From Clostridia bacterium (GTDB lineage Bacteria > Bacillota > Clostridia > Oscillospirales > RGIG8002): 64,000 nucleotides of DNA. The notes beneath the pieces are model-generated. The model did not search any database, was not told where the DNA came from, and saw only the letters and a program-made list of their open reading frames with translations. Positions 1-64,000 of this stretch are shown piece by piece. How positions within the stretch are numbered: position 1 is the first letter of the stretch; every line of letters begins with the position of its first letter. Position numbers and translations under genes: made by a program. The stretch is taken from positions 5,489-69,488 of the forward strand of contig JAFZXI010000010.1 in NCBI GenBank assembly GCA_017616855.1, given 5' to 3'.

Positions 1-1091
1 TCGTTGTTTCCCTTGTAATCGAACTTCGCGTCGTAGTTTCCCGCGTCGAGCTGTTCCGCGACCTCCGTCAGCTTGCGCAGCGGCTTGATTATGCTGCCCG
101 CCAGGCGCAGGGTAAGTATGATGAAGACGATGAGCAGCGCCGCGGAAATGAGAATGATAACAAGAATCATATTGCGCCAGTTGCCGTTTATCTCGTCAAC
201 GGGAACGGAAACGTTCAGGCGCATTCCGTTATGGAGCGGCATCCACACCGCCTGCTTTTCCACGCCCTCGTATTCATAACTGACAAACTTGTTGTCGGAA
301 AGCAGTCCCTCGGGAACCTTCGGTGTGTTCTCGGGAGTAAGCCGCGTGACGTCTACGCGGGGATGATAGATGATATTGCCCTCCGGGTCGTTGATGAAGG
401 CGTAGCCGTTATCGAAAAGCTTGATATTGTTGACCTGCTCCGCCATCATCGAATAGTCGATTTCGATGCCGACGACGCCGATGAAGGTGCCCTTGCGGTA
501 GATCGGCACGTTATAGGAAATAACGCGGATGTCGAGGTTATCGGTTATGTAAGGCGGGAGCCATATCGGCTTGCCGGTCGCCTTCGGCACGGTGAACCAC
601 ACGAGCGCGCCGGTATCGTCGGTATCGTAAAGCGTGATATCCGTGACCTCGTGCTCCGTGAAACCGTTGCCGTCGAGGTTCGTGTACCAGAAGCCCCTGA
701 CGGCGTCCGAAACATCCGGGTTTGCGCTTCTGACGGCGTCAGAAATCGTCGGGTCGATGCGGTAATAATAGGTCAGCACGCCGCTCGTTTTGTAGGCGGT
801 TTTCTCGAAGACCTCTCTCGTCTTATCGACGTGCTCCGCCAGCTTATCGAGCGATGTTCCGTCGAGGTCCTCGTGGACGAATCTTGAAACGTATTCGACC
901 GACTGCTCCACGTTTACGAAATAGGCATCGAGGTTCTTCTCGCCCGTTTCGCACATGAGCGAAAGAATCTGTTCGGAGCTGTTGTTACCTATGTTCTTGA
1001 CGGCGATAACGGCGACGACGGTCGCGACGGTAACGGCGACGATTATCGCCATCGCGGTCAGCAGTATTATTCTCGTACGGATAGACTTCAT
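1..1091 (-). CDS. Membrane sensor protein, N-terminal part (dCache-like extracellular domain, second TM helix, start of HAMP). The C-terminal output domain lies beyond the window edge.
   Basis: Not in the ORF track because it runs off the window. My reverse-strand translation from ATG 1091-1089 (RBS AAGGGG upstream) reads MKSIRTRIILLTAMAIIVAV...PIWLPPYITDNLDIRVISYNVPIY...FINDPEGNIIYHP...MILVIILISAALLIVFIILTLRLAGSIIKPLRKLTEVAEQLDAGNYD with no stops. That gives TM, Cache-like, TM and HAMP. The + ORFs 231..887 and 955..1299 are its antisense shadows. Confidence 0.7.
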   Translation of the reverse strand, partial: MKSIRTRIILLTAMAIIVAVTVATVVAVIAVKNIGNNSSEQILSLMCETGEKNLDAYFVNVEQSVEYVSRFVHEDLDGTSLDKLAEHVDKTREVFEKTAYKTSGVLTYYYRIDPTISDAVRSANPDVSDAVRGFWYTNLDGNGFTEHEVTDITLYDTDDTGALVWFTVPKATGKPIWLPPYITDNLDIRVISYNVPIYRKGTFIGVVGIEIDYSMMAEQVNNIKLFDNGYAFINDPEGNIIYHPRVDVTRLTPENTPKVPEGLLSDNKFVSYEYEGVEKQAVWMPLHNGMRLNVSVPVDEINGNWRNMILVIILISAALLIVFIILTLRLAGSIIKPLRKLTEVAEQLDAGNYDAKFDYKGNN

Positions 1092-1207
1092 GGAGCCGTT
1101 CCCCTTTTGCTTTCGTTATGCGTATGCGACGCTTTCGCAAAGAATCATTCTTGCGGACAATAATCCAATATATCGCAATTATAGCACGTTTTTTCGATTA
1201 TTCAAGA

Positions 1208-1248
1208 CCTTTTTCGCGCTTTACCGGAAGCGAAACGCGCGAAAAAGG
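1208..1248. repeat. 12-bp perfect inverted repeat (cctttttcgcgc / gcgcgaaaaagg, 17-nt spacer) in a divergent intergenic region
   Basis: Read directly from the sequence. It lies between the divergent starts at 1091 (-) and 1333 (+). Possible operator or stray bidirectional hairpin. Confidence 0.5.
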
Positions 1249-1332
1249 TGCGGACGCAGGCAAAAAAAGCATTTACGGCGCGCGAAAAATATGATATAAT
1301 ATCACATATTATTTATTCCCGGAGTTGTTAAT

Positions 1333-2604
1333 ATGAAAAACCAGCCCGAAAGATTCGATATGACGCGCAAACCGGTAAGGACGAAGTGGTATCTGCGTCC
1401 GCTGACGCTGCTGCTGAGCTTACCGGACGTCATCGCGCATAAAGCGAAGATAACCAAAACGAACATGGACGGCATCGAGCCGCCCTACGTCCTGCTCTGC
1501 AACCACAACGCCTTTATGGATTTCAAGGTCGCGACGAAGGCGATATGGCCGAAGCGCGCGAACTACGTCGTCGCCATCGACGGCTTCATCGGGCGCGAAG
1601 GGCTGCTCCGCAACGTCGGCTGCATTTGCAAGCGCAAGTTCACGCAGGACGTCATACTCATACGCCAGCTGATGCGCGTCATCAAAAACGGCGACATCGC
1701 GGTCATCTATCCGGAGGCGCGCTATTCCCTCTGCGGCACGACGGCGGTGCTTCCCGAAGGGCTCGGGCTGCTCTGCAAGATGCTGAAAGTCCCGGTCGTC
1801 ACACTGATATGCCACGGGCATCACGTCAACTCGCCATTCTGGAATCTCAAAAACCGCAAGGTCAAGCCGGTCGAGGCGGAGCTTAAGCTGCAATACACCG
1901 CCGAACAGCTCGAAGAAGTCACCGCCGACGAGATAAACGAAAAGCTCGTAAAAGAGTTCCAATACGACGACTACGCCTGGCAGAAGGAGCGCGGGATACG
2001 CATAAAGGCGCCGTGGCGCGCCGAAGGGCTGCACAAGGTGCTTTATCAATGCCCCGCCTGCGGCACGGAATACAAAATGACCTCCAAGGGCGACGAGCTG
2101 ATCTGCACCGAATGCGGAAAGCGCTGGAAATACGGCGAGGACGGCTCCCTCGCCGCCGTTGACGGCAAGACCGAGTTCTCCCACATCCCCGACTGGTACG
2201 AATGGGAGCGCGAAAACGTCCGCCGCGAGGTCGCGGAGGGGCGGTATTCCACCGGCGAGATGCCCGTTACCGTCGATTCCCTGCCGAACGCAAAGAAGTT
2301 CATCCGGCTCGGCGAGGGCGTCATGACGCACGATATGAACGGCTTCCGCGTTCGCGGCGTCGACTTCGACGGCGACGAGTTCGCGATGGACAAGCCCGTG
2401 CCGTCGCTCTACTCCTGCCACATCGAATACGAATACCTCGGCAAGCACGGCGACTGCGTCGACCTCAACACGCTGACGGACACCTGGTATATCTACCCGC
2501 ACGACTGCGAATTTTCCGTAACAAAGATGGCGCTCGCGACGGAGGAGCTTTATTACGCCTTCCGCGCAGCCGAGGGCAAGCCCTGCAAGCCGGGGCTCGC
2601 GTAA
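1333..2604 (+). CDS. Lysophospholipid / 1-acyl-sn-glycerol-3-phosphate acyltransferase family protein with a C-terminal zinc-ribbon-like CxxC...CxxC
   Basis: HX4D acyltransferase motif (NHNAFMD), downstream YPEARYS block, and CPACG...CTECG. The start is preceded by GGAG. Confidence 0.75.
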   Translation: MKNQPERFDMTRKPVRTKWYLRPLTLLLSLPDVIAHKAKITKTNMDGIEPPYVLLCNHNAFMDFKVATKAIWPKRANYVVAIDGFIGREGLLRNVGCICKRKFTQDVILIRQLMRVIKNGDIAVIYPEARYSLCGTTAVLPEGLGLLCKMLKVPVVTLICHGHHVNSPFWNLKNRKVKPVEAELKLQYTAEQLEEVTADEINEKLVKEFQYDDYAWQKERGIRIKAPWRAEGLHKVLYQCPACGTEYKMTSKGDELICTECGKRWKYGEDGSLAAVDGKTEFSHIPDWYEWERENVRREVAEGRYSTGEMPVTVDSLPNAKKFIRLGEGVMTHDMNGFRVRGVDFDGDEFAMDKPVPSLYSCHIEYEYLGKHGDCVDLNTLTDTWYIYPHDCEFSVTKMALATEELYYAFRAAEGKPCKPGLA

Positions 2605-2619
2605 AACAAGGAGCGGCAT

Positions 2620-3759
2620 ATGATCAAGATAGGTATAGTCGGAGTACGCGGGCTTTCGTTTTCCGGAGCTTTCTGCTCCATGCCCGACGACGTCAAGATA
2701 ACCGCGATATGCGACCTCGACGAGGGCTGCCTCGAATGGGCCAAGGGTGAGATCGAGAAGAAATCACCCGACGCAAGCGGACTGAAAGCGTTCCGCATAT
2801 ACGATGACATGATTGAAAAGGGCGATATCGACGCGGTCGTCATCTCCACGCCGATGCAGTGCCACGTTCCGCAGGCGATAACCGCGCTGCAGGCGGGCAA
2901 GCATGTCATGTGCGAGGTCACCGCGGGCGTCACGATGGACGAGCTCTGGTGGCTGATCGAAAACGTCGAGAAGTCCGGCAAAATATACATGTACGCGGAA
3001 AACTACTGCTATATCCCCGACTGTCAACTCGTCCGCGCGCTCGTCAAGAAGGGCATGTTCGGCGAGATATACTACGGCGAGGGCGAATACACCCACGACT
3101 GCACCGAGCTCCGCAACTGGCACGGCAAGACCGGCTGGAGGACCTACTGGCAGATGGGCACGCGCGGCGCCTTCTATCCGACTCACTCGCTCGGGCCGAT
3201 AATGCAGTGCTTCGACGACGACCGCATCGTTTCGATAGCGTCGTTTTCGCCCGGCAACCACAACCCCTACGGCCTGCGCAACGACGACCTGACGCAGACG
3301 GTCTGTCAGCTTGAAAGCGGCAAGCTCGTCAAGCTCCGCGTCGACACGATCTCCCCGCGCCCGCACGAGACGATGTATTATCAGATACAGGGCACGAAGG
3401 GCTGCTATGAGGCGTCCCGCTTCGGCGGCGAGGCGATGATCGCCATCGCCACCGAAGACGACCCGAAGGGTTACGAGCATTGGCGTCCGCTCTCGGATTT
3501 CAAAGAGTTCCTGCCCGAACGCTACAAGACCGGCGAAGGCGGCGACGCGGGACACGGCGGCGGCGACTATTATATCGTCAAAGACTTCGTCGACGCGGTA
3601 AAGACGAACGTCCAACCCGAGCTGAACGTCTATAAGGCGGCGGAATGGACCTCGGTCGCGCTGCTTTCGCAGCTTTCGGTCACGAATCAGGGCCGCCTGC
3701 TCGAAGTGCCCGACTTCCGCCCCGGCATGACCTGGGAGGAGAAGAGGATAAAGCTGTAA
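2620..3759 (+). CDS. Gfo/Idh/MocA family NAD(P)-dependent oxidoreductase
   Basis: N-terminal Rossmann motif IKIGIVGVRG, typical family length and central region. RBS AAGGAG lies 6 nt upstream. Confidence 0.8.
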   Translation: MIKIGIVGVRGLSFSGAFCSMPDDVKITAICDLDEGCLEWAKGEIEKKSPDASGLKAFRIYDDMIEKGDIDAVVISTPMQCHVPQAITALQAGKHVMCEVTAGVTMDELWWLIENVEKSGKIYMYAENYCYIPDCQLVRALVKKGMFGEIYYGEGEYTHDCTELRNWHGKTGWRTYWQMGTRGAFYPTHSLGPIMQCFDDDRIVSIASFSPGNHNPYGLRNDDLTQTVCQLESGKLVKLRVDTISPRPHETMYYQIQGTKGCYEASRFGGEAMIAIATEDDPKGYEHWRPLSDFKEFLPERYKTGEGGDAGHGGGDYYIVKDFVDAVKTNVQPELNVYKAAEWTSVALLSQLSVTNQGRLLEVPDFRPGMTWEEKRIKL

Positions 3760-3897
3760 ATCTCATCTACAAAAACGCGATAATAAAAAAATCGCAAAAA
3801 AATGAAATTTGTGCTTGCATATATCAAAAAGGTGTGATATACTATCCCTTGCTGAAGACGAGAGGGCGCATTTTCAGCCGCCTTTCTCCGACAATAC

Positions 3898-3973
<76 letters not shown>

Positions 3974-3976
3974 AAA

Positions 3977-4010
3977 ACGAGAGACATGCATTTGCGTGTC
4001 TCTCGTTTTT
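3977..4010 (+). terminator. Rho-independent terminator after tRNA-Ala
   Basis: acgagagaca...tgtctctcgt stem followed by TTTTT. Confidence 0.7.
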
Positions 4011-4114
4011 AGTTAGAAATCCGGAGGGGATCGAAACGAACTCCAAAGGCGCGGAGCGAAGCGACAGCGGCTTTGGCAGAAAAGCGCCGGGGGCGCTTTT
4101 CGCAAGGGAGAAGA

Positions 4115-4139
4115 GATCCCCCTCATCTCCACCAAAAAC
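4115..4139 (+). repeat. Second copy of the tRNA-Ala 3' end (25-bp perfect direct repeat of 3954..3978)
   Basis: gatccccctcatctccaccaaaaac is present at both positions. Confidence 0.85.
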
Positions 4140-4169
4140 AAAGGACACGCAATATTGCGTGTCCTTTGT
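4138..4169. terminator. Bidirectional hairpin terminator (also serves udk on the minus strand)
   Basis: acaaaggacacgc/gcgtgtcctttgt stem. T-run on the + side, and an A-run upstream that gives a T-run on the - strand. Confidence 0.6.
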
Positions 4170-4196
4170 CTTATGTGATTTGTTATTTTACGTTTA

Positions 4197-4835
4197 TTAT
4201 TTCTCGCTTTGGCGCCTTGTCGTTTCGCCCGTTCCGAGCTCGCGGTTGACGCGGTGCTCAATCATTTCGAGCGCGACGATGTTATGGCCGCCCTCGGGAA
4301 TGATGATATCCGCGAACTTCTTGCTCGGCTCGACGTACATCTCATGCATCGGCTTGACGGTCTGCATATACTGCGTGACGACCGAATCGAGCGTGCGGCG
4401 GCGCTCCTTGACGTCGCGGATTATCCTGCGGATGATGCGGACGTCGGCGTCGGTATCGACGAAAATCTTTATATCCATCAGCTCGCGAAGCTCCGGCTCC
4501 GCAAGCACGAGGATGCCGTCGATTATCATAACGTCGGAGGGGTCGACGCGGCGCGTTTCTTCGCTGCGGTCGTGGATCTTATAGTCATAGACGGGGCATT
4601 CTATGCTCTTGCCCTCGCGGAGCAGGCGCAGGTGCTGCGCCATCAGCGCGGTATCGAACGCCTCCGGGCAGTCGTAATTTATCTTCGTGCGCTCCTCGTA
4701 GGTCATTTCATGGTGCGCCTTGTAATAGTCGTCATGGCGCATTATCGTGACCTTGTCGCCGAAGCGCTCGACGAGCCGCTTCGCTATCGTGCTTTTGCCG
4801 CTGCCGGAGCCGCCGGCGATGCCTATCATCAGCAT
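4197..4835 (-). CDS. udk: Uridine kinase
   Basis: P-loop GIAGGSGSGKST, then DDYYK...NYDCPEAFD...P.YDY blocks typical of Udk. RBS GGAGGG. Confidence 0.9.
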   Translation of the reverse strand: MLMIGIAGGSGSGKSTIAKRLVERFGDKVTIMRHDDYYKAHHEMTYEERTKINYDCPEAFDTALMAQHLRLLREGKSIECPVYDYKIHDRSEETRRVDPSDVMIIDGILVLAEPELRELMDIKIFVDTDADVRIIRRIIRDVKERRRTLDSVVTQYMQTVKPMHEMYVEPSKKFADIIIPEGGHNIVALEMIEHRVNRELGTGETTRRQSEK

Positions 4836-4884
4836 TTCGTTTTCCCTCCGATATATCTCTGTGTTGCCGATAAGGCGGCGCGCC

Positions 4885-6186
4885 TTATCTGACGGTCTTG
4901 TAAATGAGCGGGCGCTTCTCGGGGCGCGTATCCGCTATCGCGAACGCAGCGCGGACGTCCTCGGTCGCCTGCCGCAGCGCGTCCTCGCGCGCCGTGTAAA
5001 GCGTGCAGAGCGTTTCGCCCGCCGCGACTGAGTCGCCGACGGTCTTGCGCAGCACGACGCCGGCGGAGTGGTCGATCTCCTCGTCCTTCGAGGCGCGGCC
5101 GGCGCCGAGCAGTACGCTCGCGAGCCCGATCTTCAGCGCGTCGATCGCGGTCACGAAGCCGGCGCGGTCGCTGACGACGTTGAAAACGCCGGGCGCCTGC
5201 GGGAAGCGCGAGGTGTCTTCGATATACGCGACGTCGCCGCCCTGCGCGGCGATCCATTCCTTCATCTTCGCAAAGGCGGCGCCGGAATCGAGCGACGCTT
5301 CCGCGCGCGAGAGCGCCTCGTCTATCGGAAGCTCAAGCGCGAGCGAGACCATGTTCGCCGCGAGCGCGACGCATATCTCGCGCAGCGGACCGCGCGTTTC
5401 GCCGCGCAGCACCGAGACGGCTTCTTTTATCTCGAGCGCGTTGCCGACGGCGCAGCCGAGCGGCGTATCCATATCCGTCAGCAGCGCGGCGACGTTCCTG
5501 CCGCAGCGCTTGCCTATTTTCACCATTTCGCGGGCGAGTTCCTCCGCGTCCTCGGGAGTCTTCATGAACGCGCCGCTGCCGACCTTTACGTCGAGGACGA
5601 TCGAATGCGAGCCGGCGGCGAGTTTCTTGCCCATTATGCTGGAAACCATCAGCGGTATGCAGTCCACGGTCGCGGTCACGTCGCGGAGGGCGTAGAGCTT
5701 CTTATCGGCGGGGGTCATGTTCCCGCTCTGCCCGACGACGACTATGCCGACGCGTTCCGCCTGCGCGATGAACTCCTCCGCGGAGAGCGCGGTGCGGTAA
5801 CCGGGGATCGATTCGAGCTTGTCGACGGTGCCGCCGGTGTGCCCGAGTCCCCTGCCCGACATCTTCGTGACGACGGCGCCGAGCGAAGCCGCGAGCGGAG
5901 CGACGATAAGCGAGGTTTTGTCGCCGACGCCGCCGGTGCTGTGCTTATCCGCGGTCAGCGTGCCGAAGCGCGAAAGGTCGACCGTGTCGCCCGAGTTCGC
6001 GACCGCGTCGGTCAGGATCGCGGTCTCCGCTTCGTTCATCCCGTTGAAGCATATCGCCATCAGCAGCGCGGACGCCTGATAGTCCGGTATTTCGCCCGCG
6101 ACGTAGCCGCTGATGAAGGAGCGTATCTCCTCCTCCGTCAGCTCGCCGCCCTTGCGCTTTTTATAGATAACGTCGTACATACGCAT
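4885..6186 (-). CDS. pdp: Pyrimidine-nucleoside (thymidine) phosphorylase
   Basis: MRMYDVIYKKRKGGELTEEEI...HSTGGVGDKTSL...MSGRGLGHTGGT motifs. I place the start at ATG 6186 (GGAGG 7-8 nt upstream) rather than the track's GTG 6195, which lies inside the RBS. Confidence 0.9.
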   Translation of the reverse strand: MRMYDVIYKKRKGGELTEEEIRSFISGYVAGEIPDYQASALLMAICFNGMNEAETAILTDAVANSGDTVDLSRFGTLTADKHSTGGVGDKTSLIVAPLAASLGAVVTKMSGRGLGHTGGTVDKLESIPGYRTALSAEEFIAQAERVGIVVVGQSGNMTPADKKLYALRDVTATVDCIPLMVSSIMGKKLAAGSHSIVLDVKVGSGAFMKTPEDAEELAREMVKIGKRCGRNVAALLTDMDTPLGCAVGNALEIKEAVSVLRGETRGPLREICVALAANMVSLALELPIDEALSRAEASLDSGAAFAKMKEWIAAQGGDVAYIEDTSRFPQAPGVFNVVSDRAGFVTAIDALKIGLASVLLGAGRASKDEEIDHSAGVVLRKTVGDSVAAGETLCTLYTAREDALRQATEDVRAAFAIADTRPEKRPLIYKTVR

Positions 6187-6255
6187 AGCGCGCACCTCCC
6201 GAAAACCGACTGAAGTCGGGGGCGGTTCTCCGCCCCCGACTCCTTGAAAATGATA

Positions 6256-7191
6256 CTAACGCATGCCCTTGTCGTAGGGTATGCCTTCCGCCTTCGGCGC
6301 GCGCGACTTCTTGGACGTCAGCGCGAGCACGACGAGCGAGATGATGTAAGGAAGCATGTTGTACAACTCCGCGGGAATGTTGAGCGCCTCGATGAAGTTC
6401 AGCGACGAATGCACCTGCGACAAAGCACGGAACAGTCCGAACAGCAGCGCGGAAAGCGCGATCCTGTGCGGCTTCCACTGCCCGAAGATCATAACCGCGA
6501 GCGCGAGGAATCCGAAGCCGGCAACGCCGTAATCGAACTTCCACTCGCTGACGCCGGACATGATGTAGACGATGCCGCCGAGTCCGCCGAGGACGCCGGA
6601 AATCATTACGCCGGCGTAACGCATCTTGAAGACGCTGATGCCGACGCTCGCCGCCGCCTGCGGATGCTCGCCGCACGCCATCAGGCGCAGACCGAACTTC
6701 GTCTTGTAAAGCAGGATATATGCGGCGATAAGAAGAATAAGAGTCACCGGCATAAACCAGTTGAAATCGAAATTGCCCATCCTGACGATAAAGCTTTCTT
6801 TCTGCGCAACGTAGGTCAAAGTAGCCGAGGGCTTGCTCGAAGCCGCGGCGTTTATCGCCTTAACGATAACGGTCGCCGCCGCAAGCGCGAGCATATTCAT
6901 CGCGGTACCGACGAGCGTCTGGTCCGCCTTGAAATTGATGCTCGCGACGGCAAGCAGAAGCGAATAGACCAATCCGGACGCCATCGAGATGAGTATTACC
7001 ATTATGACCATCAGCGGCGCAGGAGCGTTCGGCATCAGGTTCATCGTCAGCGCTCCGCCGAGAGCGCCGATTATCATCGTGCCCTCAAGCCCGAGGTTGA
7101 TAACGCCGGAGTGCTCCGAGAAGCAGCCGCCGAGAGCGACGAGGATAAGGACCGACGCATAGATCAGCGTGTATTGCAAAAGCAACAGCAT
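6256..7191 (-). CDS. ABC transporter permease (BMP/nucleoside-type, YufQ/NupQ-like)
   Basis: Multi-TM protein with GLEGTMIIGAL. Operon context with a BMP lipoprotein and a double ATPase. Confidence 0.85.
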   Translation of the reverse strand: MLLLLQYTLIYASVLILVALGGCFSEHSGVINLGLEGTMIIGALGGALTMNLMPNAPAPLMVIMVILISMASGLVYSLLLAVASINFKADQTLVGTAMNMLALAAATVIVKAINAAASSKPSATLTYVAQKESFIVRMGNFDFNWFMPVTLILLIAAYILLYKTKFGLRLMACGEHPQAAASVGISVFKMRYAGVMISGVLGGLGGIVYIMSGVSEWKFDYGVAGFGFLALAVMIFGQWKPHRIALSALLFGLFRALSQVHSSLNFIEALNIPAELYNMLPYIISLVVLALTSKKSRAPKAEGIPYDKGMR

Positions 7192-8414
7192 TACTCATCG
7201 CCTCCTTTCCCGTCTTCGGAAAGCGGCGGAGTCTCCGGCTCGTCCGCGGACGCGTCCTGATCGGATGGCGGATCCGCCACAAGGGCAGCGCCCGTTCCCG
7301 GCACGGAATCGATACCGGCAAGCGCCGCGCGCTTCTTTTCGTTTTTAGCCATACTCCTGTTCATTACGCTCTTTATGAACAGAACGAAACTGCAAAGATA
7401 AATGATTATTGCAAAAATCAGGTCTGACATCTGAGGAGCATACGTCATATTGTCGATGTAAGCTCCGCCTTCCGTTATGTGCTGGATAAAGAAGGAGGAA
7501 AAGATGCATCCGATCGGATTAAGACCTCCGAGGAAGGCTGCGGCGATCCCGTTGAATCCCATTGCGGGCACGGTCGCTGCCTCGGTCTCCCAATGCTGGA
7601 AGTTTGTCAGATAGAACATTGCCGCGCCGAGTCCGGCGAGCGCTCCGCCGATGGCGAGAGTAACGATGATGTTGCGTTTTTCCGCCATGCCGGCGTATTT
7701 CGCGGCGTGCTTGTTGAAGCCGGTCGCCTTCAGCTCGTATCCGAACCTGGTTTTTTCAAGCAGGATATATATGCCCACGGCGATGACGATCACCAACGGT
7801 ATGGCTATCGACGCGTACTTGTTGCCGAGCAGCTTGTCGAGCCCGAGCGACGGTATCCTGCTGTTGAACGGTATGTTGCGCGTTTCGGATATGTTCGGCT
7901 GCTTGACCGTTTTCAGCATAATGTTGACGACGTAAAGCGACATCCAGTTCAGCATTATGCCGCTTATGACCTCGTTGACGTTGCGGTACGCCTTCAGAAG
8001 TCCGACGATGCAGCCGAGTATCGCTCCTCCGGCAAGCGCCATAAGCATACAGAGCCACCACGGCAGCTTCCACGCGATAGCGGCGTAAATCGCTATACCT
8101 ATGCCGATACAATACTGTCCGGCGGCGCCGATGTTGAAAAGTCCGACCTTATAGCAGAACAGTATCGACAGCGAGCACATAATAAGCGGAACCGCTTTTA
8201 CCATGGTCTGGGTGAAAAGCTCCAGCACGTGCTTTGCGTCCTGGTATTTGAAGTAGCTCCTGAGCAGCGCCGTGATCCCGCCGACTGCGCCGCTCGGTTT
8301 AATGATAAGCAGAACGATGAAGCCGAGAACGAGACCTAAAACTATACAGATGAGCGACGCGACTATCGACTGGAACGCATTGTTTTTCACAAGAGAGCGC
8401 CGTTTATTATTCAT
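7191..8414 (-). CDS. ABC transporter permease (BMP/nucleoside-type, YufP/NupP-like) with an acidic/Pro-rich C-terminal tail
   Basis: Multi-TM protein. Start and stop overlap the neighbouring genes (translational coupling). Confidence 0.85.
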   Translation of the reverse strand: MNNKRRSLVKNNAFQSIVASLICIVLGLVLGFIVLLIIKPSGAVGGITALLRSYFKYQDAKHVLELFTQTMVKAVPLIMCSLSILFCYKVGLFNIGAAGQYCIGIGIAIYAAIAWKLPWWLCMLMALAGGAILGCIVGLLKAYRNVNEVISGIMLNWMSLYVVNIMLKTVKQPNISETRNIPFNSRIPSLGLDKLLGNKYASIAIPLVIVIAVGIYILLEKTRFGYELKATGFNKHAAKYAGMAEKRNIIVTLAIGGALAGLGAAMFYLTNFQHWETEAATVPAMGFNGIAAAFLGGLNPIGCIFSSFFIQHITEGGAYIDNMTYAPQMSDLIFAIIIYLCSFVLFIKSVMNRSMAKNEKKRAALAGIDSVPGTGAALVADPPSDQDASADEPETPPLSEDGKGGDE

Positions 8415-10008
8415 TACTACCCGCCTCCTGTCCTTCCGTCGTATCCGGTGAAACGTCCGGGTCAGGCTCTCCGAGCGCTGTGCCCATATTCTTCTTTGCG
8501 CCCGCCATATAAAGCCCGAGCTCCTCGACCGTAGTCTTCTTCGGATCGAGCTCGCCGACGATCTCGCCCTCGTACATAACGAGGATGCGGTCGGAAAGAC
8601 TCATGACCTCCTCGAGCTCGAGCGAAACGAGCAGCACCGCGCGCCCCGCGTCGCGCTGCGCGACGAGCTGGCGGTGGATGTTCTCTATCGCTCCGACGTC
8701 GAGTCCGCGGGTCGGCTGGACGGCGATTATCAGGTCGGAGTCTCTGTCGAGTTCGCGGGCGACGATTGCCTTCTGCTGGTTGCCGCCGGACATGCTTCTC
8801 GCGGGTGTGGCGGAGCCCTGTCCCGAACGAACGTCGTATTTCTCGATGAGCTCGTCGGAATACGCTCTGATATTCCCCTTGCGGAGCATGCCGCCCTTGG
8901 TGAACTCCGGCTCAAAATAGCGCTGGAGCACCATGTTATAGTCGAGCGGATAATCGAGCACGAGGCCGTGCTTGTGTCTGTCCTCCGGGATGTGGCTCCA
9001 GCCGGACGTGATGCGCTTTCTTATCGAATAGTGTGTAACGTCGGTACCTTCGTAGATTATGCTTCCGCCCCTGACCGGTTCGAGACCGGTAAGTCCGTAA
9101 ATAAGCTCGGTCTGGCCGTTGCCGTCGATACCGGCGATACAGACGATCTCGCCCCTGCGTACGTCGAAAGAAACGCCGCGGACGGCGTCGCTGTCATGCA
9201 CTCTGCTCTTGACGTACAGATCGCGCACCTCGAGCAGCACTTCTCCCGGCTCCGCGTCTTTTTTTGCGACTGTGAACTCAACGTCTCTGCCGACCATCAT
9301 GCGCGAAAGCTCTTCTTTCGTCGTGTCTTTGACCTCGACGGTGCCTATGTATTTGCCCTTGCGGAGAACGGAGCAGCGGTCGGCGACCTCCATGATCTCG
9401 TTCAGCTTATGCGAAATGAAGAGGATCGACTTGCCCTCCGCGGCGAGATTGCGCATTATCTGCATAAGCTCGGTTATCTCCTGCGGAGTAAGCACCGCTG
9501 TAGGCTCGTCGAAGATGAGTATATCGTTTTCGCGGTAGAGCATTTTCAGTATTTCCGTGCGCTGCTGCATACCGACGGTGATATCCTCGATGAGCGCGTC
9601 GAGATCGACGTAAAGCCCGTAGCGTTCCGAAAGCTCGGTTATCTTCTCGCGCGCTTCGCCCTTGAGCAGGAAGCCCGCTTTGTTCGGCTCGACGCCGAGC
9701 ATAATATTCTCGAGCACAGTGAAGCATTCGACGAGCTTGAAATGCTGATGCACCATACCGATACCGAGCGCGTTGGCGTCGTTCGGGTCCTTTATGCGAA
9801 CGGGCTGGCCGTTCATTCTTATTTCGCCTTCCTCCGGCTGATAAAGACCGAAAAGCACCGACATGAGCGTCGATTTTCCCGCGCCGTTCTCGCCGAGGAG
9901 CGCGTGTATTTCTCCTTTTTTCAGCTGGAGAGTTATATCATCGTTGGCGATGATCCCGGGGAACCTTTTCGTTATATGCAGCATTTCAACGGCATATTGC
10001 TGTTCCAA
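8407..10008 (-). CDS. ABC transporter ATP-binding protein with two fused ATPase domains
   Basis: Walker A GENGAGKST, second-domain signature MSGGNQQK, Walker B DEPT. Confidence 0.9.
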   Translation of the reverse strand: MEQQYAVEMLHITKRFPGIIANDDITLQLKKGEIHALLGENGAGKSTLMSVLFGLYQPEEGEIRMNGQPVRIKDPNDANALGIGMVHQHFKLVECFTVLENIMLGVEPNKAGFLLKGEAREKITELSERYGLYVDLDALIEDITVGMQQRTEILKMLYRENDILIFDEPTAVLTPQEITELMQIMRNLAAEGKSILFISHKLNEIMEVADRCSVLRKGKYIGTVEVKDTTKEELSRMMVGRDVEFTVAKKDAEPGEVLLEVRDLYVKSRVHDSDAVRGVSFDVRRGEIVCIAGIDGNGQTELIYGLTGLEPVRGGSIIYEGTDVTHYSIRKRITSGWSHIPEDRHKHGLVLDYPLDYNMVLQRYFEPEFTKGGMLRKGNIRAYSDELIEKYDVRSGQGSATPARSMSGGNQQKAIVARELDRDSDLIIAVQPTRGLDVGAIENIHRQLVAQRDAGRAVLLVSLELEEVMSLSDRILVMYEGEIVGELDPKKTTVEELGLYMAGAKKNMGTALGEPDPDVSPDTTEGQEAGSNE

Positions 10009-10175
10009 GTCACATCTCCCCTTTCGTTGTTTTCGTTGTCTTCGTACGACGTTCCTGTATTATACCACCCGGTAATGAAACGGCAGGGGCGTCCTACCGG
10101 ACACCCCTGCCTTCATAAAACCTCTGTGTCCACTGATCAGACAGGAATCATACCCGTTTTATGAACTGCAAACTA

Positions 10176-11369
10176 TTAGTGGATATTCTCCTGATAATCG
10201 ACCGTGACGTTGGTGACCGCAGGCGCAGCGCTGATGTCGTTGGAGACCTTGATCTCGCCGGAGAACATCTTGGCTATGAGGTCGGCGTAGTCCTGCTGAG
10301 TGAACTTGCCTTCCGCCCACTGAGTGGATTCATAGGGGATCTGGACGTAGTTCTTCTCAACGTCGGTGCCGCTTACGAGACCGAGGTTGGCGATCTTGCC
10401 CTTATAATTGTCCCACTTGCCGTCGATTATGCCCTGAAGGGCGTCCTTGACGGAGGGCTCAAGGCCCTTCATAGCGGACGTAACAGTCATACCCTCGCCG
10501 TATTCGCCGTCGATGATCGCGGCCTGGTCAACGTCAACGCCGATGATCTTGCCGCCGACCTTCTTCGCGATCTCGGCAGCGGAGGTGTAGATGCTTCCGC
10601 CGCAGCCGAACACGACTTCGGTGCCTGCCTGATACCAGGTGTCCATACGGGCGGTAATGTCAGGATCGCCCTGGAAAATGCCGCCGTAGACGTATTTGAT
10701 CTCGGGCTTCACGCCCAGCTCGGCAGCGGCTTTATCCGCGCCCTGAACGAAGCCGTAGCCGTAACGGATAACCGCCGGGACTGCCATTCCGCCGAGGAAG
10801 CCGAGCTTTGTGTAGCCGAGCTTTACGGCGGCGTAGCCCGCCATATAGCCGCTCAGCTCTTCCTGGTAAACGGCGCAGTAAACGTTGTCGTTCTTAACGT
10901 ATTTGCTGAACTCCCAGTTGTCGGGGTTGTAGTCGTACTCTTCGCCTGCAGCGGCAACGCCGGCGGCAAGCAGGTCGCCTTCCGCAACGTCAAGAGCGAT
11001 GAACTTAACGTCAGGATAATCGGCGGCGACTCCGACGACTGCTTCGGCAAACGCAAAGCCGGGCATAACGATGACGTTATAGCCTTCGTCAATAGCGTTC
11101 TTGATCATGGCTTCACGGTCGGCGGTCGAGTTTCCGGTCGGCTTGAAGTAGTTGAAGTCAAGCTTGTTGTCTTCGCAGAACTCCTTGCAGGCCTCATAGG
11201 TGGTCTGGTTGAAGGACTGGTCGGTGATGTCGCCGTAGTCGGTGATCATCGCAACTTTGTAGTCGCTTACGGGTTCGGCACCGGAGCCGGACTCTTCTTC
11301 CTTGCCACAGCCGACGAACAGTACGCAGCACATGGCAAGCGCGAGAATTAACGCGAGAACTCTTTTCAT
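10176..11369 (-). CDS. BMP-family (PnrA/Med-like) ABC substrate-binding lipoprotein, probably for nucleosides
   Basis: Lipobox LFVGC after the signal peptide. DITDQSFNQ block typical of the BMP family. Confidence 0.9.
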   Translation of the reverse strand: MKRVLALILALAMCCVLFVGCGKEEESGSGAEPVSDYKVAMITDYGDITDQSFNQTTYEACKEFCEDNKLDFNYFKPTGNSTADREAMIKNAIDEGYNVIVMPGFAFAEAVVGVAADYPDVKFIALDVAEGDLLAAGVAAAGEEYDYNPDNWEFSKYVKNDNVYCAVYQEELSGYMAGYAAVKLGYTKLGFLGGMAVPAVIRYGYGFVQGADKAAAELGVKPEIKYVYGGIFQGDPDITARMDTWYQAGTEVVFGCGGSIYTSAAEIAKKVGGKIIGVDVDQAAIIDGEYGEGMTVTSAMKGLEPSVKDALQGIIDGKWDNYKGKIANLGLVSGTDVEKNYVQIPYESTQWAEGKFTQQDYADLIAKMFSGEIKVSNDISAAPAVTNVTVDYQENIH

Positions 11370-11537
11370 TTGTTTTCTCCTCCTTGATTTTCGGATAGCA
11401 GATTCCTTTTCCGCTTCCTCATTAGATTTTAACCTAAACCGGCGAAAAAATCAATATATTTTTGTAAAAAATTGTCAAGAATTACACATTATTTTTTAAC
11501 ATTTTGTGCCGTCTGACCCCGCCGCGTTTACGGCGCG

Positions 11538-11576
11538 CAAAAAACCGCCGCAGCGTCGGTTTTGCTGCGGCGGTTT
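11538..11576 (-). terminator. Rho-independent terminator after spoVT
   Basis: aaaccgccgcagc/gctgcggcggttt stem with a T-run on the minus strand. Confidence 0.75.
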
Positions 11577-11589
11577 GTCCGTCGTTTTA

Positions 11590-12129
11590 CTATTCTTCCA
11601 TCTGTCTGCCGATGAACTGCGCGGCGGTCTGAATCAGCTTGACGTCGGTTTCCGAAGGCGTCTTGTCCTCCTCGCGTATCATGCAGACGCTCCCGACGAC
11701 GTCGCCGCTGCTGACTATCGGCGAAACGACGGCGGCGGTCTTGTCGGTGCCGTCCACGACTCCGACCTTGTTGGCGGCGTCGCGCCGCACGACGTAGTGG
11801 ACGCGACTCTCCATCAGCGTCTCCAGACTGTCGCTGACCGCCTTGCCGACAAGCTCGCGCTTGGAGCCGCCGGCGCATGCGACGACGGTGTCGCGGTCGG
11901 TTATGACCGTCTGGAAGCCGCCGGCGCGGTGGAGCACCTCGGCGTACTGCTCCGCGAAGCGCGTCATCTCGCCGACGGGCGAGTATTTCTTGAAGATTAT
12001 TTCGCCGTTATTCTCGGTGTAGATCTCGAGCGGCTCGCCTTCCCTGATGCGCATAACGCGGCGTATTTCCTTCGGTATGACTACCCTGCCGAGGTCGTCT
12101 ATCCTTCTGACTATTCCCGTTGCTTTCAT
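11590..12129 (-). CDS. spoVT: Stage V sporulation protein T (AbrB-family regulator with GAF-like C-terminal domain)
   Basis: N-terminal SpoVT/AbrB swapped-hairpin motif KATGIVRRIDDLGRVVIPKEIRR. 179 aa. Confidence 0.85.
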   Translation of the reverse strand: MKATGIVRRIDDLGRVVIPKEIRRVMRIREGEPLEIYTENNGEIIFKKYSPVGEMTRFAEQYAEVLHRAGGFQTVITDRDTVVACAGGSKRELVGKAVSDSLETLMESRVHYVVRRDAANKVGVVDGTDKTAAVVSPIVSSGDVVGSVCMIREEDKTPSETDVKLIQTAAQFIGRQMEE

Positions 12130-12241
12130 TATATAATATCTCCCCGTGAAGTTTTGTATTCATATTATTTGCCGCCCGCGGAGATATATACCTTCAATCA
12201 CGGCTGAAAAAATAACGGCGTTGCAACGCCGTTATCCCGCC

Positions 12242-12442
12242 TCAGTCTTTTGACTTGTAATACAGCATACAATGGCAGTAGCCCTCGAAGTCCGGGTCCT
12301 TTATCTGCGCGCGGAACTCCTCGCACATGCATTTATACTCTTCTTTGCGCTCCAGCCGGCACGGACAGTATCCGCCGGTGCGCTCCAGGCCTTCTTTTAC
12401 GGCGGCGACGATTTCCTTATCGGGATTCAACGTTATCTTCAT
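12242..12442 (-). CDS. Ferredoxin-thioredoxin reductase catalytic-subunit-like small Cys-rich protein
   Basis: CPCR...CMC...CHCMLY spacing characteristic of the FTR catalytic subunit family. 66 aa. Confidence 0.6.
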   Translation of the reverse strand: MKITLNPDKEIVAAVKEGLERTGGYCPCRLERKEEYKCMCEEFRAQIKDPDFEGYCHCMLYYKSKD

Positions 12443-12602
12443 TTATATATACCTCCGTTCCGCTTTTACTTATTCTTCCCGCGGCGCGCCGGAAACCGCG
12501 CTGCCGCATATTGCCGAATCAAAAATGTATTTTTCTATTGCAACGGCCTTTACACAGTGATATAATATCATAAATATAATAGATTGTAAAGGCGGTATTT
12601 CC

Positions 12603-14306
12603 ATGAAGTTTTCGCAAATACCATATGAACGCCCCGACGTCGAGGCGAAAAAGGCGGAGATCGCCGCGCTGACCGGAAAGCTCGGTTCCGCGCGCAGCTT
12701 TGAAGAAGCGGACGGCGTCTTCCTCGAAGCCGAAACGCTGAAAAAACACATCTACACCATGCAGGCGCTTTCCGAAGTGCGCCACACGATAGATACCCGC
12801 GACGAGTTTTACGACGCCGAGGTCAAGTTCTGGAACGTCGCGTTCCCGGAGCTTCAGGAGTATTACCAGAACTGGACGCTCGCCCTGCTGCAGTCCCCGT
12901 TCCGCAAGGAGTTTGAGGAGAAGTACGGCGGCATCCTCTTCATCAACGCCGAGATCGCGCTGAAGGCGTTTTCGCCCGCGATAATACCCGAGCTTCAGCA
13001 GGAAGCCGATCTTGTTCAGGAATACGAGAAACTGCTCGCTTCCGCGCAGATTCCCTTCAAGGGTGAGAACTACACCATCGCGCAACTCGGCAAATACAAG
13101 AACGACGCCGACGACGAAACGCGCCTCGCCGCGTGGAAAGCCGAGGGCAAATGGTATAAGGATAACCAGGCGCAGCTAGACGATATTTACGACAAGCTCG
13201 TTCACCTGCGCGACGCGATGGGCAAAAAGCTGGGTTACAAGGACTTCACCGAGCTCGGCTACTACCGCATGGGCAGAAACTGCTATACCAAGGAGGACGT
13301 CGAGAAGTTCCGCGCCGCAGTCGTCAAGTACCTCGTCCCCGTCGTCGACGGCATCCACCGCGCGCAGGCCAAGCGTATCGGCAAGGAATATCCGCTCAGC
13401 TTCGCCGATAACGTGATGAAGTTCCGCTCCGGCAACCCGAAGCCCTTCGGCACGCCGGATCAAATACTCGAGCACGGCAGGAAGTTCTACGACGAGCTTT
13501 CGCCGGAGACGGGCGAGTTTTTCCGCATGATGCTGGATAACGAGCTGCTCGACGTGCTCTCCAAAGAGGGCAAGCGCGGCGGCGGTTACTGCATGGAGCT
13601 GCCCGAATACGAAGTCCCCTTCATCTTCGCCAACTTCAACGGCACGAGCGACGACGTCGAAACCGTTACGCACGAAGCGGGCCACGCCTTCGCGGTATGG
13701 ATGAACCGCAAGCGCCTCCCGCTCGAAGCGATACTGCCCTCCATGGAGGGCTGCGAGGTTCACTCGATGTCGATGGAGTTCTTCGCGTGGCCGTGGGCGG
13801 AGGGCTTCTTCGGCGATGAGACGCGCAAGTTCTATTACAGCCACCTCGCAGGCGCGATCGGCTTCATCCCCTACGGCACGATGGTCGACCACTTCCAGCA
13901 TATCGTATACGAGAAGCCGGAAATGACTCCGGCGGAGCGCCACGCGGTCTGGAAGGAGCTGCTCGGCGTCTATATGCCGTGGCTGCGCCTCGACGGCGAT
14001 ATCCCTTTCTACGCCGACGGCGAGGGCTGGCAGCGTCAGCATCATATTTATTCGCTGCCCTTCTATTACATCGACTACTGCCTCGCGCAGACTGTCGCCC
14101 TTGAGTTCTGGGCGATGATACGGAAGGACCTGCCCGACGCGTGGAAGCATTACATGGCTTACACGCGGCAGGGCGGCGGCGACGTCTTCACGGAGCTGCT
14201 GAAAAAGGCCGGACTGGAAAGTCCCTTCGACGAAAGCTGCCTGCGCGGCGTCTGCGCGGACGCGAACGCGTGGCTTGAAAACTACGACCTGACGGGCATA
14301 GAATGA
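12603..14306 (+). CDS. pepF: M3B-family oligoendopeptidase F-like metallopeptidase
   Basis: Zinc motif HEAGHAF and the overall PepF-like length and blocks. Confidence 0.8.
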   Translation: MKFSQIPYERPDVEAKKAEIAALTGKLGSARSFEEADGVFLEAETLKKHIYTMQALSEVRHTIDTRDEFYDAEVKFWNVAFPELQEYYQNWTLALLQSPFRKEFEEKYGGILFINAEIALKAFSPAIIPELQQEADLVQEYEKLLASAQIPFKGENYTIAQLGKYKNDADDETRLAAWKAEGKWYKDNQAQLDDIYDKLVHLRDAMGKKLGYKDFTELGYYRMGRNCYTKEDVEKFRAAVVKYLVPVVDGIHRAQAKRIGKEYPLSFADNVMKFRSGNPKPFGTPDQILEHGRKFYDELSPETGEFFRMMLDNELLDVLSKEGKRGGGYCMELPEYEVPFIFANFNGTSDDVETVTHEAGHAFAVWMNRKRLPLEAILPSMEGCEVHSMSMEFFAWPWAEGFFGDETRKFYYSHLAGAIGFIPYGTMVDHFQHIVYEKPEMTPAERHAVWKELLGVYMPWLRLDGDIPFYADGEGWQRQHHIYSLPFYYIDYCLAQTVALEFWAMIRKDLPDAWKHYMAYTRQGGGDVFTELLKKAGLESPFDESCLRGVCADANAWLENYDLTGIE

Positions 14307-14329
14307 TCCCCGTCCTTTCGGAGAGAAGT

Positions 14330-14977
14330 ATGAACGAAGAAGAAAACGTCAATACCGGCTCCGCTCCCGAGGCATCGGAGGGCGCAGACAAAAAGAACAA
14401 AAAGGGCCTGATGAAGCGCCTGAACAGACGCGCGTACCTCGAAGACATCCACCGCACCGCAGACGGCAGGTATATCTACACCGGTCAATGCTACGTCTAC
14501 AACGAGGAAGCGAACACGCGCGGCTCCGTTCTGCTGCGGCTCTGGCTGCTCGTGCTGCCGGCGATAGCGGCGAGCGTGCTCGGCGGCTGCTTCAACACTC
14601 CCTTCCTGCGCGACACGTGGTACGTGATCGCGCCGTTCGCCTTCGAGCTCGTCTGCACCGGAAGCATACTCTGGGCGGTCGGCCGCATCACCGCGAACGG
14701 AAGGATACTGCGCGAATACGTGCGCAAGCAGACCTTCGGAGCGATACCGCTCCGCGCGGGTTTCGCAATAGGGTTCGCGGCGCTCGGACTTATCGGCGCG
14801 ATAATCTACATGATCCTGCACGGAACCGTTATAGAGAACTACGCAGGTGAAATCATCGATATGACATACGCAAGTTACGTGTATATCGCGCTGAAAGTCT
14901 TTAATATCGCCTGCTGCATACTTATTATGAGGTATGCTCCTTCTGTGTCATGGAATGAAACAGCCGAAAAAGTCTGA
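14330..14977 (+). CDS. Hypothetical multi-pass membrane protein
   Basis: Hydrophobic segments after a charged N-terminus. I prefer ATG 14330 (GGAGAG upstream) over 14303. No recognisable family. Confidence 0.45.
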   Translation: MNEEENVNTGSAPEASEGADKKNKKGLMKRLNRRAYLEDIHRTADGRYIYTGQCYVYNEEANTRGSVLLRLWLLVLPAIAASVLGGCFNTPFLRDTWYVIAPFAFELVCTGSILWAVGRITANGRILREYVRKQTFGAIPLRAGFAIGFAALGLIGAIIYMILHGTVIENYAGEIIDMTYASYVYIALKVFNIACCILIMRYAPSVSWNETAEKV

Positions 14978-15236
14978 TTATTACAGTTTTTTGGCGAAAA
15001 ATAAAAATTTTTCTTCCATTTTTGTGAAAAGTATGATATAATACAAAAAATTGTTTTATGGGTCAATCTGTCGCCTTCTGTTCGGAGGGCAGAAATTGGC
15101 CTTAAAACGCATTTTTGAAAGGGGTACCCCTTTCAGTCGTCTTGCGGAGCAAGACGGGCGCGAAAGCGCTTCCCCAAGTCCTGTTTTCGGGGCAAAGCCC
15201 CGTCATAAAAGAGGAAAATACTAAGGAGGAAAAACA

Positions 15237-17489
15237 ATGAAAAGCACAAAGAAAATCCTTGCACTGCTGCTTGCTGCGGTTATGTGCATGGGCCTGTTCG
15301 TTGGCTGCGGCGGCGAAGAAGAAGTAGCCAACGACACTCCGCTGGTGGTTGGCTATTCGCCTTTCTCCGGCAAGTTCTCCCCCTTCTTCTCTGAGACCGC
15401 TTACGACCAGGACGTCTGGGCCATCACTTCTCTCGGCCTTCTGACCTCTGACCGTACCGGCGCCATCATTGAGAAGGGCATCGACGGCACCACGGTTGCC
15501 TACAACGGAACCGACTACACTTACTATGGTCCCGCCGATCTCGAGATCGTTGAGAATGCCGACGGCACTGTCGACTACAAGTTCAAGCTCCGCGAGGACC
15601 TCAAGTTCTCCGACGGCGAAGCTCTGACCATCGACGACGTCATTTTCACGATGTACACCTATGCCGACCCGTCCTATGACGGATCCACCACCTTCTTCTC
15701 GCTGCCGATCAAGGGCATGGCCGAGTACCGTCAGGGTTGGGCCACGCTCAACAACCTGATCTTCGACGCGGGCAGAGACAACACCGATTTCACCCTCTTC
15801 ACCGAAGAGCAGCAGACCGAGTTCTGGACCAAGTACGACGCTGCTACCAAGGCGCTCGCCGAAGAGATTGTCGCTTACTGCGTAACCAACGGTTACAACG
15901 AAGAAGGCGACATCAAGGGCGCTGCCGCCAACTGGGGCTTCGGCATTGAGGACAACACCATCGAAGCTTTCCAGGCCGCGCTGTCCGCAGCTTACGGCGC
16001 TGACGCTGCCGACATGATCAACACCGAGAACGCCGGCTCCTCCGTTGAGGACCTGTTCCCCGGCTATGACGCCTTCTCGCAGACCGCCGTCAAGACCGGC
16101 GAATCCGCTGACAAGATCGAAGGCATCGTCAAGACCGGCGACTACAGCCTGACCGTTACCCTGACTGAGATCGACGCTACCGCGATTTATCAGTTCAGCA
16201 TGGGCATCTCGCCTCTCCACTACTACGGCGACGTTGCCAAGTATGACTATGACAACAACAAGTTCGGCTTCGACAAGGGCGACCTTTCCGTTGCCAGAGC
16301 GAAGATCTCCACTCCTCTCGGCGCCGGCCCCTACAAGTTCGACAAGTATGAAGACGGCGTTGTCTACTTCACTGCCAACGAGAACTACTATCTCGGCGAG
16401 CCCAAGACCAAGAAGCTCAACTACAAGCAGTGCCTCACCGATGATGACAAGCTGAACGGCGTCACCACCGGCACCATCGACATCACCGATCCTACCTTCA
16501 GCACCGACAACATCAACGCCATAAAGAGCACCAACAGCAACGGCGAACTCACCGGCGACAAGATCGCTACCAACACCGTTGACAACCTCGGCTATGGCTA
16601 CATCGGCATGTGCGCGAAGGTCATGAACGTCGGCGGCGAGCCCGCTTCCGATGCTTCCAAGGCCCTCCGCAAGGCGTTCGGCACCATCTTCTCCGTCTAC
16701 CGTGAAGTCGCTATCGACTCCTACTACGGCGACAGAGCGTCCGTCATCAACTACCCGATCTCCAACACCTCCTGGGCTGCTCCTCAGTCCACCGACGACG
16801 GTTACAAGGTCGCGTTCTCCGTTGACAAGGACGGCAAGGACATCTACACTTCCGACATGACCGCGGAACAGAAGTACGAAGCCGCGAAGCAGGCCGCCCT
16901 CGGATTCCTCGAGGTTGCCGGCTACACCGTCGCTGACGGCAAGGTTACCGCTGCTCCGGAAGGCGCCTCTCTCGAATACACCGCCTGGATCCCGGCTGAC
17001 GGCTCCGGCGACCATCCTTCCTTCATGATCCTGACCGAAGCGAAGGAGGCCTTCGAAGAGATCGGCATCAACTTCATCATTAAGGACCTCACCAATTCCT
17101 CCGACCTGTGGACTGCTCTTCAGGCGCAGGAAGTCGCCATCTGGTGCGCCGCTTGGGGCGCCTCCGTTGACCCGGATATGTATCAGATTTACTTCTCCGG
17201 CGAAGGCGAAAAGAAGGCCGGCGGCTCCAACTACATGTACGCCATTGACGACGCTCAGCTCAACAAGCTGATCCTCGACGGCCGTAAGTCCCTCGATCAG
17301 TCCTACAGAAAGGGCATCTACAAGTCCTGCCTCGATATCATCATCGACTGGGCCGTTGAGATCCCTGTCTATCAGCGTCAGAACGCTATCATCTTCAGCT
17401 CCGAGCGTGTTGACCTCGACACCATTACGCCCGACATCACCACCTTCTACGGCTGGATGAGCGAGATCCAGAACACCAAGCTGAAGTAA
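15237..17489 (+). CDS. ABC substrate-binding lipoprotein, peptide/nickel family 5 (OppA/DppA-like), unusually long at 750 aa
   Basis: Lipobox LFVGC. Family-5 SBP blocks (e.g. LKFSDGE, GPYKF). Sits upstream of the OppBCDF-like genes. Confidence 0.85.
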   Translation: MKSTKKILALLLAAVMCMGLFVGCGGEEEVANDTPLVVGYSPFSGKFSPFFSETAYDQDVWAITSLGLLTSDRTGAIIEKGIDGTTVAYNGTDYTYYGPADLEIVENADGTVDYKFKLREDLKFSDGEALTIDDVIFTMYTYADPSYDGSTTFFSLPIKGMAEYRQGWATLNNLIFDAGRDNTDFTLFTEEQQTEFWTKYDAATKALAEEIVAYCVTNGYNEEGDIKGAAANWGFGIEDNTIEAFQAALSAAYGADAADMINTENAGSSVEDLFPGYDAFSQTAVKTGESADKIEGIVKTGDYSLTVTLTEIDATAIYQFSMGISPLHYYGDVAKYDYDNNKFGFDKGDLSVARAKISTPLGAGPYKFDKYEDGVVYFTANENYYLGEPKTKKLNYKQCLTDDDKLNGVTTGTIDITDPTFSTDNINAIKSTNSNGELTGDKIATNTVDNLGYGYIGMCAKVMNVGGEPASDASKALRKAFGTIFSVYREVAIDSYYGDRASVINYPISNTSWAAPQSTDDGYKVAFSVDKDGKDIYTSDMTAEQKYEAAKQAALGFLEVAGYTVADGKVTAAPEGASLEYTAWIPADGSGDHPSFMILTEAKEAFEEIGINFIIKDLTNSSDLWTALQAQEVAIWCAAWGASVDPDMYQIYFSGEGEKKAGGSNYMYAIDDAQLNKLILDGRKSLDQSYRKGIYKSCLDIIIDWAVEIPVYQRQNAIIFSSERVDLDTITPDITTFYGWMSEIQNTKLK

Positions 17490-17543
17490 TCAATTCGGTT
17501 TGACGTTCAAGCATTGATGCTGCTTTAGTATTAGTGGTATCGC

Positions 17544-17575
17544 CTGCCCCGCGGTCTTTCGACCGCGGGGCAGGT
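17544..17575 (+). terminator. Strong intercistronic GC hairpin after the SBP gene (partial terminator or mRNA stabiliser)
   Basis: cctgccccgcggtc/gaccgcggggcagg 14-bp stem with no clean T-run. A second 17-bp imperfect inverted repeat follows at about 17577-17640. Confidence 0.5.
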
Positions 17576-17705
17576 CGACTGCTTTTCAGACAGGCGCTTC
17601 ATTTATCGCTGCGCGGAGTTTCTGTCTGAAAAACAGTCGGACACGCCCCCTGCTTATAGCGGGAGGCGCGTTTGCGTTATCAAATCCCGAACGGAGGAAT
17701 GATTT

Positions 17706-18692
17706 GTGCGAAAATTCATTATCAAGAGATTGCTGTTATCGGTGGTGATCTTGTTTTTTGTCGCGCTGATAATCTACGCTCTTATGCGTTGTCTGCCGAC
17801 ATCATATATCGAGTCTATCGCCCGTCAGAAGTCTATGCAGCCCGGCTCAAAGACGTTTGACGAATGGATGCAGCAGCTTTCCGCAACCTACGGTATGGAC
17901 AAAGGCATTATCGCCGGATTCTTCAGCTGGCTCGGCAAGGCGCTGACCGGTAACTTCGGCGACAGCTGGTTCTACACGGAGCCCGTCCTGCAGGTCTTCA
18001 ACCGCACCGTATGGCTCTCCTTCATCATGGGCGGCATCGCTTTCATTTTCGAGATAATCATAGCGATCCCTCTCGGAATAATCGCCGCGACGAAGCAGTA
18101 TTCGAAAACGGACTACACAGTATCTGTAATTGCATTGGCAGGTATTTCATTGCCAACCTTCTTCTTTGCAGCGCTGTTGAAGCTGCTGTTTTCCGTCAAA
18201 CTCGGCTGGTTCGAGTTGTTCGGACTGGTCGGGCGAAACCATCAACAGCTATCGTCTTTCGGACAATTCCTCGATAAAGCGCACCACCTCGTCTTGCCTA
18301 TCGTAACGCTCGTCGTGATAAGCATCGGCGGGCTGATGCGTTATACCCGTACGAATATGCTCGAGGTCCTGAACGCCGACTACATCCGTACCGCGCGCGC
18401 CAAGGGCGTCAGCGAGCACAAGGTAATTTACAAGCATGCGTTCCGCAACACGCTGATTCCGCTGGTAACGATCATCGGCGGCTCGCTGCCGGGACTTTTC
18501 TCCGGCGCTCTGATTACCGAAACCCTCTATTCAATCCCCGGTATCGGATACACCTCCTACAACGCAATGGTAGGCGGCGATATCCCCTTCTCAATGTTCT
18601 ATCTGACGTTTATTGCGGTGCTGACGCTTATCGGCAACCTCATCGCGGACATACTGTACGCTGTGGTCGATCCCCGCGTACGTATATCGTGA
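17706..18692 (+). CDS. Peptide ABC transporter permease (OppB/DppB-like)
   Basis: GTG start with GGAGG 8 nt upstream. Conserved YIRTARAKG block. Confidence 0.85.
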   Translation: MRKFIIKRLLLSVVILFFVALIIYALMRCLPTSYIESIARQKSMQPGSKTFDEWMQQLSATYGMDKGIIAGFFSWLGKALTGNFGDSWFYTEPVLQVFNRTVWLSFIMGGIAFIFEIIIAIPLGIIAATKQYSKTDYTVSVIALAGISLPTFFFAALLKLLFSVKLGWFELFGLVGRNHQQLSSFGQFLDKAHHLVLPIVTLVVISIGGLMRYTRTNMLEVLNADYIRTARAKGVSEHKVIYKHAFRNTLIPLVTIIGGSLPGLFSGALITETLYSIPGIGYTSYNAMVGGDIPFSMFYLTFIAVLTLIGNLIADILYAVVDPRVRIS

Positions 18693-18709
18693 GAAAGGGG
18701 GCGGCATAA

Positions 18710-20275
18710 ATGAGCAAAAAACCGGAAAAGAACAACAAGCTGAAAAACTCCGCTTCCGAAAAGAACGAGCAGCAGTACTCGCTTAACGACGACAGGCGCG
18801 TAAAGGTGCTTTCTCCCGGCGCGCTCGTCGCGAAGCGTTTCTTCCGCAACCGCATGGCGATGGTCGGCTTGATAATCCTCATCGCGATGTTCGCCTTCTC
18901 CTTCATCGGCGGACTGATCTCCCCCTACAGCGAAGCCCAGCTATTCTACCGCACCGATATACTCGAGAAGGAATACGCCAGCGCGATAGTCAACACCGAG
19001 TTCCGTTACCTGACCGCCGACGGTCAGGAGTTCCCCTCCGTCGTTCAGGCGAAGATGATCCTCGCTGTCAACCAGAACCTGCCGGAATGCGAATATGACG
19101 GAATAACCTACACCGTGACCAAGGAAGGCGAAGACCTCTACTCCGTCTCTCTCGCCGACGGAACGCTCATCGGCATCGGCTATAAGGACATCTTCAACTC
19201 CAACACCTCTGACAAGCTCCCCTTCGGGCTCGTCTTCGAGGCGCTGAAAGCGTACACCAACGAACTTGACACCTTCATCTATGAAGACGTCGAATACAGC
19301 ATCGACATTGACGGCACCGTCGCGAACGCCGAAGGCGAGCTCGGTTATATCAGCCGCTACTTCGTGCAGGCGCTGATGCCGGACGTCTTCCTCTCCCGCG
19401 AGTTCAAGGAAGACCTCTACGAAACGCTCGAAAACGGTTCTGACGAATTCAAATTCACGGACGCTGACGGAGTGGAATACGACTACACGCTCTACTACAA
19501 CGCCGCTTCCAAAAAGTACACCATCAAGCAGGGCACCGAATCCCGCGTTTACGATACCTACGCCTCCCCGAGCAGCAAGCACTGGCTCGGCACCGACCGC
19601 AACGGCATGGATATGCTCACGCGACTGATGTACGGCGGACGCGTTTCGCTTCTCATCGGTTTCATCGTTGAGTTCATCGCCACGTTCATCGGCGTTATTC
19701 TCGGCGGCATTTCCGGATACTTCGGCGGCTGGGTGGATAACCTGATAATGCGTATCGTCGATATATTCTATTGCATACCGTCGATGCCCATCATAATCAT
19801 CCTCGGCGCCGCGATGGACGCGATGAGCGTCGATCCCAAGCTGAGAATGATCTACCTGATGCTTATCCTCGGTTTCCTCGGCTGGCCCGGACTCGCCCGT
19901 ATGGTACGCGGACAGATCCTCTCGCTGCGCGAGCAGGAGTTCATGACCGCGACTGAGGCCTGCGGCGTCAGGGTTTCGCGCAGGATCTACAAGCATCTGA
20001 TACCTAACGTCATACCGCAGCTCATAGTCTCCTGCACGATGGGCCTCGGCAGCACGATAATCACGGAGTCCACGCTCTCATTCCTCGGACTCGGCGTAAG
20101 GTTCCCGTTCGCCTCCTGGGGCAACATAATCAACGACGTCAAGGACACCTTCGTTCTTATGAACTACTGGTTCATCTGGATCCCGGCAGGCGCGCTGCTC
20201 CTGATTACCGTTCTGGCGTTCAATATCGTCGGCGACGGTCTGCGCGACGCGTTCGACCCGAAGATGAAGCGCTGA
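18710..20275 (+). CDS. Peptide ABC transporter permease (OppC/DppC-like) with a roughly 215-aa extracytoplasmic insertion after TM1
   Basis: TM1 at about residues 45-70, and the HWLGTDRNGMD block only at about residue 290. The C-terminal half is a typical BPD permease. Confidence 0.85.
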   Translation: MSKKPEKNNKLKNSASEKNEQQYSLNDDRRVKVLSPGALVAKRFFRNRMAMVGLIILIAMFAFSFIGGLISPYSEAQLFYRTDILEKEYASAIVNTEFRYLTADGQEFPSVVQAKMILAVNQNLPECEYDGITYTVTKEGEDLYSVSLADGTLIGIGYKDIFNSNTSDKLPFGLVFEALKAYTNELDTFIYEDVEYSIDIDGTVANAEGELGYISRYFVQALMPDVFLSREFKEDLYETLENGSDEFKFTDADGVEYDYTLYYNAASKKYTIKQGTESRVYDTYASPSSKHWLGTDRNGMDMLTRLMYGGRVSLLIGFIVEFIATFIGVILGGISGYFGGWVDNLIMRIVDIFYCIPSMPIIIILGAAMDAMSVDPKLRMIYLMLILGFLGWPGLARMVRGQILSLREQEFMTATEACGVRVSRRIYKHLIPNVIPQLIVSCTMGLGSTIITESTLSFLGLGVRFPFASWGNIINDVKDTFVLMNYWFIWIPAGALLLITVLAFNIVGDGLRDAFDPKMKR

Positions 20276-20288
20276 GGAGGTTGTTGAA

Positions 20289-21440
20289 ATGGCTAGAAAA
20301 AGAAACGACGGATACCTTTCCGCAAAGGAATCCCGCGCGATCTCCCGCGCAAACCGCAAGATAACCAATAAGCTCGATAAGCGCTATAAGCGCAAGAACG
20401 TGCCGGAGGCGGAATACCTCACCGAGATGCACAATCCCGCCAACTCTCTCGAAATCGAAAACCTGCACACCCACTTCTTCACCGACGTCGGCACCGTCAA
20501 GGCGGTCGACGGCATCACCTTCGAAGTGCCCGCGGGCAAGACCGTCGGCGTCGTCGGAGAATCCGGCTGCGGCAAGTCGGTCACGAGTCTTTCGATAATG
20601 CAGCTGCTCCAGCGTCCGCAGGGGCAGATTGTCGAAGGCGAGATTCGCCTTAACCTCGGCAACGGCAAAGCGTACGATATCACCAAGACGCCTATCGAAG
20701 CGATGCAGAAGCTCCGCGGAAACTTCATATCCATGATTTTCCAGGAGCCGATGACGAGCTTGAACCCCGTCTTCCGTATCGGCATGCAGATAAACGAAGT
20801 CATCGAGCTGCACGAAGGCAAGGACAAGAGCGACGACGAAATCAAAGCGCGCACCATCGAGCTGCTCGAAATGGTCGGCATCGCCAACAGCGAGGGCGTT
20901 TACAAGATGTATCCGCACGAGCTTTCCGGCGGTATGCGCCAGCGCGTTATGATCGCCATGGCGCTCGCCTGCAATCCGAAGCTTATAATCGCCGACGAGC
21001 CCACCACGGCGCTCGACGTTACGATCCAGGCGCAGATCCTCGACCTGCTCCGCCAGCTCAAGGATAAGATCAATTCCTCGATTATGCTCATCACCCACGA
21101 CCTCGGCGTCATCGCCGAGATGGCGGACTACGTCGTAGTCATGTACGCCGGCAGGATCGTCGAAAAGGGAACCGCGGAGGATATATTCATGCATCCCTCG
21201 CACCCCTACACGATAGGCCTTATGGCTTCCAAGCCCGTCGTCGGCAAGAAGGTCGATAAGCTTTATTCGATACCCGGCAAGGTGCCGAATCCCGTAAATA
21301 TGCCTAACTACTGCTACTTCAAAGACCGCTGCGAAATGCAGGTCGACGCCTGCGGCGGCGAATACCCCTGCGAGATAAGTCTTTCCGACACTCACAAGGT
21401 CACCTGCTACCGCTACTACGACAAGAAGGAGGGCGAATGA
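20289..21440 (+). CDS. Peptide ABC transporter ATP-binding protein (OppD-like)
   Basis: Walker A GESGCGKS, signature LSGGMRQR, C-terminal oligopeptide ATPase extension. Confidence 0.9.
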
Positions 21441-22546
21441 TAATGGAAGACGAAAAGATCATCGCTCCCGTTGAATCGGCCGAACCGAACGAGGCGGCTC
21501 AGCCCGTCGAAGCCGCCGAACCCGAAAAAGTCATAACTCCCGCCGAGGAGCCGCTCGTGCCCGTGCAGTACGACCCGCAGTATATACTGATGGTCAACGG
21601 GCTGAAAAAGCACTTCCCCATCAAGGGCGGAATGTTCTCCAAGACCGTCGGCTACGTCAAGGCGGTCGACGGCGTCACCTTCAATCTGAAGCGCGGCACC
21701 ACTATGGGCCTCGTCGGCGAATCCGGCTGCGGCAAGACCACGACCGGACGCGTCATCCTGCGTCTTTCCGGCGAAAAGACCGCCGGCCAGGTGCTTTTCA
21801 ACGGCCAGGAGGTCTACGACCTCTCGCCGAAGGAAATGCGCCCGCTGCGCACGAAGATGCAGATAATCTTCCAGGACCCCTTCTCCTCCCTTTCTCCCCG
21901 ACTCCCCGTCGGCGAGATAATCGGCGAAGCCGTCCGCGAGCATAACCTCGTCAGCAAGGAAGATTTCAACGACTATATCGATCAGGTCATGGACAACTGC
22001 GGTCTGCAGCCCTTCCATAAGGACCGCTATCCGCACGAGTTCTCCGGCGGCCAGCGTCAGCGTATATGCATCGCCCGCGCCCTCGCGCTGAACCCCGAGT
22101 TCGTCGTCTGCGACGAGCCGGTCTCCGCGCTCGACGTTTCGATCCAGGCGCAGATAATCAACCTGCTCGCCGACCTCCAGGATAAGTACAAGCTGACATA
22201 CCTCTTCATTTCGCACGACCTCTCCGTCGTCGAGCACATTTCCGACACCGTCGGCGTCATGTACCTCGGCAACCTCGTCGAATACGGCTCGACCGAAGAC
22301 ATCTTCCGCAATCCGCTGCACCCGTACACGAAGGCGCTTTTCTCCGCCATCCCGGTGCCGGATCCGACGGTCAAGATGAAGCGCATCGTGCTCGAGGGCT
22401 CCATCCCCTCCCCCGCGAATCCGCCTTCGGGCTGCAAGTTCCACACCCGCTGCGAGCACTGCACGCAGCGCTGCAAGGAGGAGGTCCCGCAGCAGCGTGA
22501 GATCGAGCCCGGTCACTACGTTGTCTGCCACCTTTACGATCAATGA
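21437..22546 (+). CDS. Peptide ABC transporter ATP-binding protein (OppF-like)
   Basis: Walker [10 protein letters not shown], signature [12 protein letters not shown] overlap with the upstream gene. Confidence 0.9.
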
Positions 22547-22833
22547 GAAAGCGCAGAGAATACGACGATGACGACGGCAGGCAGATAGCCGATATGAGCG
22601 GCGTCGAGCGTCCGCACCTTTTCACCGTGCCGAAGCGCAAAGCCGCCGAAACGAGCGACGACGCAGAGTCCCCGGCGAAGCCGGAATGGGAGAATCCCGC
22701 GTCTTCGATGCCGAAGGATGACCGCCGCGCGTTCATCTGGGGCGCGCTGAGCGCGTCGCTGCTTATCGCCCTCGCGTTCCTCGCCGGCCTCGGGCTCGTT
22801 ATTCTGCTGATAACGCTCCTGCCGAAACACTGA
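22543..22833 (+). CDS. Small hypothetical membrane-anchored protein (charged N-terminus, one C-terminal TM)
   Basis: ATGA overlap with the oppF-like stop. Followed by a strong terminator. Confidence 0.4.
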   Translation: MRKRREYDDDDGRQIADMSGVERPHLFTVPKRKAAETSDDAESPAKPEWENPASSMPKDDRRAFIWGALSASLLIALAFLAGLGLVILLITLLPKH

Positions 22834-22848
22834 ATCAATAACCAAAAC

Positions 22849-22877
22849 TCCCCTCACGATGTGAGGGGAGTTTTTTA
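22849..22877 (+). terminator. Rho-independent terminator of the peptide ABC operon
   Basis: ctcccctcac/gtgaggggag stem plus TTTTTT. Confidence 0.8.
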
Positions 22878-22911
22878 TCCTTTTCGAGATTGCTGTTTGC
22901 ATGAATAATTA

Positions 22912-23838
22912 TTATTGCATTTTCCTGTATTCCTCGATTCGCGCAAGCAACGCGGCGCTGTCCTCGTCGGAAATCTGCGATTCGCCCTGATCGATCAGCT
23001 TGTAGGCGGCGGTTTCAAGCGCATCGAGCGAGATGTGCCTGTCCTTGTAAGCCGACGCGGGATTGTCGATTATCCAACGGAGAGGATATATTTCCCAATC
23101 GTCCGCTATAACCGCGTAGGGATTCGCAAACGCCTCGGCGATGCGCTTTTTATCCCCGGAATAGATGATGTCGATTTCCTCATCTGTGAAGCAGTAATCG
23201 CTAAATATCATTTCTTCTGTGAAGTAGTTTGTTGCACGGATCTCTTCAAGATACCTGCTATTCAATTCGACAAACTTTTCTTTAGGGATCTTCAGCTCGT
23301 CAACTATCTCAATCAAACTGAACGCCGCCCCTTGAACTGTCCTCCAATCCGTCTTAAACAGTGTCGATATATCCTCACCCGCCTGTTCGGTAATATAATC
23401 GTGCCACATTGTGGTAAACGATGTCAATCTGTCATCAGAATACATAAAGTTTGTCAATCTTATTCTGTTATCTCCACCGTGGGGTAAATCTGGATACGGC
23501 TCTTCATACGAACCCGGGGAGGCGGGCGTGATCGGCTGCGGCGGCTCGGATACGGTCGAATGACTATCGTCTTCGGGGGGATATATGATCTCCGAAACGT
23601 CGCTGCCGGAGCCGCTGCTTGACGCGGGATCGACCACGTTATTCGTGCCGAACACTCCCGCCATATTCAGCGCGACGGGCGTTCCTATTGCGAAAACTGC
23701 GAGCAATACCGCCGCGACGGCGTATTTCATCCAGGGCTTAAACGCCGTGACCTTCGTTTTTTCCGGCCGTGAGTCTGCGGCTTCGACAAGCTCGAAGTCT
23801 ATCAGCCCGACCGCTTCATTCATAATATCTTTATTCAT
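22912..23838 (-). CDS. Putative single-pass anti-sigma factor (pair 1) with a unique extracytoplasmic C-terminal domain
   Basis: 8-nt overlap with the upstream sigma gene. Short cytoplasmic N-terminus with AVGLIDFELVEAAD, KPWMKYA, then a TM. Paralogous N-termini occur at 25539 and 32722. Confidence 0.55.
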   Translation of the reverse strand: MNKDIMNEAVGLIDFELVEAADSRPEKTKVTAFKPWMKYAVAAVLLAVFAIGTPVALNMAGVFGTNNVVDPASSSGSGSDVSEIIYPPEDDSHSTVSEPPQPITPASPGSYEEPYPDLPHGGDNRIRLTNFMYSDDRLTSFTTMWHDYITEQAGEDISTLFKTDWRTVQGAAFSLIEIVDELKIPKEKFVELNSRYLEEIRATNYFTEEMIFSDYCFTDEEIDIIYSGDKKRIAEAFANPYAVIADDWEIYPLRWIIDNPASAYKDRHISLDALETAAYKLIDQGESQISDEDSAALLARIEEYRKMQ

Positions 23839-24385
23839 AGCTGCCTTCCTTTTTCAAATATTCCGTGAGGGAATCTCTCGTACGCTTCAGCATCATCTTG
23901 ACTCTGCTTTTGCCGAAACCGTAACGCTCGCATATCGCGGCTATCGAGTCGTAATACCAATAACGGCGAATAAACACGTTGCGTTCCGTTTCTTCGAGAG
24001 CGCGCAGGTAGTCCGTTATCAGCCGCGAAAGCTCGCGGGCGCCGACGGTCCGCTCGACGTCGAAGGCGTCGGCGATCTCGCCGAGCTCTTCGTAGGATTC
24101 GACGGATCTCGGGCGGCGCTTCCGCGCGTTGAGGCGCCGCGCTCTGTCCACGGCGGCGCTGCGGGCGAGCATGCCGAGATACGCTTTCAGGTTCTCCGGG
24201 CGCTTGGGCGGTATGTTCTCCCACGCGGCGAGCAGCGCGTCGTTGACGCATTCCTCGGCGTCGCTCTTGTTCCTCAGCACGTTTTCGGCGATACGGAGAC
24301 AGTAGTCGCCGTATCGCTTTTCCGCTTCCGCGACGGCGTTTTCGTCTCTGTTCCAGAACATACCGACAATGACTTCGTCTTCCAC
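23831..24385 (-). CDS. ECF-type sigma-70 family RNA polymerase sigma factor (pair 1)
   Basis: Region 2 (DAEECVNDALLAAWENIPP) and region 4 (RYWYYDSIAAICERYGFGKSRVKMMLKRTRDSL). I prefer GTG 24385 (MEDEVIVGMFW..., RBS GGGGGA). That gives 184 aa, like its two paralogs. The track start 24433 is probably too far upstream. Confidence 0.85.
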   Translation of the reverse strand: MEDEVIVGMFWNRDENAVAEAEKRYGDYCLRIAENVLRNKSDAEECVNDALLAAWENIPPKRPENLKAYLGMLARSAAVDRARRLNARKRRPRSVESYEELGEIADAFDVERTVGARELSRLITDYLRALEETERNVFIRRYWYYDSIAAICERYGFGKSRVKMMLKRTRDSLTEYLKKEGSYE

Positions 24386-24426
24386 ACCGTTCCCCCTCTC
24401 TTTTTCTTGAAAGGTCCTTTCACTTA

Positions 24427-24456
24427 TATACACGCAAAATGCGGCGTGCCGGTCAC
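24427..24456 (-). promoter_or_regulatory. ECF-like promoter candidate: GTGACC-N16-CGTGTATA upstream of sigma 1
   Basis: Nearly the same element (GTGACT-N16-CGGGTATA) sits at the equivalent distance upstream of sigma 3 (33310..33339). It resembles ECF promoters of the xGxAAC-N16/17-CGTx type. Confidence 0.5.
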
Positions 24457-24564
24457 GCTTTTTTTAATTATATCAAAAAAACGCGCAATCGCAATATTGC
24501 AATAACAAAACCGGCTCGCCGAGCCGGTTTTATTGCCTTTGAATTTGTTTTTATCGCGCCGCAA

Positions 24565-25539
24565 TCACGGGTTTATGATCTCATAAAGCCGCTGAGCGTT
24601 TTCGGGCGGTATCGGATAGAAATAATAGTAAATGAGCACAGGGGCGGACGGGTAGAAAGAAAACTGCGCGTACATTCCCTTCTTCGAATAGAAGCATATC
24701 CGGCACAATTCAACGTTAAGCAGCTCCTCGTCAAGATCGGTGTAGCTTTCCGTCATTCCGTTGCTCTTGACGAGCCGGCATATCTCGCTTATCAGCGCCG
24801 GATCCTCCGTCGAAAAAATCTGCTCGGTGTTTTCCTCGTGGAAGGCGGTGTTATAAACCGCTATACGCACGCAATCCTCCGGCATTCCGTTGGCCGCGAG
24901 TATCGCGTCGGTCGACGTGACGTCGGTCAATACAACGTCTCCGACGAAGAAGCGGTATTTGCCGTCATATCTGATTATGCAGAGTCCGTCGAGATCGGGC
25001 AGCAGCGCGAAATGATAGACCTTCTGCCCCGCGATGCCGAGTTCGCTCCCGGTAACGACGCCCATCTGCTCTCCGAGGTCTTCTTCTTTTATCCAATAGG
25101 TCGCGAGCGTCTTGAAGCCGCGCGGCAGTCCGTCCTTCAGCAGCGGCTCGAATCTGTGGAGATCGTCAGCCGAAAGGAGCCGGTAGCGCACGTTGAGGTC
25201 GCCGTTGATATAAGTTGAATCGCCAATCAAGAGGTCTACGCCGCCGATCTCATCGTCCGAGTTTGCGCCGCTTTGTATATGCGGCTCGCCGCTTTCACCG
25301 CTCTGTATCTGCTCGCTCGCGGGCGCGAAAACTCCTGTCGCGTTCAGCGCGACGAACGCGCCGACGATTATCACGCAGAAAATCGCAGCCGCCGCAGCCC
25401 ATTTGAACCATGTCTTTTTCGCGAGCGCCGTCAGCTCCTCCGTTTTTACGCTTTCCGGAGTCGCGGCGAGCGCGGATTCAATCAGTTCGTCGTCTATATT
25501 CGTTATGCCGTTAAAAAGCTCTTTCGCCTTTTCGCTCAT
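24565..25539 (-). CDS. Putative single-pass anti-sigma factor (pair 2) with a unique extracytoplasmic domain
   Basis: ATGA overlap with the sigma 2 stop. N-terminal GITNIDDELIESAL, KTWFKWA, then a TM. Confidence 0.55.
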   Translation of the reverse strand: MSEKAKELFNGITNIDDELIESALAATPESVKTEELTALAKKTWFKWAAAAAIFCVIIVGAFVALNATGVFAPASEQIQSGESGEPHIQSGANSDDEIGGVDLLIGDSTYINGDLNVRYRLLSADDLHRFEPLLKDGLPRGFKTLATYWIKEEDLGEQMGVVTGSELGIAGQKVYHFALLPDLDGLCIIRYDGKYRFFVGDVVLTDVTSTDAILAANGMPEDCVRIAVYNTAFHEENTEQIFSTEDPALISEICRLVKSNGMTESYTDLDEELLNVELCRICFYSKKGMYAQFSFYPSAPVLIYYYFYPIPPENAQRLYEIINP

Positions 25540-26093
25540 ATCTCAACACCTTCCCTTTCAAGCGCGGAACGTAAGCTACGCCGCAGGCGCAGCATCTTCT
25601 GCGCCAGCTTGTTCTGCGAAACGCCCCACTCGTCCGCGAGCGCGTTCAGCGCCTCGCCCTTCCAGTAGCGGCGGACGAAAAGCACGCGGTCGAGCTCGCT
25701 CTGCTCCCTCAGCCATTCGCTTATGACGCGGCCGAGCTCCTCGGAATCGACGCTGCCCTCCACGCTTCCGGACGCGGGAACGCAGTCTTCGAGCTCGCTG
25801 AGCAGCTGCTCGAAGCCGGAATAACGCTTCTGAGCGTGGTTTTTGTTCCACAGGTTCAGCGCGATGTTTCGCACGACCTTGCCGAGCCATGCTTTCAGCA
25901 GTTTCGGGCGTTCGGGCGGTATCGAATCCCACGCGCGCCTGTAAGCGTCGCTGACGCACTCCTCGGCGTCCTCGCGGACGGATAGCACGTTGAACGCCAC
26001 AGCGTAACAGTACGCGCCGTATTTACGCTCCGTCTGCGTGACAGCGTCTTCGTCACGCTGCCAGAATAGTTCGACGATGCGCTCGTCTTCCAT
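25536..26093 (-). CDS. ECF-type sigma-70 family sigma factor (pair 2)
   Basis: Regions 2 and 4 are paralogous to 23831..24385. I prefer ATG 26093 (MEDERIVELFW, GGAG 9 nt upstream) over the track start 26189. Confidence 0.85.
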   Translation of the reverse strand: MEDERIVELFWQRDEDAVTQTERKYGAYCYAVAFNVLSVREDAEECVSDAYRRAWDSIPPERPKLLKAWLGKVVRNIALNLWNKNHAQKRYSGFEQLLSELEDCVPASGSVEGSVDSEELGRVISEWLREQSELDRVLFVRRYWKGEALNALADEWGVSQNKLAQKMLRLRRSLRSALEREGVEI

Positions 26094-26284
26094 GCTTTCC
26101 ATCTCCTTTCGGGCGCCTCTGTTAATAAAGACAGCTTTTTTTCGGGAATATTTGCGTTGAGTTTGCTTTTTCCATAAGAATAATAACATATTTCCGCAGA
26201 AGCGTCAACTGCGGAAGATTATTGTTGCGTTTTGCGGCCGCTCCTGCTATAATTTAATCATAACAGATGAAAGGACGGATACAT

Positions 26285-27193
26285 ATGACGCTTGACGCGC
26301 AGGACCTTCGCAGAGGGCTCAAATACATAGTCGGGACCTGGCAGGTCGACTATATCGTCAACGCTTTCTCGAGCGATCTGGCGCACATCCCCGCCTCCGA
26401 GTTCAAAAGCGACGACGGCAGGGACTTCACCGCGATAAACTTCACGTTTTTCGAGGATCACTCCGTCGTGATGACGGATACCGCGGGCGGAAAAGAAGAA
26501 AAGGGCTCGTGGGAGCAGACGGGTTGGGGCGAATATCACTACACGCTGAACGCGTTTTTCGACCTGCCCGACGACAGCTTCCGCAGGAACGCGGAAACGC
26601 TCTCGCAGCAGGACGATCATCTCGTTTTCTCCCTCGGCTTCCTCGCGATAGCGATGAAGAAGATCGCGGACGGCGTCGTTACCGAGGAACCGGATATCGG
26701 CGACGTCGCTCCGGACGAAGCCGATCTCGCGCTCGACGGCATAGTCGGGACTTACGAGGTCGCCGCGGCGATGTCGCTTGTCGGCGACGACTTCGGCGTT
26801 CACGGCAAGGATGAGGTCGTCGCGGACCTTGACAGGCGCAAGGCCGCCGGTGAGATTGACGACGACGAATACAACGAGAGCTTGAGCGGCTTCGGCGCGC
26901 GCATCGAGTTCACCGCCGACCACAAGGTCCTCGAGTGGATGCCTATCCCCGCGGGCGTTTCCGAGGACGAGATAAAGGCGGCGGTCGAAGAAGGCGAGAT
27001 CGCCGGTTATAAAGACGGCTACTTCTGCATGGGCGAGAAAGAGTGGAAAGCGCTCGACGGCAGGTATTACTACAACTCCGGCGAAGAGCGCGAGCTTTTC
27101 GGCGAGGCGCAGTCCCCCTGGGACGAGCTCGCGTTCGACGGGGACGGTCTTCTCCCCTTCGGCGGCGGTATGATGAAGCTGAGGAAGATATAG
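26285..27193 (+). CDS. Hypothetical cytoplasmic protein, acidic, no recognised family
   Basis: Coding-like composition. ATG 26285 has AAAGGA upstream and a TATAAT at 26246. Confidence 0.45.
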   Translation: MTLDAQDLRRGLKYIVGTWQVDYIVNAFSSDLAHIPASEFKSDDGRDFTAINFTFFEDHSVVMTDTAGGKEEKGSWEQTGWGEYHYTLNAFFDLPDDSFRRNAETLSQQDDHLVFSLGFLAIAMKKIADGVVTEEPDIGDVAPDEADLALDGIVGTYEVAAAMSLVGDDFGVHGKDEVVADLDRRKAAGEIDDDEYNESLSGFGARIEFTADHKVLEWMPIPAGVSEDEIKAAVEEGEIAGYKDGYFCMGEKEWKALDGRYYYNSGEERELFGEAQSPWDELAFDGDGLLPFGGGMMKLRKI

Positions 27194-27303
27194 CGTCGCG
27201 CCTTTCCCGACAAAATACGCAGCGGGCGCATCAACTAAATCTTGTATATAACACTTGACAAAACGCCGTTCAAATACTATATTTATAGTATGGAGGTGCG
27301 AAC

Positions 27304-27915
27304 ATGAAAAAAATGAGATTTTTAGCGTTGATACTCGCGTTTGCGATGGTTGCGTTCACCCTCGCCGCCTGCGGCAATGAGGAAAATACCAATCCCCGCG
27401 GAAACGATAACGGTTCGTCCATAAACTCCGGCGATAACGGCTCCGGAAACGAAAACAGCGGCGACGCGGGTTCGGAAGACAACGGCTCGGAGAATAACGG
27501 CTCCGAAGGCAGCTCCGATAACGGAGGAGCCGAAGCCGACGCAGACGGAGTCGCCGCCGCGGCGCTCAAGCTCGCCAACGAGCTTATCGGCACCGAATAC
27601 AAAGCCGGCGGCACCGGCCCCGACACATTCGATAACTCCGGTTTCGTCTATTACATCTTCAGGCAGAGCGGATACAAGATGCCGCGCCGCATTCCCGATA
27701 TGGCAAAGGAAGGCAAGGAAGTCGGACGCGACGAGCTCAAAGCGGGCGACGTGCTCATCTTCTCGAACGAGATAGACGGAGACGCGGCTTTCGTCGCGAT
27801 ATGCGCCGGAAACGATCAGTTCATTTCCTGCAACAGACCCGACTCCCCCACCGACCTTCACAAGTTCAGCAACTACTATGAACAGCGCTTCATCTGCGGC
27901 AGAAGAATCGGATAA
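27304..27915 (+). CDS. NlpC/P60-like lipoprotein with catalytic Cys and His substituted (predicted inactive)
   Basis: Lipobox LAAC. Low-complexity N/G/S/D linker. An NlpC/P60 core reads YKAGGTGPDTFDNSGFVYYIF...GDVLIF...AAFVAICAG, where the family has DCSG and HVGIY. Confidence 0.7.
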   Translation: MKKMRFLALILAFAMVAFTLAACGNEENTNPRGNDNGSSINSGDNGSGNENSGDAGSEDNGSENNGSEGSSDNGGAEADADGVAAAALKLANELIGTEYKAGGTGPDTFDNSGFVYYIFRQSGYKMPRRIPDMAKEGKEVGRDELKAGDVLIFSNEIDGDAAFVAICAGNDQFISCNRPDSPTDLHKFSNYYEQRFICGRRIG

Positions 27916-27938
27916 GACCTGAAAAACGGTATACGAAA

Positions 27939-27971
27939 ACACCCCGACGGGATCCGTCGGGGTGTTTTTTT
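27939..27971. terminator. Bidirectional hairpin terminator
   Basis: caccccgacgg/ccgtcggggtg stem plus T7, with A-rich sequence upstream. Confidence 0.7.
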
Positions 27972-27980
27972 GAGCTTTGA

Positions 27981-28958
27981 TCACAGAGAGTCGTGAAGCT
28001 TTTTGAACTTCTTCGACTTGGAATCGAGCGCGCCGAAGCTCTCTTCGGACGGGACTTCGTCCTTGCCGGACTCGATATAGTTTCTGAGCACGCCTACGAG
28101 AACGTAGGGTCTGATAAACACGGAATGGATAAAGCCCCAGATGAGCAGGCCGCCGATAACGGCGAATACAATCGGAACGGCGTTGGGGTCCTGCAGGATC
28201 TTCACGAGCGAGTTGCCGGCGTCTGAGGATTTCGCAAACAGCTCCGCGACTTCGTTATAGAAGCCCTCGAGCAGGCCGCTCATCGAGCTGAGGATCAGGT
28301 AGATCGCTCCGCCGAACACGCCGCCGATGATTACCAGCGAGCCGATGCCCCAGAGCGCCACTCTGCCCATGTTCTTGATGAAGGTCTTGCCGTGCTTGAA
28401 GAAAAGCACCGCGCCTTCGCACGTCGCCTTGCCGGCTTTGACGTCCTTGCGGTAGAACACCCAGCCGAGACAGCAATCGCTGAGATACGATATCACCGTC
28501 TGGATCGCGCCGTTGATAGCGCCGCCTATGGCTCCGCCGGTGTCGCCGCCGATGCTTTCGCCGAGGCGCGTTATGCCTCTGCCGATCTGTCTGAAGATAC
28601 CCTTTATCGCTCCGGTTACAGCGAAGTACGCCGCGACGGTAAGGAATCTTTCCTTAACGACGCGCTTGCCCTCGCCGATGACGTCATCGGGAAGCTCGCC
28701 TTCGGTTATTCCGCGCGTCATCATCGCAATCTGCCCCGCCTTCAGCTTATAGGATACGAAGCGCAGCACGATCAAAGCGATGATAAGTCCGACGACGGCG
28801 CCGATAGCAAGACCGATAAGACCTTTGCTCCATACCTTTTCGGCTATGAAGAAGCCGAGCGTTGATATACCGAGCACCAGGACGATTGAGAAAAAGTCCC
28901 AAAACAGACGTCTTAGCGAAAAACCGAGTGTTTTTCTGTAGATGGTTTTGTTATCCAT
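27981..28958 (-). CDS. Hypothetical polytopic membrane protein
   Basis: Several hydrophobic helices and Gly-rich loops. The start is taken at ATG 28958 (MDNKTIYRK, RBS AAGGGGG). Confidence 0.45.
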   Translation of the reverse strand: MDNKTIYRKTLGFSLRRLFWDFFSIVLVLGISTLGFFIAEKVWSKGLIGLAIGAVVGLIIALIVLRFVSYKLKAGQIAMMTRGITEGELPDDVIGEGKRVVKERFLTVAAYFAVTGAIKGIFRQIGRGITRLGESIGGDTGGAIGGAINGAIQTVISYLSDCCLGWVFYRKDVKAGKATCEGAVLFFKHGKTFIKNMGRVALWGIGSLVIIGGVFGGAIYLILSSMSGLLEGFYNEVAELFAKSSDAGNSLVKILQDPNAVPIVFAVIGGLLIWGFIHSVFIRPYVLVGVLRNYIESGKDEVPSEESFGALDSKSKKFKKLHDSL

Positions 28959-29123
28959 AGTCTGCCCCCTTCTGTTGATTACAGTAATTGTAACACGGAT
29001 AACGTGTTTTGTCAATTTCGATTCATTAATCCGCTGTATTCAAAACGGTTCCCCGTAAGGAACCGTTTTGCACGTTATTAGCTGCGAACGCTGATCAGAA
29101 CGAATCCTCGAGCTTCGCGGCGA

Positions 29124-30194
29124 TCAGGCGCCGAGGATGAAGGTCATGCTGACGGGGTTGTGATCGGAATAAGCGAATCCGGTGTCGATAACCTCGGAGG
29201 CGACGACGGTTACGTTCGGAGTGACGAGGAAGCCGTCAATCGTGAGAACGTACTGCCCCGGCTTGTAAGGTCCGTCGGCGTTGCGGCAGCTCGGGACGGG
29301 CGACGCGGTGTCAAGCGGCGCGACGAGGCGCGCGCTTCTGCCGTTGAAGGTACCCTCCGGTATTGGCTGCGCCCAGCTGTATTCAATCTCGCTCTTGCCG
29401 AAGTAGACGGAGCTGTCGCCGAGGATATCCTTGTTGAAATCGCCGCCGGCGACGCAATAGTTGCCTTTCGCGTATTCTGCGTCTATGTCGTCGAGAATGA
29501 GCTTGAGCTGTTCCGTCGCTATCGTGCCGTCGGACGTGTACGCCGAGAGGTGGAAATTATATAGCACGAGCTCTTTGCCGTCCGACGCGGGGACGCGGGA
29601 CTTCGAATAGCATCTGTCGAGGTCGAGAAGCTTCCTGAGGCCGCTCTCTATGGGCAACTCGACGCGCTGCGCGCTCGTTACCGGGAATGAGGAAAGCGTG
29701 AGTATGCCGCTTTCGGAAGCTCCGTGCGGGCAGAAGATCGGGTAAAAGAGGTACGGCGAATCGTAGTTCTGCGCGAAAACGCTCGCCTTGCCGGCGAATT
29801 CAAAATATGCGCGCTCGTCCACTCCGTAAGTGCGGGTGGAATCGATATCGACCTCCTGGAGCAGACAGATGTCGTCGCCGCGCCCTTCGACGAATGCTTT
29901 TATCTTCGCGAGATTGGCTTCGAGCCGTTCCTTCGACCAGGCGCGGGATTCCGTGCCGCCGTCCATAAAGAAGCCGTAGTCGGGCTCGTACGCGCCGAAG
30001 CCGATGTTGTAGGAAAGGATCGTGTATTCCTGCGAAACGGATATCGGATCCGCCGTCAGCTTCGTCGGCTCGAGCTCCATATCGCCGATGCGGTGGTATG
30101 AAATGAACACGTAGGCGAAGTATCCTCCGACGACGACGAGCAGCACCAGGAGAATCGACAGCACGATCTTGAGTATCTTTTTGAAAATAAACAT
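29124..30194 (-). CDS. Membrane-anchored endonuclease/exonuclease/phosphatase (EEP) family protein
   Basis: N-terminal TM, then SYNIGFGAY...LLQEVD...SDHNP blocks typical of the EEP fold. Confidence 0.7.
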   Translation of the reverse strand: MFIFKKILKIVLSILLVLLVVVGGYFAYVFISYHRIGDMELEPTKLTADPISVSQEYTILSYNIGFGAYEPDYGFFMDGGTESRAWSKERLEANLAKIKAFVEGRGDDICLLQEVDIDSTRTYGVDERAYFEFAGKASVFAQNYDSPYLFYPIFCPHGASESGILTLSSFPVTSAQRVELPIESGLRKLLDLDRCYSKSRVPASDGKELVLYNFHLSAYTSDGTIATEQLKLILDDIDAEYAKGNYCVAGGDFNKDILGDSSVYFGKSEIEYSWAQPIPEGTFNGRSARLVAPLDTASPVPSCRNADGPYKPGQYVLTIDGFLVTPNVTVVASEVIDTGFAYSDHNPVSMTFILGA

Positions 30195-30352
30195 CGTTTA
30201 TACCTCGTTTGATATTATTAATGCAAAGGCCGGCTATCCGTATACGTATCGCCGACCTTTGTATTATTTTATCATTTTTCCGTGCCTTTTGTCAATGGTG
30301 CATTTCGTATTCGTGCGCAAAGGTCGCCGTTGTCCCGCAGATCAGAGCGATC

Positions 30353-31324
30353 TTACGCAAGCTTCGCGGCAATTCTAAGGACTGAAAGCGCGTCTGCGAC
30401 CGTGACCTCTCCGTCACCGTCGAAATCGAACGCTGAGCCGGTACTCTTAGTCGGCTGCGCGAGTTTCGCGGCAACGCGCAGCACGAGCAGCGCATCCGCA
30501 ACGGTGACTTCCCCGTCGCCGTCAACGTCGCCGGCAAGCTGCTCTTCCTCGAGAACGGGCAGAGTAAAGCGCGTCATATACGCCGGCCCTTCGTGTGTGA
30601 TTATCTGGTTTTGCCCACTGCTGGTAACAATAGGCAAATCACTCGCCCCATAAAGAACAGCATCAGCGCCGAAATAGACTTCGGTCCCTTCCGGAATGGT
30701 ATACATTATCACCAGAGAATACTCCCACCCGGCTTTGATTTCACCTGTTGCTTTATGAAACGTACTTTCTGCGCTTTCCCTGCAAAGCAGTTCCGTAGAC
30801 TTATGGATACCGAATCCGTCCATATCCGCCGTTATTACTACATCATCTGCGTCCGCGCCGACGGCGTAACCGTCTATTCGGAAACTGACAGTATCATATG
30901 CCGATTGATACGGAGTCAACGCGAACTTCGCGATCAGATATTCGCCGTCTGAATAATACTCGTTCGCGGAACGACTATAAAGCCGGATCTGCTCTTTCGG
31001 AATGGACGAGAAGCCGTAGTATTCATCGATCCGCGGTATTATCTTCAGTTTTATGACAAGCGTATAGTTTACGCCGGCTTCTATTATACCCGTCGCCCGC
31101 TCTCCGTCGACTTCCAGATACGCCGATATGCCGTCGAACGCCCAACTCCAATCGGTATCGCGGAACTCGGCGGTGATATTCTCGGCAGATTTATGATAGT
31201 CATAACCACTATAAGTGAACACGAGAATATGATTCCATTCAGGAGCGTCCGCGAACACGGTCATACCCGCGAACACACTCAACAATAATACGAGCGCCAG
31301 AACAAATGATAATGCCTTTTTCAT
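30353..31324 (-). CDS. Secreted protein: unknown ~230-aa module plus a C-terminal type-I-like dockerin
   Basis: Signal peptide MKKALSFVLALVLLLSVFAGMTVFA. Two dockerin repeats, GDVDGDGEVTVADALLVLRVAAKL and FDFDGDGEVTVADALSVLRIAAKL. Confidence 0.75.
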   Translation of the reverse strand: MKKALSFVLALVLLLSVFAGMTVFADAPEWNHILVFTYSGYDYHKSAENITAEFRDTDWSWAFDGISAYLEVDGERATGIIEAGVNYTLVIKLKIIPRIDEYYGFSSIPKEQIRLYSRSANEYYSDGEYLIAKFALTPYQSAYDTVSFRIDGYAVGADADDVVITADMDGFGIHKSTELLCRESAESTFHKATGEIKAGWEYSLVIMYTIPEGTEVYFGADAVLYGASDLPIVTSSGQNQIITHEGPAYMTRFTLPVLEEEQLAGDVDGDGEVTVADALLVLRVAAKLAQPTKSTGSAFDFDGDGEVTVADALSVLRIAAKLA

Positions 31325-31378
31325 AGTTGTTTCCTCCTATAATCTGTATTATTCCGCTGTTATGCGGCGGGCAAACGT

Positions 31379-32722
31379 TTACTTGAGAATCGGAAGATAG
31401 AAAATCGTCATATACACAGGTATTCCTTCGTGTGTCATGATCTGGTTTTGTCCATTATTCGTGACGATGGGCGATTTACTCGCTCCGTAAAGTATCGCAT
31501 CCGCGCCGAAGTATACCTCGGTTCCTTCCGGAACGGTATACATTATCACCAAACTATACTCCCAGCCGGCTTTGATCTCACCGGTTGCGGCAACATATTC
31601 ACCGTTCGAGTTTTCCCTGCAATACAACTGCGTAAACTTATGTATACCAAAGCCGTCCATATTTGCAATAACTGTAATGTCGTCAATATTTGTACCGATT
31701 GAATAGCCGTTGATAGTGAAACCTACAGTGTCATATTCCGATTCGTACGGCGCAAGCTCAAACTTCGCGATCAGATAGTCCCCGTCGGAATAATACTCCT
31801 TTGCAGGCAGCGATGTCTGATTTTTGGTATTCATCTTGACCTGCTTTTTGGGTACATACGAAAATCCGTAATACTTGTCGAGCTTATGATCAAGCTTTAG
31901 CTTTATGACGAGCTTATACTTTATCCCGTCGTTTATCAGTCCGGTAACCGGCTTGCCGTTCTCTTCGAGATACGCTGATATACCGTCGAACGCCCAGCTC
32001 CAGTCGGTATCGGCGAAACACGCCGATACGTTTTCGGCAGGCTTATGATAATCGTAGCCGCTGTATGAGAACGTGAGGCAGCAATCCCATTCCGCAGCAT
32101 TTGTTGTTAAAAGGTTGCCCGCCTTCTCTTTAGTCATTCCCACAATATCGTCGATTGTGAACCCCTTATCATTAAGGGTTTTGACGTCGTCAAGCGTCAA
32201 GCCCAGCGCGTTTATCTTTTCAAGCTGCGCGGCGGTGTAATGCTTTTCTCCGGTATGAGCGGTATTATCTTCCGCGCCTTGATTTGTCCGGTCGGAGGAT
32301 CCGTCGGACGACGAGCTATAGTCTTCAGGTTGTGAGCTATGTTCATTATCCGCCTGCAGACTGCTCATATAATCCTCGTATTCACCGACGGTCATTTTGC
32401 TCGCGGTTTCTTTGTCGACTCCCATTTCGACGAGCTTTTCTATCAAGCTCTCGTCGAGAGGCTGCAATCGGCGCTCCGTTTCCGGATCGTAAATGATATG
32501 CGAGTAATCATCGCCAGGCGTCGCTGACGGCTGTGCGAATATAACGGCAAGCGCGGCGGCAGAGATCACGACCGCGGAAATCACAGCCGCCCATTTCAGC
32601 CAAGGCTTTTTCGCGAATACGGACAGACGCGTCGTTTTCGCGCGCGCGGGCATTTCGTCCGCCGCCTCGATAAGGTCAGAGCCGATAAAACCTATTGCAT
32701 TTTTTATCGTATCAATACTCAT
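31379..32722 (-). CDS. Putative single-pass anti-sigma factor (pair 3). Its extracellular C-terminal domain is a paralog of the module in the downstream dockerin protein.
   Basis: 11-nt overlap with the sigma 3 stop. N-terminal AIGFIGSDLIEAAD, KPWLKWA, then a TM. The C-terminal ~230 aa align along their length with residues ~30-260 of 30353..31324. Confidence 0.6.
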   Translation of the reverse strand: MSIDTIKNAIGFIGSDLIEAADEMPARAKTTRLSVFAKKPWLKWAAVISAVVISAAALAVIFAQPSATPGDDYSHIIYDPETERRLQPLDESLIEKLVEMGVDKETASKMTVGEYEDYMSSLQADNEHSSQPEDYSSSSDGSSDRTNQGAEDNTAHTGEKHYTAAQLEKINALGLTLDDVKTLNDKGFTIDDIVGMTKEKAGNLLTTNAAEWDCCLTFSYSGYDYHKPAENVSACFADTDWSWAFDGISAYLEENGKPVTGLINDGIKYKLVIKLKLDHKLDKYYGFSYVPKKQVKMNTKNQTSLPAKEYYSDGDYLIAKFELAPYESEYDTVGFTINGYSIGTNIDDITVIANMDGFGIHKFTQLYCRENSNGEYVAATGEIKAGWEYSLVIMYTVPEGTEVYFGADAILYGASKSPIVTNNGQNQIMTHEGIPVYMTIFYLPILK

Positions 32723-33269
32723 TGTAGCCTTCCCTTTTCAAGTATGCCGAGAGGCGTTCTCTCACGCGCTTCAGTATCATTTTGACCTTGCTCCTGCCGA
32801 TGCCGTAACGCTCGGCTATTGCATCTATCGGATCATAATACCAGTATCGTCTGATAAAGACATTGCGCTCGGTCGCGCCTTCGGTGAGCAGGAAATCGTG
32901 GATGATCTGCCCCAGCTCGATCTCACCGAGCGCCGTATCCGCGCCGCAGTCGGCGATCAATTCCTCGAGCTCGTCGAGCGAAGAGAGTGATCTCGGTCGG
33001 CGTTTCTGCGCGTTATTGCTCCGCCACCGGTCGACAGCAAACTCGCGCACAAGCTTTCCAAGGTAGGTTTTCAGGTTCTCAGGGCGCTGAGAGGGTATAC
33101 TTTTCCAGGCCGCATACAGCGCGTCGTTGAGGCATTCCTCAGCGTCGCGTTCGTCCTGCAGCACGTTTTGCGCTATATAAAGACAGTAGTCGCGGTATTG
33201 CTTTTCCGCTTCCGCAAGTGCGGATCCGTCCCTTTTGAGAAACAGCTTGATTATTTCCGAGTCGGTCAA
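32712..33269 (-). CDS. ECF-type sigma-70 family sigma factor (pair 3)
   Basis: TTG start with GGGGAGG RBS. Regions 2 and 4 are paralogous to the other two sigma genes. Confidence 0.85.
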   Translation of the reverse strand: MTDSEIIKLFLKRDGSALAEAEKQYRDYCLYIAQNVLQDERDAEECLNDALYAAWKSIPSQRPENLKTYLGKLVREFAVDRWRSNNAQKRRPRSLSSLDELEELIADCGADTALGEIELGQIIHDFLLTEGATERNVFIRRYWYYDPIDAIAERYGIGRSKVKMILKRVRERLSAYLKREGYNEY

Positions 33270-33309
33270 GCTTTTCCTCCCCTCTTGTCTGAAAATGTCC
33301 TTTCACTTC

Positions 33310-33339
33310 TATACCCGTAAAATGCGGCGCCAAAGTCAC
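33310..33339 (-). promoter_or_regulatory. ECF-like promoter candidate: GTGACT-N16-CGGGTATA upstream of sigma 3
   Basis: Part of a ~80-nt block conserved with the region upstream of sigma 1 (24386..24472). Confidence 0.5.
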
Positions 33340-33467
33340 ACTTTTTTATTATAACATAAATAACTTGACAGCACCGGGATATAAGAAAACAATATCGAGA
33401 GCGTAAAAGCATTCAAAAACGGCTCCCCTTTCGGGGAGCCGTTTTTCGGTTTATGCGTTTGTGCGAA

Positions 33468-36400
33468 TCAGAGCGAATCCGCAAGCTTCGCCGCGACGCG
33501 GAGGATCTGCAGAGCGTCGCCGACGGTTATCGTTCCGTCGCCGTCAACGTCGCCGGCCGCGAGCGCTTCGGGCGTTTCGGGAGCGAGCTTCGCGGCGATG
33601 CGGAGCGCGGCGAGCGCGTCCGAAACGGTTATTTCTCCGTCGCCGTCGAGGTCGCCGAGGATGACGTCTTCTTTATACGGATCCTCGTAAACGCCGCTGT
33701 CGGCGGGCAGCATAAAGAGCTTCCATCCTTCAAGAGAATCCTCGATGCAACGTCTTATATAATAGACGCCGTCGCGAGTGGCGACGCAGGAGTTATCCTG
33801 GTCGTAGCTGTCTGATATACCGTTGAATCCGGTATAGTAAAGCGGTTCGATCTCATCCGTCTCGGTGTTGTACACGAAGGCGTTGCCGCCGCCGTCAACG
33901 GACGCGTTGATAAAGAGCAGTCCGTTCTTCACGCACGTTTTGGCGTCGGAATGGTAGAGATAACCATCGAAGTCGTTGAGTCTGCCGACGTACTTCAGAT
34001 CGTCGCGCTTCTGCTCCCACTTCTCGCCGTCGAAGCAGTAAACGCCGCTTGCGACGCTCTCTTCCATCGAGAGCGAATCGTCGGTATAGAATCCGAACAT
34101 CGCGTAGAGCTTCCCGTTAGACTGCATGAAGGTGAATTCATAGATCGAGGCGGGCAGGTCTGCTTCCTTCGTCCAGGTATCCGCCGCGGGATCGTAACTG
34201 TACATCGGAAGACTGTCTTCGGTCGCTTCCTCGCTGGTATCGGTGGCGATGCAGTAGAGTTTTCCGTTATAGATTCCGGGAGTAAAACTAAAGGAAACCT
34301 CATCGTAGAACGCATCGGGCAGATCCGCCATCGGAGCGAAGTTCCAGCGGTGCGTTTCCGAATTCAAATCAAAGGTCGCAAGATACATATGATCGGGGTA
34401 GTAGTATTCGTCTTCTTCCTCGTCATATTCTTCATAGCACGCGTCGACGATAACGTAGATCACTCCGTTTTCGCAGAGCGGAATGTCGCGTTTGGCGGCG
34501 TATATTTCATAATCGTTATAAACGCTGAATCTGTCGGCGCCGTTAGCGATGAGCCATTCCTTAAATTCATCTACCATTACAGTTCTTTTGTAGGTTATGA
34601 AATATTCGCCGTTGAAATAACCGACCTCGTCCGTGTATAGGTAATAACCGTAAAGGTTTTCGCCATCGGCGTCGGTCAGCAGGTAAGGAATAGGTTCCCC
34701 CTTAATTGTGATATCAGTACCGACAAGTTCAAACTCCTTCTGCCCTCTTACGAGGAAGAAGCTCGCCTCGCCGCTGAGACCGTTAGCTCCGGTTACAACA
34801 AACTCGGTAAGGGTCGAGAAGAAGCTCTTTGCGTTGCTTATCACAAGCTTCGAGCCGTCTTCGAAGTATTCGACGGGCATATCTTCGGGAAGAGCAGTCT
34901 CTTCCGCGCCGTCGACCGCGATCCTCTTATAGGTGACCGCGCAGCCCTCGAACAGGTTCGCGCCAATCAGGGTGAGGGTTTCGTTATCAAGGTCGCAGTA
35001 AGCGTCGGAGATTGCGGGAACCGCCTCGTCAATCAGGGAAAGATCGACGTAACCGCCGGTGGAGCAAAGGTCCTTCAGTTCGTCGGTGCGTCTGACGCAG
35101 GAGAACAGCTTCGAGCGGATACGCCTCGCGTAATCGCCGCCGGACTCGCCTTCCTGCCTCGGATTGAGCGCCGCGAGCAGCGCGCCCGCGCCGCAGACGG
35201 CGGGCGTCGCCTGGGACGTGCCGGACATAAGGTCATACGAAGTGCCGGGCACAAGCTCGATATCGGGCTTGCTGATAGCGAAGGAATGAACATACATGCT
35301 GATATCGTGCGCTTCGCCTTCCGTTTCATCATCGACGTCTTCGCCATACGTATAAAAACCGAAACCGTATTCCGTTTCGGCGGTAGCGTCCGCGCTCAGT
35401 AAGAACGCGTCTCCTTGACCGTAGCTGGAAGTATGCCACACCATACCGTCGTAATCCTCTCCCGTTTTTGAGACGTAAAATCCGCAGTCAATGGACAGCA
35501 AGCCGTCGTCAGCTCTGTGAACGTCACCGCCGAGATAGCATCCTACGTATCCGTCTTCGGAAGCGATACATTCGGTGGTAATGGAGAAGTAGGTGTTGTC
35601 TCCGCCCGTAGTAAGCGAGTTCTTTTCATAAGGGAAGTAAATGTAATATCCTTCGCCGGGCTGGGCGTTTTTGACGGTGATCTTCAGACTGTATGGATTG
35701 TCGGCGTTGAAATATCTTCCGCTCTCAACGGAAAGCTCAAGATAAGCGTCGTCGGAGATTTCGTAGTCGTCGTCAAGGGATCTGAATCTCTGCTTGACGA
35801 ATACCAGGTCGCCGAACGCCTTGACGCCGTCGCCCGCTTTTGACCCGACGGAGGGAGTGATCGTGCCGTCCTTCACAACGGTATCGGCGTTGAACACACC
35901 GTAATACTCCGTGGTGTCGTTGAAAAGCTCTTCGTCGTACAGATCGGGGAAATAAACGTCGGCCGCGACGGAGGAAAGAATATTCTGCCCCGGTCCGAAA
36001 ACGTCGACTGATTTCTTGCCGTAGCAAGAGAAGGGAGTAGGCGTTCCGTTAATGTCCGCGGCTCCCACAGAGACCGCGTATTCGCTGTTGGAGTTTGAGG
36101 GGTAATCATACAGACGGTCGTTGTCGACGCCCTCGTTACCCGCGGCAATGTAGGAGATAACTCCTTCTTCACCCAGAAGGTCAATCAGGTAATCATAAAT
36201 CGTGCCGTAATAAGAACCGCCCCACGAATCGTTGATAGCGACGACGTTGACGCCGCCCAATACGGCCTTGTAGACGTAATTGTAGGCGCCGTATGTGTCA
36301 AAAAGAGAGCCGCCGCTGTATCCGTCGCCGCCCAATATTTTTATCGCCATGATCTTGACGTTCGCCTTTGAGGCGACGCCCGCGACGCCTTTGGCGTTAT

Positions 36401-37283
36401 TCGCCTGAGCCGCTATTGTACCGGAACAATGGCTGCCGTGGTCGTCATCATCCACGGGATCGTCGTCGTTATTGCAGAAGTCGAATCCGTGCTCGCCCTT
36501 GAGACCGATGTTGCCGGGATTCGTCCACATCATATCCGCCAAATCTTCATGGTCGCAGAAAACGCCCGAGTCGATGACGGCGACGACGACTTCGTCCTCC
36601 TCGCCGGTCAGTTTCGCCCAGCCGGACGCCGCGTTTATGGAAAATGCCGCTTCGGCTTCGGCTCCGCGGCCGTCAGTGTTTTTGCCGTCGACGTTCTGCG
36701 CCGCGGGAGAGTTGACGTTGAAAAGGTAGCTGTTGAGCGGATCGTTGAGCGAATAGTCGGCGTAAGACTCCTTCTTGACGCGGTAGTTCGGCTCGACGGC
36801 GAGGACGTTCTCGTCCTTGCTCAGCATCGCGATCATAGTCGCGGTATCGTATTTATCGGACGATACGAGCGCTATGCTGAAATCCTTGCCGGACGCAGCG
36901 TAAGACGGGGTTCCCTTTTTGCTGCCGCGTTTGGCGGCGCCGTCGTTGAACACCAGAGTATCCTCCAGGACGAACCCGTCGCCGAGGTTGGCGCCGATGA
37001 TGGCAATCTCGTCGTAAGCGGCGGAATACGCCTTATCTTCGGAACAGGACGCGTCCATGATCCTGCCGAAGTCCGCGCCAAGCGCGGAAAGGCCGCCCTT
37101 CTTCGGAGAAGCGCCGGAGTCTATCGCGCCGTTCTTAAACAGAACGACGACCTGCCCGGGAACGTAGGTGCCTTCGATCAGTTCGACAGGCGCCTCCGCG
37201 GGGGCTTCGTTCGCGCTCGCCGCAAACGGAAACGCGCACAGCAGCAGAGCGAACGCAAGTATCAGAGATAATGCTTTTTTCAT
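33468..37283 (-). CDS. Secreted subtilisin-like serine protease (peptidase S8) with a large insertion, a beta-propeller-like repeat region and a C-terminal dockerin
   Basis: Signal peptide. Catalytic blocks VAVIDSG (Asp), HGSHCSGTIAA (His), AAGNEG (oxyanion Asn) and MSGTSQATPAV (Ser). About 240 aa lie between GPGQNILS and the Ser block. Dockerin repeats are GDLDGDGEITVSDALAALRIAAKL and GDVDGDGTITVGDALQILRVAAKL. Confidence 0.9.
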   Translation of the reverse strand: MKKALSLILAFALLLCAFPFAASANEAPAEAPVELIEGTYVPGQVVVLFKNGAIDSGASPKKGGLSALGADFGRIMDASCSEDKAYSAAYDEIAIIGANLGDGFVLEDTLVFNDGAAKRGSKKGTPSYAASGKDFSIALVSSDKYDTATMIAMLSKDENVLAVEPNYRVKKESYADYSLNDPLNSYLFNVNSPAAQNVDGKNTDGRGAEAEAAFSINAASGWAKLTGEEDEVVVAVIDSGVFCDHEDLADMMWTNPGNIGLKGEHGFDFCNNDDDPVDDDDHGSHCSGTIAAQANNAKGVAGVASKANVKIMAIKILGGDGYSGGSLFDTYGAYNYVYKAVLGGVNVVAINDSWGGSYYGTIYDYLIDLLGEEGVISYIAAGNEGVDNDRLYDYPSNSNSEYAVSVGAADINGTPTPFSCYGKKSVDVFGPGQNILSSVAADVYFPDLYDEELFNDTTEYYGVFNADTVVKDGTITPSVGSKAGDGVKAFGDLVFVKQRFRSLDDDYEISDDAYLELSVESGRYFNADNPYSLKITVKNAQPGEGYYIYFPYEKNSLTTGGDNTYFSITTECIASEDGYVGCYLGGDVHRADDGLLSIDCGFYVSKTGEDYDGMVWHTSSYGQGDAFLLSADATAETEYGFGFYTYGEDVDDETEGEAHDISMYVHSFAISKPDIELVPGTSYDLMSGTSQATPAVCGAGALLAALNPRQEGESGGDYARRIRSKLFSCVRRTDELKDLCSTGGYVDLSLIDEAVPAISDAYCDLDNETLTLIGANLFEGCAVTYKRIAVDGAEETALPEDMPVEYFEDGSKLVISNAKSFFSTLTEFVVTGANGLSGEASFFLVRGQKEFELVGTDITIKGEPIPYLLTDADGENLYGYYLYTDEVGYFNGEYFITYKRTVMVDEFKEWLIANGADRFSVYNDYEIYAAKRDIPLCENGVIYVIVDACYEEYDEEEDEYYYPDHMYLATFDLNSETHRWNFAPMADLPDAFYDEVSFSFTPGIYNGKLYCIATDTSEEATEDSLPMYSYDPAADTWTKEADLPASIYEFTFMQSNGKLYAMFGFYTDDSLSMEESVASGVYCFDGEKWEQKRDDLKYVGRLNDFDGYLYHSDAKTCVKNGLLFINASVDGGGNAFVYNTETDEIEPLYYTGFNGISDSYDQDNSCVATRDGVYYIRRCIEDSLEGWKLFMLPADSGVYEDPYKEDVILGDLDGDGEITVSDALAALRIAAKLAPETPEALAAGDVDGDGTITVGDALQILRVAAKLADSL

Positions 37284-37455
37284 AAAAATACCTCCTGTTT
37301 GACTAATATATTTACTATACCATTTATAACGATATTACGCAACCGTTTTTTTGTGATAAGTGCGCAAATTCACGAATAAGTATCCATGTCTGATGCGCAA
37401 CGCCGTTGTGTGAAGCACATTTCTCGCACGCCAGCGGAACGCTTAGTAACAAAAA

Positions 37456-37626
37456 ATGAAATCGCGGCATGCCGCGGTGAAATCCGAGCACGCCCGGATG
37501 AAATCATTCGGCTGCGCCTCATGATGAAATTAAATCCGTCCTCTTTAACCCGGCGAAGCCGGATTTCATCGCGCAGCGATTTCATCCGCGAGAGCGGATT
37601 TAACCCGTCCGTAAGGACGGATTTAG
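37456..37626. repeat. Nested palindrome array A: 4 forward copies of (G)ATGAAATC(C), then 4 reverse copies, interleaved with GC mini-hairpins
   Basis: TGAAAT at 37457, 37478, 37499 and 37525. GGATTT(CA) at 37561, 37578, 37596 and 37619. Exact complementary pairs are 37496-505/37578-87, 37511-17/37571-77 and 37523-30/37563-70. Confidence 0.8.
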
Positions 37627-37628
37627 TT

Positions 37629-37656
37629 GAAAAGCCTCGCTTTCGCGAGGCTTTTC
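37629..37656. terminator. Hairpin with flanking A/T runs (bidirectional terminator-like)
   Basis: aaaagcctcgc-tttc-gcgaggctttt. Confidence 0.5.
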
Positions 37657-37999
37657 TGTGATTATCGGGTGGAATAGCACAATGGTCAATAATAGTAAAA
37701 ACTACTTATTATCATCTTACAAGGTCGCTTATTCATTTGCCTACTCTTAAACGCTCGAAATAGCTAAATCCTCTGCTGCGCGTAGTCTTTCAGTGCTGAT
37801 TTGCGGAATTGTCCAAAACCTCTGCTAACTTTGAAGCAGAGTGAAAATACCCCTAAGTTCTAAGTTTTAGTCATCATTTTGTCAAAATATGCATCAAATT
37901 CGAGTATCAAAATGACGATTTTTGCATATTTTGGGAGTATGTGATTGGCGATAATGAAAAATCGCCATCCTTTCAGACGGCGGTTTTTATATCATTAAT

Positions 38000-38329
38000 T
38001 CAGTTTAATTCGTCCGGAACCTCTCCGAAAAGCATCCTCATATAGTCGCGTCTGCCATACAGCACTCTCACAACATATACTACATCATGCTCATAACGGT
38101 AAAACGCAATGTAGTTTCCGCAAACAAGAAAGCGGTAATCGTTCGCAATGTTTACAACAGTTGAAAGCAACGCTCCTGATTCAGGGAAATCTTCAAGCAT
38201 ACGGATATGCTTCATGATCTTTGAAATCGTATTTGTTGCCGCTTGTTCACTGCAAAGCTCCTCGGTAATGTATTTTCTTGTCTGCTTGAGATCGGCGATT
38301 GCATCAGGCGAAAAATTGATTTTAGCCAT
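38000..38329 (-). CDS. Type II toxin, RelE/ParE superfamily
   Basis: 109 aa. 8-nt overlap with the upstream antitoxin. C-terminal YRFLVCGNYIAFYRYEHDVVYVVRVLYGRRDY is typical of ParE/RelE. Confidence 0.8.
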   Translation of the reverse strand: MAKINFSPDAIADLKQTRKYITEELCSEQAATNTISKIMKHIRMLEDFPESGALLSTVVNIANDYRFLVCGNYIAFYRYEHDVVYVVRVLYGRRDYMRMLFGEVPDELN

Positions 38330-38576
38330 TTACTACGCCCAACTCCTTTTCTACATCGTCAATTGCAAACCAACCGTCCTCATTTCCGCTACGCTCACCT
38401 TTTGCCAGTTCGCTCATTAGTTTTAATACAGCTCGTGTCTTTTCGTATTCGTCCATATCAACGATAGCATAGCGTCCTCTCCCGTTTTTCGTAAGAAAGA
38501 CGGGCTCACCTACTGCAATGTCACGCAGTACTTCGTTATAGTTCCGCAAATCGGATACAGGCTTAATATTAGGCAT
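38322..38576 (-). CDS. Type II antitoxin, Phd/YefM family
   Basis: MPNIKPVSDLRNYNEVLRDIAVGEPVFLTKNGRGRYAIVDMDEY is a Phd/YefM N-terminal fold signature. The start is taken at ATG 38576, not the track's 38642. Confidence 0.8.
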   Translation of the reverse strand: MPNIKPVSDLRNYNEVLRDIAVGEPVFLTKNGRGRYAIVDMDEYEKTRAVLKLMSELAKGERSGNEDGWFAIDDVEKELGVVNG

Positions 38577-38735
38577 AATCTTATCCCCTTTCATATTTGC
38601 TGTTATTATTGTATCACAATTCATCGTAAAATACAACAGCAAAGTGTGTAGTTTGCAAATAATTTTTCCTCACTCGATGTGCTTTGCTATTCTGTACCGA
38701 TAATCAGCTCAATACAAACGTCTATTCAATTATTT

Positions 38736-40168
38736 TGTTTCACATATTCAAGTTTGACTTCCGGACTTTAGCCGGCTCTTTGCGCTCAACACATCTTATT
38801 CTGTTTCTCTGAAAGCGTTTATGTTACAATTGTCTTCAAAGGGAGATGATTAGTATGAATAAAAAATACAGCGCTTTTGAAAAGCAAGCCGCAGTTGAGC
38901 GCTATCGCATAGGCGAGTCCGTTTCAAGCATTGTGTCGGATACCGGCATCCCTCGCAGTACCATATACACCTGGATTAAACATACCGCCGATGAGGCCTC
39001 TGCCAAACCGACCGTTTCCTTGAAAAACTACCGCTTTCTCGAGAAAAAAGTCAAACGACTGCAAGGCATCATTGAAATACTGAAAAGAGTTGGTTGCTCC
39101 GCTCTTGATCCTCTCAGTACAAAGCTCGCCGCTATGGAAGCATTACAAGATCAATACAGTGTGCATATGCTCTGTGAAGCGCTTGAAGTTCCAAGAGGAA
39201 CTTATTACAATTTCATTCTGCGAAACAAACGAACGCACACCTGGTATGCAAAGCGTCGGGAAGAGCTCAGACTGGAGATACAACGCATTTATGACGACAG
39301 TCATCAAATATTCGGCTCCGGCAAAATCTGCGCCATTATGAAAGAAAACGGCATACGCGTATCAAAAGAAATGGTATCTGAACTCATGCGTGATATGGGC
39401 CTTGTAAGTATTCGACAAAACGCCAAGGACTTATATGACAAGGAACAAAGGCGCTTCAAAAACTATCTGAATCAGCAATTCACCGTTACACGTCCTAATG
39501 AAGTTTGGGTAAGCGACGTAACGTGTTTCCGTTATAAAAACAAGAACTACTATGTCTGCGTGATCTTGGATCTTTTCTCCAGACTTGCCGTGGGATACCG
39601 CATAGGGAAAGCTAACAGCACTCAGCTTATCAGAAGCACTTTTCAGATGGCATATGAGCAACGACGCCCAACCGAACAGCTTATCTTCCACACCGACCGC
39701 GGTACTAACTTTCGGGCAAAATCATTCTGTTCTCTTTTGCGTTCGCTCGGCATCACTCAGTCTTTTTCAAGAGCCCATATCCCGTACGACAATTCGGTTA
39801 TGGAATCATTTTTCTCCAACTTAAAGAGAGAGGAATTATACCGAACAAAATACCGCTCTGAAAACGAATTCCGCACATCGGTAGACAAGTATATGACTTT
39901 TTATAACGAGCGACGTCCCCACGCAAAGAATGGATACAAGACGCCGCTAAGTAAAGAACTGGATTTTCTCAATAAACAAGCCGCTTTGGAGCAATTATTA
40001 AACTAGACAAGGGGGTTCGGATTGTAAAGATTTTTCGTTTCCGATTCTCATTTTGTGCTTTTTTGTTTTTCATGTCCAATTTGAAGCTTTAGATTATAAA
40101 GCTGTAAACCCGCAGAAAAACAGGAACAATAAAGAAACACCCTTTGTTGTCCAAACCCAGGGGGTTCA
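38736..40168 (+). mobile_element. IS3-family insertion sequence; boundaries uncertain and the left end is not resolved
   Basis: Transposase CDS inside. The candidate right terminal repeat ends in ...CA at 40168 (reverse complement TGAACCCCCTGGGTTTGGACAAC, IS3/IS150-like). I could not find a convincing matching left inverted repeat. Confidence 0.4.
38855..40006 (+). CDS. IS3-family transposase, single continuous ORF (HTH plus DDE/rve domain)
   Basis: N-terminal HTH (IPRSTIYTWIK). DDE residues in WVSDVTCF, HTDRGTNF and DNSVMESFFSNLKRE. ATG 38855 has GGGAG 9 nt upstream. Confidence 0.85.
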   Translation: MNKKYSAFEKQAAVERYRIGESVSSIVSDTGIPRSTIYTWIKHTADEASAKPTVSLKNYRFLEKKVKRLQGIIEILKRVGCSALDPLSTKLAAMEALQDQYSVHMLCEALEVPRGTYYNFILRNKRTHTWYAKRREELRLEIQRIYDDSHQIFGSGKICAIMKENGIRVSKEMVSELMRDMGLVSIRQNAKDLYDKEQRRFKNYLNQQFTVTRPNEVWVSDVTCFRYKNKNYYVCVILDLFSRLAVGYRIGKANSTQLIRSTFQMAYEQRRPTEQLIFHTDRGTNFRAKSFCSLLRSLGITQSFSRAHIPYDNSVMESFFSNLKREELYRTKYRSENEFRTSVDKYMTFYNERRPHAKNGYKTPLSKELDFLNKQAALEQLLN

Positions 40169-40189
40169 GATTCCAAAGGATGTTTCACA

Positions 40190-40263
40190 TGGTTGGAGCG
40201 GCAGGAATTGAACCTGCATCAACGGAGTCAAAGTCCGTTGCCTTACCATTAGGCCACGCCCCA
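40190..40263 (-). tRNA. tRNA-Gln (anticodon TTG), CCA encoded
   Basis: Hand-folded. U1:A72 acceptor TGGGGCG/CGCTCCA, anticodon loop CTTTGAC, T-arm GCAGG-TTCAATT-CCTGC. Confidence 0.85.
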
Positions 40264-40327
40264 ATATTGAGTTTTTATAAAGCCGCCCGTTGTTGCCGTA
40301 TCGGCATCGGCAAGGCGTCTTTATTGC

Positions 40328-40357
40328 AAAAGAGCATCGCACGTGCGATGCTCTTTT
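40328..40357. terminator. Perfect 15-bp palindrome hairpin between tRNA-His and tRNA-Gln
   Basis: aaaagagcatcgcac/gtgcgatgctctttt. Confidence 0.6.
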
Positions 40358-40363
40358 GCCGGT

Positions 40364-40441
40364 TGGGGTGGATGATCGGATTCGAACCGACGACCCCCAG
40401 GGCCACAACCTGGTACTCTAACCAGCTGAGCTACATCCACC
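40364..40441 (-). tRNA. tRNA-His (anticodon GTG) with encoded G-1 and CCA
   Basis: Hand-folded. G-1 opposite C73, anticodon loop TTGTGGC, T-arm GTCGG-TTCGAAT-CCGAT. Confidence 0.85.
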
Positions 40442-40494
40442 GTGTCCCACGATATTGACCGCTTCACAGAGTTTCGGCCCTGATAATAGGCCGC

Positions 40495-40571
<77 letters not shown>

Positions 40572-40746
40572 ATATTCTCCGCGTTTCCGCAGGCAAGTTG
40601 TATTTTAACACCAAAGAGCGCCTATGTCAAGAAAAACTACGCCCAAACGGGCGATTTTTTTCTTTTTTTCCGAAAGCGGCCTCAGCGTCTTGATTTATCC
40701 GCCGTCATTTGTTATAATAGACGCAGAAATCAAAGAGGTGATCGAC

Positions 40747-41895
40747 TTGAAGAGAATCATTGCGCTCATACTTTTTGCGGCGTTATGCCTTACCTGCGCG
40801 GCATGCAGCAAGCGCGAACAGGACGCCTCCTCGGGCGACGGCTCCGAAACCAACTCGTCCGCGTATTCCTCGCAGCCGGATCCGTCGTCGTCAGGCGCGG
40901 AGCCGCTGATCGTTAAGCTCGATCTCGGTGAGCTCGCCGGCGCGGAAAGTCTCGATGAGATCTTCGACTACGGCAACGGACTCCTCGGCGCCGTCATCAC
41001 GAAGACCGTCGACGACGAACAGCAGACCGTCCTGCGCTTCATCGACACGAACTACGGCACACTGCTGACCGACGAATACGTCGTCGGCGGCGCCGGCTTC
41101 ATCGCGACTGTCGACCGCGGCAACCTGCATTATATATGCTTTGAGGAAAACTCCGTCGCCATCAGCGGCGATCCGCACGGCAATCTCAATGTCGAGCAGA
41201 GCGATTTCCTCTTCAGATACGATTCCGACGATAACCTCCTCTACACCGTCGACGGTGAATGGTACGCCTGCCGCGAGGAAGACGCGGTTGTCGTCAACGT
41301 CGAAAGCAACGAAGACTTCACCCCTTACGTCGGTTTCCACGACCCCGAAGATTTCGAAAACAACACCGCCTCGGCTCCCGCGGGCTTCACCGACGATTAT
41401 TTCATCTTCAACGTCATCGGCTACGAATGGCCCTACGGCTACGGCGTTTATAACATGAAGACGGGCGAAACGCAGCTCTTCGACCAGCAATACGGCGTAT
41501 ACGTTTCCCCCGCGAAGCATCACAAGACGAATCGCGTCCCTTACAACCTCGATCACGACGGCTTCGGCTACATCGAGCTTTCCGACCCCGGAAAACAGAT
41601 ACCGCTCTTTGACACGCAGAACCCCTTTGACGGCGACGAGCCGTTCCGCGCGGTATTCGGCGACTCCTACTACTTCACCGCCGAGAGCGTAGCGGGCGGC
41701 AAGTATCTCGGTGTGCTCGGCGAAACGCCGGACAACGGTATGGTTTTCGCCGCTTATGATTTCCAAACCTTCAAAAAGGTCTGCGAGCACAGAGACCCCG
41801 ATTTCTGCAACGGCTACGTTTTCTGCGGAAACGCCGCGGCGTTCCAATACAACTCGATAGACTACGCCGGCGTGACGGTAATCACGCTGCCGTAA
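40747..41895 (+). CDS. Hypothetical lipoprotein
   Basis: Lipobox LTCAAC after LKRIIALILFAAL. I prefer TTG 40747 (AGAGGTG upstream). The track's ATG 40624 would run into the tRNA promoter region. Confidence 0.5.
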   Translation: MKRIIALILFAALCLTCAACSKREQDASSGDGSETNSSAYSSQPDPSSSGAEPLIVKLDLGELAGAESLDEIFDYGNGLLGAVITKTVDDEQQTVLRFIDTNYGTLLTDEYVVGGAGFIATVDRGNLHYICFEENSVAISGDPHGNLNVEQSDFLFRYDSDDNLLYTVDGEWYACREEDAVVVNVESNEDFTPYVGFHDPEDFENNTASAPAGFTDDYFIFNVIGYEWPYGYGVYNMKTGETQLFDQQYGVYVSPAKHHKTNRVPYNLDHDGFGYIELSDPGKQIPLFDTQNPFDGDEPFRAVFGDSYYFTAESVAGGKYLGVLGETPDNGMVFAAYDFQTFKKVCEHRDPDFCNGYVFCGNAAAFQYNSIDYAGVTVITLP

Positions 41896-42009
41896 AACAA
41901 TACTTTGATAACGCGAAGACCGAAGCAAGCGCTTCGGTCTTCTTTTTTTGCGTTTATTTACGTCCGCCGCGGGCAGAATATACCGTGAATCATTGCGGGA
42001 GGTGGCGGA

Positions 42010-43404
42010 ATGACGGCAAAAACGGTTTTCAAGCGCGGCGCGAGGGAAAACGCGGACGCGGTCAAAGCGCTTTTCGCCGAGAATATCGACCTCGCGGAGC
42101 GAAGCGTTTGCGGCGTCGACGGGACAGAGTATCTGCTGCTTTTCCTCGACTGCTTCGCAGACAAGGACGCGCTGCAGCGCTTCGTCATACCGCCGCTCGC
42201 GGCTTCGACGGCGGAAACGCCGCCCGATTCGCTTCACGCCGCCGCGGAAGTGAAGTTTCCCTCCTCGCCCGAAGAGGCCGCGGAGCTGCTTTGCGCGGGC
42301 AGCGCCCTGCTGTTTTACGGCGGCGAAGCGCAGGCGCTCGCGCTGAAAAAGCCCGCCGACGAAACAGGAAAGGAATCCTCGCCGGAAAACATAATCCTCG
42401 GGCCGCACGCCCGCTTCGGCAACTCCTGCAAGCGCAACGTCGCGCTCCTGCGCGACTGCATACGCACGCCCGCGCTCGCTTCGGCGGAGTTTTCGCTGCA
42501 GAACGGGACGCTGACGAAGGTCGTCCTCTGCTACGTTGAAGGCGTCGCGGACGGCGGCGCCGTCGAAGCCGCGAAGAAGCGCGTATTTTCCTGCGCCGCA
42601 TCCGGCGTCGGAAGCGTGACGGAGTTCATCGAGCTTTTCAAAGAGGACCGCCTCAGCCCGTTCCCGCAGTACGTGACGTCCGAGCGTCCCGACCGCGTGA
42701 CAGAGGCGCTCCTTCGCGGCTGTGTCGCCGTGATACCGGACAGCTCGCCCTGGGCGATACTCGCGCCTGTCAGCTTCGCGGACTTCCTTAAAAGTCCGGA
42801 AGACGCACATTCACCGTGGATATACGCGAGTCTGATACGCCTGCTGCGCTTTATAAGCGTCGCGATAACGATAATCACTCCGGCTCTCTACGTCGCGGTG
42901 ATGTCGTTCCATCCGCGCATGCTGCCGGTCAAGCTCATGCTTTCGGCGGCGAGCGGGCGCGCCGCGGTGCCCCTCCCCGCGATAGCGGAGGTGGTGATAA
43001 TGGAGATATTTATCGAGCTGCTGCGCGAAGCGTCGACCTCCATGCCGTCCAACGTCGGCTCCACGATAAGCATCGTAGGCGGCATCGTGATAGGCGAAGC
43101 CGCGATTTCCGCGGGGCTCGCGAGTCCGCTGCTCGTCGTGATAATCGCGATATCCGCGATAACTTCGTTCACGATACCCGTCTATTCTATGGTTATTTCG
43201 CTGCGGACTGTGCGTTTTTTCTCGCTGCTGCTGGCAAGCGTATTCGGTTTTTACGGGCTGATAATGTCGCTTATATTCATGATAGTTCACATGGCGTCGC
43301 TGAAGAGTCTGGGGCGCGAATACCTCTTCCCCGTCGCTCCGCTGCGCCCGAAGTTGTGGAAGCGCGACGTTCTGCGGCTCCCGCTGCGCTGGACACGGGG
43401 GTGA
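42010..43404 (+). CDS. Spore germinant receptor subunit A (GerA/GerKA family)
   Basis: GerA-family architecture: soluble N-terminal domain plus C-terminal TM bundle with IGEAAISAGL-type motifs. First gene of an A-B-C operon. Confidence 0.85.
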   Translation: MTAKTVFKRGARENADAVKALFAENIDLAERSVCGVDGTEYLLLFLDCFADKDALQRFVIPPLAASTAETPPDSLHAAAEVKFPSSPEEAAELLCAGSALLFYGGEAQALALKKPADETGKESSPENIILGPHARFGNSCKRNVALLRDCIRTPALASAEFSLQNGTLTKVVLCYVEGVADGGAVEAAKKRVFSCAASGVGSVTEFIELFKEDRLSPFPQYVTSERPDRVTEALLRGCVAVIPDSSPWAILAPVSFADFLKSPEDAHSPWIYASLIRLLRFISVAITIITPALYVAVMSFHPRMLPVKLMLSAASGRAAVPLPAIAEVVIMEIFIELLREASTSMPSNVGSTISIVGGIVIGEAAISAGLASPLLVVIIAISAITSFTIPVYSMVISLRTVRFFSLLLASVFGFYGLIMSLIFMIVHMASLKSLGREYLFPVAPLRPKLWKRDVLRLPLRWTRG

Positions 43405-43408
43405 AGCG

Positions 43409-44524
43409 ATGAAAGGTCTGACTCGCAACGACGGAGTTTCGGTGACCCAGCTTTGCGTGCTGACGGCGATGGGGCTCGGCATGGGCATACCGAACGCCAA
43501 CGTAACTTATATGTCGCCCTACGGACAGGGGTTTATAACCAACTGCGCGATAGCGATATGCTTCACGCTTGTCGCGCTCGTGCCGGTAGTACTGCTCGTG
43601 AAAGCGTACCCGGGGCGTACGCTTTACGAATACTCTCCGGTGCTGCTCGGAAAGGCGGGCGGAGCCGCGCTGAACGCACTCATCGTCCTGCTCGCGATAT
43701 GGACCGCGGCGAGCGAGATACGCCCGACGATGAATATACTGCGCTCGTACCTGCTTCCGCACACGCCGGTCGCGGTAACGACGGCGCTTATGATTGCCGC
43801 GGCGTGCTACGCCGTCCGCGGAGGGGTAAACTCTATCGCGAGATGCGGCGAAGTCTTCTTCGTTATCGCGGCGGTATGCCTCGCGGTAGTTATCGCGATG
43901 GCGGCGCCGTACCTCGATTTCACCTACTTTTCGCGCCACCTGCGCTTCGCGGGAGCGGAACGCGCGTTTGAGGCGTCATTTTCCATTTTCTCCGGCTTTT
44001 TCCCGCTGTGGGCGTTGACTTTCTTCGCGCCGTTTTCGCGGAGAAAACGGCTGTTTACGCCGCTTGCGCTAACCGTGGCGTCGGCGGGCGCGGTTTTTCT
44101 GTTTATGGCGGCGGTCGTGGAGTCGGTTTTCGGCTCCGCACTCTCTACGGAGATGTTCTCGCCGCTGCTTGAATTATCGAAACTGATAGGCAGCGATTCC
44201 GGTTTGATGCCGGAGCGCTCGAATATTATTTTCATGGTATTGTATCGGCTTCTGCCGCGTTTTGTCAACTGCGCCGCGGCGCTCTGGATAGCGGCGCTCG
44301 GACTGGTATCCTTCTTCCCGAAGCTGAAGATCTCCGTTGCGGGAGCCGTCGCTTCAGCCGCCGCGTACGCGTTTCTGCTCATGCCGATGAACGACGCGCA
44401 GATGATCGCCGCCGGGCACCTTTGCGATCTCGCGCAGGTCGGATTCCTGCCCGTCGCGCTGCTGCTATTGCTTATACGGACTGTAAAGAAAAGGAGGGCT
44501 GCAAGATGCGGATACGCGGTCTGA
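43409..44524 (+). CDS. Spore germinant receptor subunit B (GerAB, APC-transporter-like, ~10 TM)
   Basis: Polytopic membrane protein immediately after the A subunit. Confidence 0.8.
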   Translation: MKGLTRNDGVSVTQLCVLTAMGLGMGIPNANVTYMSPYGQGFITNCAIAICFTLVALVPVVLLVKAYPGRTLYEYSPVLLGKAGGAALNALIVLLAIWTAASEIRPTMNILRSYLLPHTPVAVTTALMIAAACYAVRGGVNSIARCGEVFFVIAAVCLAVVIAMAAPYLDFTYFSRHLRFAGAERAFEASFSIFSGFFPLWALTFFAPFSRRKRLFTPLALTVASAGAVFLFMAAVVESVFGSALSTEMFSPLLELSKLIGSDSGLMPERSNIIFMVLYRLLPRFVNCAAALWIAALGLVSFFPKLKISVAGAVASAAAYAFLLMPMNDAQMIAAGHLCDLAQVGFLPVALLLLLIRTVKKRRAARCGYAV

Positions 44525-45624
44525 TCGCGGCGTTCGCCGCTTTACCGTTCCTCCTTTGCGGCTGCTGGGACAACGTCGACATCAGCAGGCAAAACTACGC
44601 GATGTCGCTCTGGCTCGGCGCGGACGAAAACGGCATCGACTGCCTCGTTCAATGCTGCGACCCCGTGGCATCCGCGGACGGCGACGGGACCGCCAACACA
44701 ATCGACGTCGCCGGATGCGGCGGCAACATCTCCGCGGCGCTCGCGGAAGCGACCCGCAATTCGAGCAAAACGATAACCTACGAGCACCTTCAGCTCATTG
44801 TTATCGACAAATCGCTCTATAAAGAATACGCTTCGGAATGCATGGCGTATTTCCTGCGCTCCGCCGACGTGCAGAAGACCGTCGACGTCGTGATAAGCGG
44901 AGACGATCCCGCAGCGATGTTTGAGATAAAGCCGGCGGGCGAAGCGTTTTACGAATACGTTACCGGCCTGCTCGCCTCGGATATCCCGTCGGAATCGCGG
45001 CTGATCGGCGGCTCCTCCCTGCTCGTCGCCTGCCGCGCCGAAAAGGACGGCCACGCGTTTTTTCTTAACAAAATACGCTATGATGAGGATGCCGAAACTA
45101 TCCTGACCGACGGAGTCGGAGTCTTTTCAAACGGCGGATTCGTCGGAGAGATTTCCGCTGACGAATGGGAGTATTTCCGGCTTTTTGAAAAGCGTGATAC
45201 GGAGTTCAACGTCAACTGCGACGTCGCCGGATACGGCAGCAATATGGGCTTTCGCTGCATTTCGAGCCGCTGCCGGCTTTTCGCCGAGCAGACGGACTGC
45301 GGCTTCGCGCTCCGCGCTGTGACCGAAGCGAGCTTCACGCTGAGCGAACAGCCGCAGGGCGACGCGCGCACCGCGCTTGACCGCGGTTTCTACCCCGCCG
45401 CCGAGGACGCGCTCCGCCGCGAAGTGAAACGCAGGTGCGAAGCGCTCGCTTTCATCGCGCAGAAGCGGCTGCGCGCGGATTTCATCGGCTTCGGAAAAGC
45501 CGCCGAGGATTCCTGTCCGGACTGGTGGGAGGAAAACCGTGAAAAATGGGACGAGGTCTTCGCCTCGTCCCCGATAAGCTTCGATATAACCTGCTCCGTC
45601 ATTTCCGGCGGCGACGCTAAGTAG
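44506..45624 (+). CDS. Spore germinant receptor subunit C lipoprotein (Ger(x)C family)
   Basis: Lipobox LLCGC followed by WD..D. Start ATG 44506 with AAAGGAGGG. Overlaps the end of the B subunit. Confidence 0.8.
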   Translation: MRIRGLIAAFAALPFLLCGCWDNVDISRQNYAMSLWLGADENGIDCLVQCCDPVASADGDGTANTIDVAGCGGNISAALAEATRNSSKTITYEHLQLIVIDKSLYKEYASECMAYFLRSADVQKTVDVVISGDDPAAMFEIKPAGEAFYEYVTGLLASDIPSESRLIGGSSLLVACRAEKDGHAFFLNKIRYDEDAETILTDGVGVFSNGGFVGEISADEWEYFRLFEKRDTEFNVNCDVAGYGSNMGFRCISSRCRLFAEQTDCGFALRAVTEASFTLSEQPQGDARTALDRGFYPAAEDALRREVKRRCEALAFIAQKRLRADFIGFGKAAEDSCPDWWEENREKWDEVFASSPISFDITCSVISGGDAK

Positions 45625-45714
45625 TTTTTTAACAAAAACTTCCGGTCATATCGCGCGCGAAAACGCGAATAATAAACTTGCAAACGCTAATCTGACGAAA
45701 AAGGAGAGGTATTT

Positions 45715-45906
45715 GTGAGTAGAAACGGAACGCTCGTTCCCCAGGCCAAGGATGCTCTGAACCGCTTCAAGATGGAAGCCGCCAGCGAAGTCGGCGTCAA
45801 CCTCAAGCAGGGCTATAACGGCGACCTGACCTCCCGCCAGGCGGGCAGCGTCGGCGGCCAGATGGTCAAGAAGATGATCCAGGCGTACGAAAACGGCATG
45901 AAATAA
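45715..45906 (+). CDS. Alpha/beta-type small acid-soluble spore protein
   Basis: KMEAASEVGV and GGQMVKKMI conserved SASP blocks. 63 aa. GTG start with AAAGGAGAGG. Confidence 0.85.
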   Translation: MSRNGTLVPQAKDALNRFKMEAASEVGVNLKQGYNGDLTSRQAGSVGGQMVKKMIQAYENGMK

Positions 45907-46010
45907 CACCGTCCGAAGGGACGGACGCCGCCCTCTTCCTCCGGCGGCGTGCCAGAAAACAGGAAAGGGAGCGCGCTTATGCGTGCTCCCTTTCGTTGTT
46001 TAACGGTTTA

Positions 46011-46238
46011 TTACTGTCTTGCCTCGATGAACTTTACGACATCGCCGACGGTTCTGATGTTTTCAATCTCCTCGTCCGGCACTTCAACGCCGAACTCTTC
46101 CTCGATAGTCATCACGAGGTCCACGATGTCGAGGGAATCGGCGCCGAGATCCTCAATGATGAGGGATTCCTCGGTCACGTTTTCGGGATCAAGATCGAGC
46201 TGATCGCAGATCATGTCTCTGAGCTTTTCGAATACCAC
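46011..46238 (-). CDS. acpP: Acyl carrier protein
   Basis: EDLGADSLDIVDLVMTIEEEFGVEVPDEE with the phosphopantetheine Ser in DSL. 75 aa. Confidence 0.9.
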   Translation of the reverse strand: MVFEKLRDMICDQLDLDPENVTEESLIIEDLGADSLDIVDLVMTIEEEFGVEVPDEEIENIRTVGDVVKFIEARQ

Positions 46239-46335
46239 GTTTCTTCCTCCGTTTCAATTGCTGTTTGCTTTGATAAAATGATAAACCTTTATAGCGGTTT
46301 TGTCAATATATTTTTGCGAATTGGCTTGAACCGCG

Positions 46336-46821
46336 TCAGAACAACGGCTTTTCCTCAAACGAGAAAAACTTCACTACGGGCTTGAAAACCGGCTTATTAC
46401 GGAGTCTTTCATACTCCTCCGTCGCGGAGTTGTAATCGGCGTATTTTTCCGCTATTTCCGCCTCGAGAGCGTCGAGCTTTTCGCAAATCTCCGCTCCCCT
46501 GCCCTCGGAAAGCTCGGCGGCGTGCTCAGCGCGGTACGCGGATAGCGCTTCGCACATGAGCTTGTCGTGTTCGACGCGCTCCTCGGCGCGCTCGGCGTGG
46601 ATTGCCTTCTCGCGCTCGTCGGAAACGGCTTCGCCTCCGCCGCAGAGCTCGAGCAGCTCCGGCAGCGCTTCGTAGCGGCGAATGAACGCTTCGTCCAGGT
46701 TGACGTATTTGCCTTCGGATACGATCTTTCTGATGCTCAGCTTGTTGAACATCCTTATCGTGATGAACGCCGCGATAAACAGCAGCGTGACGACGCAAAG
46801 TATAATTATTCCTGCAACCAT
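46336..46821 (-). CDS. LemA-like membrane-anchored protein
   Basis: N-terminal TM, then FNKL...RRYEALPELLE and YADYNSATEEY blocks that resemble the LemA family. The match is weak. Confidence 0.45.
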   Translation of the reverse strand: MVAGIIILCVVTLLFIAAFITIRMFNKLSIRKIVSEGKYVNLDEAFIRRYEALPELLELCGGGEAVSDEREKAIHAERAEERVEHDKLMCEALSAYRAEHAAELSEGRGAEICEKLDALEAEIAEKYADYNSATEEYERLRNKPVFKPVVKFFSFEEKPLF

Positions 46822-46895
46822 AGTTTTAATTCCCGCCTTTCGCGGATATTATACCATACGTCAGCGAAAAACGGAAGATAATTTATAAAAAACTA

Positions 46896-46924
46896 TTGAC
46901 AACCCCGCTTTTCTGTGCTAAAAT
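46896..46924 (+). promoter_or_regulatory. SigA-type promoter: TTGACA-17 nt-TAAAAT
   Basis: Consensus -35 at 46896-46901 and -10 at 46919-46924, directly upstream of the T-box leader. Confidence 0.65.
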
Positions 46925-46939
46925 CCCAACATATTCAAA

Positions 46940-47194
46940 GGCAACGAAGAGGAGTAGTACCCCGCACCTTCGGAGCATAGAGAGCGGCGGACGGTGGAAG
47001 CGCCGCGTTCGGAAGCGGGTGAAGTAGCCTCGGAGCCGCGGATCGAACGGCGCAAAGCGCTCATTAGTCTCCGCTGCGGACCGCCGCCGCATTACCAAAG
47101 GGCACGGAGTTTTTGCTCCGGATGAGTGCGTGCTTCGGCACGAATTCGGGTGGTACCGCGCTGATGCGTCCCGGCTGTATGGCCGGGCTTTTTT
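46940..47194 (+). promoter_or_regulatory. T-box riboswitch leader, apparent specifier GUA (Val)
   Basis: - K-turn and lower helix GGC..GAGG / CCTC..GCC.
- Specifier loop: AGTAGTA on the 5' side, GAA-GTA-G on the 3' side (47021-47027).
- AG bay AGAGAG (46979-84).
- Distal loop GGTGGAA (46993-99).
- T-box sequence aattcGGGTGGTACCGCG (47143-60).
- Terminator cccggc/gccggg plus T6 (47168-94). Confidence 0.8.
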
Positions 47195-47221
47195 ATTGTC
47201 ATTTCTTTTTCGGAGGCAGCT

Positions 47222-48865
47222 ATGCTGGAAAAATTCATCAACAGAATCGAGTACGACTCCTACGAGGACTTCAAGACGAATTACGCCGTCACCTGCTCCG
47301 AGGATTTCAACTTCGCGACGCACGTCATCGACGAATGGGCGCGCACCGAACCGAACCGCCGCGCGCTCGTCTGGTGCAACGACGAAGGCGAGAGCCGCGA
47401 GTTCACCTTCGGCGAGATCTCCGAGCTTTCCAAAAAGGCGGCGTCCTACCTCGTCTCGCTCGGCATCGGCAAAGGCGACATGGTCGTTACGATTCTTCGC
47501 CGCCGTCCCGAAATGTGGATAACCGCCGTCGCGCTCCACCGCATAGGCGCGGTGCTTATCCCCGCCAACTACCAGCTCGCCGCCAAGGACCTTATATATC
47601 GTTTCAACTCCGCGCACGCGAAGATGGTCATCGCCGCCGAGGACGAATGGATAATCAAGCAGGTCGAAGACGCCGCGGCGCAGTGCCCGTCGGTCAAAAA
47701 CCTTCTGCTCGTCGGCGGCAAACGCGAGGGCTGGCTCGACTACCGCGAAGGCATCGCGAACGCGAAGCCCGATTATGTCGTCAACCCCGACATAAAGCTG
47801 ACCGACCCGATGCTGCTCTATTTCACGAGCGGCACCTCCGGCATGCCGAAGATGGTCGTGCATAACTACCGCTACCCGCTCGGCCATATCGTGACAGCGA
47901 AATACTGGCAGCAGGTCGTCGACGGCGGTCTGCACCTGACGAACGCCGACTCCGGCTGGGCGAAGTTCGCCTGGGGCCTTATCTACGGCCAGTGGATCTC
48001 CGGCACCGCACTGCTCGGCTACGATCAGGGCAACAAGTTCTCCGCCGCGAAGTTCCTCGACGTCATACGCACCTTCAAGCCCACCACCGTCTGCGTGCCG
48101 GGCACGATATACCGCTTCCTCATCGTCGAGGGATTGAAAAAAGAAGATTTCGCCTCCGTCGTCCACTGCTGCACCGCGGGCGAGCCGCTCGCTCCGGAAA
48201 TTATCACCGAATTCAAGCAGGAAACCGGTCTTGAGATACACGAGGGCTTCGGACAGTCCGAAAGCAGCGTGCTGATTGCGAATTTCCAATGGTTCAAGCC
48301 GAAATACGGCTCGACCGGCAAGCCCTCCCCCGTCTACGACCTTGCGATATGCAACGACGACGGCTCGGAATGCGGCGTCGGCGAAGTCGGCGAGCTGGTC
48401 GTCCGCAACGCGAAGAAGGACAACCCCTTCGGTCTGCTCTGCGGCTACTACGACGGCGAAAAGATAATCGACCACTGCGACGAAAACGGCCGCTACCACA
48501 CCGGCGACCTCGCCTGGAAGGACGAGGACGGGCACATCTGGTTCGTCGGGCGCAACGACGATATGATAAAATGCTCCGGCTACCGCATCGGACCCTTTGA
48601 GATCGAAAGCGTGCTGCTTTCGCACCCTGCGGTCAAGGAATGCGCAATCACCGGCGCTCCCGATCCGCTGCGCGGGCAGGTCGTCAAGGCGTCCATCGTG
48701 CTCCACAAGGGCTACGAAGGCACCGACGAGCTGACGAAGGAACTCCAGACCTACGTCAAGAAGATGACCGCGCCTTATAAATACCCGCGAATCGTCTGCT
48801 ATATGGACGCGCTCCCCAAAACCGTCACCGGCAAGATAAACCGCAAAGCGATACGCAACGAATAG
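47222..48865 (+). CDS. AMP-forming acyl-CoA synthetase, medium/short branched-chain (ACSM/MacS-like) family
   Basis: YFTSGTSGMPKMV AMP-binding motif. GYRIGPFEIES, TAPYKYPR and LPKTVTGKI blocks closely resemble ACSM-type ligases. Confidence 0.85.
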   Translation: MLEKFINRIEYDSYEDFKTNYAVTCSEDFNFATHVIDEWARTEPNRRALVWCNDEGESREFTFGEISELSKKAASYLVSLGIGKGDMVVTILRRRPEMWITAVALHRIGAVLIPANYQLAAKDLIYRFNSAHAKMVIAAEDEWIIKQVEDAAAQCPSVKNLLLVGGKREGWLDYREGIANAKPDYVVNPDIKLTDPMLLYFTSGTSGMPKMVVHNYRYPLGHIVTAKYWQQVVDGGLHLTNADSGWAKFAWGLIYGQWISGTALLGYDQGNKFSAAKFLDVIRTFKPTTVCVPGTIYRFLIVEGLKKEDFASVVHCCTAGEPLAPEIITEFKQETGLEIHEGFGQSESSVLIANFQWFKPKYGSTGKPSPVYDLAICNDDGSECGVGEVGELVVRNAKKDNPFGLLCGYYDGEKIIDHCDENGRYHTGDLAWKDEDGHIWFVGRNDDMIKCSGYRIGPFEIESVLLSHPAVKECAITGAPDPLRGQVVKASIVLHKGYEGTDELTKELQTYVKKMTAPYKYPRIVCYMDALPKTVTGKINRKAIRNE

Positions 48866-48873
48866 TAATGAAA

Positions 48874-48950
48874 GCCCCGTTTTCCGAAATGAAAACGGGG
48901 TTGATTTTTATATGAAAACAGGCGCGCTGCGGCGCGTCTTTTTTTATCAC
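48874..48950 (+). terminator. Two successive rho-independent terminators
   Basis: ccccgtttt/aaaacgggg plus a T-run, then a GC stem (gcgcgc...gcgcg) plus T7. Confidence 0.7.
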
Positions 48951-48982
48951 AAAAATATCGATTTATTTTTATGAAAAACATC

Positions 48983-49010
48983 TTGACAAAAATATAATAC
49001 CCGTTATAAT
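48983..49010 (+). promoter_or_regulatory. SigA-type promoter: TTGACA-16 nt-TATAAT
   Basis: Consensus hexamers upstream of the glycyl-radical enzyme gene. Confidence 0.55.
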
Positions 49011-49034
49011 TCGAGGTGAACGGAGGTGTTTTTT

Positions 49035-51194
49035 ATGTTCACCGCAAAAGACCACGCTGACTATATAATCAGCTTTATAAATACCTACCGCGAGCACGAG
49101 AACGCGCCGCGCGGCGAGCGCGAGCTTGCCTGCCTGCGCGTGTTCGCCTCCGCTTTTTTCCTGCCGTTTGACGACGAGGACATCTTCGCCGGACGCTACC
49201 GCGAGCTCGCCGTCGGCTTCACGCCGCAGGAGCACGAATACAACGGCTATTACATGTATGATAAAAAGGTCGAAGCCGTCGCCGCCGAGGTCGACGCCGA
49301 AACGCGCGAAAAGCTGCGCGAGGCGGCGGACTGGTTCCGCGACAGGACGACCGTCGCGAAAACTATCGCCGCCTACCCGGAAAAGATCACCTCGCTGCTG
49401 CCGCCGATGGCGGACTACGAGGACGCCGCTTCCCTGCTCTATCGCATCGGCGGCACCTTCCCCGACTACGAAAAGCTCGTCACGCTTGGCATCCCCGGGC
49501 TGAAAGCCGAGATAACCGCACGCGCCGCTCAGGGCGGCGACGCGGACTTTTTCGGCTCAATGCTCGGCGCGCTCGATCTGCTCGCCGAAGTCGCGTTAAG
49601 CTGCGCCGAAGCCGCTCGCGCCGCCGGCAAGGACGAGATGGCGGCTTCCTGCGAAGGCATCGCCGCGCACGCGCCCGCGAACATGCACGAGGCGCTGCAG
49701 CTCATCACGCTTTTCGCCCACCTTTCCGGCAACCTCGACTACGGGCGGCTGGACGACATTCTCGCCCCCTTCGCCTACGGAGTCGACGACGAGGAGATAA
49801 TACGCCTGCTGATCGGGTTTTACCGCCTTATCGTTTTCCGCGGCTGGATATGGGACGGCCGCGTGGTCGTCGGCGGACGCGCGCGCAAGCACGAAAAGAC
49901 CGCCGACCGCGTCGCGCTGCTCGCTATCGAGGCGAGCCGCCGTTACCGCGAGGTGCTCCCGCAGCTCACGCTCCGCTTTTACGACGGGCAGGATCCCGCG
50001 CTGCTCGAAAAAGCGTTCGACAACTTCGCCGACGGATACATCTATCCGATGCTCTATTCCGACGATGTGAATATCCCCGCGGTCGAAAAGTCCTTCGGCG
50101 TCGACCGCGAAACCGCCGAGCATTATATGCCATTCGGCTGCGGTGAATATGTGCTCGAGCACTGCTCGCTCGGCACCCCGAGCGGCACGATAAATCTGCT
50201 GAAAGTGCTCGAAGCGACGCTCTTCGACGGGCGCGACATACGGCGCGGGAAGCAAATACTGCCGAAACGCGGGTTTCACGATTTCGAGAGCTTATTCACC
50301 GCGTATTCCGCGAACGTCGATATGCTGATGGAAGCGCTCGCGCTGCAGGAAAAGATTGAATACGACGTCATGGGCGCGGACGCGCATCTGCTCTATTATT
50401 CAATGCTTTACGACGACTGCATCGAGCGCGGAAAGCCGCTGCTTTCCGGCGGCGTGCGCTACCTCGGCGGCACGATGGAGTCTTACGGCAATATCAACAC
50501 CGCGGACAGTCTGACCGCGATAAAATCTGTCGTCTACGACCGCAAACTCGCCACGCTCGACGAGCTGAAGGCCGCGCTCGCCGCGGACTTCAAGGGTTAC
50601 GAAGACCTGCGCCGCGTTCTTCTCGCCTGCCCGAAATACGGCAACGATGACGACGAGGCGGACGCGATGGCTGTCCGCGTTCACGAGCAGGTCTGCGCCA
50701 GCGCGAACGCGCAAACCGAGAAGGTCGGGCTGCACACCTACAAGGTCGTCATAATCAACAACTCGATGAATACGACGATGGGCGTGCTGACCGGCGCCTC
50801 CGCCGACGGACGCGGCGCCTGCGATCCGATGGCGAACGGCAACAACCCCATGGGCGGGCGCGACAAGAGCGGCCCCACCGCGATGCTGAACTCCCTGACG
50901 AAGCTCGATCCGTCGCTCCACGCAGGCGCGGTGCAGAACATGAAGTTCACGACCGAGATGTTCAACAAATACCGCGAGAAGACGAAGGCGCTGCTCGCCG
51001 CCTATTTCAAAAAAGGACAGCAGGCGATGCTGAACGTGCTGAACAAGGGCGACCTCGAGGACGCGCTCGTGCATCCGGAGAAATACCCCGATCTGATAGT
51101 CCGCGTCGGCGGCTTCGCGGCGCGGTTCGTGGAGCTCGATCCCGACGTTCAGCGCGAGATCGTTTCGAGGACGCTTTATGGGAACGATAATTAG
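49035..51194 (+). CDS. Glycyl radical enzyme (PFL2/dehydratase-lyase type), unusually short, substrate unknown
   Basis: C-terminal glycyl radical motif IVRVGGFAARF. Cys loop PFGCGEY (Cys-x-Glu). PKYGNDDDEAD, ASADGRGACDPMANG and GPTAMLNS blocks. Start ATG 49035 (GGAGG 8 nt upstream). Confidence 0.85.
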   Translation: MFTAKDHADYIISFINTYREHENAPRGERELACLRVFASAFFLPFDDEDIFAGRYRELAVGFTPQEHEYNGYYMYDKKVEAVAAEVDAETREKLREAADWFRDRTTVAKTIAAYPEKITSLLPPMADYEDAASLLYRIGGTFPDYEKLVTLGIPGLKAEITARAAQGGDADFFGSMLGALDLLAEVALSCAEAARAAGKDEMAASCEGIAAHAPANMHEALQLITLFAHLSGNLDYGRLDDILAPFAYGVDDEEIIRLLIGFYRLIVFRGWIWDGRVVVGGRARKHEKTADRVALLAIEASRRYREVLPQLTLRFYDGQDPALLEKAFDNFADGYIYPMLYSDDVNIPAVEKSFGVDRETAEHYMPFGCGEYVLEHCSLGTPSGTINLLKVLEATLFDGRDIRRGKQILPKRGFHDFESLFTAYSANVDMLMEALALQEKIEYDVMGADAHLLYYSMLYDDCIERGKPLLSGGVRYLGGTMESYGNINTADSLTAIKSVVYDRKLATLDELKAALAADFKGYEDLRRVLLACPKYGNDDDEADAMAVRVHEQVCASANAQTEKVGLHTYKVVIINNSMNTTMGVLTGASADGRGACDPMANGNNPMGGRDKSGPTAMLNSLTKLDPSLHAGAVQNMKFTTEMFNKYREKTKALLAAYFKKGQQAMLNVLNKGDLEDALVHPEKYPDLIVRVGGFAARFVELDPDVQREIVSRTLYGNDN

Positions 51195-51981
51195 CATCGA
51201 GCGATTTTCGCTCAACGACGGGCCGGGCATACGCACAACGGTATTTTTAAAGGGCTGCCCGCTTAACTGCCTCTGGTGCCACAACCCCGAATCGAAAAAG
51301 CCGCGCCCGCAGCTCTCTTTCAATCCCGACGCCTGCGTCGGATGCGGAAGGTGCGCGGAGGTCTGCCCCTGCGGAGTTCACTCCTTCGCGGACGAACACA
51401 AAGTCGATTTCGCCGCGTGCAGCGCGTGCGGAAAATGCGTCGGCGTCTGCCCCGCGGGCGCGCTGAAGATATACGGATACGACGCCTCCGCCGAGGAGAT
51501 AATGAAGACAGTTCTGCGCGACAGGGCGTATTACGAGACCTCCGGCGGCGGGCTGACCGTTTCCGGCGGCGAGCCGACGATGCAGTTCGGATTCCTCAAG
51601 GAACTGCTGACGCTCGCGAAGCGCGAAGGGATACACACCGCGGTCGAGACCTGCGGCTTTGCACCGACGGAACGCTTCGCGGAGCTTCTGCCGCTTTGCG
51701 ACCTTTTCCTTTACGACCACAAGGCGCCGGCGGAGCTGCACGAAAAGCTGACCGGCGTTCCCGACGAGCTGATAGTGAAAAATCTCGCCTTCCTGCTCGA
51801 CAGCGGCGCGAAGGTCATCCTGCGCTGCCCGGTCGTCGACGGCGTCAACGGCACGAACGAGCGGCGGCGCGCGTTCGCCGCGCGGTTCCCGAAGCTGCTC
51901 GCGGTTGAGGAGCTCCCCTACCACGACCTCGGCAGAACGAAAGCGAAGCGCATCGGCGTTGATTATCCCGATTTCAAATAG
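51178..51981 (+). CDS. Glycyl-radical enzyme activating protein (radical SAM)
   Basis: CPLNCLWCHN radical-SAM cluster and two ferredoxin-type CxxCxxCxxxC motifs. GGEPT. 17-nt overlap with the GRE gene. Confidence 0.9.
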   Translation: MGTIISIERFSLNDGPGIRTTVFLKGCPLNCLWCHNPESKKPRPQLSFNPDACVGCGRCAEVCPCGVHSFADEHKVDFAACSACGKCVGVCPAGALKIYGYDASAEEIMKTVLRDRAYYETSGGGLTVSGGEPTMQFGFLKELLTLAKREGIHTAVETCGFAPTERFAELLPLCDLFLYDHKAPAELHEKLTGVPDELIVKNLAFLLDSGAKVILRCPVVDGVNGTNERRRAFAARFPKLLAVEELPYHDLGRTKAKRIGVDYPDFK

Positions 51982-52026
51982 TTTTGCGAATACATAATAA
52001 GACGTTTTTCACCACTCGTTAATATG

Positions 52027-52062
52027 AAAAAGCAGACTGAAAACAAACAGTCTGCTTTTTTA
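52027..52062 (+). terminator. Rho-independent terminator
   Basis: agcagactg/cagtctgct stem plus T6. Confidence 0.8.
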
Positions 52063-52074
52063 TTCAGTTCGTTT

Positions 52075-52246
52075 AGTGAAGACGTCGGCTTTGCCGACTA
52101 ATGAAGACGGGCGTTGCCCTAATGAAGATGGCAACCGCGTTGCCTGATGAAGCGAAGTCGCCTCCGTTACTTCATCAGCCCGAAGGGCGTCTTCATTTCT
52201 TCATTAGCGAAGCGTCTTCATTAGCCCCGAAGGGGCGACTTCATTT
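52075..52246. repeat. Nested palindrome array B: 4 forward copies of (T)AATGAAGAC-like words, then 5 reverse copies, interleaved with GC mini-hairpins
   Basis: TGAAG at 52077, 52102, 52123 and 52148. CTTCA at 52170, 52191, 52199, 52216 and 52239. Exact complementary pairs are 52145-52/52170-77 and 52099-108/52214-23. Confidence 0.8.
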
Positions 52247-52410
52247 TATTCAGCGGCGTCCGCGGGGCTGTATCGGAGTCGGATGGCGGCAGCAGCCGCA
52301 TCCGAACGCGCGGCGCAGGTTGCGCGCTCCTCGCCGCAGACAGTTGACGAAATTACACGGCGTCAAGTTGCACACACAAATCACCTTCATTGGTATTGAG
52401 GTTTTATCCG

Positions 52411-52494
52411 GACTGATTGGCGGCAAGGACAACAAACCGGAAAACACCGGATTTGACCGCTTATCAGGCGTATTGTCCTTACCGCCAATCAGTC
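52411..52494. repeat. 22-bp inverted repeat (21/22 complementary) with a 40-nt loop
   Basis: gactgattggcggcaaggacaa (52411-32) pairs with ttgtccttaccgccaatcagtc (52473-94). The loop holds a small ccgg-aaaaca-ccgg hairpin. Confidence 0.75.
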
Positions 52495-52528
52495 TAGTCT
52501 ATTATATGCAACTGTGCGTGTTGTGTGC

Positions 52529-53140
52529 TCAGCCAACGATAAACTCGCCGCTGCCGACGAGCTTGTCGTCATCGTAAACCTCAAACTTTCCGGCGTCGAT
52601 AAGTCCCTCCGCTTCCCGCGGCTTTATGAACCTCACGTCGCAGGTATTGTCTTCCCGCGAATAATTCGACAGAGCTGCGATATACATAGAGCCGACGTTG
52701 ACCTTGTTTTTGTATTTCGCACGTATGATATAGATTTTTTCTTCTTCGAATCCGACTTTCAAGTCGATATTCGCTCTCGCGATAACGTCGTCTTCCGCGC
52801 TTGCTTCCCTTCTGATGAATATGCTGTATTTATAATTGGCAATACCGATCATTATCGCAAGTATCGCCGCCACAGCACAAGCGCAATATATAGCCACATT
52901 CATTTTCAGCACTGTAAAAATGAAAATAGCGACAGCCGTAGCAATCAAACTCGGTATTAAAAAGATATAGACTTTGTTTCCTTTTACCTCTGTGCGCTTA
53001 TCCACTTCCTTGCCGCAGCAGGGGCAGGAAAACCAAAGCTTATTCTTTACACGATCCAACCATATACGCCATACTTTCCACATAAATCTTTGATTACCCG
53101 ACAAAGACCTTTCGCCGCAATAAGGACAATAACTCTTCAT
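52529..53140 (-). CDS. Hypothetical protein: N-terminal zinc-ribbon (CPYC...CPCC), two TM helices and a C-terminal soluble domain
   Basis: MKSYCPYCGE...FSCPCCGKE, then hydrophobic segments. ATG 53140 has GGTGGTG upstream. AT-rich relative to the flanks. Confidence 0.45.
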   Translation of the reverse strand: MKSYCPYCGERSLSGNQRFMWKVWRIWLDRVKNKLWFSCPCCGKEVDKRTEVKGNKVYIFLIPSLIATAVAIFIFTVLKMNVAIYCACAVAAILAIMIGIANYKYSIFIRREASAEDDVIARANIDLKVGFEEEKIYIIRAKYKNKVNVGSMYIAALSNYSREDNTCDVRFIKPREAEGLIDAGKFEVYDDDKLVGSGEFIVG

Positions 53141-53301
53141 TCTGTTCACCACCTTACAAGCAACATCATACTCGGGGATTTTTCGTTTGTCAACCCGACT
53201 GTTCAAAAAAGTGAAGCACAGATAACAAATAGTGAATCTCAGATAACAAAAGATACCCTTTCACTAAAGAAAAGGCATCTTTATTGCTGAATTATCGTTT
53301 C

Positions 53302-53931
53302 TCACGAAAAGAAATGCGCCTCGGCTTCCGCGCAGAGAGCGTGGTAAATCGGCAGGTGGAGCTCCTGCACCTTGTAGGTCTCGGTCTCCGGCGCTTTCAC
53401 GCAGAGGTCGGCGAGCGAAGCGAGCTTTCCCCCGTCCGCGCCGGTCAGCGCGAGGACGAAAAGTCCGCGGGCGCGCGCGACCTGCGCTGCGGCGCAGACG
53501 TTCGCGGCGTTTCCGCTCGTTGAGATGCAGACGAGCGCGTCGCCGATGTTGCCGAGCGCCATCACCTGCTGCGCGAAGACGTTATCCGCGGCGCAGTCGT
53601 TCGCCGTCGCGGTCATAAGCGCGGAAGCCGCCGGCAGCGAGATCGCCGGAAGCCCCTGCTGGAGCGAATCGAGCAGCGCGTCCGGTATCTCCGGGCAAGC
53701 GTTTTTCATTATCCCGCGCTCCTCCTGCGAAAGCGGACGGCGCGAAAGGAAACCCTTGCAGAGCTCGCCAGCGATGTGATCGCAGTCTGCGGCGGAGCCG
53801 CCGTTGCCGCATAACAGGAGCTTGCCGCCGTGCTCAAACACGCCGATGAGCATATCGGCGGCGGCGTTCAGCGCGCCCTCTATTCCCGCGAGCGCGGGGT
53901 ATCTTTTTATCAGTTCTTCAACGTGTTTCAT
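53302..53931 (-). CDS. SIS-domain protein (GmhA/phosphoheptose-isomerase-like sugar-phosphate isomerase)
   Basis: GNGGSAADCDHIAGEL and STSGNAANV SIS motifs. 4-nt overlap with the upstream ROK gene. Confidence 0.75.
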   Translation of the reverse strand: MKHVEELIKRYPALAGIEGALNAAADMLIGVFEHGGKLLLCGNGGSAADCDHIAGELCKGFLSRRPLSQEERGIMKNACPEIPDALLDSLQQGLPAISLPAASALMTATANDCAADNVFAQQVMALGNIGDALVCISTSGNAANVCAAAQVARARGLFVLALTGADGGKLASLADLCVKAPETETYKVQELHLPIYHALCAEAEAHFFS

Positions 53932-54854
53932 ATCTTATCCCCCATCGCGACGCAGATCGCCGCGTAGTCTCCGAGCTGTTCGCCGAGCGCGGCGGGAAGA
54001 ATCCGAACGACCTCGAGCGAGCGCGGGATCGCCTCGCGGCGCAGGACGCGCTCCATAGCGGGAAGGAGCAACTCTCCGCTGCGCGCGAAAATCGAGCCGA
54101 GGACGATGCGCTCGGGATTGAACAGGTCGACGAGCATCGCGAGCGCCGCGCCGAGCTTTTCTCCGCTGACGCGCCAGACCTCGAGCGCCGTTTCGTCGCC
54201 GGCGAACGCCGCGGCGGCGACGCTTTTCGCGTCGCAGTTATCCGGATACCACGCGGGTTTGACGGAGGCGCTTTCCGCGACGGACGCGGCGAGCTGTTTT
54301 ATCCCGCCGCCGCTGCAGAAGCCCTCGCATGAGCCGGCTTTGCCGAAGCCGACCGGACCTTCGTGTTCGAGCCGTACGTGCCCGATCTCGCCCGCCATAT
54401 CGTTAGTGCCGGAGTAGAGCCGCCCGTCGAGGATCAGCCCCGCGCCGAAGCCGGTGCCGCAGGTCAGGAAGATCATGTTTTCGCAGCCGCGCCCCGCGCC
54501 GTAACGCCATTCGGCGAGCGCGCAGGCGTTCGCGTCGTTCTGCAGGCGCACAGGCACGCCGTAACGCTTCTCAAGCATTTCGACGATCGGCACGTCGGTC
54601 CACAGCGGCAGGTTCGGCGGAGCGAGTATCCTGCCCGTTTTCGACGAGAGCGGGCCTCCGCAGGAGACGCCTATGCCGTCGAACGCGCCCAGACCGTCCA
54701 GAATCGCGCAGAATCGCTCTATTACGTTTTCCGGGGGTTCGTTTACGTCCGTTTCAAAGCGTTCCTTAGAAAGAAATCTGACGCTTTCTCCGTTCACTTC
54801 CCCCAATGTGACGGCGCATTTCGTGCCGCCGATATCAATTCCCGCGTATCTCAT
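53928..54854 (-). CDS. ROK-family sugar kinase
   Basis: N-terminal ATP-binding motif GIDIGGTK and later ROK blocks (GAGLILDG, GEIGH). Confidence 0.8.
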   Translation of the reverse strand: MRYAGIDIGGTKCAVTLGEVNGESVRFLSKERFETDVNEPPENVIERFCAILDGLGAFDGIGVSCGGPLSSKTGRILAPPNLPLWTDVPIVEMLEKRYGVPVRLQNDANACALAEWRYGAGRGCENMIFLTCGTGFGAGLILDGRLYSGTNDMAGEIGHVRLEHEGPVGFGKAGSCEGFCSGGGIKQLAASVAESASVKPAWYPDNCDAKSVAAAAFAGDETALEVWRVSGEKLGAALAMLVDLFNPERIVLGSIFARSGELLLPAMERVLRREAIPRSLEVVRILPAALGEQLGDYAAICVAMGDKI

Positions 54855-54855
54855 A

Positions 54856-57102
54856 TCATTTCTCCGGTATCAGGCCCGCCTTGCGCATCAGCGAGGCGTA
54901 TTTTTCGGGATCGAACGGCGGATCGCCGTGGAGGTAGTGATTGACGCCATGTCTGCCGGACGTCAGTCCGCTCGAGCGGTAGTCCCATTCGAGCAGGTAG
55001 ACCTCGCCCTTTTCGGCGGCGGGGAGCTTGCAGACGGGAATGCTCGAATTGTAGGCGACCGCGATGCGTCCCTCGGTCAGCGTTCTGCCGCTGCCTACGT
55101 CGCTGACGCGGTATTCGGCGTAGGATTCGTTCTCGGTATTGTTTATCACGCGCAGGGTCATTTCGTCGTCAATAAGCAGGCAGAGCGGCTGCTGCAGGCG
55201 CTTGATGAAGTCGTAGGCGAGGCGCCTGTCGAGGTCGTAGCCGACGACGGCGTTATCGAACTGCGGCCAGCCGTCGAGCAGGTTCCACCAGAGGATGCCG
55301 GTGCGGCGCCACTTCTGCGCGAGGAAGACCTCGATGAAATGCTTCATCGCCTCCGCCTGCGAGACCTGGCTCGCGAAGACGAAGTCCTCGAGCGTTTCAG
55401 GCGTTCTGCCGAAGATGTAGTTCGCCTGCGCGTTCAGGCGTTGATTGCAAAGCGGATCGGGCTCGCGCCACGTATCCGTCGAGTGGGTTATCCACTGGCT
55501 GCCCGTTCTGTCGTCTATCGCGTCGGGAGTGATGAAACGGCGCACGGACTCCGCCGACGGGCTGCCGTAGTATCCGATCTCGCTGACGAAGTTCGCGACG
55601 GCGTTTTTGTAAAACTCCGAGCGATAGTAGTCGCGCGGACCCCAGAGGTGGTTTTCGGGGCAGAGATGCGTGCCCTTTTCGACGCATTCGCGGTCGAAAT
55701 ACGGCGAGGACGGGATATAAACGCGCGAACGGTCAAGCCGCGCGATGACGTCGGGAAGCACTCCGCGCGTCAGGGCGTTGTCTTCGGGGTCGAGCTGACC
55801 GTCGTACCATTCGCGGCGGATCGCGTCGCCCTCGTTATCGCCCGCCCAGACGATCAGGCAGGGGTGGTTGCGGAGGCGGCGGACCTGGTATTCCGCTTCG
55901 CGCCGGAGGTTCGCTTTGAACTCATCCGTTTCGGGATAGACGGCGCACGCCATCATGAAATCCTGCCAGACGGCGATGCCGTGCTCGTCGCAGAAATCGT
56001 AAAACGCGTCGTCTTCGTATATGCCGCCGCCCCAGACGCGGACGGTGTTGCAGTTCAGGTCTTCGAGCAGGTCGAGCGCGACCGGAAGCCGCTCCGAACA
56101 GCGCGAAAGCACCGCGTGCGCGGGGACGTGGTTCGTGCCGAGGCAGAACATTTTGTTGCCGTTTATCTTAAAGCAGAACTCGCCGCTCCCCTGCGCGTCC
56201 GTTACGGAGGTGCGGTCGAGCGTCGCTGTGCGGATGCCGGCTTTCAGCGTCTTCGTTTCGACGGTTTCGCCGCCGCGGACGAGCTCGACCTTCACGTCAT
56301 AAAGATTGGGCTTGCCCATGCCCTTCGGCGCCCAGAGCATCGGGTCTGGGACGTCGATATCGACTCCGCCTGCGCCGGCGGGCGCGGAAGCGCGGAAGGC
56401 GCTTCTGCCGCAGGCGCCGGAGACGACGACTTCGCCGCCTTCTTCGGTCTCGTATTCGACGCGGACGACCGCCTTGCGCCAGACGACCTCTTTCGTGTAG
56501 AAATACACGCTCTTTATCAGTTCGGGCGTTTTATTCACGAGCGAAACGCCTTTAAAAATCGCGCCGCACATCAGCCGCGGGAAGATGTCCCAGCCGTGTG
56601 TGAACGGCGGCTTGCGGAGGGTCACGGCGCCGTCGCGGTAATACGGCAGGCCGTATTCCCACGCGGCGGGGGCGGCGTCCTCGAGCACCGCCGATGGCAG
56701 GATGTGCACGAGCAGCTCGTTTTTGCCCTCGCGGACGCCTTCGGCGGCGAACTCGTGCGGAATAAAAGCGTTATCCGTTTCGCCGAGCTTCACGCCGTTG
56801 AGGAAGACTTCGGCGACGGTGTCGACGCCGTCGAAGCGCAGCGTCGGGACACCCTCCGCGGGCGTGTAGTCGAAAGTGCGCGCGTACCACAGGTGCTTGC
56901 GCTCGTACGCCTGCGCCTTCAGCACGTTATCGCCGACGAAAAGCTCCGGCAGCACGCCGATGCGCTCGAGTGTCGCCTCCAGCGTTTCCGGTATCAGCGC
57001 GGTCAGCGGTTTTATGGCGGAAAGCTCCGCTTCTGTTTTGACATCAAGCGGTGCGTCGCTCATATAGAGGCGCCATTCGCCGTTAAGGTCGATAATTCGC
57101 AT
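54856..57102 (-). CDS. Glycoside hydrolase family 2, beta-mannosidase-like
   Basis: NTVRVWGGGIYEDDAFYDFCDEHGIAVWQDFMMAC and WAGDNEG (acid/base Glu) blocks. The start is taken at ATG 57102 (GGAG upstream). Confidence 0.75.
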   Translation of the reverse strand: MRIIDLNGEWRLYMSDAPLDVKTEAELSAIKPLTALIPETLEATLERIGVLPELFVGDNVLKAQAYERKHLWYARTFDYTPAEGVPTLRFDGVDTVAEVFLNGVKLGETDNAFIPHEFAAEGVREGKNELLVHILPSAVLEDAAPAAWEYGLPYYRDGAVTLRKPPFTHGWDIFPRLMCGAIFKGVSLVNKTPELIKSVYFYTKEVVWRKAVVRVEYETEEGGEVVVSGACGRSAFRASAPAGAGGVDIDVPDPMLWAPKGMGKPNLYDVKVELVRGGETVETKTLKAGIRTATLDRTSVTDAQGSGEFCFKINGNKMFCLGTNHVPAHAVLSRCSERLPVALDLLEDLNCNTVRVWGGGIYEDDAFYDFCDEHGIAVWQDFMMACAVYPETDEFKANLRREAEYQVRRLRNHPCLIVWAGDNEGDAIRREWYDGQLDPEDNALTRGVLPDVIARLDRSRVYIPSSPYFDRECVEKGTHLCPENHLWGPRDYYRSEFYKNAVANFVSEIGYYGSPSAESVRRFITPDAIDDRTGSQWITHSTDTWREPDPLCNQRLNAQANYIFGRTPETLEDFVFASQVSQAEAMKHFIEVFLAQKWRRTGILWWNLLDGWPQFDNAVVGYDLDRRLAYDFIKRLQQPLCLLIDDEMTLRVINNTENESYAEYRVSDVGSGRTLTEGRIAVAYNSSIPVCKLPAAEKGEVYLLEWDYRSSGLTSGRHGVNHYLHGDPPFDPEKYASLMRKAGLIPEK

Positions 57103-57157
57103 AAGTATCTCCTCGGTATTCAAAAGCGGCGGACAAACGAATGCCCGCCGCCGTTTT

Positions 57158-58402
57158 TTATCCTTCCCAGCTGTCGAGATACGCCTTCTGAGCGTCGGTC
57201 AGGCGGTCGTATTCGATGCCGAGCGCCTTCAGCTTGGCGTTGGCGACCGCGACGTCGATCTCAGCGGGGACGCCGATGACGCCGGGCTTCAGCTCATCCT
57301 TGTGCTTCAGTACGTACTCGGCGGAAAGCGCCTGCAGCGCGAAGCTCAGGTCCATTATCTCGGCGGGGTGTCCGTCGCCCGCGGCGAGGTTGACGAGGCG
57401 GCCTTCGGCGATGACGTTGACGGTCCTGCCGTTCTTCAGCGTGTAGCCCATGATATTGTTGCGGCGCAGCTCCTTCTTGACCGCAATCTTTTCGAGCTCC
57501 GCGACCGCGACTTCGACGTCGAAGTGGCCCGCGTTGCACATAATCGCGCCGTCCTTCATAAGCGCGAAATGCTCCGCGCTGATGACGTCGCGGCAGCCGG
57601 TGACGGTGACGAAGAAGTCGCCGACCTTGGCGGCCTTCGCCATCGGCATGACCTCGAAGCCGTCCATATACGCCTCGATCGCCTTTATCGGATCGACCTC
57701 GGTCACGACGACCTTCGCGCCGAAGCCCTTGGCGCGCATCGCGACGCCCTTGCCGCACCAGCCGTAGCCGGCGACGACGACGGTCTTGCCCGCGACGATG
57801 AGGTTCGTCGTGCGGTTGATGCCGTCCCAGACGGACTGGCCGGTGCCGTAGCGGTTATCGAAAAGGTATTTGCACTGCGCGTTGTTGACGGCGATCATCG
57901 GGAACTTGAGCTCCCCGGCCTTCGCCATCGCTTTGAGGCGGACGATGCCGGTGGTGGTCTCCTCACAGCCGCCGTAGACGTTCGGAAGCAGGTCGGTGCG
58001 CTTTGTATGCACCATGTGCACGAGGTCTCCGCCGTCGTCGATAATGATATTCGGACCGTGGTCGAGCGCCGCTTCGATGTGGGTGGCGTACTCCTCGGGC
58101 GTGGCATTGTAGAAGGCGAAGGTCTCGATGCCCTTTGAAACGAGCGCGGCGGCGACGTCGTCCTGCGTCGAAAGCGGGTTGCTGCCGGTCGCGCGGATGT
58201 CCGCGCCGCCCGCGGCGAGCACGGTCACGAGGTAGGCGGTCTTGGCTTCAAGATGCACCGAAAGCGTGACCTTTGTGCCGGCGAAGGGGCGTTCTTTTAT
58301 AAAGCGTTCCTCGATGGAACGGAGCAGCGGCATGTTGCTGCGCACCCAGTCGATTTTGCGGAGTCCGCTGTCTTTGAGTTCGATATCTCTGATAATTGAC
58401 AT
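57158..58402 (-). CDS. ahcY: Adenosylhomocysteinase
   Basis: Characteristic N-terminus (IDWVRSNMPLL) and NAD-binding VVAGYGWCGKG. Confidence 0.9.
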   Translation of the reverse strand: MSIIRDIELKDSGLRKIDWVRSNMPLLRSIEERFIKERPFAGTKVTLSVHLEAKTAYLVTVLAAGGADIRATGSNPLSTQDDVAAALVSKGIETFAFYNATPEEYATHIEAALDHGPNIIIDDGGDLVHMVHTKRTDLLPNVYGGCEETTTGIVRLKAMAKAGELKFPMIAVNNAQCKYLFDNRYGTGQSVWDGINRTTNLIVAGKTVVVAGYGWCGKGVAMRAKGFGAKVVVTEVDPIKAIEAYMDGFEVMPMAKAAKVGDFFVTVTGCRDVISAEHFALMKDGAIMCNAGHFDVEVAVAELEKIAVKKELRRNNIMGYTLKNGRTVNVIAEGRLVNLAAGDGHPAEIMDLSFALQALSAEYVLKHKDELKPGVIGVPAEIDVAVANAKLKALGIEYDRLTDAQKAYLDSWEG

Positions 58403-58418
58403 ATTCTTCCTCCCTGCT

Positions 58419-59249
58419 TTACAGTTTCTCGATTACTGCGGTGACGAGCTTGATGAAGTCGCCCATCACGCGATTCGCGGTGTCGAGCACCTCCTGGTGC
58501 GTAAGCTCCTTGCCGGTGATGCCGGCGGCCATGTTCGTGATGCAGGATATAGCGAGGGTTTCCATACCGGCGTGGCGAGCGGCGATGACCTCGGGAACGG
58601 TGGACATTCCGACGGCGTCGGCGCCGAGCAGCTTATACATACGAATCTCGGCGGGAGTCTCGTACTGCGCGCCCTTGGTGTAGGCGTAAACGCCTTCGCA
58701 AAGCCGCACGCCCTGCTCCTTCGCGGCCTCGCGCGCTTTTTCCATCATGTCGCGCGAATACGCAAACGTCATATCGGGGAAACGGGGGCCGAGCTCCTCG
58801 ACGTTCGCGCCCCAGAGCACGGGCGGAGCGTTGAAGCCCAGGTGGTCGGTTATCATCATCAGCGCGCCCTCGGCGAAATCGAGGTTTATTCCGCCGGCGG
58901 CGTTTGTGAGAATAAGCTTCTTTATGCCGAGCTTGGCGAACGCGCGGATCGGAAGCACGGTGTCGAGCACGTCGTAGCCCTCGTAGCAGTGGAGGCGTCC
59001 CTTCATGAGAAGCACCTTTTTGCCGCCGATCTCCTTGAGCACGAGCTTGCCGCTGTGACCCGGAGCGGTTGACTGCCTGAACGCGGGGATATCCGCGTAG
59101 TCGATGACCTTGATGGCTTCGCCCTCGGCAAGCGGCGCGAGGCCTGAGCCGAGTACCACGGCGCAATCCGGAACGCAGCCGAGCTGCTTGCGAATGAATT
59201 CTGCCGCGATGTTGAAACCGAAGACGTGTTGTCTCATTACTTCATTCAT
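58419..59249 (-). CDS. Purine nucleoside phosphorylase (PNP/MTAP family, PunA-like)
   Basis: VLGSGL, GHSGKLV, GRLHCYEGY and GMSTVPEVIAA blocks. Confidence 0.8.
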   Translation of the reverse strand: MNEVMRQHVFGFNIAAEFIRKQLGCVPDCAVVLGSGLAPLAEGEAIKVIDYADIPAFRQSTAPGHSGKLVLKEIGGKKVLLMKGRLHCYEGYDVLDTVLPIRAFAKLGIKKLILTNAAGGINLDFAEGALMMITDHLGFNAPPVLWGANVEELGPRFPDMTFAYSRDMMEKAREAAKEQGVRLCEGVYAYTKGAQYETPAEIRMYKLLGADAVGMSTVPEVIAARHAGMETLAISCITNMAAGITGKELTHQEVLDTANRVMGDFIKLVTAVIEKL

Positions 59250-59315
59250 GATTCTTCCCCCATATTTTTGTCTTTGATTTGATTATATCATAACGGAAAA
59301 CGCTATGCAACCGGT

Positions 59316-60122
59316 TTACAGCGCGTTTTCGGAAATCGTGCGGCGCAGGAAGTTCGCGGCGTGGGCGATATCCTCCTCCGGCTTCTCCCCTACCTCGCGC
59401 TCGATCGTCAGGAAGCCGCGGTAGCCGATTTCCTTCAGCGCTTTCAGATAGTTCGGGAAGTCGACTCCGCCTTCGCCGAGCGGGAGTTCGCGCCAGCCCC
59501 AGCGCGCCGTCGGATCCGGCACGCCGTCCTTGGCGTGGGTGTGGACGATGTAGTCTTTCAGCGTGTAGACGCCGGCGACGGGGTCGTCCTGTATGCACAT
59601 CCAGAGGTTCGCGGGGTCGAAGTTGACCGCGACGCCGGTGGAGCCGAGCGTATCGAGAAACTCCTTGAGCACTACGCAGGTCTCCTTGCCGGTCTCAAGC
59701 GCGAAGTGGGCGTTCATACTGTCTGCGTACTGCGCGAGCTCGTAGCAGGCGGACTGTATCATCTCGTAGTCTTTGTTGTTCTTATCCTCGGGGATATTGC
59801 CGACGTGGGTAGTAACGATATTGGTGCCGAGCTCGACGGCGAGGTCGAGTATGCGCCTGGAAAACTCTATCTTCTGCGCACGATCCTGTCCCTCGGCGAA
59901 ACTGCCTATCTCGCCGCAGAGCGCGGACAGGATAAGCCCGTTAGACTCGATAAAATCGACGAATTCGCGGCGCTGCGCGCTCGTCATATCCGGCGAAACT
60001 TCGCCGCCGGTAGCATAGACCTGTACGCCCTGAAGCCCCAGCGCCTTCGCCTTTTTGATTGCGGAACGCACGTCGGTACGGAATCCGTCTGCAAGACATC
60101 CGATTCTGAAGGTTTCACTCAT
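59316..60122 (-). CDS. Sugar phosphate isomerase/epimerase (xylose-isomerase-like TIM barrel)
   Basis: Family-typical length and HxKD...E blocks (IVHTHAKDG, LTIEREV). Confidence 0.7.
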   Translation of the reverse strand: MSETFRIGCLADGFRTDVRSAIKKAKALGLQGVQVYATGGEVSPDMTSAQRREFVDFIESNGLILSALCGEIGSFAEGQDRAQKIEFSRRILDLAVELGTNIVTTHVGNIPEDKNNKDYEMIQSACYELAQYADSMNAHFALETGKETCVVLKEFLDTLGSTGVAVNFDPANLWMCIQDDPVAGVYTLKDYIVHTHAKDGVPDPTARWGWRELPLGEGGVDFPNYLKALKEIGYRGFLTIEREVGEKPEEDIAHAANFLRRTISENAL

Positions 60123-60143
60123 TTTGATTACCCCGTTTCTGTG

Positions 60144-63100
60144 TTATTTGGAGAAATACTCGACCACGCCGTCGGCGATCGCCTTGGCGAGCTTGGCGGT
60201 GCTTCCCTCCGTCATCAGCCATTCGGAATCCTTGACGTTGGAGAGGAAGCCGCATTCGAGCAGGATTGACATGAACTCGTGATTGCGGTAGACAAACACG
60301 TTCTGATATTTTCCGCCGCGGTTGTTCATTCCGCTGACGTCCGACATCTTATCGGCAACGGTCTGCGCGAGCTTTTGGTTGAAGCCGTAGAAGTAAAGCG
60401 CTTCGGTGCCGTTGCCGGAGGCGGACGGACTGTAGTTATGATGTACGCTTATCAGAATATCCACGTTGAAGGAGGAAATCAGCTCAAGGCGCTTCGGGCG
60501 CAGCGTGGAGGAGGTTATCGGCGTTCCGTCGACGTAGGACTGGTTGTTCGTGCGCGTCATGAAGACGGTGGCGCCGAGGGATTCGAGCTCCGAGCGGAGC
60601 GCGAGCGCGACCTTGAGGTTTTCGTTCGCTTCATATATATTCTTGTTGAGGCCCTTCGCGCCGGCGTCGACGCCGCCGTGACCGGGGTCGAGGCAGATGC
60701 GTATGCCGTCGAGCCGCCCGCCGCTCGAGCGGATCGGGTTGCGCAGGCGGACGACGAGCTTGCCGTTATCGTCGAAGTAGCTGGTGAAGCCGTAGAATCC
60801 GCCGTTTTTGCTCAGCGTGAAAGAGTAGGTCACTGTGCCGGCCTCTTCGTCCTCGGACGAGGAGGTGAAGCTCATCAGCGGCGAAGAGCCGGCGACCTTC
60901 GCTTTGCCCTCGGTATTGCAGAGCGTGAAGTCGACGCGGCTGAAACTGCCTGACGTCGCCGTCGTCGCGGTGGTGTCGCCCGACGGGTAAAGCCCGCGCA
61001 TCGTGAGCGTATACGGCACCTTCTGCGAGGTATTGAAGGTCAGATACGTATACCTGCCGGAATCGGTCAGAGTCACGCCGGAGACCTTGTTGACGGGGAT
61101 CTCGCCTTCTTCGACCTCGACGTCGTCCTGGTAAACGCGCAGGCCGCATCTGAGGATATAATACTTCTTCGTCACACCGTCGCCGTTATAGGTCGACTCG
61201 CCGACGATGTAGTCCCTGGTGCCCTTCGGCAGCCAGAAATACTGAGGCAGACTCGTATCGCTGTTGACCGGCTCGCCGCGGAAGCTTTCCGCGGTTTCCG
61301 CCTTTACGACGGCGATGTTGCCGACGCTGTTCGGTATCGGCTCGACGGTGACGCTCGCGCCGGTCAAGCTCTTGGCAAATCCCTCAAACGACGCGGTGAC
61401 GCGGGCGGAGCCGATGGAGTACGGTTCCTCCTGCGATTCGGGCACGGTGAACTCGCCGACGAAGGTCGAGAAAACGTTCGCGGAGCCGACCGCTTCGTAA
61501 GGAAGCGACTGCTCGGTGAATCTGACCGTTTCGCCGTTGAGCGAGCCGGTAACCTTCGCTCCCTTGCGGGCGACGACGGAGAATTCGACCTTGCTGCCGC
61601 CCATGACGGAAATCTGGCCGGTCGGCGCGATATCCTTGATAACAACGAGGTTGTAATTCACGGTGCGCGTAATCGTCTGTCCCTTGTGCTCGACGGTTAT
61701 CGTGTTTTTGCCGGGCGACAGCTCGATATCGGAAGCGAAGAAGCCGCGCTCGGTCGGCTCGACCTTCTTGCCGTTAATGCGGATATCGAAGTTATTGTCG
61801 CAGGTGCCGCTGACGGCGATAGTCGGTAAATCGACGGTTATTCCGTCGGCGGGCGAAGTGAGTTTCAGCTCCTCGTCCGCGATGCCGAAATCGATCGTAT
61901 TGTTGAAAACCATATAGAGAAGCTCGGCTTCCTCGGAATGCTCGACGAGCGCGTCGTAATCCGAGAATATGCCGCTGACGCTTCCCGCGATGCTCGCGGC
62001 GTCATACTGGTTCGCGAGTTCGTAGTATCCGCTCCACTCGGGCGAGGAGCCGATCTTTTCCGCGTCGTAGCCGCAGACGAGGCGGACGCCCGTCCGCTGC
62101 TCCACGCTGCGCCACCAGTCGAGCGCGATAAGGAACTCGTCGTTTTCTGCCATCGAGGCGCGGTTATCGACGACTGCGAAGTCCATATATCCCTTCTCGC
62201 ACCAGGAGAGCGTATCCGCGCAGCCCTTGCCGAGATCGGTATAGCTCTGGTTTATATCTACGCCGCGCGGGTCGGACGTTACCGTCTGCCAGACCCTGTT
62301 CGCGCGGATACCGAATCCGATATCGTCAAACGATTCGCCCATCAGCTTCGACACGGAAGCGACGAGCAGGCCTGTGCAGCGGCGGTGAAGCTCCGACGCG
62401 GTCATGCCCGGGAAGAGCGTGAAGGCGTCCGGCTCCGCAAGGTTGCGGACGTAATAGATAGGCGCGTCGAGCAGGAAGACGTCCGGCGTGTACTTTTCAA
62501 TCAAGCTCCGCACCTCGCCGAGAACGAAATCGCGCGCGCCGTCGTAAGACGGATTGAGGCGCCGCGCGCCGTTATCCGCTATGTAAATCCAGGACGGGTC
62601 TATGCCGTAGGAAACGACCTGCCGCGACGAGCTCGACGGGTAAAGCAGGCGCTTCCAAAAGCTGCCGCGCACCGTCTTGTACTCCGGCGTGAAGCGGGTT
62701 GCGGCGAAGGCGGCTTCGTCGCTCGCGTTGTTTATCAGCAGGACGTCGGTCTCGAGAATCAGCTTGAGCCCGAGCCCTTCGACGCGCTCGCGCAGGTAGC
62801 CGGCGACGTCGAAATCCTTATCGGAATATATCGAGGTTTTGAACAGAACGTGAGTGAAGCCGTTGGACACCGCGTAGTCGAGCTGCACGTTCAGCAGCGG
62901 AGTCGCGTACTCTTCGTAGCTCCCCTGCTTCGTCTCGCGCAGGTCGCGCTCCGGAACGGTGATTTCCATCGCGCGCATATCCGCCGTTTCGCCCGGCGTC
63001 GCGGAGTATTCGGCGGCGAAAAGGTTATCTTCGTCGCGGCGTATCACGGTGTCGTCATAGTTGACGAAGTTCATGAACTTTTCGTAAACGGACGCAGCAA

Positions 63101-63212
63101 AGCTGCGGGCGTAGCCGTTGAAGAAAACGGCGACGGACGCTCCCGCGACGACGAGTATGACGGCGATGAACGCAATGAGACCGCCTTTTTTCTTTTTGGT
63201 CTTGCCTTCCAT
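60144..63212 (-). CDS. Large membrane-anchored N-acetylmuramoyl-L-alanine amidase (C-terminal Amidase_3) with an N-terminal TIM-barrel-like (GHL10/DUF187-like) region and Ig-like middle repeats
   Basis: The C-terminus has ICLDPGHGG...ISVHHN...EALYF...LLECGFLSN (Amidase_3). N-terminal TM helix. The start is taken at ATG 63212 (AAGGGAG upstream). The N-terminal domain call is weak. Confidence 0.7.
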   Translation of the reverse strand: MEGKTKKKKGGLIAFIAVILVVAGASVAVFFNGYARSFAASVYEKFMNFVNYDDTVIRRDEDNLFAAEYSATPGETADMRAMEITVPERDLRETKQGSYEEYATPLLNVQLDYAVSNGFTHVLFKTSIYSDKDFDVAGYLRERVEGLGLKLILETDVLLINNASDEAAFAATRFTPEYKTVRGSFWKRLLYPSSSSRQVVSYGIDPSWIYIADNGARRLNPSYDGARDFVLGEVRSLIEKYTPDVFLLDAPIYYVRNLAEPDAFTLFPGMTASELHRRCTGLLVASVSKLMGESFDDIGFGIRANRVWQTVTSDPRGVDINQSYTDLGKGCADTLSWCEKGYMDFAVVDNRASMAENDEFLIALDWWRSVEQRTGVRLVCGYDAEKIGSSPEWSGYYELANQYDAASIAGSVSGIFSDYDALVEHSEEAELLYMVFNNTIDFGIADEELKLTSPADGITVDLPTIAVSGTCDNNFDIRINGKKVEPTERGFFASDIELSPGKNTITVEHKGQTITRTVNYNLVVIKDIAPTGQISVMGGSKVEFSVVARKGAKVTGSLNGETVRFTEQSLPYEAVGSANVFSTFVGEFTVPESQEEPYSIGSARVTASFEGFAKSLTGASVTVEPIPNSVGNIAVVKAETAESFRGEPVNSDTSLPQYFWLPKGTRDYIVGESTYNGDGVTKKYYILRCGLRVYQDDVEVEEGEIPVNKVSGVTLTDSGRYTYLTFNTSQKVPYTLTMRGLYPSGDTTATTATSGSFSRVDFTLCNTEGKAKVAGSSPLMSFTSSSEDEEAGTVTYSFTLSKNGGFYGFTSYFDDNGKLVVRLRNPIRSSGGRLDGIRICLDPGHGGVDAGAKGLNKNIYEANENLKVALALRSELESLGATVFMTRTNNQSYVDGTPITSSTLRPKRLELISSFNVDILISVHHNYSPSASGNGTEALYFYGFNQKLAQTVADKMSDVSGMNNRGGKYQNVFVYRNHEFMSILLECGFLSNVKDSEWLMTEGSTAKLAKAIADGVVEYFSK

Positions 63213-63367
63213 CAGCAGCTCCCTTGACACGGCCGGACTCCGACCGCATATCTTTCTAATATAATTATACCATATATTCGATTTTACGCAAGGATTTTTT
63301 CAATATATTGTTTACAATATCCGGAGAAGGTGTTATAATTTATTTATCAAATGAAAGGAATGATTAT

Positions 63368-63982
63368 ATGCTGCTGAAACCGAAAATGAAGATCCTGTTC
63401 CAGGGCGACAGCGTCACCGACTGCGACAGAAGCCGCGAAAACGACGATTATCTCGGCTACGGCTACCCCTCTTACGTCGCCGCGGAGCTGAAGGATATGG
63501 AGCTGACTTTCGTCAACCGCGCGGTCAGCGGCGAGCGCGTCAGCGACGTCTACGCCCGCAGAGAGAAGGATATTTTCGAGGTCAAGCCCGACATTTTCAG
63601 CATTCTCATCGGCGTCAACGACACCTGGCGCAGATACGACGAGAACAATCCGCGCACAGCGGAGGAGTTCGAGACGATCTACCGCGGGCTGCTCGACGAA
63701 GTCAAGGAGCGGCTGCCGGGCGTGCCGATCGTCATAATGGCGCCGTTCGTTCTCGAGGTGCCTGATAAGAAGCACTGGATAACCGAGGACCTCTGCTTCA
63801 AACAGGACGCGGTACGCCGCATCGCGAAGGACTACGCCGACGTGTATATCCCGCTCGACGAGATATTCAAGGCGGAGTTCGACAGGCACGAGGATATTTA
63901 TTACCTCTCCGGCGACGGCGTGCACCCGAACGAGACGGGACATAAGCTTATCGCAAAGAGCTGGATAGACGCGGTAAAGTAG
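63368..63982 (+). CDS. SGNH/GDSL-family hydrolase
   Basis: Block I FQGDSVTD, block III GVND, block V DGVHPN. Confidence 0.8.
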   Translation: MLLKPKMKILFQGDSVTDCDRSRENDDYLGYGYPSYVAAELKDMELTFVNRAVSGERVSDVYARREKDIFEVKPDIFSILIGVNDTWRRYDENNPRTAEEFETIYRGLLDEVKERLPGVPIVIMAPFVLEVPDKKHWITEDLCFKQDAVRRIAKDYADVYIPLDEIFKAEFDRHEDIYYLSGDGVHPNETGHKLIAKSWIDAVK

Positions 63983-64000
63983 TTAACTTCGTGAACTATG

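What the first reader, a model, noticed from the sequence alone, without database searches (positions are those of the whole stretch)
30353..32722. The anti-sigma sensor domain is a tandem paralog of the cargo module of the adjacent dockerin protein
The C-terminal ~230 aa of the anti-sigma-like protein (31379-32722) align along their full length with the N-terminal module of the next gene (30353-31324).
- Anti-sigma: TFSYSGYDYHKPAENVSACFADTDWSWAFDGISAYLE...EYYSDGDYLIAKFELAPYESEYDTV...GEIKAGWEYSLVIMYTVPEGTEVYFGADAILYGAS
- Dockerin protein: TYSGYDYHKSAENITAEFRDTDWSWAFDGISAYLE...EYYSDGEYLIAKFALTPYQSAYDTV...GEIKAGWEYSLVIMYTIPEGTEVYFGADAVLYGAS

The similarity is also visible at DNA level, for example around 30690-30745 versus 31520-31580. 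In the downstream gene the module is fused to a dockerin instead of a TM anchor. The two genes are separated by only 54 bp, and I saw no terminator between them.

The inference is that a sigma/anti-sigma switch senses, through module X, the same ligand that a cellulosome-attached module-X protein binds, and probably drives that protein's expression. The module matches no family I recognise.
Basis: partly seen in the sequence, partly recalled or inferred. Interest (0 to 1): 0.65.

Follow-up and report, generated by a model that had tools for sequence, protein, structure and literature searches.

The report
Anti-sigma sensor copied from dockerin cargo
In an uncultured rumen Clostridia bacterium, a putative membrane anti-sigma factor carries on its outer side a copy of the uncharacterised two-part beta-sandwich module that the next gene exports on a dockerin; this resembles the known biomass-sensing switches of cellulosome bacteria but uses different parts, and in related loci recombination with the cargo gene has kept the tip of the sensor matched to the cargo.

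Summary
Residues 201-447 of the 447-aa membrane protein (32722..31379, minus strand) align with residues 19-259 of the next protein (31324..30353) at 63% identity, E 8e-118. The DNA is 71-82% identical, the gap is 54 bp, and there is no terminator.

The unit is an ECF-type sigma gene, an overlapping single-pass membrane protein (putative anti-sigma) and a signal-peptide/module X/dockerin gene. This gene order recurs in seven related rumen-metagenome locus types.

Module X is two beta-sandwiches, XN and XC. It has no Pfam, PDB-sequence or Foldseek relative.

The new result is a mosaic. The N-terminal ~65 aa track the sigma type. The linker plus XN is a 90-100% identical cassette shared between loci. 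XC matches the neighbouring cargo gene in four locus types (65, 79, 95, 97%) but is only 25-40% identical between loci. One allele retains a dockerin remnant.

In the window the pair is old and under purifying selection (dS 1.4-2.1, dN/dS 0.12-0.15).

The logic has precedent in C. thermocellum (RsgI6-GH10/Xyn10D; sigma24C/Rsi24C). Ligand, anti-sigma activity and cohesin partner are untested. I rate it a new variant of a known kind.

The parts
33415..33446 (-). Strong intrinsic terminator. It ends the upstream S8 subtilase-dockerin transcription unit and marks the 5' boundary of the sigma operon.
   Evidence: 14-bp stem (8 GC pairs) followed by a T-run; sequence read.
33310..33356 (-). Candidate promoter region of the operon: an extended -10 TGTTATAAT (33356..33348) followed by an ECF-like element TGTGAC-N17-CGGGTATA (33340..33310).
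   Evidence: The pattern GTGAC-N-CGCCGCATTTT occurs only twice in the window, both times upstream of sigma paralogs, with 0 expected by chance. The strict motif is found only upstream of sigma genes in the window, L001 and L003; L012 has TGTGAC-N16-CGTCTA. An alignment of four upstream regions shows TG.TATAAT invariant and GTGTRAC conserved. Function is inferred.
32712..33269 (-). ECF-type sigma factor, 185 aa, TTG start after a GGAGG ribosome-binding site.
   Evidence: Pfam Sigma70_r2 at 34 bits and r4 at 28.3 bits. NCBIfam TIGR02937 sigma70-ECF at 61.7 bits against a 42.9 cut-off. There are two paralogs elsewhere in the window.
32597..32722 (-). AS residues 1-42: a short cytoplasmic segment (MSIDTIKNAIGFIGSDLIEAADE...), the putative sigma-binding anti-sigma segment. 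Its start overlaps the sigma stop by 11 nt.
   Evidence: Sequence. The motif is shared with the partners of the other sigma paralogs. This segment tracks sigma type across loci while the ectodomain does not. It has no Pfam anti-sigma domain.
32534..32596 (-). AS residues 43-63: single transmembrane helix (KWAAVISAVVISAAALAVIFA) preceded by the basic stretch KKPWLK, giving an N-in, C-out orientation.
   Evidence: Read directly from the sequence; the same pattern is conserved in alignment A4.
32099..32533 (-). AS residues 64-208: extracytoplasmic juxtamembrane linker, made of two helix-rich repeats around an acidic, Ser-rich spacer.
   Evidence: From about residue 70 it is 90-99% nt-identical to L001 AS, although the N-termini and XC are diverged. 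It is also present in L007 AS behind a different sigma and N-terminus. It shows no similarity to the subtilase.
31754..32098 (-). AS residues 209-323: subdomain XN, the membrane-proximal beta-sandwich (motif TDWSWAFDGISAYLE ... YLIAKFEL).
   Evidence: AF2 model with mean pLDDT 86. It is 91-94% identical to XN of other AS alleles and 61% to the window's own Doc XN. Against Doc: dS 2.13, dN/dS 0.12.
31382..31753 (-). AS residues 324-447: subdomain XC, the distal beta-sandwich, ending ...FYLPILK*.
   Evidence: AF2 XC-only model with pLDDT 88.7 and pTM 0.82. There is no PDB fold match (best E 0.21, TM at most 0.36). It is 65% identical to the window's own Doc XC but only 26-36% to XC of any other locus. 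dS 1.39, dN/dS 0.15.
31325..31378 (-). 54-bp AS-Doc intergenic region with an AGGAGG ribosome-binding site and no terminator.
   Evidence: fold z = -0.96.
31250..31324 (-). Doc residues 1-25: signal peptide (MKKALSFVLALVLLLSVFAGMTVFA/DA).
   Evidence: Read directly from the sequence. It is 82% identical to the signal peptide of L001 Doc.
30917..31249 (-). Doc residues 26-136: subdomain XN.
30548..30916 (-). Doc residues 137-259: subdomain XC, which directly abuts the dockerin (...FTLPVLE-EEQLAGDVDGDG).
   Evidence: The same XC-dockerin junction is seen in L001, L005, L007 and L011 Doc proteins.
30356..30535 (-). Doc residues 264-323: type I dockerin with two Ca-binding repeat segments.
   Evidence: Pfam Dockerin_1 at 39.2 bits against a 22.9 cut-off. 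Internal 73-nt direct repeat at 30356-30428/30458-30530.
33468..37283 (-). Neighbouring S8 subtilase-dockerin gene, 1271 aa. It is a separate transcription unit; the association with this kind of sigma/AS unit recurs.
   Evidence: Pfam Peptidase_S8 at 119 bits plus Dockerin_1 at 30 bits. An S8-dockerin gene also follows the AS gene in L011.

Best explanation
This is a three-gene operon for surface signalling.

Anatomy (shown). An ECF-type sigma factor is translationally coupled to a single-pass membrane protein. That protein has a ~42-aa cytoplasmic N-terminus and an extracellular part made of a helical linker and module X. Module X is two beta-sandwiches, XN and XC. The third gene encodes the same module X behind a signal peptide and fused to a type I dockerin.

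Mechanism (inferred). The short N-terminus holds the sigma inactive. An extracellular event acts on the X sensor, most simply binding of the polymer or surface that the secreted X-dockerin protein also binds. This event releases the sigma, probably by regulated proteolysis as in other ECF and RsgI systems. The sigma then transcribes its own operon from the TGTGAC-N17-CGnnTA element, and so the dockerin protein. The distal subdomain XC would be the specificity-bearing part.

Evolution (shown). In four locus types XC of the sensor has been overwritten from, or has co-diverged with, XC of the adjacent cargo gene. Sensor and cargo therefore stay matched while XC differs widely between loci.
For: Anatomy:
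- ORFs, the 11-nt overlap, the 54-bp gap and the ribosome-binding sites are read.
- The sigma is ECF-type.
- Doc has a dockerin and a signal peptide.
- There is no terminator or structure between AS and Doc.

Paralogy and selection:
- 63% identity, E 8e-118.
- dN/dS 0.12-0.15 with saturated dS. Both copies are therefore kept functional.

Conserved gene order. Sigma/AS/dockerin gene(s) recur in the window (8 contigs), L001/L003, L004, L005, L007-L010, L011 and L012. Gaps are mostly 27-66 bp.

The AS N-terminus tracks sigma type:
- the window, L012 and L005 sigmas are 56-65% identical and share the M.ID..I.AIG.ID..[LI][IV][ED] motif;
- the L001/L004 sigmas (36-41%) go with MKGNELL..MELIAPEYIEAAE;
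- the L007 sigma (27%) goes with an unrelated N-terminus;
- all of these carry the same linker.

Mosaic and matching:
- Linker plus XN is 90-100% nt-identical between the window and L001, with diverged flanks.
- XC identity within a locus is 65, 79, 95 and 97%, against 25-40% between loci.
- In L001 and L004, XC dS is 0.32 and 0.12 while XN dS is 1.7 and 1.15.
- L004 AS continues past XC into a dockerin remnant cut by a stop codon. This shows the copying ran from Doc to AS.

Promoter: a candidate ECF-like motif occurs only upstream of sigma paralogs.

Precedent: RsgI6-GH10 is 57% identical to cellulosomal Xyn10D, whose promoter sigma-I6 activates (PMC4711584). Sigma24C/Rsi24C is an ECF-type pair with a GH5-like sensor (PMC3990059).
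Against: - No direct evidence that AS binds the sigma. It has no recognised anti-sigma domain, and a profile search with the N-terminus found nothing informative.
- X has no similarity to any CBM or solved structure, so ligand binding is a guess.
- The subdomains belong to a repeat family that also forms long multi-repeat surface proteins. That would suit a stalk or adhesin role as well.
- Matching is not obligatory. L005/L011 AS has an unrelated ectodomain upstream of X-dockerin genes, and L007 AS is only ~25% identical to its Doc XC.
- Gene conversion between adjacent paralogs can be neutral.
- The most conserved upstream element is a sigma-A-type TGnTATAAT, so the ECF promoter assignment is uncertain.
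- No cohesin is in the window, and the genome is not available.
Confidence: 0.5

Rival explanations
1. Cargo monitoring rather than substrate sensing. The sensor is a molecular mimic of the operon's own product. There are two versions. In one, XC on the anti-sigma contacts XC of the secreted X-dockerin protein by a homophilic beta-sandwich contact. In the other, an extracellular activity that acts on the cargo, for example the recurrently neighbouring dockerin-borne S8 subtilase, acts equally on the mimic and provides the site-1 cleavage. The operon would then report occupancy or turnover of its own cellulosomal component.
For: - XC is hypervariable between loci (25-40%) yet matched within a locus (65-97%) in four locus types. 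This pattern is typical of self-recognition or insulated pairs.
- Copying runs from Doc into AS (dockerin remnant in L004).
- In L012 the anti-sigma also carries a ~100-aa domain 34% identical (E 1e-10) to the prodomain of the L011 S8 subtilase-dockerin. So ectodomains in this family are assembled from pieces of neighbouring dockerin-protein genes.
- S8-dockerin genes sit next to these units in the window and in L011.
Against: - There is no evidence of X-X contact or of cleavage, and no multimer model could be run.
- The window's own AS has no prodomain-like part.
- The window's XC pair is only 65% identical, which is low for a strict homophilic code.
- L005, L007 and L011 lack matching altogether.
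- The common-ligand model explains matching equally well.
Confidence: 0.2
2. Neutral by-product. The ectodomain arose by tandem duplication of the cargo gene. It is homogenised now and then by gene conversion simply because the two genes are adjacent and similar. X on the anti-sigma is a structural stalk without specificity, and the signal, if any, is perceived elsewhere, for example in the linker or the membrane.
For: - The X subdomains are members of a repeat family used as multi-copy building blocks of surface proteins, with up to about 21 matched stretches in one protein.
- Foldseek gives only weak, non-significant matches (best E 0.066); the best-ranked for the two-domain model are Ig/Fn3-type chains.
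- Conversion tracts with low dS are seen.
- Related anti-sigmas work with unrelated ectodomains.
Against: - In the window both copies have been under purifying selection over a saturated synonymous distance (dN/dS 0.12-0.15). No recent conversion explains their similarity.
- Conversion is confined to XC while XN stays at dS 1.15-1.7 in the same gene pairs.
- Matching recurs in four locus types with three different sigma or N-terminus contexts.
Confidence: 0.15
3. The 447-aa protein is not an anti-sigma factor. It is a membrane-anchored surface display form of module X that happens to be co-transcribed with a sigma factor, giving a cell-bound and a dockerin-borne version of one binding protein.
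For: - It has no recognised anti-sigma domain.
- The cytoplasmic part is only ~42 aa, without a Zn motif (sequence).
- One gene caller even started the protein at residue 86 (P0001).
Against: - It overlaps the sigma stop by 11 nt, and the full-length N-terminus is conserved in orthologs.
- Three sigma paralogs in the window each have such a partner with the same N-terminal motif and unrelated ectodomains.
- The N-terminus co-varies with sigma type across loci.
- Short anti-sigma domains exist (CnrY-type class II; from my own knowledge, not tested here).
Confidence: 0.1

Closest known systems
Clostridium (Acetivibrio) thermocellum sigma-I / RsgI biomass-sensing pairs, especially RsgI6 (GH10 sensor) and cellulosomal Xyn10D
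   Same: - A membrane anti-sigma whose extracellular C-terminal module is a paralog of a module carried by a dockerin-bearing protein. The RsgI6 GH10 module is 57% identical to Xyn10D, compared with 63% here.
- The cognate sigma is autoregulated and activates the gene of that paralog (PMC4711584).
- Multiple paralogous sigma/anti-sigma pairs occur per genome.
   Different: - The sigma here is a plain ECF type (r2 + r4, TIGR02937), not sigma-I.
- The anti-sigma has no hit to any Pfam family, which rules out RsgI_N and the autoproteolytic RsgI middle domain.
- The sensor is an unannotated beta-sandwich didomain, not a CBM3, CBM42, PA14, GH10 or GH5 module.
- The target gene lies in the same operon instead of elsewhere in a regulon.
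- The distal sensor subdomain shows repeated recombination with the cargo gene.
C. thermocellum sigma24C / Rsi24C (Cthe_1470/1471)
   Same: It is an ECF-type (sigma-24-like) sigma paired with a membrane anti-sigma. The anti-sigma carries a module related to cellulosomal enzymes (GH5-like). The pair is induced on biomass (PMC3990059).
   Different: - The sensor there is a recognisable glycoside-hydrolase fold.
- No adjacent dockerin paralog was noted in the passages read here.
- Homology between the two sigma/anti-sigma pairs was not tested here.
Generic ECF sigma / single-pass anti-sigma modules controlled by regulated intramembrane proteolysis (B. subtilis sigma-W/RsiW, sigma-V/RsiV; from my own knowledge)
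   Same: - Co-transcribed, overlapping sigma and anti-sigma genes.
- An N-in single-pass anti-sigma with an extracytoplasmic sensor.
- A -35 TGxxAC / -10 CGT-type autoregulatory promoter candidate.
   Different: - The cytoplasmic segment here is only ~42 aa, with no HxxxCxxC motif and no Pfam hit.
- No protease sites or RIP components were identified.
X-module-dockerin dyads of cellulosomal scaffoldins and adaptor proteins (type II/III XDoc; from my own knowledge)
   Same: In the cargo proteins a beta-sandwich (XC) directly abuts the dockerin with a conserved junction (...F.LP.LEEEQ.AGDVDGDG) in several loci.
   Different: - There is no sequence or fold match to solved X modules.
- The same XC also ends the anti-sigma, where no dockerin follows.
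- The dockerin scores as type I.

Membership tests
ECF (group 4) sigma-70 factors | Only regions 2 and 4, about 170-200 aa | tested here: met
   Pfam Sigma70_r2 and Sigma70_r4 above their cut-offs. TIGR02937 at 61.7 bits against 42.9. Length 185 aa.
ECF (group 4) sigma-70 factors | Co-transcribed cognate anti-sigma immediately downstream | tested here: inconclusive
   The downstream gene overlaps by 11 nt, is N-in single-pass, and its N-terminus co-varies with sigma type. Binding has not been shown.
ECF (group 4) sigma-70 factors | Autoregulatory promoter with AAC-type -35 and CGT-type -10 | tested here: inconclusive
   TGTGAC-N16/17-CG..TA is conserved upstream of four sigma paralogs and found nowhere else. 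An invariant sigma-A-like TGnTATAAT lies just upstream. No transcript data are available.
Sigma-I / RsgI | RsgI N-terminal anti-sigma-I domain | tested here: not met
   No Pfam family at all at E <= 0.01 for the 447-aa protein and no NCBIfam hit.
Sigma-I / RsgI | Conserved juxtamembrane extracytoplasmic domain with autoproteolysis (RsgI-like domain, PF23750 as named in PMC12663171) | tested here: not met
   No Pfam hit. The linker here is a different, helix-rich sequence.
Sigma-I / RsgI | Sigma of the sigma-I type with the sigma-I-specific C-terminal domain | tested here: not met
   The sigma carries a canonical r4. Its best NCBIfam model is sigma70-ECF; a SigI-named model (NF007213) reaches only 21 bits against a 317 cut-off.
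Sigma-I / RsgI | C-terminal extracellular sensor homologous to a module of cellulosomal proteins | tested here: met
   63% identity to the cargo module of the adjacent dockerin protein.
Class I (ZAS-type) anti-sigma domain | zf-HC2 / HxxxCxxC motif within an ~80-aa N-terminal helical domain | tested here: not met
   No His or Cys in residues 1-42 and no Pfam zf-HC2 hit.
Type I dockerin proteins | Duplicated Ca-binding F-hand segment at the C-terminus of a secreted protein | tested here: met
   Dockerin_1 at 39.2 bits against 22.9. Two DxDGDGEVTVADAL segments and a 73-nt internal repeat. Signal peptide present.
Type I dockerin proteins | Cognate cohesin or scaffoldin in the genome | not testable with these tools
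   No cohesin hit among the window ORFs scanned. The rest of the genome is not available, and GTDB representative genomes hold no relative of X or of the linker.
Carbohydrate-binding modules | Sequence or fold membership in a CBM family | tested here: not met
   No Pfam hit and no PDB sequence hit at E <= 1. Foldseek best E is 0.066 (didomain) and 0.21 (XC), with TM at most 0.36.
Carbohydrate-binding modules | Binding to a polysaccharide | not testable with these tools
   This needs recombinant protein and glycan or insoluble-substrate binding assays.

The most novel reading that the evidence does not exclude
The anti-sigma does not sense a food substrate. It senses the fate of its own operon product. 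Its ectodomain is a recombination-refreshed mimic of the secreted cargo: XC copied from the X-dockerin gene and, in L012, a prodomain copied from a dockerin-borne subtilase. Either homophilic XC-XC contact, or cleavage by the cellulosomal subtilase of both cargo and mimic, would set sigma activity. This would be a self-monitoring (homeostatic) circuit for a cellulosome-like surface complex, with hypervariable XC insulating parallel circuits from one another.
Probability: 0.2. Interest if true: 0.8.

Novelty: new variant of a known kind. Interest (0 to 1): 0.55.

Why it matters
Outside the Acetivibrio and Pseudobacteroides group with its sigma-I/RsgI pairs, it is unknown how dockerin-bearing gut and rumen Clostridia decide which surface-complex components to make. 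A recent R. bromii amylosome study found no RsgI homologs and called the regulatory system uncharacterised (PMC12663171).

This locus offers a candidate. It would be an independent solution with the same logic: a sensor that is a copy of the cargo. It is built from an ordinary ECF sigma, a very short unannotated anti-sigma segment and a beta-sandwich module with no Pfam or PDB relative.

The mosaic pattern, with the distal subdomain matched to the neighbouring cargo in four locus types, is a natural experiment. It points to XC as the specificity-bearing part and supplies ready-made cognate and non-cognate pairs for binding and swap experiments.

It would also add an uncharacterised non-catalytic dockerin cargo family. 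These proteins recur next to dockerin-borne subtilases, which hints at surface complexes not devoted to cellulose.

Tried and rejected
1. Pfam and NCBIfam on AS and Doc found nothing for X, the linker or the AS N-terminus.
2. Two GTDB representative-genome scans, one with an X alignment and one with a linker alignment, found no relatives. A first attempt failed because the alignment was not conserved enough. No named organism carrying the system was found.
3. The JGI metagenome scan gave one locus only, L011.
4. A profile search with the AS N-terminal 70 aa against 5.8 billion proteins returned only five short unnamed fragments. It gave no annotation for the putative anti-sigma segment.
5. Foldseek against PDB, with the didomain model and with XC alone, gave no hit below E 0.06, so a CBM-like or specific Ig-family assignment was rejected. 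PDB sequence searches were empty.
6. I looked for a second copy of the candidate ECF promoter upstream of the Doc or subtilase genes. There is none, so an independent sigma-dependent promoter for Doc is not supported and co-transcription is preferred.
7. I tested whether the window's AS linker derives from the neighbouring subtilase, as the L012 AS prodomain-like part does. There is no similarity.
8. I considered that L004 AS (XN + XC + dockerin remnant) is an assembly chimera and rejected it. The remnant is diverged from the intact dockerin (dS 0.59) and interrupted by a stop. It is followed on the same contig by a 145-bp spacer and the start of the Doc gene.
9. Pfam on multi-repeat relatives of XC showed that the repeat itself has no Pfam model.
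10. A first attempt at the per-subdomain identity matrix timed out. It was redone from a single alignment.


Full report
**Observation**

On the minus strand the window carries, in order:
- an S8 subtilase-dockerin gene (37283..33468), ended by a strong terminator (33446..33415);
- an ECF-type sigma gene (33269..32712, 185 aa);
- a 447-aa protein, 'AS' (32722..31379), whose start overlaps the sigma stop by 11 nt;
- a 54-bp gap with an AGGAGG ribosome-binding site;
- a 323-aa protein, 'Doc' (31324..30353);
- an unrelated EEP-family gene.

AS 201-447 aligns with Doc 19-259 at 63% identity (155/247), E 8e-118. The gap holds no terminator-like site and no significant structure (z = -0.96). Doc has a signal peptide and a Dockerin_1 domain above Pfam's threshold.

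**What the proteins are**

The sigma has Pfam regions 2 and 4 and passes NCBIfam's sigma70-ECF model at 61.7 bits against a 42.9 cut-off.

AS has no Pfam or NCBIfam hit. Reading the sequence gives:
- a 42-aa cytoplasmic segment (MSIDTIKNAIGFIGSDLIEAADE...), with no His or Cys;
- one transmembrane helix after a basic patch, so N-in;
- a ~145-aa helix-rich, acidic linker;
- module X.

The window holds two more sigma paralogs (58% and 38% identical). Each is followed by a protein with the same kind of N-terminus and helix but an unrelated ectodomain.

AlphaFold2 models X as two beta-sandwiches, XN and XC. The didomain model has pLDDT 86.2 and the XC-only model has pLDDT 88.7 and pTM 0.82. Foldseek against PDB finds nothing better than E 0.066 (didomain) or 0.21 (XC), with TM at most 0.36. 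For the didomain model the best-ranked, non-significant matches are mostly Ig/Fn3-type chains. PDB sequence searches are empty. There is no support for calling X a CBM.

**How common the module is**

A word-indexed search of 5.8 billion proteins found nine relatives. An exhaustive profile search of 1.84 billion representatives found 102 at E <= 1e-3, but only about 15 match both subdomains.

The others carry XC-like repeats (motif F.L.GY..G....D..V ... F.LP.L) in secreted proteins with SLH, membrane or dockerin anchors. A few weak partial matches fall in giant cadherin-like proteins. The repeat has no Pfam model.

So X is not a ubiquitous linker.

**Related loci**

All relatives come from rumen or gut metagenomes. 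Two scans of GTDB representative genomes found none. The sigma/AS/dockerin-gene order recurs in these locus types:

| Locus | Arrangement |
|---|---|
| Window | Same arrangement on 8 contigs |
| L001/L002/L003 | sigma, AS, X-Doc |
| L004 | sigma, AS, X-Doc |
| L012 | sigma, AS (P0012), start of the P0011-type X-Doc |
| L007-L010 | A different ECF sigma; AS with the same linker but only a remote X; Doc with an unknown N-terminal domain, XC and dockerin |
| L005/L006 | Sigma like the window's; AS with an unrelated ectodomain; X-X-Doc |
| L011 | AS with an unrelated ectodomain, then four dockerin genes (S8 subtilase, prodomain-only, Big_2, X-Doc) |

Intergenic gaps are mostly 27-66 bp. Heading an operon of dockerin-protein genes thus appears to be the conserved job of these sigma/AS units.

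**The mosaic (main new result)**

Window AS and L001 AS are 90-100% nt-identical from about residue 70 to about residue 300, which covers the linker and XN. They are only ~45-50% nt-identical in the N-terminal ~65 aa and in XC.

The N-terminal segment goes with the sigma type:
- the window, L012 and L005 sigmas are 56-65% identical and share one N-terminal motif;
- the L001/L004 sigmas (36-41% to the window's) share another;
- the L007 sigma (27%) has a third.

This co-variation is the best available evidence that the N-terminus is the sigma-binding part.

XC goes with the neighbouring cargo gene. The four locus types in the table are the four in which sensor and cargo XC match.

| Locus type | XC identity, AS vs own Doc |
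|---|---|
| Window | 65% |
| L001 | 79% |
| L004 (Doc proxied by L011) | 95% |
| L012 (P0012/P0011) | 97% |
| Any XC between loci | 25-40% |

XN behaves the opposite way. AS copies from the window, L001 and L004 are 91-94% identical to each other and 48-61% identical to their own Doc.

Nei-Gojobori estimates show recent conversion confined to XC.

| Locus | XC dS | XN dS |
|---|---|---|
| L001 | 0.32 | 1.72 |
| L004 | 0.12 | 1.15 |

L004 AS runs on past XC into a dockerin remnant (ELAGDIDGDGKVTVSDAL*VLRVAAKLA*). This shows that sequence moved from the Doc gene into the AS gene. Contigs L004 and L012 break exactly where the repeat begins, as expected when two near-identical copies sit in one genome.

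In the window itself synonymous sites are saturated (dS 2.13 for XN, 1.39 for XC), with dN/dS 0.12-0.15. The similarity there is old and kept by purifying selection on both genes.

**Promoter**

Upstream of four sigma paralogs (window sigma 3 and sigma 2, L001, L012) an alignment shows two elements:
- an invariant TGnTATAAT;
- 6-13 nt downstream, TGTGAC/TGTAAC-N16/17-CG..TA, which resembles Bacillus ECF promoters (my own knowledge).

The strict motif occurs nowhere else in the window or the loci. In particular it is absent upstream of Doc and of the subtilase. Which element is sigma-dependent is inferred, not shown.

**Most likely mechanism (confidence 0.5 for the whole chain)**

The anatomy is shown. 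The following steps are inferred:
1. AS holds the sigma through its short N-terminus.
2. An extracellular event on X releases the sigma. The simplest event is binding of the same target that the secreted X-dockerin protein binds. Release is probably by regulated proteolysis.
3. The sigma transcribes sigma, AS and Doc.
4. XC, the distal and locus-specific subdomain, carries the specificity.

Rivals:
- Cargo monitoring, in which the sensor mimics its own product, through homophilic XC contact or cleavage by the recurrently neighbouring dockerin-borne subtilase (0.2). It gains some support from L012, where the anti-sigma also carries a domain 34% identical (E 1e-10) to a subtilase prodomain.
- Neutral duplication and conversion of a structural stalk (0.15).
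- AS is a display protein, not an anti-sigma (0.1).

**Comparison with what is known**

The logic matches C. thermocellum sigma-I/RsgI. The RsgI6 GH10 sensor is 57% identical to cellulosomal Xyn10D, and sigma-I6 activates the xyn10D promoter (PMC4711584). An ECF-type pair with a GH5-like sensor, sigma24C/Rsi24C, also exists there (PMC3990059).

Membership in the RsgI/sigma-I family fails on three defining features: no RsgI_N, no RsgI middle domain, and a sigma that is not sigma-I. It works like that system but is not a member.

The organism is an uncultured rumen 'Clostridia bacterium'. Its adenosylhomocysteinase is at least 87% identical only to MAG proteins and about 70% identical to Ruminiclostridium and Acetivibrio proteins. 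This is a single-gene indication only.

For Ruminococcus-type dockerin systems the literature states that no RsgI homologs are found and that regulation is uncharacterised (PMC12663171).

**Verdict**

The finding is real and interpretable. I rate it a new variant of a known kind, with interest 0.55. It gains interest from the sensor/cargo co-variation and from a module with no Pfam or PDB relative. It is limited by the complete absence of functional data and by the known precedent for the concept.

Noticed in passing
window 37558-37629 (-): An Rfam Gut-1 RNA (RF01706, 53.6 bits against a gathering score of 50) lies about 275 nt upstream of the S8 subtilase-dockerin gene, on the same strand. 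It sits in a region of repeated ATGAAATC...GATTTCAT hairpins. To my knowledge Gut-1 is an orphan motif.
   Followed up: no
window 22912-26189 (-): Two further paralogous ECF sigma/putative anti-sigma pairs: sigma 25536-26189 with AS 24565-25539, and sigma 23831-24433 with AS 22912-23838. They share the IDxxLIEAA-type N-terminus and transmembrane helix but have unrelated, unannotated ectodomains. Neither is followed by a dockerin gene.
   Followed up: partly
window 24384-24495 (-) and 33270-33375 (-): The upstream regions of sigma 2 and sigma 3 are collinear over about 75 nt (TATAAT, A-run, GTGAC, CGCCGCATTTT, GTATA, AAGTGAAAGGAC). This goes beyond a promoter-sized motif and may include a conserved 5' leader. 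The annotated ATG at 24433 lies inside this element, so the true sigma 2 start is probably the GTG near 24386.
   Followed up: partly
L004 1795-1876: The anti-sigma allele P0004 continues after XC into a decayed dockerin (ELAGDIDGDGKVTVSDAL*VLRVAAKLA*). This is a footprint of copying from the adjacent X-dockerin gene.
   Followed up: yes
L012 655-2076 (P0012), residues ~150-250: Between the membrane helix and X, this anti-sigma has a domain 34% identical (E 1e-10) to the N-terminal prodomain of the L011 S8 subtilase-dockerin. L011 also encodes a stand-alone prodomain-dockerin protein at 2863-3552.
   Followed up: partly
L011 66-5888: A putative anti-sigma with a non-X ectodomain heads a run of four same-strand dockerin genes: S8 subtilase, prodomain-only, Big_2 and X-Doc. 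Its downstream flank (ECF-transporter S component) matches that of L001, so the two look like alternative alleles of one hypervariable locus.
   Followed up: partly
window 33468-37283 (-): In the 1271-aa subtilase-dockerin, residues 445-1208 lie between the best Pfam S8 match (230-444) and the dockerin and have no other Pfam hit. The region was not analysed further.
   Followed up: no
window 38846-40571: An IS3-family transposase (rve, HTH_21; 38846-40006, +) sits in a low-GC stretch (42.5% against about 56%), next to a tRNA-Gln/His/Arg cluster (40190-40571, -). The AS-Doc region is also lower in GC (48%).
   Followed up: no
window 30210-30295 (-): Between Doc and the EEP-family gene lies a near-consensus sigma-A promoter with an extended -10 (TTGACA-18-TAAAAT, 11/12). 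Its second hexamer overlaps the start of a strong hairpin (CAAAGGUCGGC...GCCGGCCUUUG), which is not followed by a clean U-run. It is unclear whether this hairpin ends the sigma operon or is a leader of the next gene.
   Followed up: partly
window 46935-47176 (+): A T-box leader (93.5 bits against a gathering score of 93) lies upstream of an AMP-binding enzyme gene at 47222-48865, rather than a tRNA synthetase.
   Followed up: no
window 32467 (TTG) within AS: One public gene call (P0001, 362 aa) starts AS at an internal TTG (residue 86), which would remove the N-terminus and the membrane helix. Ortholog conservation and the 447-aa call on L013 support the long form.
   Followed up: yes

Follow-up and report, generated by a model that had tools for sequence, protein, structure and literature searches.

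A valine-type T-box leader ahead of a Macs/MbcS-type acyl-CoA synthetase gene in Clostridia: a candidate link between valine shortage and isobutyrate activation

The regulatory element analysed here is best compared with the Bacillus-type valS T-boxes (Rfam family RF00230), and the valS T-box of B. subtilis has GUA as its specifier. The metabolic setting is that of the branched short-chain acids, or isoacids. Since the 1960s these have been recognised as growth factors of rumen microbes and as precursors of their amino acids, and they are fed to cattle. Isobutyrate is abundant in the rumen. In rumen organisms, isobutyrate serves as a precursor of valine and 2-methylbutyrate as a precursor of isoleucine (PMC7356843; PMC10658910). 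Two described acyl-CoA synthetases activate acids of this kind. Macs, from Methanosarcina acetivorans, has 2-methylbutyrate as its preferred substrate and adenylates C3-C8 acids in the first step; in its pocket, a Gly replaces the Trp of acetyl-CoA synthetase and an alternative Trp, Trp259, is present (PMC10455477). MbcS activates 2-methylbutyrate and isobutyrate, whereas isovalerate and butyrate are poor substrates (PMC10026030).

The locus described here lies in a 64-kb stretch of Clostridia DNA, referred to in what follows as the window. The sequence-only reading of this stretch had claimed a complete T-box leader, to be compared with the Rfam T-box model. That comparison (cmscan) upheld the claim, with a match to RF00230 at 46935-47176 on the forward strand (93.5 bits, E 3.6e-19) that covers all of the model (positions 1-219) and has GUA at the specifier position. 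Note that the gathering score of RF00230 is 93, which the window leader exceeds by just 0.5 bit; leaders homologous to it score 96-108 bits on the same model. In addition, an nhmmer profile built from the related leaders matched the window leader with an E value of 1.5e-45. This is the single T-box that Rfam finds within the 64-kb window, and all the leader motifs that had been named in it are present. The coordinates of its parts are collected in Table 1, together with the T-boxes found ahead of homologues of the regulated gene.

Table 1. Features of the leader-ligase unit in the window, and T-boxes before homologous ligase genes in relatives (L numbers denote loci)
Feature	Position or loci	Strand	Basis or remark
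Promoter, sigma-70-type, TTGACA-17-TAAAAT	46896..46924	+	promoter scan, 11/12 matches, TG ahead of the -10 hexamer
T-box leader RNA RF00230, full length	46935..47176	+	cmscan
Stem I with GA (K-turn) motif, specifier loop, AG bay and distal loop	46941..47036	+	Rfam model alignment
AG bay AGAGAG	46979-46984	+	read in sequence
Distal loop GGTGGAA	46993-46999	+	read in sequence
Specifier GUA (valine)	47024..47026	+	Rfam model specifier columns
Antiterminator	47146..47174	+	model alignment, fold
Conserved T-box sequence GGGTGGTACCGCG = GGGUGGUACCGCG	47148-47160	+	model alignment
UGGU bulge, partner of the tRNA 3' end ACCA	47151-47154	+	model alignment
Intrinsic terminator, stem CCCGGC...GCCGGG and T run	47170..47194	+	terminator scan, fold
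Ribosome-binding site GGAGG	47212..47216	+	read in sequence, 5 nt 5' of ATG
Ligase gene, 547 aa	47222..48865	+	Pfam, NCBIfam, PDB comparison
Two intrinsic terminators closing the unit	48873..48939	+	terminator scan
GUA (Val) T-box before ligase	L001, L024, L028, L032, L036, L040		
GUC (Val) T-box before ligase	L034, L037, L049		
AUC (Ile) T-box before ligase	L044, L046, L048, L051, L052		all Anaerotruncus
T-box with truncated Stem I, without specifier assignment	L043		

The window leader is a canonical transcriptional T-box and an ordinary member of its family. RNAalifold over ten leaders gave 19 pairs in Stem I, 10 of them with compensatory changes. Further downstream, the segment 47140-47176 folds into two helices flanking a 7-nt bulge, UGGUACC (-10.4 kcal/mol), and the terminator comprises a stem at 47170-47187 and a T run at 47189-47194 (-15.1 kcal/mol, z -2.4). 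The nucleotides CCCGG at 47170-47174 are common to the 3' arm of the antiterminator and the 5' arm of the terminator, and the two structures are therefore mutually exclusive. The leader has, in this way, the UGGN bulge within a competing antiterminator that is characteristic of T-box RNAs. The UGGU bulge had been taken to imply a tRNA with discriminator A73, and a terminator had been placed just ahead of the ribosome-binding site; the model alignment and the fold agree with the former, and the terminator scan and the fold with the latter. The consensus promoter that had been read ahead of the T-box was also recovered by the promoter scan, approximately 10 nt 5' of the start of the Rfam match.

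The specifier had been read as valine (GUA), and this assignment is sustained by the model alignment, by covariation and by valS operons that lie under homologous leaders. The specifier loop of the window leader is GAA-GUA-G-CCUC (47021-47031), in which GAA occupies 47021-47023, the purine after the triplet is G47027 and the helix CCUC follows at 47028-47031; the purine abuts the closing helix, as in T-box specifier loops. In ten aligned leaders, the pair directly 3' of the post-specifier purine varies: the window has G-C, five relatives have A-U, another has C-G, and one sequence shows a C-A mismatch. Since this pair at the helix boundary covaries, it fixes the register of the specifier. The triplet in all ten leaders is GUA or GUC, which are synonymous valine codons. 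The neighbouring registers, AGU (Ser) at -1 and UAG or UCA at +1, were considered and rejected: the helix boundary covaries, GUA and GUC replace each other as synonymous triplets, and the leader type is linked with valS. Compared with the Rfam consensus, the window leader is one nucleotide shorter in the spacer that separates GAA from the triplet, and it has a G after the specifier in place of the commoner A, which we count against our preferred reading (below).

Valine specificity is independently supported from two sides. In three relatives (L024, L028 and L032), a leader with GAA-GUA-G heads a ligase-valS operon, in which valS (1271 bits on its NCBIfam model) comes 14 nt past the ligase gene. 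Moreover, a related contig that carries the same leader-ligase unit (L072) encodes a tRNA-Val(UAC) with an A73-CCA end, which matches both GUA and UGGU. The 64-kb window itself has no tRNA-Val gene, its tRNAs being those for Ala, Gln, His and Arg only.

GGAGG and the ATG at 47222 come 25 nt past the T run of the leader terminator, and the space between this T run and the ATG is too short for a second promoter. On the other side of the gene, the promoter scan found a fresh consensus promoter at 48983, past the two terminators that close the unit. Because of these two terminators and the new promoter that follows, the ligase unit is monocistronic, which bears out the claim that the ligase is the sole regulated gene. 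Two long ORFs in the window were rejected as spurious. One of them, of 607 aa, runs antisense over the ligase gene (46883-48706) and has a GC3 of 0.58, compared to 0.83 for the ligase. The other, of 868 aa (54673-57279), was suspected to be valS from the ligase-valS arrangement of the relatives; it has no NCBIfam match, and its GC3 is low compared to that of the GH2-family gene antisense to it. Searches of the 64-kb window by tblastn found no 2-oxoisovalerate:ferredoxin oxidoreductase (VOR), XRE-cupin regulator or valS, and family searches of the same 64 kb found no ilv genes, ilvE or aminotransferase.

The association of a T-box with the ligase recurs across relatives. We scanned for homologues of the ligase with one genome per species, which gave 65 loci, roughly 63 of them valid, and T-boxes upstream of the homologues were sought by pattern, profile and Rfam searches. 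All the T-boxes found before ligase homologues have Val or Ile specifiers, except the one with a truncated Stem I, and a Leu specifier was found in none of them. Two of the loci with GUA (L036 and L040) have the T-box sequence variant GGTGGTAAC, which the nhmmer profile search identified. In eight of eight further lineages, with 60-66% protein identity, a GUA T-box lies directly ahead of the ligase gene; these lineages include Angelakisella massiliensis, Candidatus Spyradocola, a Christensenellaceae MAG and a ligase-GNAT fusion. As side observations, a C-terminal GNAT domain is present on many ligase homologues, L001 belongs to a MAG from goat rumen, identical or close to the organism of the window, and L052 lies in Anaerotruncus colihominis DSM 17241, for which the genome is complete.

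Of the roughly 63 valid loci, 38 have a regulator with an XRE-type HTH and a cupin domain ahead of the ligase, and its stop codon often overlaps the start codon of the ligase. In a neighbour-joining tree, calculated without support values, the window ligase is sister to a clade of ligases to which a Val T-box is directly attached, and the Anaerotruncus ligases with Ile T-boxes make up a clade of their own. The XRE-cupin regulator is absent from the clade with directly attached T-boxes. Both the T-box and the regulator are present in Anaerotruncus, L049 and L137.

Our preferred reading, to which we give a probability of about 0.65, is that valine shortage would induce the activation of isobutyrate for its reductive carboxylation to valine. 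When valine is plentiful, charged tRNA-Val would leave the antiterminator unstabilised, the terminator at 47170-47194 would form and transcription would stop before the ligase gene. When valine is scarce, uncharged tRNA-Val(UAC) would pair at two places, by its anticodon with GUA at 47024-47026 and by the free ACCA end with UGGU at 47151-47154; the antiterminator would then hold and the ligase gene would be transcribed. The ligase would convert isobutyrate, ATP and CoA to isobutyryl-CoA, VOR would carboxylate isobutyryl-CoA reductively to 2-oxoisovalerate, and a branched-chain aminotransferase would convert 2-oxoisovalerate to valine. We infer that VOR, working in the carboxylating direction, and IlvE are encoded elsewhere in the genome from which the window comes. 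AMP-forming ligases run toward the CoA ester, which supports the proposed order of steps. The T-box-ligase unit would thereby constitute the starvation-induced entry step of a route from isoacid to branched-chain amino acid. The idea of valine synthesis from isobutyrate had been offered as a possibility in the sequence-only reading, and it has substantial comparative support, from the Val/Ile-only specifiers and from the gene clusters of relatives.

With regard to these clusters, vorB and the genes for the beta and gamma subunits lie directly 5' of the ligase gene, on the same strand, in four loci (L010, L012, L035 and L065), and the VorB proteins of these loci score 534-557 bits on NF005507, which has a cut-off of 399. 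The four loci belong to three Oscillospiraceae MAGs and one Lentisphaerales MAG. As a check on bias, metagenome contigs were scanned by VorB similarity alone, and 30 loci of at least 8.5 kb were kept. A Macs-like ligase is present within 4 kb in 12 of these 30 VorB-selected loci, and two ligases in six. The clusters typically run P-loop NTPase, vorB, beta, gamma, with an optional regulator-ligase pair at either end. The gene ilvE lies within the cluster in six loci, and the copy in L137 scores 468 bits, compared to a cut-off of 307. The genomic linkage of ligase, VOR and ilvE is a feature of relatives, found outside the window.

T-box control of the later steps of the proposed pathway is found in relatives only, in L137 and L092. 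In L137, the order is promoter, Ile T-box, terminator, regulator, ligase, P-loop NTPase, vorB, beta, gamma, ilvE and amidohydrolase; all these genes share one strand, the gaps are short and no strong terminator separates them, and the T-box scores 98.6 bits and has the specifier AUC. In L092, a T-box lies immediately ahead of the vor genes gamma, delta, alpha and beta. This second T-box scores 73.6 bits, which is under the Rfam threshold, and its specifier is AUC by model alignment, followed by a C and not by a purine. Note that the evidence for a T-box on VOR consists of two metagenome contigs, both with Ile specifiers and neither with Val, and we count this against our preferred reading. A shortage of isoleucine would be a sensible signal for inducing VOR and IlvE only if these worked in the biosynthetic direction.

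This last point bears on the main rival explanation, in which the switch and the enzyme activity would be those described above, but isobutyryl-CoA from external isobutyrate would prime iso-even branched-chain fatty acids, and induction on valine shortage would spare valine from degradation. The clusters are formally compatible with such a role, since the activities of IlvE, VOR and the ligase can each lead to branched acyl-CoA, and the incorporation of isobutyrate into lipids by ruminococci counts in its favour. In Staphylococcus aureus, MbcS, which is the best-scoring curated family for the window ligase, serves exactly this purpose (PMC10026030). However, an Ile T-box stands ahead of VOR in both L137 and L092, and ahead of ilvE in L137. 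Supply of lipid primers is weakened as an explanation by this arrangement, because inducing the steps that degrade an amino acid during the shortage of that same amino acid would be counterproductive. In addition, co-transcription with valS points toward the supply of Val-tRNA, and neither fabH nor other fatty-acid synthesis genes were seen beside the ligase among the annotated neighbour families. We consider this explanation unlikely. A role in lipid priming may, on the other hand, coexist with a biosynthetic one.

How far isobutyrate is the right substrate depends on the ligase itself. Its product had been assigned to the ACSM/MacS-like ligases, and the comparison with solved structures leads to the same class: the nearest one is Macs of M. 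acetivorans (3ETC; E 1.8e-176, 47.5% identity over the full length), and human ACSM2A is the third match in the PDB. The protein has the Pfam domains AMP-binding (PF00501) and AMP-binding_C (PF13193), and the catalytic motifs SGTSGMPK, YHTGD and PKTVTGK, including the A10 lysine, are all found in its translation. The Macs-type pocket markers are kept, as EGFGQSE and TAKYW (W229) align with EGFGQTE and TAKYW of 3ETC, where the TAKYW tryptophan corresponds to Trp259 of Macs only with an assumed one-residue numbering offset in the PDB chain. Among the NCBIfam models, the best is that of MbcS (NF047394), on which the ligase scores 402.8 bits, compared to an equivalog cut-off of 850; since this is far short of the cut-off, the ligase is a relative of MbcS and not an orthologue. 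Taken as a whole, the comparisons indicate that the product is most likely a Macs/MbcS-type AMP-forming short branched-chain acyl-CoA synthetase, with isobutyrate as the predicted substrate.

The substrate could nevertheless differ, because the MbcS score is so far below its cut-off and the identity to Macs is just 47.5%. It could be propionate, butyrate, a hydroxy or substituted acid or some other small acid, in which case the link to valine would be indirect, for example through removal of an inhibitor or a general supply of CoA esters in starvation. The ligase lies under the equivalog cut-off of every NCBIfam model and many homologues have the C-terminal GNAT domain, both of which would be in keeping with such a substrate, as would the adenylation of C3-C8 acids by Macs (PMC10455477). 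By contrast, the Val/Ile-only specifiers match the two acids favoured by Macs and MbcS, which supports a role with isobutyrate and 2-methylbutyrate, and the family repeatedly adjoins a VorB-type oxidoreductase and ilvE. Activation of a different acid is, in our judgement, improbable.

Finally, regulation by historical accident, in which a valS leader would have been left on the ligase gene after a rearrangement and would have no adaptive meaning, is very improbable: the same leader type heads ligase-valS in L024, L028 and L032 and a shared origin with the valS leader is plausible, but the leader is kept before monocistronic ligases across more than ten lineages, with protein identity down to 50-66%, Ile T-boxes occur in a clade of their own, and the leaders retain an intact, covarying structure.

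Induction of isobutyrate activation by valine shortage, as we prefer to read the window, could be one instance of a wider scheme, which we put forward tentatively and rate at a little under even odds. According to this scheme, external isobutyrate and 2-methylbutyrate would be the main source of valine and isoleucine for a large set of gut and rumen Clostridia, most of them uncultured. The dedicated, tRNA-controlled route would have three steps, catalysed by a Macs-like ligase, a VorB-type oxidoreductase run in reverse and IlvE. The ligase would be the long-missing activating enzyme, the T-boxes and the XRE-cupin regulator would be alternative or stacked controls, and the ligase paralogues that flank vor would provide separate substrate channels. 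The Clostridia concerned are relatives of Oscillospiraceae and Christensenellaceae.

With a switch that senses tRNA, the cell states directly which amino acid a gene helps to supply. With the Val and Ile T-boxes and the ligase-VOR-IlvE clusters, a family annotated as 'AMP-binding protein' becomes a testable candidate for isoacid activation, and cultured carriers are at hand in Angelakisella massiliensis (Val) and Anaerotruncus colihominis (Ile). The T-box-ligase unit may also serve as a marker with which isoacid dependence is predicted from genomes. The classes of gene under T-box control are extended by these results, and both the class added here and the gene-level proposal for isoacid assimilation appear to be new. 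In support of this, the searchable literature, including T-box surveys and database papers, mentions no association of a T-box with an acyl-CoA synthetase or with VOR; tables such as those of TBDB or RegPrecise may already list it. The searchable literature also yielded no dedicated activating enzyme, ligase-VOR-IlvE cluster or tRNA-dependent control for the isoacid route, and no physiological role or regulation of Macs; 'T-box' was not mentioned in the MbcS literature searched.

Compared with the described systems, the window leader is built like the Bacillus-type valS T-boxes (RF00230), with the GA motif of Stem I, the specifier loop, the AG bay and the distal loop, Stems II to III, and an antiterminator with a UGGN bulge and a competing terminator; a homologous leader precedes valS in three relatives. 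The difference lies in the regulated gene, which in the window encodes an acyl-CoA synthetase and not an aminoacyl-tRNA synthetase, a classical biosynthesis enzyme or a transporter. The proposed chemistry is that of the reductive carboxylation described in rumen anaerobes and methanogens by Allison and co-workers, in which isobutyrate leads to valine and 2-methylbutyrate to isoleucine (PMC7356843; PMC10658910). That work was physiological and based on labelling. Like Macs (3ETC), to which it is similar over its full length, the window ligase has the alternative pocket Trp and a Gly for the pocket Trp of Acs; unlike Macs, it is bacterial and placed under predicted tRNA (amino-acid) control, and its substrate is a predicted one. 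As for MbcS, its activation of isobutyrate and 2-methylbutyrate and its poor use of isovalerate mirror what is found upstream of the ligase family, where the specifiers are those for Val and Ile and none is for Leu. The proposed roles part at the next step, since MbcS feeds lipid primers and the window ligase would feed the synthesis of valine.

Our results suggested that the Macs-like ligase is associated with two kinds of regulation. In 38 of the approximately 63 valid genome loci, the ligase gene is directly preceded by a gene for a regulator of about 180–200 aa, composed of an XRE-type HTH and a cupin domain, and the stop codon of the regulator often overlaps the start codon of the ligase. 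This regulator is missing from the clade with directly attached T-boxes, to which the window belongs, and in that clade it looks as if an RNA switch took over from the protein regulator. Note that both the T-box and the XRE-cupin regulator are present in Anaerotruncus, in L049 and in L137, a contig carrying an Ile T-box. The regulator-ligase leader of L043, a gut MAG, matched the T-box model with 56.6 bits, with most of Stem I absent, and a second, weak and partial match lies further upstream. L072, a contig that carries a Val T-box-ligase unit, also showed a second, weak T-box-like match, before a gene encoding a PALP-domain (pyridoxal-phosphate) enzyme.

In the metagenome loci selected by VorB similarity, the vor genes often lie between two different regulator-ligase modules, whose ligases show about 51% and about 45% identity to the window's enzyme. 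These paralogues may each activate different acids. A conserved P-loop NTPase, with weak CbiA/ParA/NUBPL-like matches, is encoded immediately 5' of vorB in these loci and may aid iron-sulfur cluster maturation.

In the window, the ligase unit is directly followed by genes for a glycyl-radical enzyme and its activase, which have their own consensus promoter at 48983. The enzyme (722 aa) belongs to the PFL2/glycerol-dehydratase subfamily and scored under every equivalog cut-off. Two long ORFs antisense to real genes were rejected as artefacts, since their GC3 was 0.58–0.62 vs 0.81–0.83 in the true frames; they exist because third codon positions are G+C-rich, and an automatic gene caller could mis-annotate both. 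Elsewhere, the window carries a GerA/GerB/GerC germination operon. It also encodes two proteins with dockerin type I domains, one of them a 1271-aa subtilase, and these point to a surface system resembling a cellulosome in this MAG of a spore-forming rumen member of the Clostridia. Genes for a dockerin-bearing subtilase and for an IS3-family transposase flank a match to Gut-1 (53.6 bits; gathering score 50), a small RNA known from gut metagenomes, without known function.

Features located in the window and in related loci
Feature	Source	Position (strand)
XRE-cupin regulator	L002-L062, e.g. L052 (A. colihominis DSM 17241); also L076-L140	L052 2402-2995
T-box-like matches before regulator-ligase	L043	2107-2296; 1789-1893
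T-box-like match before PALP gene	L072	16931-17057
Regulator-ligase modules, P-loop NTPase, vor	L076-L154, e.g. L106	L106 478-8694
Ligase-GNAT gene	L069	4001-6187
Ligase-GNAT proteins	P0025, P0027, P0031-P0033, P0037, P0039, P0040, P0043, P0045, P0046, P0054, P0092	
Glycyl-radical enzyme and activase	window	49026-51981
Antisense ORF, 607 aa (rejected)	window	46883-48706 (-)
Antisense ORF, 868 aa (rejected)	window	54673-57279 (+)
Gut-1 RNA (RF01706)	window	37558-37629 (-)
Two dockerin proteins	window	30353-37283 (-)
Germination operon	window	42010-45624

Finally, many close homologues of the ligase (60–63% identity) are proteins of approximately 725–735 aa with a C-terminal GNAT acetyltransferase domain. 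In L069, the single GNAT-bearing locus examined, the ligase-GNAT gene likewise lies behind a Val (GUA) T-box. The GNAT domain could allow the ligase to regulate itself through lysine acylation, by analogy with Acs, which is regulated by this modification through Pat and AcuA, or its role could be acyl-group transfer.
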